Assembly: GCA_041494705.1 (NCBI GenBank)
Contig: JBGQBI010000003.1
Coordinates: forward strand, 30,001 to 62,000
Direction: 5' to 3'
Source: Candidatus Methanoperedens sp.
GTDB taxonomy: Archaea > Halobacteriota > Methanosarcinia > Methanosarcinales > Methanoperedenaceae
Length of the DNA stretch: 32,000 nucleotides
This document shows, piece after piece, positions 1 through 32,000 of the stretch. Within the stretch, counting starts at the first letter, position 1; each line of letters starts with the position of its first letter. The translations under genes and the position numbers were made by a program. Under the pieces are notes generated by a model. It searched no databases and was not told the origin of the DNA. It was given only the letters and a program-made list of their open reading frames with translations.

Positions 1-1923
1 AAATACCTGCAACAGCCTTTCCTTATCGCCATTAATGATAATAGATTCCGGGATATCATTAAATATGGGTATATTTTTTATCGAAGCAACGGTTTTCATA
101 TCTTCTATGACCTGTGCGGCAAGGTCAAAAAGAGGCACCAACTGGGTTTTAAGCGCAAGGGCCCCGGATTCGATAAGGGGAATATCGAGCAGCGCCCTGA
201 TTAACTTTGACAACCGTTTTGAATTTCTAAGGATTATCTCCGCCTTGTGCCGCTGTTCTTCAGTCAGATTCCCTTCGAGCATCAATTCCGTGTATCCGAT
301 AACGGAAGTAAGCGGCGTCCTGAGTTCATGTGATATATTTGAAAGGAAATTGTCCTTCATCCTGAAAAGTTCCTGTAGTTTTGAATATGTGAGTTTAAGT
401 TCCTCATAAGAATCTTTTAATTCTTCTTCAAGTTTTTTGTGCCCTGATACATCAGTGATGACGGTTATGATTTTTTCGACATTGCCATTTTTATCCTTGA
501 TTGGTATTTTGCTGGTGTTCGTGTAAATTACTTCATCAAAATATTGTGTTTTTTCTTCGCTCAGTAAAATCTCTCCCGTTTTGATAACATGTTCATATTC
601 CAGATCGACATGCTTTTCTTTCAGGAAGGGATAAACTTCATAAAGATTTTTGTTTGTTACCAGCTCTTTTTTGATCCTGCCTTTGCCGAGTCTTATCAGT
701 TCATCATTAACAGCGAGGATATTCATATCTTTATCAACGACATGGATTGCCAGATTGACATTATTCAGAATCTCTTCGTTAAATTCCTTCAAGTACTTGA
801 TGTTTTTATTAAAAGCAATATTTTCTTCTTCAAGCGCTTTTTGCTGTGTTATATCCCTCAGTACTAAAATTATATTTGTGATATCTTTCTTATCAATAAA
901 CGGCGATGCGTTTATTTCGAGGATTTTTTTTGTACCGTTGATATTTATCTCATGCATGAATCTCAACGGTTTCTTTGTTTGAAGCAATTTTTTGACAGGG
1001 CATTCTTCTGTCTTGTATTGCGCTTTATCCCCGAAGACCATTTCATGGCACGTTCTTCCCATCACACATTCTTCGTTCAGACCCATTAACTTCAGGAATG
1101 GTTTATTTACCTTTACAATTTCATGATCGCTATTGACAACGAATATCCCGTCATCGATACTGTCAAACAATGTTTCAAGATATTTTTCAGCAGCCTCGGT
1201 TTGTTCTTTTGAAGTTATGATATCCTTGATTTTCTGGTCAAGGTTCAAAGCCATATCATTAAATGTCCGGGCAAGCTCTCCAAGCTCATCGCCGGTGCTT
1301 ATATCTATTTTCTGGTCAAGTACACCCTTATTTATCCTCTTTGCTCCTTCAGTAAGCTTCGATATCGGTTCTGTCAGTCTTTTCCCGGTCAGGTATGAAA
1401 AAATACCTCCGATAACCAGTGCCGATACCGCTAACAGAAGAAGCCTTCTTGAAGCTTCAAGAATCTGCGCCCGTACCCCGTTTTCAGTTAAACCCACATG
1501 AATGTAACCAATATTTCTAAAAACCGGCGCATTAAATTCATGTATGATTCCAGTTTCCGTATCAATTACAGATTCTTTCATGGTTTTAGAGGGTTTTGTC
1601 ATATTTTGAAGAGCTTTTGGGAATCCTTTATCAAAAGTATGCACCAGGACTATCCCCTCGGAATCAGTAAGAAAAATATATTCAACATCGGGATAACTTT
1701 TCTTCACATTGTCAAAAGAATCCCTGATGCTCACCATGTCATTTAAAAGCAATGGATTTGTAACAGTCTGCGCCAGGTTATTAGCCAGTAGAAATCCTTT
1801 ATCACGGAAGTCACCTTCAATTATGCCTCTCTGGATATCCTGGATAACCAGATAAGACCCTGTTATAATCAGGAATATTATAAACATTGTCGAAATAATA
1901 ATCCTGGAGCGTAAGGTTGCCAT
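1..1923 (-). CDS. Sensor histidine kinase, partial. Architecture is TM, extracytoplasmic sensor, TM, HAMP, PAS, PAS, HisKA; the HATPase domain lies beyond the window edge.
   Basis: The gene is absent from the ORF track because it runs off the window. My minus-strand translation from the ATG at 1923..1921 stays open to position 1. It begins MATLRSRIIISTMFIIFLIITG (TM1) and has a second TM at RRLLLLAVSALVIGGIFSYL. A HAMP-like segment reads PISKLTEGAKRINKGVLDQKIDISTGDELGELARTFNDMALNL, followed by two PAS-like blocks. The H-box is FLSNISHELRTPLTSVIGY, with the His codon at 328-330. The + strand track ORFs at 35-1746 are antisense to this gene. Confidence 0.85.
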   Translation of the reverse strand, partial: MATLRSRIIISTMFIIFLIITGSYLVIQDIQRGIIEGDFRDKGFLLANNLAQTVTNPLLLNDMVSIRDSFDNVKKSYPDVEYIFLTDSEGIVLVHTFDKGFPKALQNMTKPSKTMKESVIDTETGIIHEFNAPVFRNIGYIHVGLTENGVRAQILEASRRLLLLAVSALVIGGIFSYLTGKRLTEPISKLTEGAKRINKGVLDQKIDISTGDELGELARTFNDMALNLDQKIKDIITSKEQTEAAEKYLETLFDSIDDGIFVVNSDHEIVKVNKPFLKLMGLNEECVMGRTCHEMVFGDKAQYKTEECPVKKLLQTKKPLRFMHEININGTKKILEINASPFIDKKDITNIILVLRDITQQKALEEENIAFNKNIKYLKEFNEEILNNVNLAIHVVDKDMNILAVNDELIRLGKGRIKKELVTNKNLYEVYPFLKEKHVDLEYEHVIKTGEILLSEEKTQYFDEVIYTNTSKIPIKDKNGNVEKIITVITDVSGHKKLEEELKDSYEELKLTYSKLQELFRMKDNFLSNISHELRTPLTSVIGYTELMLEGNLTEEQRHKAEIILRNSKRLSKLIRALLDIPLIESGALALKTQLVPLFDLAAQVIEDMKTVASIKNIPIFNDIPESIIINGDKERLLQVF

Positions 1924-2840
1924 TAGACTTTTTTCCTCATTTCTCTTATGGAATCATAGGCATTATCATTTATATTAACAAATTTATCGATCATGATTTT
2001 GGAGAGAATAATTTTACCTTCTTCATCCTTATCCATTTTCAAGAAAATATCTTTAAGCCTTTCTTCCAGGAACGGGTCGATATCCTTTGAAACTATGACA
2101 GGGGGGATTCCAAAAGGCGGCGAAACTTCAATTACCTTTGTGTTTGATACAATGTCAGGTTTAGTATTTTTCATATATTCATATACAAGGCTGCTCACCG
2201 CTGCGCCGTCTGCCAATTCCCCGGCTACTGCGATGATGGAATAATCCTGGCTGTAGGTGTAAAAATAATTACTCCTGCCTTTTTCATCAACTCCAAAAAA
2301 AGAATCAGGGGTTTCATTGATGAGGGAAAGTCTGTATGCAGGGTAAAGTTTTCCTGAATTTGATAACGGGTCTGAGAAAGCAAATTTTTTGCCCCGCAAA
2401 TCCGTGATGTTATTATATGTACTGTTTTTTGGAACAATGATATATGAGTTATATGTCGTTCTTCCATTTATTTTGGGAGCCACAAGAAGTTTCATCCCGA
2501 ATTCTTCATTGCCTGCGATATATGCCCCGCTATCTACGAAAGAAAAATCTATCTGCTTATTCTTTATTAAGTCGTTTACTTCCTTGGAGCTGCGCCTCTG
2601 TACGATTTTTACAGGCCCGCCCAATTTTCTGGAAATATACCCGGTCAATTCTTCATAGTAAGCATAGGATTCTTTAGGGGAAACTCCCGAAGCAAAAGCA
2701 ACTTTTAGAACCGTGTCATTTTCCCTGACATCGGGTTCTTGAACTATGCTCAGGTTGACTTTCGCTGGTTTTTCAATACAACCAGGTAACATTAATGTAA
2801 GAATAATCAAAATAAAAACAACAAAACATATTTTTTTCAT
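1923..2840 (-). CDS. PhnD-like (phosphonate/phosphite-type ABC) periplasmic solute-binding lipoprotein
   Basis: 305 aa. It has a signal peptide with a lipobox (LTLMLPGC). The body resembles the PhnD/Phosphonate-bd family (LKVAFASGVSPKE, KIVQRRSSKEVNDLIKNKQIDFSFVDSGAYI, FAFSDPLSNSGKLYP). Its stop overlaps the kinase start (TAATG at 1921-1925). Confidence 0.75.
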   Translation of the reverse strand: MKKICFVVFILIILTLMLPGCIEKPAKVNLSIVQEPDVRENDTVLKVAFASGVSPKESYAYYEELTGYISRKLGGPVKIVQRRSSKEVNDLIKNKQIDFSFVDSGAYIAGNEEFGMKLLVAPKINGRTTYNSYIIVPKNSTYNNITDLRGKKFAFSDPLSNSGKLYPAYRLSLINETPDSFFGVDEKGRSNYFYTYSQDYSIIAVAGELADGAAVSSLVYEYMKNTKPDIVSNTKVIEVSPPFGIPPVIVSKDIDPFLEERLKDIFLKMDKDEEGKIILSKIMIDKFVNINDNAYDSIREMRKKV

Positions 2841-3157
2841 GAATTGGACTTCTTAATAAGTTCCTTGATTAACCATCCCCAGTATTTTATTGTAGCGATT
2901 AAACCGAATGTAATACCTATTGCAAAAAAAATATCTTTAACAAAATGGGTATTTTGAAAATTTTCAAAAGATAATGCCATTATAATCGAACCCAGTAACA
3001 TGAAAAACATACCGATATAATAAAGATAATAATATTTTTTCATCCCCATTACTTCACCCAATCGTTTACTCAGAATACTTAAAAAATAAAGCACCAATGT
3101 AAACAAAATCATCACAACATAACTGACTAATCTTAATGGTTCAAAAAATAAGCTCAT
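2837..3157 (-). CDS. Small integral membrane protein (about 3 TM), paralogous to the gene upstream
   Basis: 106 aa with three hydrophobic segments. There are ATGA start/stop overlaps at both ends (2837-2840 and 3154-3157). The Tyr-rich TM2 (KKYYYLYYIGMFFMLLG) resembles KTFYYFYIVPIIVLLA in the neighbouring gene. Confidence 0.6.
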   Translation of the reverse strand: MSLFFEPLRLVSYVVMILFTLVLYFLSILSKRLGEVMGMKKYYYLYYIGMFFMLLGSIIMALSFENFQNTHFVKDIFFAIGITFGLIATIKYWGWLIKELIKKSNS

Positions 3158-3429
3158 TTTATACCTACCATTTTTCTATACAGGTAAAAACTTACAAGAA
3201 ATGAGCTGAGCGCTCCGGATAATTCAATCGACTCATGTAAAAACCTGTTAGTAGCAAACAATTCAGTCGATGCTGCAAGAAGAACAATTATCGGAACTAT
3301 ATAGAAATAATAAAAAGTTTTTACGTTGAATTTTTTTTGATAAAACATGGCTATTGCAGTTATGAAAATCATAATAAAACTTGCTGCAACCCATGAATAT
3401 ATTTCAATAATGCCTTGTATATCTATCAT
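3154..3429 (-). CDS. Small integral membrane protein (about 3 TM)
   Basis: 91 aa with three hydrophobic segments. It starts 9 nt downstream of the KaiC stop and overlaps the next gene by 4 nt. Confidence 0.6.
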   Translation of the reverse strand: MIDIQGIIEIYSWVAASFIMIFITAIAMFYQKKFNVKTFYYFYIVPIIVLLAASTELFATNRFLHESIELSGALSSFLVSFYLYRKMVGIK

Positions 3430-3438
3430 AGATAGAAG

Positions 3439-4881
3439 TTATTTTTTAAAAGCTTCGACGAAAGCTTCTACAGGTGTCTTTACTGGACTGCCGGATAAAA
3501 TTCCTGAATATTCCATAAACTGTTGTGTTACCTCAACACCTTTTTCATTGATAATGATTTCCTTAATCGCCTTCTCATGGTTGCTGCCCCTCATCTTAAG
3601 TACTGATATAGCCTTTCGCATTTCGCTTTTTATCTCAACATATCGCAACAAAATGACTGCATCCATGATTGGTGAAATACCGGTTCCTGTAATCTGCGTT
3701 GCGCCTGTAAGATTCGAAGTCTCGTTTGTATAAATTGCAGTAATGTTTTGATTTTTTAAAAAATTGACTATATTCTCCATATAGTCAGCTATCGGCATAT
3801 ACTGCGGCAGCATATGTTGAAGTTTTGCTACCCCATCGAACAGCAGGCGTTTGGCTTTTACTTCCCGGATGGTTTCCTCCACCAGTCCTGTCAGGTTATG
3901 AATATCAAATTCGAATGCTGAAATTATTTTAAGCATTTTTTTATTTTCATATTCATCCAGATTCCAACCAAACATTTTTGAATTTTCACGTATTTGCAGG
4001 GGTTCCTCTTCAAAGGAGATTATCACACCGGGTTCTTTTTTCAATAAGCCATCCACAATGAATTGTGTCCCGATTACAGTCTTGCCTGTTCCGCTGCTTC
4101 CTGAAATCAATATGGCAGACCCGCGGTTATAGCCACCGCCGGTCATCTTATCCAATCCTTTTATTCCGGTGGATATCCGTTCTTTTAGTATAGACGTCCT
4201 CGCTGGCTTATGCAATCTTGGGAATACCATAAATCCATCTTTTGTTATACCACATGAATGCTTGCCACCCTGGAATTCCTGTCCCCTCATTTTGATAATA
4301 TTAAGATAGCGAATATTATTCTCATAAAAAGGTTCATTACTGAGATAGATAATACCGTCAACCAGATAGCTTAGAGTGCTTTTAATGAGTTCCTTTTCTG
4401 TAAACTCACCTGTCAGTAAAACAAGGGAATTCCATCCTTTCATGCTTGCAAAAAAGTCATAATAGAACTGGCGCTGCGCTTCTCCATCCAATCCATAAGC
4501 GAATACATTCACCGGGTCGATCGCAATCCTGTCCGGTTTAATCGATTCAATGTTCCTCTCTATTTCCTTAATAATGGCATCCGAACCTTTATGGATGATA
4601 TCAATGTCAATGGGCACATATTTGACATTGCCTTTCCCGAGCAGTGAGATATTATAAAAAGAAAATTTGGACATGAAATTATTGATCATTGCTATGGGCT
4701 CGGAGAGAGCTGTGATGTACATGCAAACCTCTTCATTTTTTGCAGCATTGAACAAAGATTGCATTACGAAAGTAGTTTTGCCGGTCCCGGCTGTGCCTGC
4801 TATCAAAACAACCGACGGTCGCAGGAATCCCCCTTCCATTATTTTATCAAGACCGTTTACTCCTGAAGTTACCTGTTTCAT
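3439..4881 (-). CDS. kaiC: KaiC-like double RecA-domain ATPase
   Basis: 480 aa with two tandem RecA/KaiC-like halves. Each half has its own Walker A (LIAGTAGTGKTT and LISGSSGTGKTV). The typical archaeal KaiC endings KMRG (IIKMRGQEF, VLKMRGSNH) are present. Confidence 0.9.
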   Translation of the reverse strand: MKQVTSGVNGLDKIMEGGFLRPSVVLIAGTAGTGKTTFVMQSLFNAAKNEEVCMYITALSEPIAMINNFMSKFSFYNISLLGKGNVKYVPIDIDIIHKGSDAIIKEIERNIESIKPDRIAIDPVNVFAYGLDGEAQRQFYYDFFASMKGWNSLVLLTGEFTEKELIKSTLSYLVDGIIYLSNEPFYENNIRYLNIIKMRGQEFQGGKHSCGITKDGFMVFPRLHKPARTSILKERISTGIKGLDKMTGGGYNRGSAILISGSSGTGKTVIGTQFIVDGLLKKEPGVIISFEEEPLQIRENSKMFGWNLDEYENKKMLKIISAFEFDIHNLTGLVEETIREVKAKRLLFDGVAKLQHMLPQYMPIADYMENIVNFLKNQNITAIYTNETSNLTGATQITGTGISPIMDAVILLRYVEIKSEMRKAISVLKMRGSNHEKAIKEIIINEKGVEVTQQFMEYSGILSGSPVKTPVEAFVEAFKK

Positions 4882-4899
4882 ATTATAACCCCTATGGTA

Positions 4900-5265
4900 T
4901 CAGCCCAGAACCAGCTTTATCTGTTCTGATGCCTTTGCCATCTCGATAAGAACCAATCCCAGACCTGCATCCGGTTTCGTCATGACCAATAGTAAGGCTT
5001 TTGGCCCTGCTCCTGTACCGATTATCTTCCCGTTTTTAGATTCCACGATTATCCTGTCCGGAATGCCTTTTCCGAGCTCCGTTGTTGCAGTTTCTGCCGC
5101 GCCGATCATTGTTGCAGACATAGCTACAAATGTCTCAGCATGCTGCTTTTTCGATATGGTTGAACATATAAGTAATCCATCTCTGCTTGCTACTGCGGAT
5201 TCTTCCACACCCCCGATATTATTTATATCTTTTAAGATTTTTTCAAGCATTTCTGTTGTTGACAT
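4900..5265 (-). CDS. Roadblock/LC7 (MglB-like) domain protein
   Basis: 121 aa with a typical Robl_LC7 pattern (GGVEESAVASRDGLLICS, FVAMSATMIGAAETATTELGKG, LLLVMTKPDAGLGLVLIEM). It is the first gene of the operon, 18 nt upstream of kaiC. Confidence 0.85.
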   Translation of the reverse strand: MSTTEMLEKILKDINNIGGVEESAVASRDGLLICSTISKKQHAETFVAMSATMIGAAETATTELGKGIPDRIIVESKNGKIIGTGAGPKALLLVMTKPDAGLGLVLIEMAKASEQIKLVLG

Positions 5266-5370
5266 GATTACCTTGTTATTTCAACCTGATTACCAGCAAT
5301 TTAATTGTAATTCCATCATTATCATGATTGTAATTATATTAACTTATACTATATTTTATTCCTTGTGGTA

Positions 5371-5518
5371 TATGAAGTTTATTGTAGCTTTGACAACATT
5401 GCTTAAATTGAGCAATTTCAACTGTTCAGATTTTATACAACTTACAATGGGTTTATGGTCTTAATATATATGAAGTTTATTTATCATATTACCAATAACA
5501 TTGCTTGAATTGAGCAAT
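5371..5518. promoter_or_regulatory. Two copies of a direct repeat, each ending in the palindrome ATTGCT-N7-AGCAAT; candidate operator pair in a divergent promoter region
   Basis: Copy 1 (5371-5416) reads tatgaagtttatt...aacATTGCTtaaattgAGCAAT. Copy 2 (5469-5518) reads tatgaagtttatt...aacATTGCTtgaattgAGCAAT. The palindrome arms are at 5398-5403/5411-5416 and 5500-5505/5513-5518, with centres about 102 bp apart. The region lies between the Roadblock/KaiC operon start (5265) and the FilR1-like regulator start (5621). Confidence 0.4.
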
Positions 5519-5620
5519 ATTTCTTTTGTTTAACTATATAAACAAGAGATGTGTAAATTGAATATATTAAATAAATCCGGTGATGTAATAAAAAAAATTA
5601 TGTAAGGAAGTGAAGCGGAG

Positions 5621-6424
5621 ATGAGAAAAAAAATGGACTCAAGGGATTTACTCCGCCTCGTAATTTGCTCAGATCTTCGAAAAAATCTCCTCATTTGTTT
5701 GAATGAAGATAAAAAATCACTTGGCGACCTGCGCAATGAGTTGAATATCAGTTCCACAACAGCCATACATGCCTTAAGGGAGCTTGAAAAGAGCAACCTT
5801 GTTTTTCAGGATAGGGATAAAAATTATGCGCTAACAAAGATTGGCAGGATTCTAACCTTGAAAGTGGCAGATTTCGGTAACGCTGTTGATGTTTTAAAAG
5901 AACATGAAAGATTCTGGCTTGAGCATGACCTGAGCGGGATTCCGGACCATATGATGGAGAAGATAGGGTGGTTGAAGAATTCGGTTCTTATAAAAAATAC
6001 CGAAACTGAAATTTTTAAAGTTCATTCAAATTTCATTAATTTATTGAGAAATGCTAAGGAGATTAGGGGAGTTTCTCCTTTTTTCATTCCAGAGTTTGCA
6101 ATTCTATTTGAAGAGCTAATATTTGAAAAAAACACTGATATTCAGCTTATATTAACAAAAGAAGTGTATGAAAAAATAGATAAAGAAGCAATGAAAAACA
6201 TTTTCGCCAACAAGAATTTAAAATTTAAATTGTACCTATTGAAAGGAAATGTGACTGTCGCTTTTACAGTTGCTGATTACTTCTTATCACTTGGGTTTTT
6301 TCATATTGGTGGGTCATATGATTTTAGCAACGATCTAGTAAATTACAATAAAAAAGCGATTGCTTGGGGAAATGAATTATTTGAACATTATGTCAAATTA
6401 TCTGAAAAAGTTGTGCATGCTTAG
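5621..6424 (+). CDS. ArsR-like winged-helix transcription regulator with a DUF1724 (FilR1/Msr-type) C-terminal domain
   Basis: 267 aa. The N-terminal wHTH reads RKNLLICLNEDKKSLGDLRNELNISSTTAIHALRELEKSNLV. The long C-terminal domain is typical of the Methanosarcinales Msr/FilR1 family (ERFWLEHDLSGIP, VAFTVADYFLSLGFF). The start could instead be the ATG at 5633. Confidence 0.75.
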   Translation: MRKKMDSRDLLRLVICSDLRKNLLICLNEDKKSLGDLRNELNISSTTAIHALRELEKSNLVFQDRDKNYALTKIGRILTLKVADFGNAVDVLKEHERFWLEHDLSGIPDHMMEKIGWLKNSVLIKNTETEIFKVHSNFINLLRNAKEIRGVSPFFIPEFAILFEELIFEKNTDIQLILTKEVYEKIDKEAMKNIFANKNLKFKLYLLKGNVTVAFTVADYFLSLGFFHIGGSYDFSNDLVNYNKKAIAWGNELFEHYVKLSEKVVHA

Positions 6425-6788
6425 TTCTTAAACCTTGGATTATACACTCATCTCTCAGCACGGGATATAAAATAATGTTGTAAATTTGATTGTGTAGAGG
6501 CTTGTTTCAAAGCCTGTGGCCAGCTAAATGATAAAAGCTTTTCAAGAGAATAATCCATAGAATAATAGGATAGGATGGTGGGAGATTTGGTGCATCTATG
6601 AGCCTATAAAACATGCAATGCTTGAATCCTCAATAGATTACATGAAAAGAGGAAAGCAAGCCACGCATTTATAAGAGCACCCAAGCCGAGGGTGCATATT
6701 TTTATCGGTGAATGAATAAATATAAAAATTTTAAATTTTTTAAATTTGAAAATAATCGTAATAAATACATAAATGGAGGATGAATTAA

Positions 6789-7730
6789 ATGTCAGTAGAA
6801 GAATATAATACAAGTTTGGGATCGTATATAAACAAAACATTCAGAACAACCGGTACATGTTTGGTCTTCAAAGACTTATTTAAATATTTATATTTAATAT
6901 TTAATAAATTAATAGCCTTCTTGATGAAGAGTTCTTTATTTATAGCGATGACGGCATTTTTACTACCTTATTTTTCTTTTTTGCTCTACAATATAAGAGC
7001 TAATTTTAGTTTGCTTATCGCTTCTTCCCTATGTATTTTTTCCATATACAGTCTGAATAAACTTTCAGATATGAAAGAAGATTTAATAAATAATCCTGAG
7101 AGGGTGGGATTTATTGAAAAATATAAGAATCTTATTATTTTTGCTGTAATAGCATCTTTCATAGCTTCCATATTGATATCCTTTTTACAAAATCCTTTTG
7201 CCATCATTATAATGCTATTTCCTTTTTTGATGGGTATTTTTTATAGTATTAAAGTATCAAACTTCAGATTAAAGGATATCGTTGGAATAAAAAATTTCAC
7301 GGTTGCAGTATCATGGGCTGTAATCGGGGCTTTTCTACCGTTAGCAGTCTACTTTAGTGATTTTATTCTAATTTCTTTGGTTTTTTACTTTTTTTTCATA
7401 CGTGTCTTTCTCGGCTCTATCGCATCTGATGTAAGAGACATAGAAGGTGATAGGGCAAGCGGGGTAAGAACGATTCCTGTAGTTTTTGGATTGAACAAAA
7501 CGAAGATTTTTTTGCTTCTTCTTAATTCAACGCTCTTGCCATGGCTTGCCTTTTCCTATTTTGCAGGGTATTTCCATGGTTATTTTCTTGTTTTAGTTTT
7601 CTTCATTATTTACGGATACTGGTATATCCTGCATTTTTGCAGGGAAGGCATAAAAATAGGAAAAACTATGGATTTGTTCGTGGATGGCGAATGGATACCG
7701 ACGGTAATCCTTGCATTAATATTGGGTTAG
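6789..7730 (+). CDS. UbiA-family membrane prenyltransferase
   Basis: 313 aa and polytopic. Both Asp-rich UbiA motifs are present (NKLSDMKEDLIN and DVRDIEGDRASGVRTIPV). A GGAGGA Shine-Dalgarno at 6774-6779 sits 9 nt before the ATG. Confidence 0.8.
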   Translation: MSVEEYNTSLGSYINKTFRTTGTCLVFKDLFKYLYLIFNKLIAFLMKSSLFIAMTAFLLPYFSFLLYNIRANFSLLIASSLCIFSIYSLNKLSDMKEDLINNPERVGFIEKYKNLIIFAVIASFIASILISFLQNPFAIIIMLFPFLMGIFYSIKVSNFRLKDIVGIKNFTVAVSWAVIGAFLPLAVYFSDFILISLVFYFFFIRVFLGSIASDVRDIEGDRASGVRTIPVVFGLNKTKIFLLLLNSTLLPWLAFSYFAGYFHGYFLVLVFFIIYGYWYILHFCREGIKIGKTMDLFVDGEWIPTVILALILG

Positions 7731-7756
7731 GAGGCGAATACTCAGACGATTTATTC

Positions 7757-10621
7757 CTATTCAATATAAATGGCCGGCCTCATAGGTGCAGCAAATCGGC
7801 TTTTTCCCTGCGGGTCGTACTCGGGTGCATCCGCGCTTGAAATCTCAATCGGGCAATCAACAGCCCGGCCCAGGAACTCCCTTGCTTCATTCAAAGCTGA
7901 AATCTCATCAAAATCCACATCTATCAATGAATTCATCAATTCCGCATCCATACCCTGGATATCGGTAATCACTTTTTGGGCAAATTTTGGTATTTCCTTC
8001 GCATAAGCGCGTATCGTTGGGTCGCTCATGAGAGCATTCATGAGGTTTTTCATATCAAGAGCATTATCTTTTTTCATCAATATGGCTCTTTTCAGGACAG
8101 TCTTTTTCCATGACGCTGCAGTGTACAATACTACCATTTTTGGTTTTATCTTAATAAGGCGGATTATTTCTTCTATATCCTTGAGGGTGTTGTTTGTTAT
8201 CTCTTCAGCAAGTTCTGCGCCTTTATCAATGAGCGATGGGTCTGCTTCTGGGTATTTCGTTTGCGAGATGAATTTCCCGCCCGATTCCTCTTCAATTTCA
8301 TCGCATATGTGGGGCGTGAAAGGCGCCATCAACCTTATCCAGATGTCAAGAACCCGTTTCCTGACGGCGCTTCCGCCCCTGCGTTCATACCATTTCATAT
8401 CGTTCATGAGAAGGTAAAATGCATTCTGGACAGCTCTTCTTGTCTGCATTTTATTAAGAGCATCCGTAGTTTCCTGTATCCTGTATTGCAATTTGCTTAA
8501 CATCCATTTATCAATGAATTTTAATTCCCCTGCTTCCTCCACATTTTTATCATGTATAATATCGAAAGCGGTTTTATAGAATCTTTCAATCTGTTTCCTG
8601 GTGGATTCCACATCAGCCGCGCGCCAGTCTGCATCCTGTACATGTTCTGCCGTGCTCAGGATATAAAGGCGCGTGATATCTGCCCCGAATTCCTTAACCG
8701 CTGATTTCAATGTGAGCAGGGGTCCTTTTGATTTACTCATCTTTTCGCCTTCAAGCGATACAAAACCATTGATGGCAATCGCGTGTGGCCATAGGGTTTC
8801 CGGGAATATAGCTACATGGTGGAAAAGGAAAAACAACAGGTGATTCGGGATCAAATCCTTCCCGGAAGTGCGCAAATCAACAGGATACCAGTACATGAAA
8901 TCATTTCTGATTCCTTTGATGACGCTGATATCAATCCCGGTCTTTGCTGCCGTATTTTCAGGTGAGCCCTGACCGAGCAGGCAATAATTGAAAAACTCAT
9001 CTTTCAGTTGTTCTGGTTTGAACTTATCAAGGTATTTTGCAATGATATAATAACACATGTAGATGGTGGAATCGCCCAGGGATTCTATCATCCATTCCTT
9101 ATCCCATGGAAGTCTTGTCCCCAGTCCCTTTTTTCGTGCGCATGCCTTATCTTTTAACCAGTCAATCTTATTTTCAAAATCCACCCTGAGTTCAGGCGGG
9201 ATTATTTGCATGCCGGCAAGGCATTTATAGACCTGTTCTTTCCATGATGGTTCTGAATAATTCAGGAACCACTGGTCTTTTACCATTTTAATAACGCATG
9301 TCGCCCCGCACCTGCATATAACAGGCTGCTCGCTGAATTCATAGAAAACGTCAGCTATCCCCTGTGAAATAAGGTCGCGGGTCAGCACGTCTTTTATTTT
9401 AGAAACCGACATGCCTGCATATTTTCCTGTGGTTTCTGTCAGCACGCCGCCGTGAAATTCCCGCCTGTAAACAAGTTTTGTCGCTTCCTCAGCTTTCGGG
9501 TCGTTCTGGTCTTTGACTTTTAATCCATTGACCGCATCCACAGCAGGGTATTTTCCGTATTCAGGCACCTTAATCAGGGAAATTAGCGGGATTGATGAAA
9601 CGTCTTCGGTTATTCCGTATTTTGTCAGTTCTTTGCCTTTTAAATCGCGAAGCGCAAGATAATCGTAGGGCGCATGAGCAGGCACGCTCATGACGATACC
9701 GCTCCCGTTCACGGCGCTCACAAATGAAGCCGGCAATATCAAAACATAAGAACCAGTGACCGGGTTTTTCACTTTTTTGCCTATTAATTCCTCGCCGTTT
9801 ACATCGCCTTCAAGCTCCACATTTTTATCCGTAAATTTAAGCTTAAGATAGGCTTCTTTGCTGACTATCCACGTCTCATCGTTCACCTTGATTCTCACAT
9901 GATGGTTTTGCGGATTCACCCAAAGGTTCGTCACCCCGAACACAGTTTCAGGGCGCAATGTGGCGCAGGGAAGAATATCATTATTAAGTTTGAATTTGAT
10001 AAGCGTATAATCAATTATTGTGGCATCTTCGCCTCTCAGGATATCGTGGTCTTCAACCGGATTCTCATCGTTCGGGCACCATCTGACAGGATGCGCTCCT
10101 TTCACCACCTTATTTTTGTCATGGAGAAGGTTGAACTGCCATGTTATGAATTTCTGGTAATGCGGGTCGGTAGTTGTGAATTTTCTTCTCCAGTCGATTG
10201 AAAACCCAATGCTTTTCATAGCCGCTTCAGCTTCCCTGCTGAAATATTCTACAATTTGCTCTGGAGTCTGTATGGTATCCAGGATATCAAGCGGTATTTC
10301 ATGGAGCTTATTATAAACACGTATTGTCTCGGGGTCCTTTTTCTGTATCTGTTCAGCCAGGCCCACTATCGGAGTTCCCGTGGCATGGAAACCCATGGGG
10401 AAAAGGACGTTGTAACCCTGCATGCGTTTGTATCGCGCAATTACATCGCCTATCGTGAACGTCCTGGTATGACCTGCATGAAGGTTCCCGTTTAAATACG
10501 GATATGGTATCGTGATAAAAAACTTTTTTTGATTATCGGGCTCAGCCTCGTATATTTTTGCCTCTGCCCATTTACGCTGCCATTTTTCCTCTATTTCCTG
10601 CGGGCCATACCTTTCTTTCAT
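7757..10621 (-). CDS. leuS: Leucyl-tRNA synthetase (archaeal-type, class Ia)
   Basis: 954 aa. It has the HIGH-type motif (NLHAGHTRT), the KMSKS motif (GEKMSKSKGP) and an editing-domain insertion. The length and C-terminal extension are typical of archaeal LeuRS. Confidence 0.96.
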   Translation of the reverse strand: MKERYGPQEIEEKWQRKWAEAKIYEAEPDNQKKFFITIPYPYLNGNLHAGHTRTFTIGDVIARYKRMQGYNVLFPMGFHATGTPIVGLAEQIQKKDPETIRVYNKLHEIPLDILDTIQTPEQIVEYFSREAEAAMKSIGFSIDWRRKFTTTDPHYQKFITWQFNLLHDKNKVVKGAHPVRWCPNDENPVEDHDILRGEDATIIDYTLIKFKLNNDILPCATLRPETVFGVTNLWVNPQNHHVRIKVNDETWIVSKEAYLKLKFTDKNVELEGDVNGEELIGKKVKNPVTGSYVLILPASFVSAVNGSGIVMSVPAHAPYDYLALRDLKGKELTKYGITEDVSSIPLISLIKVPEYGKYPAVDAVNGLKVKDQNDPKAEEATKLVYRREFHGGVLTETTGKYAGMSVSKIKDVLTRDLISQGIADVFYEFSEQPVICRCGATCVIKMVKDQWFLNYSEPSWKEQVYKCLAGMQIIPPELRVDFENKIDWLKDKACARKKGLGTRLPWDKEWMIESLGDSTIYMCYYIIAKYLDKFKPEQLKDEFFNYCLLGQGSPENTAAKTGIDISVIKGIRNDFMYWYPVDLRTSGKDLIPNHLLFFLFHHVAIFPETLWPHAIAINGFVSLEGEKMSKSKGPLLTLKSAVKEFGADITRLYILSTAEHVQDADWRAADVESTRKQIERFYKTAFDIIHDKNVEEAGELKFIDKWMLSKLQYRIQETTDALNKMQTRRAVQNAFYLLMNDMKWYERRGGSAVRKRVLDIWIRLMAPFTPHICDEIEEESGGKFISQTKYPEADPSLIDKGAELAEEITNNTLKDIEEIIRLIKIKPKMVVLYTAASWKKTVLKRAILMKKDNALDMKNLMNALMSDPTIRAYAKEIPKFAQKVITDIQGMDAELMNSLIDVDFDEISALNEAREFLGRAVDCPIEISSADAPEYDPQGKSRFAAPMRPAIYIE

Positions 10622-10654
10622 TCGCCCTTTTGCACAACCTATAAGTAAAAAGCT

Positions 10655-12799
10655 TTAACGGTTTGGCTCGACTTTATAAACAACCACATCCCCGTATTCG
10701 AATACTTTTTCAAACCTTTCAGGATGTGAGTCAAACAACCTCGGGCTATATCTTTTTGTCTCAGCCTCGCCAAAATAGATATACGATACATTGTATTTCT
10801 TTAAAAGCGCATCAACCTCATCCAGTCTAAGAGACGTGTACATCGTATTAACATCAGACCAGCGGGCGTCTATTTCTTTCCGGGATGGGAATCTCCAGTT
10901 AAGCTCATGCCCAGCCCATCCTATAACAGTGGGAAGTCCTGTAAATGCTGTTATATACGTATTCCATTGATACAAATCCCCAGACGCCTGCAAAACCACT
11001 GGCTGCCCCGTTATGTTCTTGAACCACATAATAGCCATGTAATCCTGGGGGTGTTCCTTTTTTACATACAATTCCCCATCAAGGGATGGTTCTCCCCTGA
11101 ACATTCCCGACTTTCCGATAGTGGCAAATAGCGGATATACGGAAACCATCAGGATCAGGATTATTGCAAAAATTCCCCACCTCTTTTTTTGGGAAAAGGA
11201 ATCCCTGAATTGGAATATTGCATAGCCGGCAGGAACAGCCCATAGAATCCAGTTGTCAAGATATAATTTAAAGACCGTATTTAATCTTATATAGGCGGGA
11301 TTTGCGCTTCCAAGAGCATCTTTTATATAAAAAAGTTCGCAGAACAATGATAATAGAATGCCCGTTATTATCAGGATTATCACAAAAACCCGGGTCTTAT
11401 CCTGTTCTTTTAAAATTGACAGGATTGACAGGATTAGCAGAGGGACAAGCAAAATTAATAATTCAAACTTCAATGCCAGTGAGAGAATGGAAAGCAAAAT
11501 GAGGGCTGTTATTAAATACAGCGGCCTGGGGAATGATTTTTTGGATTTCGAGATGACAAACCTGGATATTAAGTAAAGGAACAATCCATAGATTACAAGA
11601 TAATATACAAGCTGCGTCCGTCCGCCTGATACAAATGAAATGGTCTTTTCGAGATTATATGAAATATGATACGGTAGATAGAATAGATAACTGAATACAG
11701 CCATAGCGACTATTGCCACGATTGTTTTTAAATATTGTTTTGATGCGGCTGGCTTTGCATTTTTTTTTGATAAAAATAAATTAGAACCGATGATAAAGAC
11801 TGACAGAACGAGGTAAACCGGGTAATCCCATGTATTCAATGGATACAGGAAGCCTATAGCCAGTCCAAGTGCCAGTACTGGAATAGTCTCAAGTTTTTTG
11901 GATTTGAAGATGTTAAGCAAAAGGAGAAGAATAAGAAGCTGGAAAGTGATGGATATCATGTGGGCATGGACATCGCCCTGGAGAAAACTGAAAAACGGGA
12001 ACTCATTAATTGTATCGGGAATAACACGCGAGCTTGGCCAGTAATTGAACGACAGGATGTTATCTATCACATTATTTTTGCTGAACAACACATCCATTAA
12101 CTGAAAAAAACCCACAAGGTTTCCTGCTATTGTTACAAGAAATGCAGTAATAATCCCGTACTTCATTTTTTCGGTGAGGTTATATCCAATACCTATCGCG
12201 GTTGTAAAAGCAAGGGCAAAAAATGAGGCTGTGGCAAGGTTGAACGCTATGGATGGCAAAACCGCGGTGAGCTTTATCAAATCAGCTACAATGAGGTAGC
12301 CGAAATAATAATAATACATTGCTGTACCTGACATCCACGGGTCCTGCGGCGGGAATTGCGCCGCCCGGAGGATGCCGTTAATAAACGACATGTCCATAAA
12401 TTTCTCACCGCCTGTCCAGTAAATATCCGGGCTGTATGCGCGGATTATCGCAAAAGCAACAAAAGCTGCGGCAAACAGGAGTTCAAATTGGATTAAATAT
12501 TTTTTATCAACCTGCGGTTTTCCCTTTACAAGACAAATTACAAGAGAACATGCTCCGATAATTACCAGAGAAATCAAAACTGAAAAATAAGAGTATCCGG
12601 AAAACATTGAAATAATCCAGCTAATATACGTCAGGAGCAATAATCCAAGAGGCTTTGAGATGGAGTATCCGTTGTCCTTCAAATTTCGGGCAAGTTGGGA
12701 AGCGATAGGAAAGGCTGCCAAACCTACTATTTCTAAAACCAGCCACCAGATTAAGATATCAAACAGGTTTAATCCCATAAAGCTTAACACCAAAGGCAT
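10655..12799 (-). CDS. Large polytopic membrane protein, DUF2298 / chlor_Arch_YYY family (GT-C-like putative glycosyltransferase)
   Basis: 714 aa with more than 12 TM segments. The hallmark Tyr run is present (GTAMYYYYFGYLIVA), and the soluble C-terminal domain ends YGDVVVYKV. It ends 33 nt upstream of leuS on the same strand. Confidence 0.75.
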   Translation of the reverse strand: MPLVLSFMGLNLFDILIWWLVLEIVGLAAFPIASQLARNLKDNGYSISKPLGLLLLTYISWIISMFSGYSYFSVLISLVIIGACSLVICLVKGKPQVDKKYLIQFELLFAAAFVAFAIIRAYSPDIYWTGGEKFMDMSFINGILRAAQFPPQDPWMSGTAMYYYYFGYLIVADLIKLTAVLPSIAFNLATASFFALAFTTAIGIGYNLTEKMKYGIITAFLVTIAGNLVGFFQLMDVLFSKNNVIDNILSFNYWPSSRVIPDTINEFPFFSFLQGDVHAHMISITFQLLILLLLLNIFKSKKLETIPVLALGLAIGFLYPLNTWDYPVYLVLSVFIIGSNLFLSKKNAKPAASKQYLKTIVAIVAMAVFSYLFYLPYHISYNLEKTISFVSGGRTQLVYYLVIYGLFLYLISRFVISKSKKSFPRPLYLITALILLSILSLALKFELLILLVPLLILSILSILKEQDKTRVFVIILIITGILLSLFCELFYIKDALGSANPAYIRLNTVFKLYLDNWILWAVPAGYAIFQFRDSFSQKKRWGIFAIILILMVSVYPLFATIGKSGMFRGEPSLDGELYVKKEHPQDYMAIMWFKNITGQPVVLQASGDLYQWNTYITAFTGLPTVIGWAGHELNWRFPSRKEIDARWSDVNTMYTSLRLDEVDALLKKYNVSYIYFGEAETKRYSPRLFDSHPERFEKVFEYGDVVVYKVEPNR

Positions 12800-13186
12800 T
12801 TAATCCTTTTTCAGATATATAACAAACATGGTATCATGTGGGACTGTGAAAACTTAGCGAAGGTGATTTAACCAGAGAGACGTCAAGAAGATTGAAAATC
12901 AAATAGAGAGGCGTAAACTTTATTTAATGATACGCTAAAATGCAGGATGGGTATATCGATGGAAGACAAAGTAGATGCAATAATAAAAGGGAAGGCTAAA
13001 CCAAAACTCTCATATTATATTAGCCCGCAATGGATAAAAATTGCATTAATAATATTTTTGCTATTTGTAACGTTAGAGGCGTTCGGGTTAGTGTGAAGGC
13101 AAAATCGTCATTGAGAAGGCATAAAAATATATGACAGAATGCTTGCGGGTTCTCACATAGCTACAAAACCAAAGCGAGCCTCAAAT

Positions 13187-14764
13187 TTATTTCCCTGTGA
13201 CCCCATCTATTTTCAGGCTCCTGTTTTCCAGGTTTACAAACCATATGGGGTAATAAAAAACCTCAAATTTTGTTATGTCAGCTTCATCCTCTATACCCTT
13301 TATTATTTTTCGTAAAACATCCTCTGTAAGCGCCTGTTTGTTCGTCCTTCCGGAAATTTGCCGTATCTCAGGATGGCTTAAAGACTGTTTTAAATCCGGG
13401 GGTTCAAAGTTAATAAGAAAAGAATATAATTTTAAATTTCCTTCTTTTGAAAAAGTTACCATCTTTCTATCCTGTAGATGGTGTATGATAGTTCTTATTG
13501 TCGTCTCGGACAGTTTGGTTTTAAGTTCAAGATCTCCGATTGTAATTTTTTTATTTCTATAAATTTCCAACAGAATCCTGATCTCGTTTTCATTCAAACC
13601 GATTAATTTAGAAATACCTGTTGAGTATTTTAATCCATATTTTATATCCACAAATTCGCCACTTGCAGAATCTACTATAAGTGAATGCGATGCAAGGCTC
13701 TTCGTGATAAATCCCTCCGGAGCGGTTACTTCAACCCGGACAAACGGATGATAGATAAGCTCGATAGATTTCACATGCTCCTTTTCCCCGAACAGCCAGT
13801 ATTTTTTCTTTCTTTTACCATCAACGATAGCTTCTATCTGCTCTTTTGAAATTTTCGCCTCAACTCCTTTTAATTTTCTCTCGCCAGACTCATAAGCCTC
13901 TTTTACTTTCTCCTTCTCCTCTGTCTCCTCCGGTATCCCTGCAAAACCCAGGCTTGTTTTTAGCTCGGTAATTTTGCCTGTCGCCTTTGGAATCAGTTTC
14001 GGGGTAAGACCTTTATGCTGTGTTATTCTCTGGACGGTCTGCATCCGGGTTTTTTCTTTCACCACATTCCCCATCACAAAAAATTCGCCGGTGTTCAATT
14101 TAGGCAATAGTTCCAGTTCTTTCCTGTCAACAAAAAACAAATCTACCGCTTTTAAATCGTTTTCTGTTGTTAATTTCCCGATAAGCTGGTTTCCGCACTG
14201 GGACAGGACATTCTTATTTACAAGCGAGGGTCTTTGCGTCGCGACAAGCAAACCCAACCCCCGTTTTCTCCCTCTTTTAGAAATCTCCTCGATATTCTTT
14301 ATGGAGTCCTTGCTTTGCGGAACAAACCTGTCAGCCTCCTCGATAATCAATAAATACGGCTGCTTTACCTGGCTTTCGATTTCATATAATTTACCTGCAA
14401 AATCAGAAACAACTTTTCTTTGATCCAGGACATCCGATACATCTAAAATTAAAGAGACATTATCTTTTATTGATTTTGTTATGAGGTCATAGAAATCAAC
14501 TTCTATACTGACATCCGCTTCTTCCCCGCCAACCCAGAGCAGTTGGAACTTTTCCTTCAAAGAGAAATACTCCCCTTCCGTATCAACTATACAAAAAGCG
14601 ATATTATTTTGCAGCAGTTGTTCGCAGAGTACGGCTATTAAGTAGCTTTTACCACTCCCGCTTTGACCTATCACGCACGTTCTTCCGGTAACAAATTCCT
14701 GTGCATCTATGAATACGTCTTTTGTATCCGTTTTTCCAGTAAGAAGCTGTATTTTGTCAGTCAT
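13187..14764 (-). CDS. HerA/FtsK-like (DUF87-type) P-loop ATPase fused to a C-terminal region containing a winged-helix DNA-binding domain
   Basis: 525 aa. It has Walker A (VIGQSGSGKSYL), Walker B (YLLIIEEADRF) and ATQRPS (LLVATQRPSLV), which is characteristic of HerA/FtsK-type ATPases. In the C-terminal half the wHTH reads LNENEIRILLEIYRNKKITIGDLELKTKLSETTIRTIIHHLQDRKMV. It is flanked by two beta-hairpin-like modules (IELIYHPFVRVEV..SLIVDSASGEFV and FEVFYYPIWFVNL..SLKIDGVTGK). Confidence 0.7.
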   Translation of the reverse strand: MTDKIQLLTGKTDTKDVFIDAQEFVTGRTCVIGQSGSGKSYLIAVLCEQLLQNNIAFCIVDTEGEYFSLKEKFQLLWVGGEEADVSIEVDFYDLITKSIKDNVSLILDVSDVLDQRKVVSDFAGKLYEIESQVKQPYLLIIEEADRFVPQSKDSIKNIEEISKRGRKRGLGLLVATQRPSLVNKNVLSQCGNQLIGKLTTENDLKAVDLFFVDRKELELLPKLNTGEFFVMGNVVKEKTRMQTVQRITQHKGLTPKLIPKATGKITELKTSLGFAGIPEETEEKEKVKEAYESGERKLKGVEAKISKEQIEAIVDGKRKKKYWLFGEKEHVKSIELIYHPFVRVEVTAPEGFITKSLASHSLIVDSASGEFVDIKYGLKYSTGISKLIGLNENEIRILLEIYRNKKITIGDLELKTKLSETTIRTIIHHLQDRKMVTFSKEGNLKLYSFLINFEPPDLKQSLSHPEIRQISGRTNKQALTEDVLRKIIKGIEDEADITKFEVFYYPIWFVNLENRSLKIDGVTGK

Positions 14765-14923
14765 AGAATCGTATGTGACGTTTTCTTAAATTTTAATAGC
14801 TATGTTGAGTGTGCTTCAGCAATACGGCAGCCCAATGCTATTATAACGACAATCCCGGTCGTTCCTCTTATTGAGAGATGATTTGTTTATCATTATATAT
14901 AAATCGGTAGTGTATGACTATTT

Positions 14924-15637
14924 TCAATCCCAGAGGAATTCATACCATAACCTGAATATCTGCGACCCCATCCCGAAAACATCTCTGATTAAATTAACTT
15001 TTGTAGCGCCGCCGTGCCTCCATTCTACCGGGAATTCTTTTACCCTGTATCCTGCTCGCTGCGCCCTGACGAATAACTCCGTATCCCAAAACCAGTGCGT
15101 GTCTTTTACATTATCCATAATCTCAAATAGAGATGAGCGCTTGAAAGATTTGAATCCGCACTGGTGGTCATAGAGCCTGGAGCCCAGCATGAGGCGCGTC
15201 AGGAAATTGAACCCCTTGCTTGCAAGCCCCCTCTTAAAAGGTCTCTTGACATTGCTCTCAGGAAGCATGCGTGAACCTGTGGCAAAATCATAACCGTTTC
15301 GGATGAACTGGACAAACTCTCTCAGATACTTCATGTCCGTGGCAAGGTCGACGTCGATGTATCCGAGAATCTCTCCTTTCGAGACCTTAAAGGCGCGGTT
15401 CAGTGCGCGACCACGTCCCTGACGTTCATCCGAGTGCAGGTGCACTACAAAATCGTATTTCTTTGAAAGAGATTCGGAAATCCTGTCTGTCCCGTCTTTA
15501 CTTCCATCCTCGGCTATTATGATTTCAAATGATGGCGTTATTCCACGAAGGGCGCAAGCAGTTTTTTCTACAGCATCCTCTATCCTTGCCGCTTCGTTGT
15601 AGGCGGGCAGGACGACTGAAACTTCTATGTTATCCAT
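14924..15637 (-). CDS. Family 2 glycosyltransferase (dolichyl-phosphate sugar synthase-like)
   Basis: 237 aa with GT-A motifs VSVVLPAYNEAARIE, IIIAEDGSKDGT and the DxD motif in YIDVDLATD. Confidence 0.85.
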   Translation of the reverse strand: MDNIEVSVVLPAYNEAARIEDAVEKTACALRGITPSFEIIIAEDGSKDGTDRISESLSKKYDFVVHLHSDERQGRGRALNRAFKVSKGEILGYIDVDLATDMKYLREFVQFIRNGYDFATGSRMLPESNVKRPFKRGLASKGFNFLTRLMLGSRLYDHQCGFKSFKRSSLFEIMDNVKDTHWFWDTELFVRAQRAGYRVKEFPVEWRHGGATKVNLIRDVFGMGSQIFRLWYEFLWD

Positions 15638-15683
15638 AGTTCCGGATTTTAATGAAAACCTTTAGGAAAGTTTTATCAAAACA

Positions 15684-15734
15684 AGGGGACGTCGCACGTC
15701 CCCTATACGTCATAAAGGGGCGTAACCCTTTATG
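15684..15734 (-). terminator. Two adjacent perfect hairpins downstream of the small ORF, followed on the minus strand by a T-rich run
   Basis: Hairpin 1 is aGGGGACG-tcgca-CGTCCCCt (15684-15704). Hairpin 2 is CATAAAGGG-gcgtaa-CCCTTTATG (15711-15734). On the minus strand they are followed by TTGTTTTGAT (complement of 15675-15684). The structural call is seen directly; terminator function is inferred. Confidence 0.3.
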
Positions 15735-15742
15735 AATGTGTT

Positions 15743-15901
15743 TTATTTCATTCCATACACATTCTTTTTCCGCCTTTCGATTGTGTCGTTCAGCCTGTCG
15801 CGGTCCGAAAAAGGCGGTTTTACTTCTGCAAGTTTCTTCTCTTCCCTTACTGGCGGCTTGCGTTTCCGGGTTTCCCATACATTATCGTATATCTCTGACA
15901 T
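15743..15901 (-). CDS. Unannotated small, highly charged protein (52 aa), below the ORF-track cutoff
   Basis: My translation is MSEIYDNVWETRKRKPPVREEKKLAEVKPPFSDRDRLNDTIERRKKNVYGMK*. An AGGTGA Shine-Dalgarno lies 7 nt upstream of the ATG (15901..15899). The TAA stop is at 15745..15743, and the twin hairpins follow immediately downstream. Confidence 0.35.
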   Translation of the reverse strand: MSEIYDNVWETRKRKPPVREEKKLAEVKPPFSDRDRLNDTIERRKKNVYGMK

Positions 15902-15970
15902 TCTATACTCACCTGTTCAGCACAGTGTTTGGTACTCAATTATCTTCATTCTTAATAAAGCGGAGGTATG

Positions 15971-16753
15971 CTAATATGTTTCCTTCTCAGGCATGATATT
16001 TTTAATCATCCAGTTAATTCCGCCAATGACGCCATTTTTCAAAATACCTATATTTTCTATCTCAATTTCGACATTGTCGCCGACCGTGAGTTCACCAACT
16101 CCCGGTGGTGTGCCAGTCGCAATTATGTCCCCGCGTTCAAGCGTCATGACTCTTGAAATGAATTCGATTAACTGCGGAACACCGAAAATAAGATTGGCAG
16201 TACTTGAATCCTGCCTCAATTCACCATTCACGTGGGTTCTAATACGAAGATCGCTGATATCCTCAGCAGGGTCTGCTATAAAAGGACCTACGGGAGCAAA
16301 GGTATCAAAACTCTTGGATCTTGTCCACTGGATATCTTCCTTCTGTACGTCCCTTGCCGTCACATCATTGAAACACGAATATCCCATTATTATGCTTCCA
16401 GCATCGGCTGCCCGTACATTCTTGCATCGTTTTCCGATTATTACTGCAAGTTCCGCTTCATAGTCCAGCCGTTTAACATTTTCCGGATAAACTATATTTT
16501 CCATATGACCTATTACCGCGGAGGGGGGCTTTAAGAATAACAAAGGATTTTTGGGTATGGGCATGTTTAATTCCTTTGCATGGTCTTTGTAGTTGAGACC
16601 CACGCAGATTATCTTGCTTGGCTGGGCCGGGGGGAGTAACTGGAGTTCTGAGAGTACAAATGTATCGCTATACAACCCCCTGTCAACAATGACGCGTTCT
16701 CCTTTTACATCGCCGTAAAATACCTCATTCTCGAATTTGAACCTTCCAATCAT
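15971..16753 (-). CDS. Fumarylacetoacetate hydrolase (FAH) family protein
   Basis: FAH motifs are present (GLNYKDHAKE, DYEAELAVIIGK, SKSFDTFAPVGP, GDIIATGTPPGVG). The track ORF extends to 16852. However, the internal start MIGRFKFENEVFYG at 16753 has a GGAGGA Shine-Dalgarno 9 nt upstream (16763-16768) and matches the usual family N-terminus. Confidence 0.85.
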   Translation of the reverse strand: MIGRFKFENEVFYGDVKGERVIVDRGLYSDTFVLSELQLLPPAQPSKIICVGLNYKDHAKELNMPIPKNPLLFLKPPSAVIGHMENIVYPENVKRLDYEAELAVIIGKRCKNVRAADAGSIIMGYSCFNDVTARDVQKEDIQWTRSKSFDTFAPVGPFIADPAEDISDLRIRTHVNGELRQDSSTANLIFGVPQLIEFISRVMTLERGDIIATGTPPGVGELTVGDNVEIEIENIGILKNGVIGGINWMIKNIMPEKETY

Positions 16754-16895
16754 ACGCTTTTTTCCTCCATCGTTTTTCCTTTCAGGCAGGTATTCTTTTT
16801 TCGGTTGCAGACATGAATATCCGGACATATTAATATTTTGATTGGTCTTCATATAAAATGGTTTAATCGAAACCTTTATACATCATTAGCATAAT

Positions 16896-16925
16896 TATGA
16901 TAATCATGGTATGTTTGTTATCATA
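16896..16925. promoter_or_regulatory. Inverted repeat TATGATAA-N14-TTATCATA immediately upstream of the RHH gene; candidate autoregulatory operator
   Basis: The arms are at 16896-16903 and 16918-16925. An internal palindrome ATGATAATCAT is also present. GGAGG (16927-16931) and the ATG (16942) follow. Confidence 0.3.
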
Positions 16926-16941
16926 CGGAGGAATAAATGAG

Positions 16942-17079
16942 ATGAAGATTGTTCACGTACAGTCGGTACTACCACAGGAAGATGTCACGGCGCTGAAGGA
17001 AAAAACCGGAGAGTCCTCTGTCAAAGAAGCAATCTCAAAAGCAGTATATCACTATTTGAAATATGGTGCTGAAGAATAA
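16942..17079 (+). CDS. Ribbon-helix-helix (CopG/Arc-like) small DNA-binding protein
   Basis: 45 aa from the internal ATG preceded by GGAGG: MKIVHVQSVLPQEDVTALKEKTGESSVKEAISKAVYHYLKYGAEE. The pattern of a beta-strand followed by two helices is typical of RHH. The track ORF start at 16897 is unlikely because it lacks an RBS and is hydrophobic. Confidence 0.55.
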   Translation: MKIVHVQSVLPQEDVTALKEKTGESSVKEAISKAVYHYLKYGAEE

Positions 17080-17080
17080 C

Positions 17081-17344
17081 ATGAACAAAATTCCCAGGTA
17101 TTTTTCATCTGTTAAGATTAAAAACCAGCAAACTGAGTATCTGGACATCTCACTTGGGTTTGAGAAAAACGGGGCGATGAGATTGTGTTTCCAGGACACT
17201 GCGGAACTGGAACAGGATTCGAATTATATTAATGAAACCGCTTATCCCAATAGCGGATTAATAGTGTATGGAATGTGTTCGATGTGGCTTTCCATGTTTT
17301 CAAGACATGTGAAGCAATCCTTTGAAGATGATGAAATAGAATAG
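17081..17344 (+). CDS. Hypothetical protein (87 aa) translationally coupled to the RHH gene
   Basis: An ATG lies 1 nt after the RHH TAA stop. The sequence MNKIPRYFSSVKIKNQQTEYLDISLGFEKNGAMRLCF... matches no family I recognise. A hairpin plus T8 follows. Confidence 0.4.
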   Translation: MNKIPRYFSSVKIKNQQTEYLDISLGFEKNGAMRLCFQDTAELEQDSNYINETAYPNSGLIVYGMCSMWLSMFSRHVKQSFEDDEIE

Positions 17345-17358
17345 GAAGCCATAATGTT

Positions 17359-17395
17359 GGGGGATTGGTCATCCCCCCACACCTCAATTTTTTTT
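17359..17395 (+). terminator. Hairpin plus T8 tract after the RHH two-gene cassette
   Basis: The hairpin is GGGGGAT-tggtc-ATCCCCC (17359-17377), followed by TTTTTTTT at 17388-17395. Confidence 0.45.
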
Positions 17396-17433
17396 ACAAA
17401 AAGATTTTATGGATTAACCGGCTATTATGATTT

Positions 17434-17817
17434 ATGGCAACAATAGCGATATTGATAGGTTCTGAATCGGACAGGGGAATTGCAGAACGTTGTGCAAAAG
17501 TGCTGGAAACAGCCGCAGTTGATTATGAGATACGTGTCCTGTCGGCGCACAGGAATCCCGTGGAGCTTGAAGATTATATAAAAAAAAGTGATGCTAGGGT
17601 TTTCATAGCAATAGCGGGATTGGCTGCAGCCCTCCCCGGCGTAGTCGCCTCGCGGACAAAAAAGCCTGTCATCGGCGTACCTGTGAGTTCAAAGCTCGGA
17701 GGAATGGATGCCCTCTTATCCATAGTCCAGATGCCAAAGGGTGTGCCGGTTGCATGCGTGGGAATCGATAACGGTGAGAATGCTGCATACCTTGCCCTCC
17801 GGATACTGGGGATGTAA
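17434..17817 (+). CDS. purE: PurE-family protein (AIR carboxylase / N5-CAIR mutase fold), short form
   Basis: 127 aa with PurE motifs ([43 protein letters not shown]). It is shorter than typical PurE (about 160 aa), so the exact activity is uncertain. Confidence 0.8.
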
Positions 17818-17820
17818 AGT

Positions 17821-17962
17821 GAACTCATAAATTGAGACTGTGAACTGAACCCATAAGTTTAAACAATGAACCCATAAGCTTAAACTGAAGTAAGCATAGG
17901 TGATGTGAACTGAACCCCTAAGTTGATTCTGCGTGATGGGCTTATACCCATAAGTTTTGATT
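17821..17962. repeat. Cluster of about 5 degenerate direct repeats with core GAACCCATAAGYTT
   Basis: The copies are gaactcataaattgag (17821), gaacccataagtttaaac (17847), gaacccataagcttaaac (17868), gaacccctaagttgattc (17912) and tatacccataagttttgatt (about 17944). The longer unit tgtgaactgaaccc occurs twice (17840 and 17904). Embedded 8-bp palindromes are GTTTAAAC and TAAGCTTA. Confidence 0.5.
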
Positions 17963-17983
17963 GGTGACCTTTTTATAGACCTG

Positions 17984-18441
17984 CTATCTAAATACATTTA
18001 TATATTTATACAGACAATTGTCCCAAATGCTTTTCTGGCTTATAAGGTGCTCTTTGCATTTTGCAACACTATCTAAATCTTTATGATCCACTTTGATTGT
18101 TCTTGTTGCTGCAACATCAAATGGAATGGATTCTCCTGTCTGAATAATTTGAACAACAGGCTTTCCGATAACATGCCTAAATGCGAGTTCATAAAAAACA
18201 TTGGGGTTTGTTCCAGTTAGATCAGCAATTACTAATGGATATCAATTAGGTGTTGGATTATTTGGGATGTGATTATACCAGGCTCAGAAATTTTATCCGC
18301 ACGAATTGCTTCATAGCCGCACTCTTTCACAGCAGGCGCGATAATATAGTTTAATACCTGGTCAGATTGACGACGTTTCTCAGTACCTTCATCGCCAATT
18401 GGACCTATTACAAAACATATTTTGTTATCTCCTTGAGACAT
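17984..18441 (-). pseudogene. Frameshifted nucleoside 2-deoxyribosyltransferase-like (Rossmann-like, DrHyd/TIR-related) gene
   Basis: Frame A (track ORF 18232..18477) reads MSQGDNKICFVIGPIGDEGTEKRRQSDQVLNYIIAPAVKECGYEAIRADKISEPGIITSQIIQHLIDIH*. The family pattern continues in another frame from 18238: PLVIADLTGTNPNVFYELAFRHVIGKPVVQIIQTGESIPFDVAATRTIKVD..., ending at the stop at 17984-17986. The junction at about 18238-18241 (GATAT/CCATTAGTA) is consistent with a 1-nt indel. Confidence 0.55.
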
Positions 18442-18448
18442 TGCAAAG

Positions 18449-18673
18449 CTACTTAATTTCACATAAAATATTTCCACTGGTTTCTATACATATATCGTAT
18501 TTGTATGGAGTATAAGATGCGCTTATTTTTGGCTCTCGATTAATTATATAGGATTCTGTATTTTTCTCCAAGCGAAATTTTTCGAGATAACCTCCAGAAA
18601 TCAAATATCCATTTATAGCCGGGATATTGGAAATCATGCTCCCACTTATATAGATACCATATATGTATGGCAT
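18449..18673 (-). CDS. Hypothetical 74-aa ORF directly upstream of the frameshifted gene
   Basis: This is a track ORF only. Its stop is 7 nt before the MSQ start at 18441. I recognise no motif, and it could be a remnant of a degraded partner gene. Confidence 0.2.
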   Translation of the reverse strand: MPYIYGIYISGSMISNIPAINGYLISGGYLEKFRLEKNTESYIINREPKISASYTPYKYDICIETSGNILCEIK

Positions 18674-18752
18674 AAAATCTAAACGATAAACGGATGATGT
18701 AGATGTCTAATCTACAAGATGGTATCTGTAAGAAAAATGAACTAAAAAAGAG

Positions 18753-19394
18753 ATGGTTTTGCCAGGTATTTCAATACAGGCATTTCAATCGATTTTGAAA
18801 AAAGGAGTGATTAAGTTGAAGGAGCCGATTGAGAGGGTAACTATAGCCCCTTGCATGGGTATAGGCCAGACAGTAGCAGGAGTGACCCGGTTGGCAGCAT
18901 ACATCGTAAATGAAGAGCTGCTTCCAGACCAGACAATATTACTTTGTGTACCGGCGCTCATCGCGGGAGTTATCGAAGATATCGATATGGCAGAGGTATA
19001 CCCGACAATCGTTATAGATGGTTGCAGTGAAAAATGTGGAAGCCAGATATGTCATTTTTGCGGGATAAAGCCCGCTGCAAGGATATACGTACCGGAGATA
19101 ATACATGAAACCAGACTAAGCCCGGGACATACAAGACAGGAACTTGAAGAATCAGGCAAAAAGCTGGCACGCGTCGTAGCTGAAAGAGTGGCGATTATTG
19201 CAAAAGGCATACTTAATGACCCTGATTACGACTTCAAGGTACAGAAGATAAATACGCACGGTCATACTCATGACCCTGAAATCGAAAAGACTCTTGAATA
19301 TGGATGCTACGACGGGTTTTACAAGCCAAAAAGCATGCCTGAAATTAACCTAAAAGAGGGGGATAAGTGTGTTGCAAAAGTGTTGTGTCGCTGA
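18753..19394 (+). CDS. DGC-domain putative zinc-binding protein with a His/Cys-rich C-terminal extension
   Basis: The conserved Cys pattern and the name-giving motif are present (TIAPCMGIG, LLCVPAL, VIDGCSEKCGSQIC). The tail contains THGHTHD and several Cys. A better start may be the in-frame TTG at 18816, preceded by GGAG (18804-18807). Confidence 0.7.
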   Translation: MVLPGISIQAFQSILKKGVIKLKEPIERVTIAPCMGIGQTVAGVTRLAAYIVNEELLPDQTILLCVPALIAGVIEDIDMAEVYPTIVIDGCSEKCGSQICHFCGIKPAARIYVPEIIHETRLSPGHTRQELEESGKKLARVVAERVAIIAKGILNDPDYDFKVQKINTHGHTHDPEIEKTLEYGCYDGFYKPKSMPEINLKEGDKCVAKVLCR

Positions 19395-20061
19395 GTTTAT
19401 CGGGACATTTGTGCTGGTGTTCGCCGGGACCGGCGCCATAATTATCAATGCCTTGACCGGAGAAATAACCAGCATGGGCATTGCATTGACGTTCGGGTTC
19501 ACAGTTGCAATCCTGATTTATTGCTTGGGGAATGTTTCGGGCGCGCATTTGAATCCTGCAGTAACCGTTGCACTGACCCTGACAGGAAAACTCGAACCTA
19601 AAAAGACGCTGCCTTATATTGCATCCCAGTTTTTCGGAAGCATACTGGCGTCGCTAACATTGCTTTTTCTTTTCGGAAACGTCAGCAATCTTGGGGCGAC
19701 CCAGCCCAGATATGGCTGGCAGCAGTCCTTTGTACTGGAATTCATTTTATCTTTCATACTGATGTTCGTAATAATGGCTGTAATCATGCACAAGCACGGC
19801 ATCGGTATGTCTGCGGCGGCTATAGGGGCTGCTGTAGGACTGGATGCAATGTTCGGCGGACCGATTAGCGGTGCATCGATGAACCCGGCAAGGTCTCTTG
19901 GACCGGCTCTTGTTTCCGCAACATTCCAAAACCAATGGATTTATCTAATTGCTCCTCTGGGAGGCGCGATATTTGCGGCATTCCTGTACAAATTACTTTT
20001 AAAAGAACACGATATTGGATTATCTATTGAAGAAGCGGTTTCTTCAGAAGGGATGCCCTGA
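19369..20061 (+). CDS. MIP-family channel, NIP/AqpN-like
   Basis: 230 aa with six TM segments and two NPA boxes (SGAHLNPAVTVAL and GASMNPARSLGPALV). It overlaps the DGC gene, and its stop overlaps the next start (TGATG at 20059-20063). Confidence 0.9.
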   Translation: MLQKCCVAEFIGTFVLVFAGTGAIIINALTGEITSMGIALTFGFTVAILIYCLGNVSGAHLNPAVTVALTLTGKLEPKKTLPYIASQFFGSILASLTLLFLFGNVSNLGATQPRYGWQQSFVLEFILSFILMFVIMAVIMHKHGIGMSAAAIGAAVGLDAMFGGPISGASMNPARSLGPALVSATFQNQWIYLIAPLGGAIFAAFLYKLLLKEHDIGLSIEEAVSSEGMP

Positions 20062-21374
20062 TGACAGACGCAAAAAATATGGAGACAGGTCTTATAGTCT
20101 GTCAATGTAATGATAACAGTTACGTAAAGGATTTTGACCTAAATCAAGTTATAACCTTTGTCCAGGACAACCTGGAAGTTTCTTTTATAGGTATGCACCC
20201 GAGTTTATGCAGTCGTAAAATCGGCATAAACTACCTCAGCAGGCTCCTGGACAGGGACATTGAAAAACTTGTCGTATTGGCTTGTCATCCAAAAGCACAG
20301 AGATGGCTTTTTGAAGAAATCCTGCATAAAAAAAACCTGAACGGAAATTTTATCCCGATAAACTTTCATGGAGCGACAACCGGGGAAGTCATCTCCCAGC
20401 TTGAAAAGGTATTTCCCAGGAAATCAGAAAAGATCAACGAATGGTTCCCGGTTATTAATTACGAACGATGCCTGGGTCTAAAAGCCTGCGGGGCATGTTA
20501 TGATTATTGCATCTATGGCGTCTTCGGGATAAAAGAGGACGATAACGATGGCGTGATAGTTAAAAATCCATATAAATGCAAAGATAAATGTCCGGCCTGT
20601 GCCCGTCTGTGCCCTGTCCGTGCGATTATTTTCCCAAAGTCCTCCGACGGCTGGATAGCCGGTAAAGAGATACAAAATGCAGAAAAAACCGGACAAAACG
20701 CCCGGGAGATCACGCTTGAACAGGGAAGCACACCGCAAGTTGCAGATGCAGTTAAGAACGCAGGGACTATTTCATTTGATAAAGACATACCCGATGAATC
20801 GACCCGTATGTTTATCAGGGAGAAAGCACCTGATGCGGCAGAGCAATTAGGCGAAAAAGATGTGGAAAAATTCGCTATCGAACTTCTTAACCAGTGGGGT
20901 ATTAAAGAGGATTATCTGCGCTTTACAGTCGTTGAATTAAAAAATGAATCTCTAAAGCGGAAGTTCACAGAGACCCCTTATGAGCGCCGTGTAATAATAA
21001 TACCGCATTGTCTTCGCGATCAAATGCATTGTAAAGGAAAATATGAAGACGTGGGCGGGGGAGTAAAACTCATATGCGCAGAATGTGGTAGCAAGGAATG
21101 TAACATATTCCCGTTAAAAAAGGCGTCAGAGAAGTTAGGATATACCGTATTCGTAGCAGAAGGTTCAACTGTTGTCCTTAAATTGCTAACTGAAAAAAAG
21201 AAAGGAATAGCTTTCCTCGGTATCGGGTGTTTGGATTCGCTTTACAAATCAATACCAAAACTTGATGCATTCGGAATTAGCGCAAGAGGCGTCCCACTCC
21301 TAAAGTCCGGATGTAAAAATACCGTCGTTGAACTTGACAGGGCTTTAGAATCCATATTTCTTGAACCAAAATAA
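20061..21374 (+). CDS. Three-part fusion: HdrA/MvhD(FlpD)-like Cys-containing domain, 2x[4Fe-4S]-like ferredoxin, and DUF116
   Basis: 437 aa. The N-terminal part (GLIVCQCNDNSYVKDFDLNQV...SLCSRKIG...KLVVLACHPKAQRWLFEE) resembles the HdrA/MvhD-type segment. The middle part carries two Cys clusters (CLGLKACGACYDYC and CKDKCPACARLCP). The C-terminal part matches DUF116 as I remember it (RRVIIIPHCLRDQMHC, ICAECGSKEC, GYTVFVAEGST, AFLGIGCLDSL, GVPLLKSGCKNT). Confidence 0.65.
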   Translation: MTDAKNMETGLIVCQCNDNSYVKDFDLNQVITFVQDNLEVSFIGMHPSLCSRKIGINYLSRLLDRDIEKLVVLACHPKAQRWLFEEILHKKNLNGNFIPINFHGATTGEVISQLEKVFPRKSEKINEWFPVINYERCLGLKACGACYDYCIYGVFGIKEDDNDGVIVKNPYKCKDKCPACARLCPVRAIIFPKSSDGWIAGKEIQNAEKTGQNAREITLEQGSTPQVADAVKNAGTISFDKDIPDESTRMFIREKAPDAAEQLGEKDVEKFAIELLNQWGIKEDYLRFTVVELKNESLKRKFTETPYERRVIIIPHCLRDQMHCKGKYEDVGGGVKLICAECGSKECNIFPLKKASEKLGYTVFVAEGSTVVLKLLTEKKKGIAFLGIGCLDSLYKSIPKLDAFGISARGVPLLKSGCKNTVVELDRALESIFLEPK

Positions 21375-21382
21375 CCAGGCGG

Positions 21383-21832
21383 ATGCGTATGGAAGATAAA
21401 CAAATTTATGAATTCGGAAGAGACAAAGTTAAGGTGCCGGAATGGCTCAGATATACAACGTCCCATTTATGGGGGATTGAAAATGATGCAGTCCTTACGA
21501 TAGGGGTCTCTGATTTTTTCCTCAAGCTTGTTAAAGAAATTTATTTTATATCATATGATGTTGAGGTAGGCGATACCGTAAACAGAGGGGATTCATTCGG
21601 TTCTGTCGAAGGCAGCAAATCTGTAATGTATGTTAAATCTCCGGCGGAAGGAAGCGTTATAGAAATTAACGAAGAACTTTATGATGATCCGACTCCCCTC
21701 AATAAAAACCCCTATGGAGATGACGGGTGGCTGGTAAAAATCAAACAATCGGTTCCAGCCAATTTATTTGGCCCGAAAAGGTACATGCAGGTGCTTCAGG
21801 TAGCTGTTGATGAAATGGAGAAAAAACATTAA
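21383..21832 (+). CDS. GcvH-like lipoyl-carrier protein (orphan; no gcvT/gcvP nearby)
   Basis: 149 aa with GcvH-like blocks (LRYTTSHLWGIENDAVLTIGVSDF, GDSFGSVEGSKSVMYVKSPAEGSVIEINEEL, NPYGDDGWLVKIK). The lipoyl-Lys equivalent of the ESVKA motif is retained as EGSKS (Lys79, codon 21617-21619). Confidence 0.8.
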   Translation: MRMEDKQIYEFGRDKVKVPEWLRYTTSHLWGIENDAVLTIGVSDFFLKLVKEIYFISYDVEVGDTVNRGDSFGSVEGSKSVMYVKSPAEGSVIEINEELYDDPTPLNKNPYGDDGWLVKIKQSVPANLFGPKRYMQVLQVAVDEMEKKH

Positions 21833-21850
21833 TAAGAGAGTGATTGCAAA

Positions 21851-23032
21851 ATGTCAAAAGAAAAAATAATAGAACTTAACCGAACAGTTTTCAGAAAAAC
21901 CAAGAAATACCAGGCAGCTTTATTTCTTATACTGGGATTATTTACTGTAATAGCTGTTGGCATCACGGCAGCTTCGGCTGCACAAATGCCATTGAAAACG
22001 GCTTCACACATTGAAAGTGATAAAGCCCTTCATGGCTCCGGTATTTCCCAGGATAAAATAGATACAAGCATAGACAAAGCATTATCATTTTTAAAGGAAC
22101 ACCAATTACCTTCAGGTGAATTTCCAATGAACGGGTCACTGAGCCCGGAAATGACTAACAGTGCGTATGAATTGGAGGTTTTTGGCTCTACATTCGTGCT
22201 GCATGCGCTCGGTCTTGTAAAACCTGATCATGCTGTCAATGAAATGAAGAATAAAACCGGAGCGTTCCTACTTGCAAATAAAGAAGATCCTGGAGTATGG
22301 AGATACTGGGGGAAAAACTCCAACATCCCACCGGACATGGACGATACATCTACAATAGTTGCCTCCTTAAAAGAAAACGGGATACCTGTTGAAGAGAGCG
22401 GCTTGGATTATGCGTTTAACTATAGAGCTCCCGATGGAGTATTCTATACGTTTATGAATGAAGAAAAATGGATGAACATTTCGGACATATATTATCCATA
22501 TTATAAAATGAACGACATAGACCCGGCAGTCAATGCAAATATGGCATATGCCCTCTCTCTAATTCGTAAACCCGTGCCTGAAGTGAGTGTTTTCCTGAAT
22601 GGTTACATAGAGAACAAATCTTTCACGGAGCGCACTATATATTATCATATTCCATATTCGCAGCTCTATATGTTTACACGGGCATATGCTGACGGACATG
22701 TGAGCGACTTAAAACCGTCAATGCCTGTGGTAAGAAAATATCTTTTGAGCATGCAGAAAGAGGACGGAAGCTGGGGAAATGAACTTAACACAAGCCTGGC
22801 TGCTATCTCGTTAATGAATACGGGGTATAAAGGTAAAGCGTTAGACAAAGCCATCAACCACATATTAAAGACCCAGAGGGATGATGGTAGCTGGCCTGAG
22901 CGATCGTTTTTCGTCGGGATTATGACATACTGGGGTTCCGAAGAGGTCTCTACGGCGTTCTCAATCGAAGCATTAAGCAAATATAATAAACTGACCGATG
23001 AAAACAAAGAATCGGATGGAGTGAATAGATGA
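21851..23032 (+). CDS. Secreted or membrane-anchored alpha/alpha-toroid protein resembling the catalytic region of class II terpene cyclases (squalene-hopene cyclase-like)
   Basis: 393 aa. The N-terminal TM or signal segment is AALFLILGLFTVIAVGITAASAAQ. The motif IPPDMDDTSTIVASL (DMDDT at 22334-22348) resembles the SHC YPDVDDTAVV acid motif. Three QW-like repeats are present (FLKEHQLPSGEF, YLLSMQKEDGSWG, ILKTQRDDGSWP). Confidence 0.65.
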   Translation: MSKEKIIELNRTVFRKTKKYQAALFLILGLFTVIAVGITAASAAQMPLKTASHIESDKALHGSGISQDKIDTSIDKALSFLKEHQLPSGEFPMNGSLSPEMTNSAYELEVFGSTFVLHALGLVKPDHAVNEMKNKTGAFLLANKEDPGVWRYWGKNSNIPPDMDDTSTIVASLKENGIPVEESGLDYAFNYRAPDGVFYTFMNEEKWMNISDIYYPYYKMNDIDPAVNANMAYALSLIRKPVPEVSVFLNGYIENKSFTERTIYYHIPYSQLYMFTRAYADGHVSDLKPSMPVVRKYLLSMQKEDGSWGNELNTSLAAISLMNTGYKGKALDKAINHILKTQRDDGSWPERSFFVGIMTYWGSEEVSTAFSIEALSKYNKLTDENKESDGVNR

Positions 23033-23931
23033 ATAATATTATAAAGGGTAAAAAGTTCCTTTTCTTTGGTGGAAAAGGGGGCGTTGGAAAGACCACAATG
23101 GCGTCTTCCACTGCGGTATGGCTGGCGGAACATGGTTATAACACGTTAATAGTAGCTACGGATCCTACGGTAAGTCTGTCTGCAATTTTCGAACAGGAAA
23201 TCGGAGAGACGGAGGTGACAAAAATCAGGGAAATTAAAAATCTGTGCGGGCTTAATATAAATCCTAAGAAAGCATCCGGTGTTTTCCAGGCAAGGTTGAA
23301 TGAGGTTGTGGAGCAAATCACAGGCATGTTCGGGAAGGACGTGATGAATACCCCCTGCGCTGAAGAGATGGCCGCTTTCGACCAGTTTGTAAAATACCTG
23401 AATGACGGCGAAAATGATGTCGTAGTATTTGATACGGCTCCGACAGGCCATACGCTCAGGGAACTGGCCATGCCTTTTGATTGGGCTAATTATATTTCAA
23501 ACCAGATTAAAAACAGGAACGAGCTAAGCAAAGCACTGGGTATCAAAGGAGATGGGAATGCAATAGAGACCCTCAAAACCGAACAGAAAAAATACGAAAA
23601 TGCAATAAAAACGTTAGCCAATACAGGGACTACTTTATTTACCCTGGTAATGCTTGCCGAAAATCTGCCTATCGAAGAGACAGCAAGGGCGATAGAGAAC
23701 TTAAGTCAGCTAAATATCAAAGTCCAGGCTTTAATAATAAACGAAATAATACCAAACGAAGTCCTGAAAGGAAACTGGTTTTTAGAGAGACGAAGGTCAA
23801 CGCAGGACAAATACCTGGGAATCATTGATAAAAGATTTAATGGCTTACCCAAAAAAGAGGTGCCTCTCTTTGAGACCGATATTACGGGCATCGAGAACAT
23901 GAGAAAAATCGGGAAAATACTTTATGGGTAA
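23029..23931 (+). CDS. arsA: ArsA/GET3-family anion-transporting ATPase, single-domain form
   Basis: 300 aa with a deviant Walker A (FFGGKGGVGKTT), the signature DTAPTGHTLR and the segment STDP-like IVATDP. It has an ATGA overlap with the upstream gene (23029-23032). Confidence 0.88.
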   Translation: MNNIIKGKKFLFFGGKGGVGKTTMASSTAVWLAEHGYNTLIVATDPTVSLSAIFEQEIGETEVTKIREIKNLCGLNINPKKASGVFQARLNEVVEQITGMFGKDVMNTPCAEEMAAFDQFVKYLNDGENDVVVFDTAPTGHTLRELAMPFDWANYISNQIKNRNELSKALGIKGDGNAIETLKTEQKKYENAIKTLANTGTTLFTLVMLAENLPIEETARAIENLSQLNIKVQALIINEIIPNEVLKGNWFLERRRSTQDKYLGIIDKRFNGLPKKEVPLFETDITGIENMRKIGKILYG

Positions 23932-24265
23932 TATTATGGAACACACGATAGTACTATTCCAGATACCCGGTTGCTGCGCAGCAACAAGATGGCTTGCAAA
24001 CAGGAATTATTCCAAGACGCTAAAAGATTTATGCAGGGAAGCAGGCGTTGTATTTAAGGAAGTCGATCCGCTAACCACCCAGGATATCCTGATAAAAATG
24101 ATGCAGGAGCAGCGGCCCGATATCTGGGAGAAAGTCGAGAAGCACGGGTTACCTGTGATAATAGAGTCATTTCCGGTCGTTGTTATGGACGGCAAGATCA
24201 TATCCTTGGGTGATATCAATGAGATAGAGTTGAAACAACAAGTACTCAGCGCTGTAAAAGGATGA
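23924..24265 (+). CDS. ArsD-like thioredoxin-fold protein (vicinal Cys pair)
   Basis: A start at 23936 would give MEHTIVLFQIPGCCAAT..., which parallels E. coli ArsD MKTLMVFDPAMCCSTGVC as I recall it. The later GLPVII...VVVMDGKIISLG parallels ArsD GLPLLLLDGETVMAG. The third ArsD Cys (C18) is not conserved. Confidence 0.55.
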   Translation: MGNIMEHTIVLFQIPGCCAATRWLANRNYSKTLKDLCREAGVVFKEVDPLTTQDILIKMMQEQRPDIWEKVEKHGLPVIIESFPVVVMDGKIISLGDINEIELKQQVLSAVKG

Positions 24266-24271
24266 ACAGGG

Positions 24272-25159
24272 ATGGGTAATACTGAAAAAATGGTAATACT
24301 GTTTATCCTGTTATTATCCTCTAATTTATTTTTAAATAACGCAAGGTCGGAGGGGGATAATCTTTTGGCACAGGCACAGAATTCCTCCCAGCTATCCGGG
24401 TGGGTTTTTACACCAATCTATATCGATGGCATGAGCGCAAATTCAAGCGGGTTCAAAATCCTTTTAAGACCATACGAGCGCAGGATAACTGAAGGACAGT
24501 TCAATCCGAGTATTGTTGATGTTAAATTCGGAATACTCAATAATAAGGATATTATTTTTACCGATACCCTTGAGCAGGTTACACTGTACCAGCCGACTGA
24601 ACTGAGTGGCAGATGGAAAACAGTCTTAAAAGAGGGTATGAATTATACGGCTTTTGCACAGGTTTTCATGTATGAAAACGGAAAACAGCCAACATACATT
24701 TCTACCTCTTACTCAGGCTTTACCTCTGTAAACGATGCAAAAATTATAAATGTCGATGCTGATGGGCTCGGCTCGAGCATAACAGTAAAAAGCATATCTA
24801 TGGTTCCCCTGGATGCCAGAGTGTCTTTCGTGTTAAAACAAAATGATAAGATCCTGGAGGAAAAAGAGATCGACGCACCTGTAATCACGTCTAATGATGC
24901 GGACGAAACAATCGAAGTTCTCTGGAACAGGAATCTTGATAACGGGAAATATATTGTAGAAACAAAAATAGTTGACAAGAAAAATGAAATCATAGACCGC
25001 TACGATAAAGTTTTTGAAGTCAAGAGAATTGCTGTCAATACATCAGTTACAGCCGAATCGACCGGTGATGTAATGAAAATGCCCGGTTTCCAGGGTATCG
25101 AGATAATCGTTTTGACTTTAATAATTAACCTGTGGCGCCGTTTAAGGTTAGGATTATGA
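24272..25159 (+). CDS. Secreted surface protein with a putative PGF-CTERM archaeosortase sorting signal
   Basis: 295 aa with an N-terminal signal peptide (MVILFILLLSSNLFLNNARS). The C-terminus MPGFQGIEIIVLTLIINLWRRLRLGL has the PGF tripeptide (25082-25090), a hydrophobic helix and a basic tail. It starts 6 nt after the upstream stop and has an ATGA overlap with the permease. Confidence 0.55.
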   Translation: MGNTEKMVILFILLLSSNLFLNNARSEGDNLLAQAQNSSQLSGWVFTPIYIDGMSANSSGFKILLRPYERRITEGQFNPSIVDVKFGILNNKDIIFTDTLEQVTLYQPTELSGRWKTVLKEGMNYTAFAQVFMYENGKQPTYISTSYSGFTSVNDAKIINVDADGLGSSITVKSISMVPLDARVSFVLKQNDKILEEKEIDAPVITSNDADETIEVLWNRNLDNGKYIVETKIVDKKNEIIDRYDKVFEVKRIAVNTSVTAESTGDVMKMPGFQGIEIIVLTLIINLWRRLRLGL

Positions 25160-26340
25160 GCATCGGTTCAAACCTCCGAACGGCTTTTTTTTTCGCAAAG
25201 AAGGATATCATCAAGGATAAAAAAATATTCTTATTTATATTCATTGCCATATCCTTTGGGACCGCAAACGCTATGATCATAAACGGGATAACCGATGGAC
25301 TGGTACTTGATTTAGTAGATAATACTATCAACTCAAATACGGGTCATATAACAATATATCCCGACCAGGACAAGCAATATATTGAAGGAGTGGGCGTCAA
25401 AGAGATGAAGCTCAAAAGCATGAGCGATATAGTCGCTTACTCATCACGTTTACAGGTTGGCGGAGTGATCAAAAATAAAGGGATGGCAAAATCGGTGAGC
25501 ATAATTGCTTTAGACCCCGCCAACGAGGAGAAGATATCCACTATATTTGAGAAGATCGAATCAGGTCAAGCCCTAAGTTCCAGGGATCGCAATGATATAA
25601 TTATCTCATTCAGGATACAGGAAGACATGGGTATCAATACCGGAGATGAGGTCATCCTGACTTTTGAAAATGGGAACAGCAAACGCTATAATATCAAAGG
25701 TATCATCCATACGGGCGTTCCTGCCGTGGATGCAAATACGGTTTATATCCCCATAGAAGAGGCAAAACAGCAACTGGGCATGCAGGATAAAGCGTCTGTG
25801 ATCCTTGTCAGGTTAACTGATAAAAATAACGCACAAAGATATAAACCGATTATTAAACAGGAACTTGAAGTATCGAATGTGAGGACGTGGAGAGAAGAGG
25901 TTGAATATACGCTCAGTTCCGCCGCAACAATGAACCAGCTTGGGAACACCATCGTATTAATTAGCCTAATTGCAGCGAATGTTTCCGTTGCAGTAATAAT
26001 TTATGTGAGCATTGTCAATAAAAGGAGACAGATAGGAATCATGAAAGCTATCGGGGTAAAAAATAGCCTTATTTTTACCATCTTTTTAATTGAGGCGATG
26101 TTTTTCGGGATCGCGGGAGTTATAGGGGGAGATATGCTTGGCTATGCAGTCATTAGATACCTTGAGAACCATCCTTTTTACGATCCGCTGTCTAGAGAAT
26201 ATCTGGGCGCAAGGTTCGGAATGAACCTTTTATTCTCTGCCTCGATGACGTCCTTCGGTACTTCTGTGCTCGCGGGAGTTTACCCTGCCATAAATGCAGG
26301 AAAAACAAACATTATCCAGGCAATATATGGAGGAAGATAA
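25156..26340 (+). CDS. FtsX/MacB-type ABC transporter permease
   Basis: It has an N-terminal TM, a large extracytoplasmic domain and three C-terminal TMs with an FtsX-like core (RRQIGIMKAIGVKNSLIFTIFLIEA). The likely start is the ATG at 25156, which overlaps the upstream stop; the track ORF begins at 25132. Confidence 0.85.
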   Translation: MSIGSNLRTAFFFAKKDIIKDKKIFLFIFIAISFGTANAMIINGITDGLVLDLVDNTINSNTGHITIYPDQDKQYIEGVGVKEMKLKSMSDIVAYSSRLQVGGVIKNKGMAKSVSIIALDPANEEKISTIFEKIESGQALSSRDRNDIIISFRIQEDMGINTGDEVILTFENGNSKRYNIKGIIHTGVPAVDANTVYIPIEEAKQQLGMQDKASVILVRLTDKNNAQRYKPIIKQELEVSNVRTWREEVEYTLSSAATMNQLGNTIVLISLIAANVSVAVIIYVSIVNKRRQIGIMKAIGVKNSLIFTIFLIEAMFFGIAGVIGGDMLGYAVIRYLENHPFYDPLSREYLGARFGMNLLFSASMTSFGTSVLAGVYPAINAGKTNIIQAIYGGR

Positions 26341-26342
26341 TT

Positions 26343-27008
26343 TTGATAGAAACAAGAGAACTCACAAAGACATACCTGATGGGAAAAGTTACGGTCTATG
26401 CGCTCGATGCCATAAATATTTCGATTGAGCTAGGGGAGTTCTTGGCAGTGATGGGATCATCAGGCAGCGGTAAAACAACGTTTTTAAACATGATAGGTAT
26501 GCTGGATACGCCGTCATCCGGCGAGATATTGTTGGACGGGGTGGATGCTACCAAACTTAGCGAGAGTGCAAAGGCAGCATTTCGATTGAATAGATTAGGC
26601 TATATCTTCCAGTTTTTCAGCCTGTTTGACCAACTGAGTGCCATTGAGAACGTGGCTTTCCCTATGATGATGGCAGGAAATCAATCCGAACCTTCAAAAA
26701 AGGCAAAAGAACTTCTTGAGGTTGTCGGTCTGGGTCACCGCATTCACCATAAGCCGTCAGAGTTATCCGGGGGTCAGCAGCAACGTGTAGCCATTGCAAG
26801 AGCACTTGCCAACAACCCGAAGATATTACTGGCGGATGAACCCACAGGTAATCTTGACAGGAAATCCTCTAATGAATTAGTAGAATTATTCAAACAATTG
26901 AACAAAGAACACGGGCTAACGATCGTACTTGTAACCCACGACCAGGAGGTAGGCGGAAAGGCTGATAGAATAATCAAATTCAGAGATGGAAAAATAGAAA
27001 ACCCATGA
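26343..27008 (+). CDS. ABC transporter ATP-binding protein (MacB/LolD-type)
   Basis: It has Walker A (GSSGSGKTT), the signature LSGGQQQRVAIARAL and Walker B (ILLADEPTGNLD). The TTG start is 8 nt after GGAGGA (26329-26334). Confidence 0.92.
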   Translation: MIETRELTKTYLMGKVTVYALDAINISIELGEFLAVMGSSGSGKTTFLNMIGMLDTPSSGEILLDGVDATKLSESAKAAFRLNRLGYIFQFFSLFDQLSAIENVAFPMMMAGNQSEPSKKAKELLEVVGLGHRIHHKPSELSGGQQQRVAIARALANNPKILLADEPTGNLDRKSSNELVELFKQLNKEHGLTIVLVTHDQEVGGKADRIIKFRDGKIENP

Positions 27009-27030
27009 GGAGTACCGTTAAAATATAGAC

Positions 27031-27678
27031 CTATTCAATAATCCGATGTAATATTTTATCCTCGGCTTTACGCAGGTGTTCAAGCAAGGTTGCCTTATTT
27101 ATTCCAATTTTATCTGCAAGTTTTTGAGGGTTTATTTTCCTTGGATAACTAAAATACCCGCTTAAGTACGCCTGCTTGAGCACTTCTTTTTGTTTTACTG
27201 TGAGTGACTCCAGCATATTCTTAGTAGCAGGATGGTATTTTTCAAATGACATAACTTCTATTTTCCAGTCCTCTTTGGCTTTCTTTACAATATTGTACAA
27301 TTCGTCGCGCTTGCCTACAAGGCTAAATCGGCAACCATGTCTATCAACAATTATGGGAAAGTCTAACTTGAGTTCGAAATTTTCAATAAAACCCGAAATC
27401 TTATCCACTATTATTTTACCTTTAATAAGGCAGATATATTTCTGGTTGGAGTGGCTTATTACATTCAGTTCAAGAATGTCGTTTTTCTTAATCCAGTCCT
27501 CTATATCAACGCCATCCTGGAATGTAATTTCACAAATTTCTGTGAATACTAAAGGTGTAAGGTTAAAGATTGAAATTATCTCAAGCCTCTCAACCATGTC
27601 GCTTATAAAAGGCATACAACAGCACACATGGGTCCCTTCGTCCATATTAATCGTCATCTTCCACATAAAAAGAACCAA
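27031..27678 (-). CDS. Transcription regulator with a C-terminal Bat-type HTH_10 domain
   Basis: The C-terminus LTVKQKEVLKQAYLSGYFSYPRKINPQKLADKIGINKATLLEHLRKAEDKIL is the classical HTH_10 (bacterio-opsin activator-like) pattern. I do not recognise the N-terminal 150 aa. Confidence 0.75.
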   Translation of the reverse strand: MVLFMWKMTINMDEGTHVCCCMPFISDMVERLEIISIFNLTPLVFTEICEITFQDGVDIEDWIKKNDILELNVISHSNQKYICLIKGKIIVDKISGFIENFELKLDFPIIVDRHGCRFSLVGKRDELYNIVKKAKEDWKIEVMSFEKYHPATKNMLESLTVKQKEVLKQAYLSGYFSYPRKINPQKLADKIGINKATLLEHLRKAEDKILHRIIE

Positions 27679-27874
27679 TCATTTTAATTCTATAAATAAT
27701 GGACTCTACATTTTTTAAGAACTTGACTATAGAATCACTTGCATTAACAGTATTGGAAAATCTCAATAAAATTTCAAGGGCTTGTAAGACTGTTTATAAA
27801 GATGAGAAACCTTTGACTTCAGGTACAGATGAGCTATCTGAATTGTACAAACAATTTAAACCATCCGTCTTTTT

Positions 27875-28309
27875 TTATCTTGCTACCAGAACAGTACACT
27901 TAGCTTTCCTGACCACAGCCTGGGCTACGCTCCCGAGTTCAGGGTTAATCTCTGTTTCTCCCTCGCCGCCCATGACAATGGTATGAACCTCGTATTTCTC
28001 AGCCGCATCCAGTATTGCCTGCGCTATAATCTCCGCCCTTGCTCCCATCTTTGGCATTCGCTGCATGCTGACCCCGACCAGCAGTTTCTGGATAGCTACG
28101 CCCATTTCAGCGCCCATTTCTAATACACGTTCCAGGACTTCCTCGCCCCGCGCCACGAGTTCCTCGCGCTCGGAATCCTTGCGGGCTACGGCTACGTAGA
28201 TAGCCGCCATGCGGATATTATACGATTTTGCGATTTTCATTGCTGCAATCTCGGCTTTTCTTGCGCACGCCGTGCCGTCGGTAGCCAGCAGAATCTCATA
28301 CCGTGTCAT
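27875..28309 (-). CDS. Universal stress protein (UspA family)
   Basis: 144 aa with ILLATDGTACARKA at the N-terminus and IVMGGEGETEINPELGSVAQAVVRKAKCTVLV at the C-terminus. Its start overlaps the NuoB-like stop (ATGA at 28306-28309). Confidence 0.85.
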   Translation of the reverse strand: MTRYEILLATDGTACARKAEIAAMKIAKSYNIRMAAIYVAVARKDSEREELVARGEEVLERVLEMGAEMGVAIQKLLVGVSMQRMPKMGARAEIIAQAILDAAEKYEVHTIVMGGEGETEINPELGSVAQAVVRKAKCTVLVAR

Positions 28310-28794
28310 GGATTGACCTCTGTTTTTTTCATTTTCTGCGGAAGCTTATCAAGTGCAACCATGATGCCGAATATGACTGCCTGCGGCCTGGGCGGGCATC
28401 CGGGTATGTACACGTCCACAGGGATGTATTTATCAACACCGCCTCCGCTTGCGTAAGTATCCCCGAATATGCCGCCGTTACACGCGCATGAACCCATTGC
28501 AACCACAAGTTTAGGGGATGGCGTGGCATTATAGGTCTTAAGGAGCGCAAGTTCCATGTTCCGCGTAACAGGACCTGTTACTAACAGCATATCCGCATGG
28601 CGCGGGGAAGCCACTATGTGGATACCGAATCGCTCTATATCATAGATGGGATTTGACAGCGCATTTACCTCAACTTCACAGGCGTTGCATGAACCCGCAT
28701 CTACCTCGCGTATGTGCAGCGAGCGCCCGAAGATTTTCTTTATCTTGTCATTGAGGCGTTCTCCCATTATCTCGACTTCATCCTCGACTGTCAT
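28306..28794 (-). CDS. NuoB/HycG/HyfI-like small subunit with [4Fe-4S] ligands retained
   Basis: Conserved motifs are GSCNACEVE, ASPRHADMLLVTGPVT, MGSCACNGG and IPGCPPRP. The start is set at the ATG 28794..28792, which overlaps the ferredoxin stop (ATGA). The longer track ORF (to 28896) would overlap the upstream gene by about 100 nt. Confidence 0.88.
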   Translation of the reverse strand: MTVEDEVEIMGERLNDKIKKIFGRSLHIREVDAGSCNACEVEVNALSNPIYDIERFGIHIVASPRHADMLLVTGPVTRNMELALLKTYNATPSPKLVVAMGSCACNGGIFGDTYASGGGVDKYIPVDVYIPGCPPRPQAVIFGIMVALDKLPQKMKKTEVNP

Positions 28795-29129
28795 ATCTTC
28801 CCCCGAATACTGGTAAGAAGGTCTTCTTTTGTTTTTGACGCAAGTTCGTATTCCTGTGCGAGCTTGATTGCGCCTTCGGGGCATACCTCCTCGCATCTTC
28901 CGCAGAATATGCAGCCGCAGTATGATAATGTAAGGATTTTTTCACTCCTCTCTTCGGTCAGCCATATCACGCCGGGCGGGCATACTGTTACGCATTTACC
29001 GCAGTAATTACACTTATCTGATAAAAGCTCCGGTTTCCCGCGAAATCCAAGAGGTGCAGCGTCCGGAATTTGCGGATATTTTGTGGTTTGCGAGCCGGTT
29101 TTAAGGGTTTTTTTCAGGATATCAAGCAT
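28791..29129 (-). CDS. 2x[4Fe-4S] ferredoxin subunit (HycF/HyfH/NuoI-like)
   Basis: 112 aa with two CxxCxxCxxxCP motifs (CNYCGKCVTVCP and CIFCGRCEEVCP). Confidence 0.85.
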   Translation of the reverse strand: MLDILKKTLKTGSQTTKYPQIPDAAPLGFRGKPELLSDKCNYCGKCVTVCPPGVIWLTEERSEKILTLSYCGCIFCGRCEEVCPEGAIKLAQEYELASKTKEDLLTSIRGKI

Positions 29130-29137
29130 TTTTTCAC

Positions 29138-30709
29138 CTACATATCATTGCCGGAATATGATAAGCTCAGGCTTTTATTGATAATCGGGAAGTCGGGAAC
29201 GATATTATCAAGCACGGCATACTCAATCGCGAGCCAGTTGCAAAACGATGGGTCCCTGACCTTGCATCTAACTATCCTGTTGTTTTCTATCATAACCCAG
29301 TAAAGCGTTTCTCCCCTCGGGGCTTCCGTGTATCCCAGTGCATAACCATCCGGAATTTCTCCGACATTAATCATAATATTGCCATCGGGAAGCGACCAGA
29401 GCGCCTGTTCTATCAATCCTATGGATTCGCATATTTCATCGGCTCGCACAAGCGTTCGTGCGTTCACATCGCCCGCTTTTTGCACCGGCACCTTGAAATT
29501 GAATTCAGAATAGGCTGCATACGGATGGTCGCGCCGCATATCCCTGTCGATACCAGAAGCGCGGGCTATCGGTCCCACGACATGCAATCCTTTTGCAATA
29601 TCATTGTAAATCCTTCCTGTGGTTTCAATCCTGTCAACAAGGGACGGTATTGCCATGAGGTACTCAATCAGCTCCCTGAAATCATGCTGTATCTCGGACA
29701 ACCTGAGTAATATCCCATCCTTTTTATCACCAATGTCGCGGCGCACGCCTCCGATTGTGTTCATCCCGCGAAGGAGCCTGCTTCCTGTTACTTTTTCGTT
29801 TAGCTGCAATATTTCTTCCTTAAGCCTGTTGGCATGAGCCGCGCCCATGACAAAAGCCACATCGGTTGCAATCCCGGCGATATCTCCGAGATGATTATAA
29901 ACGCGTTCAAGTTCGAGAAGAACCACCCGTATATATTTTGCCCGCGCCGGAATATCAACACCCGCTATTCTCTCAACAGCCTGGCAGAAAGCTATCGCAT
30001 GCGCTGCGGAGTTGTCGCCAGATATCCTTTCAGCAAGGAATACGGCTTTATCGAGGGATATGTTCTCAAACAGTTTTTCCACGCCTTTATGCGTATAGAA
30101 ATGCCGTATCTCAAGATTAATAATGGGCTCGCCTGCAACGCTGAACCTGAAATGTCCGGGTTCTATTACACCTGCATGCACGGGTCCTACCGGAATTTCA
30201 TAGACGCCTTCACCCTCAACGCGCCTGTACACATATTCACCCTCAACGCGCGACGGTTTTGTCCTTATATCAAAATCCTTCCGCAGCGGGTAAACCCCAT
30301 CTGGCCAGTCCTCAAAATGCACAAGCCGCCTCGGGTCTGGATGACCGACAGGAACCAGGCCGAACATATCCTGTATCTCTCGCTCATACCAGTTGGCTGC
30401 TGCAATCTTATGTGTAATGGAATTGTATCTGGGGGATTTTTCATCGACATTTATTTTTATTATAATGAACGCATCGCCTTTGTCGATGGAAAACACATAA
30501 TGGACTTTGAAACAGCCTTCCTTTTTTCTCTCATCGGTTGCGAAAATTGAAACAAGCGGTATATCCAGGTGGTGGTAAATATGGTCGCAAATCTTCACAT
30601 TTGCTTCTTTTTTTACGGTGAGATATGTTTCATTACGCGAGGTTATTTCATCAAGAATAGTATTCCCAAATTCCTTTTTTAAAGCCTCTATGAATTCCCT
30701 GTTCATCAC
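29138..30709 (-). CDS. Fused NuoC-NuoD / HycE-HyfG-like large subunit lacking all four NiFe-binding cysteines (Ehr-type)
   Basis: 523 aa with an N-terminal NuoC-like part (NWYEREIQDMFGLVPVGHPD). The large-subunit part has RISGDNSAAH (29999-30028) where hydrogenases have RxCGxCxxxH. The C-terminus is SLSLSYSGNDM (29141-29173) where hydrogenases have DPCxxCxxR/H. Confidence 0.88.
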   Translation of the reverse strand: MMNREFIEALKKEFGNTILDEITSRNETYLTVKKEANVKICDHIYHHLDIPLVSIFATDERKKEGCFKVHYVFSIDKGDAFIIIKINVDEKSPRYNSITHKIAAANWYEREIQDMFGLVPVGHPDPRRLVHFEDWPDGVYPLRKDFDIRTKPSRVEGEYVYRRVEGEGVYEIPVGPVHAGVIEPGHFRFSVAGEPIINLEIRHFYTHKGVEKLFENISLDKAVFLAERISGDNSAAHAIAFCQAVERIAGVDIPARAKYIRVVLLELERVYNHLGDIAGIATDVAFVMGAAHANRLKEEILQLNEKVTGSRLLRGMNTIGGVRRDIGDKKDGILLRLSEIQHDFRELIEYLMAIPSLVDRIETTGRIYNDIAKGLHVVGPIARASGIDRDMRRDHPYAAYSEFNFKVPVQKAGDVNARTLVRADEICESIGLIEQALWSLPDGNIMINVGEIPDGYALGYTEAPRGETLYWVMIENNRIVRCKVRDPSFCNWLAIEYAVLDNIVPDFPIINKSLSLSYSGNDM

Positions 30710-32000
30710 CTGACAACCTCCACGACTTTCATTATCATATCATAAAAGAACGGAGGAATATAAACGCCAAGCACAATGACAAATACAATCAGAATCGACA
30801 TTGCTGCAAGCGTCCACCTGCTCACTTCCCCTTTTGTTATTCCGGGTTTAGGCGTCCCGAACACCATCTTGCTTATGTTGTTGAAAAAACCTGCAAATAT
30901 CATAATCAGGAATAGCAGGAATAATACCGATGAAACATAATGACCCTGCAGGAACCCGGCTGCAAGTATTGTAAATTCGCTCAGGAATATGCTGAATGGC
31001 GGTGAACCAGTGATTGCAAGCGCGCCGATGATTAGCATAGGTCCTGTTACCGGCATTGATTTCACTATCCCGCTGACTTTATCTATCTCTTTTGTTTCAT
31101 ATTTTAATAGGACATTTCCGGCTCCGAAGAACATGAGGGATTTTGTCATCGCATGGTTGAACATGTGAAGAATGGCTCCGAATATCCCGTAAACGCCGCC
31201 AAAACCGATACCGAGCGCAACTATTCCCATGTGTTCAACGCTGCTGTAGGCAAGAAGCCGTTTATAGTCTTCCTGCAAAATGATAAAAGGAACTGCGATA
31301 CCGAGAGACAGAAGCCCGAATATTATCAGGAGATTGCTTGTAAACCCGACACCGACGGATTTTGTCGCAATCGCATAAAATCTGATGATGCCGTACATGG
31401 CGCAGTTAAGAAGCACGCCTGAAAGAAGCGCGCTGACAGGCGTGGGAGCCTCGCTGTGGGCATCCGGCAGCCAGGTATGCATGGGGGCAAGCCCGGCTTT
31501 CGTGCCGTACCCTATGAGGATAAAAATGAATGCAAGTTTCATTATGGTCGGGTCGAACCGGTCTGCCACAGCTATAAGCGATGTCCAGTTAAGCGCATCT
31601 CCGGATTCTCCCAGTATCTTCACCGCCGCATAATACGTCAGAATGGTGCCAAAAAGCGCAAACGTGATGCCTACCGTGCATATTATCATGTATTTCCAGG
31701 CAGCCTCAACCGAGGATTTCCTGGAATAGAGAATCATCAGGAGCGCGGAGACAAGGGTAGTCATCTCGATGGCTATCCAGAGACCGAGGTTGTTCGTGAC
31801 ACCGACGAGAAGCATTGTGAACATGAAGAGATGGAAAAGAACGTAATACATTCTCAATCTTCTTATATCCATTATGTTGTGGTCAAATTCATGCCCCATG
31901 TAACCGATAGAGTAAAAAGACGCAACAAAACCCACAATGGATACGATAAGGACAATAAATGCGCTGAATGCGTCCGCAAACAGGGCATTTTGCCATGTGA
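30706..32000 (-). CDS. NuoL/M/N- or HyfB/F-type antiporter-like membrane subunit, partial (N-terminus beyond the window end)
   Basis: The reading frame stays open to position 32000 (..TWQNALFADAFSAFIVLIVSIVGFVASFYSIGYM). Proton_antipo_M-type motifs are present (WLPDAHSEAPTPVSALLSGVLL, SSVEHMGIVALGIG). Its stop overlaps the start of the large subunit (GTGA at 30706-30709). Confidence 0.9.
   Translation of the reverse strand, partial: TWQNALFADAFSAFIVLIVSIVGFVASFYSIGYMGHEFDHNIMDIRRLRMYYVLFHLFMFTMLLVGVTNNLGLWIAIEMTTLVSALLMILYSRKSSVEAAWKYMIICTVGITFALFGTILTYYAAVKILGESGDALNWTSLIAVADRFDPTIMKLAFIFILIGYGTKAGLAPMHTWLPDAHSEAPTPVSALLSGVLLNCAMYGIIRFYAIATKSVGVGFTSNLLIIFGLLSLGIAVPFIILQEDYKRLLAYSSVEHMGIVALGIGFGGVYGIFGAILHMFNHAMTKSLMFFGAGNVLLKYETKEIDKVSGIVKSMPVTGPMLIIGALAITGSPPFSIFLSEFTILAAGFLQGHYVSSVLFLLFLIMIFAGFFNNISKMVFGTPKPGITKGEVSRWTLAAMSILIVFVIVLGVYIPPFFYDMIMKVVEVVR

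Follow-up and report, generated by a model that had tools for sequence, protein, structure and literature searches.

The ten plus-strand genes that lie head-to-tail in the window (the whole stretch of DNA analysed here, 32,000 nucleotides from the methane-oxidising archaeon Candidatus Methanoperedens) result from a recent, strain-specific fusion of two neighbouring and separately conserved modules by a small deletion. Module A (18753-23032) comprises p1 to p5, which code for a DGC protein, a channel, an Fe-S/DUF116 protein, a GcvH-like protein and a toroid protein; module B (23029-27008) comprises p6 to p10, which code for an ArsA-like ATPase, a small Cys-Cys protein, a surface protein and an ABC transporter (Table 1). 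Regarding the function of the fused array, we tentatively favour, short of calling it probable, the capture and relay of a metalloid inside the cell, together with work on an isoprenoid or a lipid-anchored component at the outer face. No description of either gene set was found in the literature.

Table 1. Features of the array and of its immediate surroundings (window coordinates).
Feature	Coordinates	Strand	Description
Upstream non-coding region	18478-18752	+	TATA-like TTATATAG at 18646-18653, putative promoter of the array
p1	18753-19394	+	DGC protein, Cys-rich (9 Cys), overlaps channel gene p2; PF08859, 49 bits
Junction p1/p2	19369/19394		26-nt overlap
p2	19369-20061	+	NIP/AqpN-like MIP channel, two NPA motifs; PF00230, 190 bits
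Junction p2/p3	20061		TGATG, 1-nt overlap
p3	20061-21374	+	cytoplasmic Fe-S protein, 19 Cys; HdrA/MvhD-like N-terminus, 2x[4Fe-4S] ferredoxin, C-terminal DUF116
Junction p3/p4	21374/21383		gap
p4	21383-21832	+	GcvH-like lipoyl carrier; PF01597, 85 bits; below NCBIfam GcvH cut-offs
Junction p4/p5	21832/21851		gap
p5	21851-23032	+	class II terpene cyclase homologue; N-terminal membrane anchor, catalytic domain predicted outside the cell
Deletion scar	22994-23049	no strand	56 bp here, 2.4 kb in L009 (blastn; ORFs of the L009 insert)
Junction p5/p6	23029-23032		ATGA
p6	23029-23931	+	single-domain ArsA/Get3-type ATPase; P-loop, DTAPTGHT, TPCAEEMAAFDQF
Junction p6/p7	23924/23931		8-nt overlap
p7	23924-24265	+	113 aa, vicinal Cys pair C17, C18
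Junction p7/p8	24265/24272		gap
p8	24272-25159	+	secreted surface protein; N-terminal signal-like segment; C-terminal PGF, TM segment, RR
Junction p8/p9	25156-25159		ATGA, given the ATG start called in L001
p9	25156-26340	+	FtsX/LolC/MacB-type permease; PF02687; lolCE model 101 bits
Junction p9/p10	26340/26343		gap
p10	26343-27008	+	LolD/MacB-type ABC ATPase; PF00005, 121 bits; LolD model 250 bits, below cut-off
HTH_10 regulator	27031-27678	-	convergent, N-terminal CCC motif; PF04967

The ORF listing of the window and a reading of the sequence bear out the ten genes and nine junctions that an earlier note had described, all at the same coordinates, and an independently assembled contig (L001) is 100% identical to the window over 17748-27576, with the same gene calls. 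The ORF listing also offers an alternative start for p9, a GTG upstream at 25132.

In blastn comparisons of the window with L009 and L010, the closest relative, the locus L009, is collinear with the window and about 92% identical to it in nucleotides, except that L009 has 2.4 kb where the window has 56 bp. The L009 insert codes for HisI-like, NUDIX and LOG proteins and for a divergent HTH_10 regulator; the overlap of p5 and p6 exists because these 2.4 kb were deleted. A divergent HTH_10 regulator stands between the toroid gene and the ArsA gene, or directly upstream of the latter, in L009-L014 and L091, which are all the other Methanoperedens loci that cover the 5' side of ArsA (counted as six), and the genome bin_184_1 carries module A on one contig and module B on another. 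This rules against one ancestral operon of ten genes: in Methanoperedens, the single ten-gene operon is specific to this strain.

The modules themselves are conserved. They lie side by side in L009, L010, L012, L013, L091 and the window although several of their proteins have diverged by 40-60%, and the ArsA/ArsD-like pair is found beside module A in five Methanoperedens genomes and on a sixth, partial contig (L012). ArsA, p7, p8, FtsX and the ABC ATPase recur across the genus, and ArsA and p7 have kept their place next to FtsX/ABC through an inversion in L014. L010 shows mosaic identities, a sign that sub-blocks have recombined. Outside these loci, DGC, MIP, DUF116, Prenyltrans and GcvH genes recur with 39-63% identity, together with a MacB-type ABC transporter, in the loci L086 and L087 of a lineage with 35% G+C; module A has neither ArsA nor p7 next to it in the L086 lineage. 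The PadR regulator of L086/L087 is 38-44% identical to PadR-like regulators found beside ArsA/Cys-Cys pairs. Co-conservation is thus confirmed for each module (A in L086/L087, B across Methanoperedens) but not for a single unit of ten genes.

The regulator gene that follows the array is a paralogue of the HTH_10 regulator deleted between p5 and p6. A vicinal Cys-Cys pair and three further cysteines are kept in seven full-length copies of these regulators from six loci. A universal stress protein gene lies further on, at 27875-28309.

The earlier note regarded four of the genes as parts of the type seen in ars loci. Profile searches agree with most of its domain calls, namely the DGC protein, the NIP-like channel, the HdrA/ferredoxin/DUF116 fusion, the GcvH-like protein, the ArsA-type ATPase and the MacB-type ABC transporter. 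It was also right that such parts accompany ars genes elsewhere. In 10 of 49 Chloroflexi loci, a co-directional GcvH-DGC-DGC block is embedded in ArsR-ArsD-ArsA islands; OsmC directly follows this block in nine loci, with a Thioredoxin_3 gene close by, and the GcvH-like proteins of these loci are 48-94% identical to one another. Homologues of p1 (52-63% identity) are encoded beside MIP/DUF116/GcvH (L086), beside GcvH and lipoate ligases (L085) or beside an ABC importer and a CVC-type ArsR (L089). The best solved relative of p2 is the rice NIP2;1/Lsi1 (E 3e-38); their alignment, inspected by eye, gives p2 the ar/R filter F/A/A/R. The lipoyl-lysine of p4 aligns with that of the pea H-protein, and there are no other glycine-cleavage genes near p4.

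The protein p6 (300 aa, one domain) matches the Pfam ArsA_ATPase profile with 256 bits. The cysteine of its TPCAEEMAAFDQF segment falls on C113 and C422 when p6 is aligned to E. coli ArsA; the segment is invariant in 13/13 members of the p6 subfamily and holds the only invariant cysteine of p6. The assignment to ArsA holds for the ATPase family and for the C113 equivalent, but p6 lacks the two-domain structure of ArsA and its C172, so that one of the three metalloid-binding Cys positions is kept. In 12 of 17 loci from outside Methanoperedens, from many archaea, a Cys-Cys protein directly follows the p6-subfamily ArsA; it nearly always has about 110 residues and its gene overlaps that of ArsA. 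ArsR and ArsC are encoded nearby in L019, L022 and L023, an arrangement seen in some Bathyarchaeia; L024 has ArsC alone, and other members neighbour an HgcA-like gene (L015) or a P-type ATPase (L020). The absence of ArsB/Acr3, ArsC, ArsR and ArsM from the array is borne out; since ArsB, Acr3, ArsC and ArsM are missing in and beside every Methanoperedens locus, p6 is left without a known membrane partner.

The small Cys-Cys protein p7 gave no match to Pfam ArsD in a profile search, and its relatives form a single other cluster at 50% identity among 1.84 billion representatives. Unlike ArsD, p7 lacks Cys18, its own vicinal pair being C17 and C18. However, hhalign relates it to the ArsA-adjacent Cys-Cys proteins (67% probability, E 5e-5) and matches one Cys pair to the other; those of the ArsA-adjacent proteins that were tested match Thioredoxin_3 above the cut-off and ArsD weakly. 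The ArsD-like call is thus supported by profile-profile similarity and conserved position, although the Pfam model fails; judging from these comparisons, p7 appears to belong to the ArsD-like proteins with a thioredoxin fold that are encoded after ArsA genes of this subfamily, as a divergent member restricted to its lineage.

The toroid and DUF116 proteins point to isoprenoid chemistry, which a metalloid model leaves unexplained. Profile searches give weak SHC/TED matches for p5, but its AF2 model (pLDDT 87.8) is closest in Foldseek to drimenol synthase, MstE and a monodomain SHC (E 1e-14, TM 0.66), and its family profile matches AsDMS (E 5e-29), the catalytic D333 standing opposite the DxD in the alignment. 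The motif is D162-M-D164-D165-T, of which D162 and D164 do not vary across 38 homologues, and the protein has no cysteine. With a TM segment predicted at 22-40, the modelled p5 is best described as a membrane-anchored, outward-facing class II terpene cyclase homologue with an intact DxDD motif; the SHC-like toroid of the earlier note is upheld in fold and profile. In p3, profile searches recognise DUF116 (102 bits) and the ferredoxin region, and the N-terminal region is only weakly HdrA-like. In a metagenome locus of the Thermoguttaceae type, the C-terminal half of p3 resembles a DUF116-polyprenyl-synthase fusion and its N-terminal half resembles a separate Fer4 protein. In Planctomycetes, DUF116 is found fused to a polyprenyl synthase or encoded next to one, and the fusion can stand beside SHC/Prenyltrans proteins; in a Bipolaricaulota isolate DUF116, IspH, SHC and polyprenyl synthase belong to one predicted terpenoid gene cluster (10.1101/2025.11.21.689855); in all, DUF116 accompanies polyprenyl synthases in three phyla. 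Module A has a long form in L013, L084 and L091, in the order UbiA | polyprenyl synthase, GGR-like flavoprotein, Fer4/DUF116, Prenyltrans (prenyltransferase-repeat protein), ThiS, PALP (PLP enzyme), CobW, MIP, cyclase. The locus L082 carries, beside FtsX/ABC, a cyclase gene, two genes for UbiA and an alkaline-phosphatase-cyclase fusion that parallels the phosphatase-cyclase drimenol synthases.

In p8, the PGF/TM/RR tail is visible by eye, as the earlier note had it, but the PGF_CTERM model misses it and profile searches assign p8 to no family; the tail of the L010 ortholog does match the Heimdall-CTERM and PGF_CTERM sorting models. The permease p9 has a large predicted extracellular loop between TM1 and TM2 and is duplicated in most relatives, whose copies match MacB_PCD. 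Transporters of the MacB/LolCDE type act on the outer side of the membrane, which makes it mechanistically unlikely that ArsA and ArsD feed the ABC exporter instead of ArsB, as had been suggested.

The metalloid-handling hypothesis as a whole keeps its ars-type associations and its co-conserved modules, and loses the single operon and the feeding of the ABC exporter; the isoprenoid links also count against it. In the mechanism that we propose, for which the evidence is genomic throughout, the small Cys-Cys protein would capture a thiophilic metalloid of the As(III)/Sb(III) type and hand it to the ArsA-like ATPase, a homodimer-type single-domain enzyme, and the Cys-Cys-bearing HTH_10 regulators would sense the same ligand. 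The NIP-like channel, translationally coupled to the DGC protein, may pass a neutral hydroxide of the As(OH)3 type. The lipoylated GcvH-like protein and the DGC protein would form a dithiol buffer or relay, kept reduced by the ferredoxin/HdrA-like Fe-S protein fused to DUF116. The cyclase homologue, the surface protein and the ABC transporter would most likely act at the outer face, where their substrate would be an isoprenoid lipid or some lipid-anchored component; that they pump the metalloid through the membrane is improbable. We infer the ligand, each step of transfer and whatever physical link may join the modules.

It may instead be, although we consider it rather unlikely, that the array serves terpenoid or ether-lipid biosynthesis, remodelling and export, with module A as a reduced specialised-isoprenoid cluster. 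The Fe-S/DUF116 and toroid enzymes would process a polyprenyl chain, which p5 would cyclise at the outer membrane face, a reaction possible outside the cell because class II cyclases work without a cofactor. The roles of carrier or redox cofactor would fall to the GcvH-like and DGC proteins, and glycerol or some other small neutral solute would pass through the channel; extracting or placing the lipid product would be the task of the ABC transporter and the surface protein, with the ArsA-like/Cys-Cys pair as a neighbouring unit, functionally separate or only loosely coupled. The cyclase features of p5, the long-form cluster, the L082 arrangement, the Planctomycetes-type fusions, the Bipolaricaulota cluster and a P450 beside a distant p5 homologue in Cupriavidus all fit. 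However, genes for a polyprenyl synthase, UbiA and GGR are missing both from module A of the window and from the minimal conserved core in L086. UbiA and FilR1 are encoded 11 kb upstream, but as paralogues of just 31-35% identity, and we know of no cyclic terpenoid from these archaea; nor does this explain the GcvH-like/DGC genes of canonical ars islands or the persistent ArsA/ArsD-like neighbour. A lipoyl-dependent defence against thiol or peroxide stress is improbable. There, the lipoylated GcvH-like protein, reduced by the ferredoxin-linked Fe-S/DUF116 and DGC proteins, would power the repair of disulfides, or thiol peroxidases, in an anaerobe without the usual route through dihydrolipoamide dehydrogenase, and the NIP-like channel would be a peroxide channel. 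OsmC/Ohr family peroxidases are reduced by lipoyl groups, and the OsmC genes of the Chloroflexi blocks fit this idea as well as they fit metalloid handling; a Firmicutes metagenome-assembled genome with DGC, two GcvH-like and two LplA-type lipoate ligase genes, the HdrA-like modules of p3 and the stress protein gene downstream are also consistent with it. Yet the cluster of the window and L086 contain no peroxidase gene, and the cyclase, the ABC transporter and the ArsA-like/Cys-Cys pair are left over.

It is most improbable that p6 is a Get3-type factor that brings proteins with a tail anchor or a C-terminal anchor, p8 for example, to the membrane, the remaining genes serving envelope biogenesis. 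The archaeal Get3 homologues 3ug6 (E 4e-54) and 3zq6 (8e-51) are among its best solved relatives, it passes the model common to the TRC40/GET3/ArsA subfamily, and p8 has a C-terminal TM segment; but p6 lacks the CxxC zinc motif of Get3, is 24-49 residues shorter than these two with gaps in the helical client-binding region, and keeps the ArsA-type cysteine and a Cys-Cys thioredoxin-fold partner, while the signal-like N-terminus of p8 suggests a Sec substrate, not a tail-anchored client. We also doubt that there is no joint function at all, the modules, and possibly sub-blocks, having stayed side by side through common descent in a single genus until a neutral deletion fused them. This would agree with a fusion confined to one strain, with the three unrelated housekeeping genes between the modules in L009, with the split of the modules in bin_184_1 and with the sub-block recombination seen in L010. 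On the contrary, the adjacency of the modules has outlasted the divergence of their proteins, a related PadR type goes with module A in L086 and with ArsA/Cys-Cys pairs elsewhere, and GcvH/DGC and ArsA co-occur independently in Chloroflexi.

The ten forward-strand open reading frames of the earlier note, with their nine junctions (neighbouring genes overlap by 1 to 26 nt or are separated by 2 to 18 nt), were all recovered, and a contig from another assembly (L001) is 100% identical to positions 17748-27576 of the window, with the same gene calls, including the 4-nt overlap between p5 (the toroid protein) and p6 (the ArsA-like ATPase). Profile searches agree with most of the domain calls made there by eye (DGC, MIP, GCV_H, ArsA_ATPase, FtsX, LolD/MacB-like ABC ATPase) and with the description of p3 as a fusion of HdrA-like, ferredoxin and DUF116 parts, although its N-terminus is only weakly similar to HdrA.

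The ten-gene unit is very probably a strain-specific fusion of two separately conserved modules, p1 to p5 (module A) and p6 to p10 (module B). The closest loci belong to the uncultured archaeon LFW-280_3_1 (96%), Methanoperedens nitroreducens Mnv1 (91%) and BLZ2 (80%). In the other Methanoperedens loci (L009-L014 and L091), tblastn with the window proteins locates a divergent HTH_10 regulator gene that separates the toroid and ArsA-like genes or lies immediately upstream of the ArsA-like one. The window is collinear with its closest relative, L009, at about 92% nucleotide identity, except that L009 4580-6959 corresponds to 56 bp here (22994-23049). The 2.4 kb missing from the window encode HisI-like, NUDIX and LOG-family proteins and the HTH_10 regulator; since they are replaced by 56 bp, the ATGA overlap of p5 and p6 at 23029 is a deletion product. 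The two modules are split over different contigs in the MAG bin_184_1 (L014 and L084). In Mnv1 (L010), the identities to the window proteins are 90-92% from DGC to GcvH, 56% for the toroid protein, 88-91% for the ArsA-like ATPase and p7, and 40-63% from p8 to the ABC ATPase, and this mosaic indicates that sub-blocks recombine. The HTH_10 regulators that flank the ATPase/p7 pair keep an N-terminal vicinal Cys-Cys and three more Cys.

Positions of the modules and of other features in the window and in related loci
Feature	Sequence	Position	Strand	Remark
Module A (p1-p5)	window	18753-23032	plus	
Module B (p6-p10)	window	23029-27008	plus	
KaiC-like ATPase	window	3439-4881	minus	upstream of cluster
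FilR1-type regulator and UbiA	window	5621-7730		11 kb upstream
DUF2298 membrane protein	window	10655-12799	minus	upstream of cluster
HerA-like ATPase/MarR fusion	window	13187-14764	minus	upstream of cluster
Universal stress protein gene	window	27875-28309		
Three hydrogenase-like genes	window	28306-30709	minus	
ars island with GcvH-DGC-DGC block	L037	4483-12309		Chloroflexi
ars islands with GcvH-DGC-DGC block	L048, L051, L052, L061, L062, L066, L067, L070, L074			Chloroflexi
DGC flanked by GcvH-like and lipoate ligase genes	L085	4486-9856		Firmicutes MAG
Phosphatase/cyclase fusion and cyclase paralogue	L082	5721-9278		archaeal-type
Distant p5 homologue	L090	6001-8983		Cupriavidus
Radical SAM gene	L010	11175-12686		M. 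nitroreducens Mnv1
HgcA-like protein	L015	11913-12959	minus	uncultured archaeon

Module B starts with p6, an ArsA/Get3 family protein with a single domain (300 residues; PF02374, 256 bits). Aligned to 1f48, it has both the P-loop GKGGVGKT and the signal-transduction motif DTAPTGHT, as does ArsA of the arsRDABC operon of E. coli plasmid R773. The latter is a fused A1-A2 pseudodimer, whereas p6 lacks the two homologous halves (about 580 residues) and scores below the ArsA equivalog cut-offs (197 bits against 650 for TIGR04291, 234 against 800 for NF041417). Cys110 of p6 aligns with both C113 and C422 of E. coli ArsA, and the C172 position is Ala; judging from this alignment, a p6 homodimer would supply two of the three metalloid-binding Cys positions of ArsA. 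The segment TPCAEEMAAFDQF is invariant in the p6 subfamily (13/13 members), which is tight (52-66% identity) and, according to a genome scan, spread over Bathyarchaeia, Methanomethyliaceae, Thorarchaeota, Methanomassiliicoccales and a few bacteria.

The best-scoring solved relatives of p6 are, together with E. coli ArsA, the archaeal Get3 homologues of M. jannaschii (3UG6) and M. thermautotrophicus (3ZQ6), which have the same single-domain fold. A Get3-type targeting function was considered and rejected, because the CxxC zinc motif is missing (p6 reads KGNWFLERRR where 3ug6 has C..FC) and a Cys-Cys partner adjoins the ATPase. Moreover, p6 is 24-49 residues shorter than these homologues, with gaps in the helical client-binding region, and unlike them it keeps the ArsA-type Cys and has a neighbour with two vicinal Cys and a predicted thioredoxin fold.

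Like R773 ArsD, this neighbour, p7, is a small protein encoded next to the ATPase; it shares the vicinal Cys pair and, by prediction, a thioredoxin-like layout, but the gene order, ATPase then Cys-Cys protein, is opposite to that of arsD-arsA. No family is matched by p7 in profile searches (nor by p8, the surface protein), and searching solved structures by sequence gave nothing useful for it; it is nearly an orphan, since an exhaustive phmmer search of 1.84 billion representatives returned a single other 50%-identity cluster. Its Cys pair is invariant in 7 orthologues; the Cys at the +5 position (Cys18 of ArsD) is absent, and the ArsD model PF06953 (cut-off 27 bits) is not matched even at E ≤1, compared with 103 bits for the canonical ArsD of L037. 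In 12 of the 17 loci of the p6 subfamily outside Methanoperedens, the gene directly after that of the ATPase encodes a protein whose N-terminal part holds a vicinal Cys pair; nearly always, this protein has about 110 residues and its gene overlaps that of the ATPase. Among three such proteins tested, Thioredoxin_3 is matched above the cut-off by two and just missed by the third, and ArsD is weakly matched by two (14-17 bits). By hhalign, p7 aligns with this family end to end (67% probability, E 5e-5), Cys pairs included, which makes "ArsD-like", the term used in the earlier note, a reasonable description of the resemblance; membership of ArsD proper is not borne out. The AF2 model of p7 (two-sequence alignment, pLDDT 44) has an order of strands and helices compatible with a thioredoxin fold. 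The ArsA-like/Cys-Cys pair is a new variant of known ars parts.

Genes that recur near the pair outside Methanoperedens are those of a PadR-like regulator carrying an FCCD motif (9 loci), of a flavin reductase (6 loci), of an ArsC of the LMW-phosphatase type (4 loci) and of ArsR; in some archaea, relatives of the pair lie near ArsR and ArsC, the company that the R773 proteins keep. A P-type ATPase occurs once, and so does an HgcA-like protein (L015), which lies 1 kb from the pair and has TM helices after a CdhD-type domain with an NVWCAAGK motif. Among the neighbours selected for Pfam scans, no ArsB or Acr3 was detected in the window cluster, L009-L014, L091 or L015-L032; instead of such a partner, the membrane proteins encoded near p6 are a MacB-type ABC transporter and a NIP-like channel. 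In Methanoperedens, the pair is always beside the FtsX/ABC genes, an adjacency that survives an inversion in L014, and a p8-type surface protein gene lies between them in all loci except L014. A gene for a 503-aa radical SAM protein is inserted between the p7 and p8 orthologues of Mnv1; radical SAM genes are also found after the MIP gene in L084 and with DUF116 in loci from Planctomycetes.

The FtsX permease p9 matches PF02687, the lolCE model spans its residues 19-393, and its TM segments lie at 32-50 and from 274 onward. With its large extracytoplasmic loop between TM1 and TM2 and the LolD-like ATPase p10, the pair has the layout of MacB/LolCDE (type VII) transporters; p9 orthologues match MacB_PCD, and all p9 and p10 scores lie below the equivalog cut-offs of LolC/E/D and MacB. 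The likeness extends in locus L086 to a YknX-like membrane-fusion protein, while the version in the window differs in being archaeal and in its partners, a surface protein with a C-terminal anchor and the ectodomain of a terpene-cyclase homologue. The proposal that ArsA feeds or docks onto this exporter was given up as unlikely, on what is known of the mechanism of the MacB/LolCDE family. Nor does the tail of p8 match the PGF-CTERM model (TIGR04126) under which the protein had been described: PGF, a TM segment and RR are visible only by eye. The tail of the Mnv1 orthologue scores 18 bits with PGF_CTERM (cut-off 24.5) and 28 with Heimdall-CTERM (cut-off 24).

On the thiol side of module A, p2 carries two NPA motifs (NPAVT and NPARS), matches PF00230 with 190 bits, and has rice NIP2;1 (7cjs and 7nl4) as its top solved relatives, which places it, on sequence criteria, among the MIP channels of the NIP/AqpN subgroup. 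NIPs conduct As(OH)3, Sb(OH)3, B(OH)3, Si(OH)4 and glycerol (10.1101/351064). As with AqpS of Sinorhizobium meliloti, an aquaglyceroporin of an ars operon, and with bacterial AqpN and plant NIPs, a NIP-like MIP is found here among ars-type parts, but no ArsC is encoded beside p2, whose permeability is putative; its gene is translationally coupled to that of DGC (CobW in relatives), and the Fe-S/DUF116 and terpene-cyclase genes come after. The protein starts with MLQKCCVAEF (window 19369-19400), a cytoplasmic N-terminus with a vicinal Cys pair which the BLZ2 and L086 orthologues lack.

The GcvH-like p4 does have the GCV_H fold family and the lipoyl-Lys, as noted before; it scores 81 bits with the GcvH equivalog TIGR00527 (cut-off 116), and the window contains no GCS genes. 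The sHdr-LbpA system of sulfur oxidation combines lipoate-binding proteins of GcvH-like type with Hdr-like Fe-S proteins. Both there and here a GcvH-like protein stands outside glycine cleavage with its gene beside that of an Hdr-like Fe-S protein, and relatives have dedicated LplA-type ligase and radical SAM genes nearby (L085); however, the partner of p4 is the DUF116 fusion, with neither HdrB/C CCG-domain subunits nor DsrE/TusA sulfur carriers. The L085 locus has, on the flanks of DGC, two GcvH-like genes and two for lipoate ligases of the LplA type; nearby genes encode a radical SAM enzyme that binds B12, an ATP-grasp enzyme, a methyltransferase and an MFS transporter, and the whole looks like a biosynthetic cluster around a lipoyl carrier.

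For DGC, the sequence search of solved structures yielded nothing useful, and a metagenome scan with a DGC alignment returned only two loci. In L089, DGC is beside an ArsR with a CVC motif. A search started from DGC led to a lineage of 35% G+C (L086, L087) with DGC (63%), MIP (50%), DUF116 fusion (39%) and GcvH-like (45%) genes together with a cytoplasmic prenyltransferase-repeat toroid. FtsX, FtsX, ABC, membrane-fusion protein and PadR regulator genes lie on the opposite strand; neither ArsA nor p7 accompanies module A in this lineage, and its PadR is 38-44% identical to the PadRs beside ArsA/Cys-Cys pairs.

An association of GcvH-like and DGC genes with ars genes is found in Chloroflexi. By tblastn with the Pfam-verified proteins of L037, a block of GcvH-like, DGC and DGC genes (with OsmC in 9) was detected in 10/49 Chloroflexi loci, a proportion conditional on ArsA presence, since these loci were fetched solely for their two-domain ArsA. 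The block is co-directional with, and upstream of, ArsR, canonical ArsD and the two-domain ArsA; a Thioredoxin_3 gene is often close, and ArsC lies beyond in some loci. The GcvH-like proteins are only 48-94% identical to each other, which indicates that several lineages are involved.

The isoprenoid side of module A rests first on p5, for which profile searches give only weak SHC/TED matches. Its AF2 model (38-sequence alignment; pLDDT 87.8, pTM 0.84) is an alpha/alpha barrel whose top 40 Foldseek hits are all class II cyclases (E down to 1e-14, TM 0.66), the closest solved structures being drimenol/drimenyl-diphosphate synthases, MstE and monodomain SHCs. A search with the family profile hits drimenol synthase (AsDMS), in its cyclase domain, with E 5e-29. 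The residues D162-M-D164-D165-T166 align to DLDTT of AsDMS, where a D333N mutant entry marks the catalytic Asp, and D162 and D164 are invariant in 38/38 sequences. From its sequence and model, p5 is a homologue of class II terpene cyclases with an intact catalytic motif and putative activity. It shares the barrel and the DxD(D/T)T motif with drimenyl-diphosphate/drimenol synthase, AstC and MstE; unlike them, it is archaeal, has an N-terminal membrane anchor and is encoded beside channel and MacB-type ABC genes. With an N-terminus rich in Lys and Arg, a single TM segment and no Cys, p5 is predicted to have its catalytic domain outside the cell. One relative (L082) is, like drimenol synthases, fused to a phosphatase: this 740-aa alkaline phosphatase/cyclase-like protein, whose phosphatase is of a typically extracytoplasmic type, is followed by a second cyclase paralogue and adjoins two UbiA genes and an FtsX/ABC pair. 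In L090, a distant p5 homologue (28% identity) is encoded directly downstream of a 2693-aa RHS/YD-repeat protein, with acyltransferase and cytochrome P450 genes after it.

The DUF116 domain of p3 (PF01976, residues 273-429) scores 102 bits against a cut-off of 25; no solved structure was found for it by sequence. In BLZ2-type genomes, a long form of module A comprises UbiA, a polyprenyl synthase, a GGR-like flavoprotein, Fer4/DUF116, a prenyltransferase-repeat protein, ThiS, a PLP enzyme, CobW, MIP and the cyclase, followed by an HTH_10 regulator and module B. Planctomycetes have a fusion of DUF116 with a polyprenyl synthase next to SHC/Prenyltrans proteins, and there the counterpart of the N-terminal Fe-S half of p3 is encoded by a neighbouring gene of its own. 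DUF116, IspH, SHC and polyprenyl synthase lie in one predicted terpenoid gene cluster of a Bipolaricaulota isolate (10.1101/2025.11.21.689855). The FilR1-type regulator and UbiA genes of the window were considered as orthologues of the long-form flanks and rejected: they are only 31-35% identical to the copies flanking the long form in L084 and L091, and are therefore paralogues.

Two themes are each well supported and physically interwoven: the chemistry of thiophilic metal(loid)s and dithiols, and that of isoprenoids at the membrane. The explanation that we rank highest, tentatively, is a two-module island with a metalloid/dithiol mechanism. The Cys-Cys protein and the ArsA-like dimer would bind a soft metalloid, the neutral form of which the NIP-like channel would pass; the lipoyl-GcvH and DGC would form a dithiol relay, kept reduced by the Fe-S/DUF116 protein, while the cyclase ectodomain, the surface protein and the MacB-type transporter may act on an isoprenoid component at the outer face of the membrane. 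Our confidence in this mechanism is modest: its ligand and transfer steps are inferred, and the links to isoprenoid genes are left unexplained by it.

Those links speak for biosynthesis and export of a terpenoid or ether lipid, a doubtful alternative in its turn and nearly as likely as the metalloid mechanism; the ars-type parts speak for the latter. In a further reading, which we consider improbable, modules A and B would form a new archaeal system joining thiol/metalloid to isoprenoid chemistry at the envelope. A thiophilic element or a sulfur group, bound to the lipoyl or Cys-Cys carriers, could for instance be combined with, or could modify, a polyprenyl lipid, which the extracellular class II terpene cyclase would cyclise and the MacB-type transporter would place in the envelope. 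Such a system would give a first function to DUF116, DGC and GcvH-like proteins outside glycine cleavage, and would show that a methane-oxidising archaeon has a class II terpene cyclase active outside its cells.

In Methanoperedens, the oxidation of methane is coupled to nitrate, metal and metalloid reduction, hence the environmental relevance of its handling of arsenic-type toxicants. We found no description in the searchable literature of module A, of the GcvH-DGC block in ars islands or of the association of DUF116 with polyprenyl and toroid enzymes; queries on GcvH in ars operons, Methanoperedens arsA and LbpA with GGR returned nothing relevant, and those on DGC in ars operons mostly brought up diguanylate cyclase. 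In a survey of 2010, single-domain homologues were reported to conserve none of the three cysteines of ArsA (PMC2963123), whereas p6 and its relatives form a distinct single-domain subfamily with the C113/C422-type Cys and its own ArsD-like partner. The GcvH-like and DGC genes are new candidate ars accessory genes, and a role of the lipoyl dithiol as arsenite ligand or relay is directly testable. That DUF116 accompanies polyprenyl synthases and toroid enzymes in three phyla gives a concrete lead for this domain of unknown function; for archaeal terpenoid chemistry, another lead is the presence in an archaeon of an outward-facing homologue of class II terpene cyclases with an intact catalytic motif.

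Last, the KaiC-like, DUF2298 and HerA-like/MarR genes of the window appear unrelated to the ten-gene cluster. A universal stress protein gene lies on its other side, followed by three genes whose products, judged by eye, are a NuoB-like protein, a 2x[4Fe-4S] protein and a fused NuoC/D-like large subunit, all belonging to a membrane-bound [NiFe] hydrogenase related to complex I.
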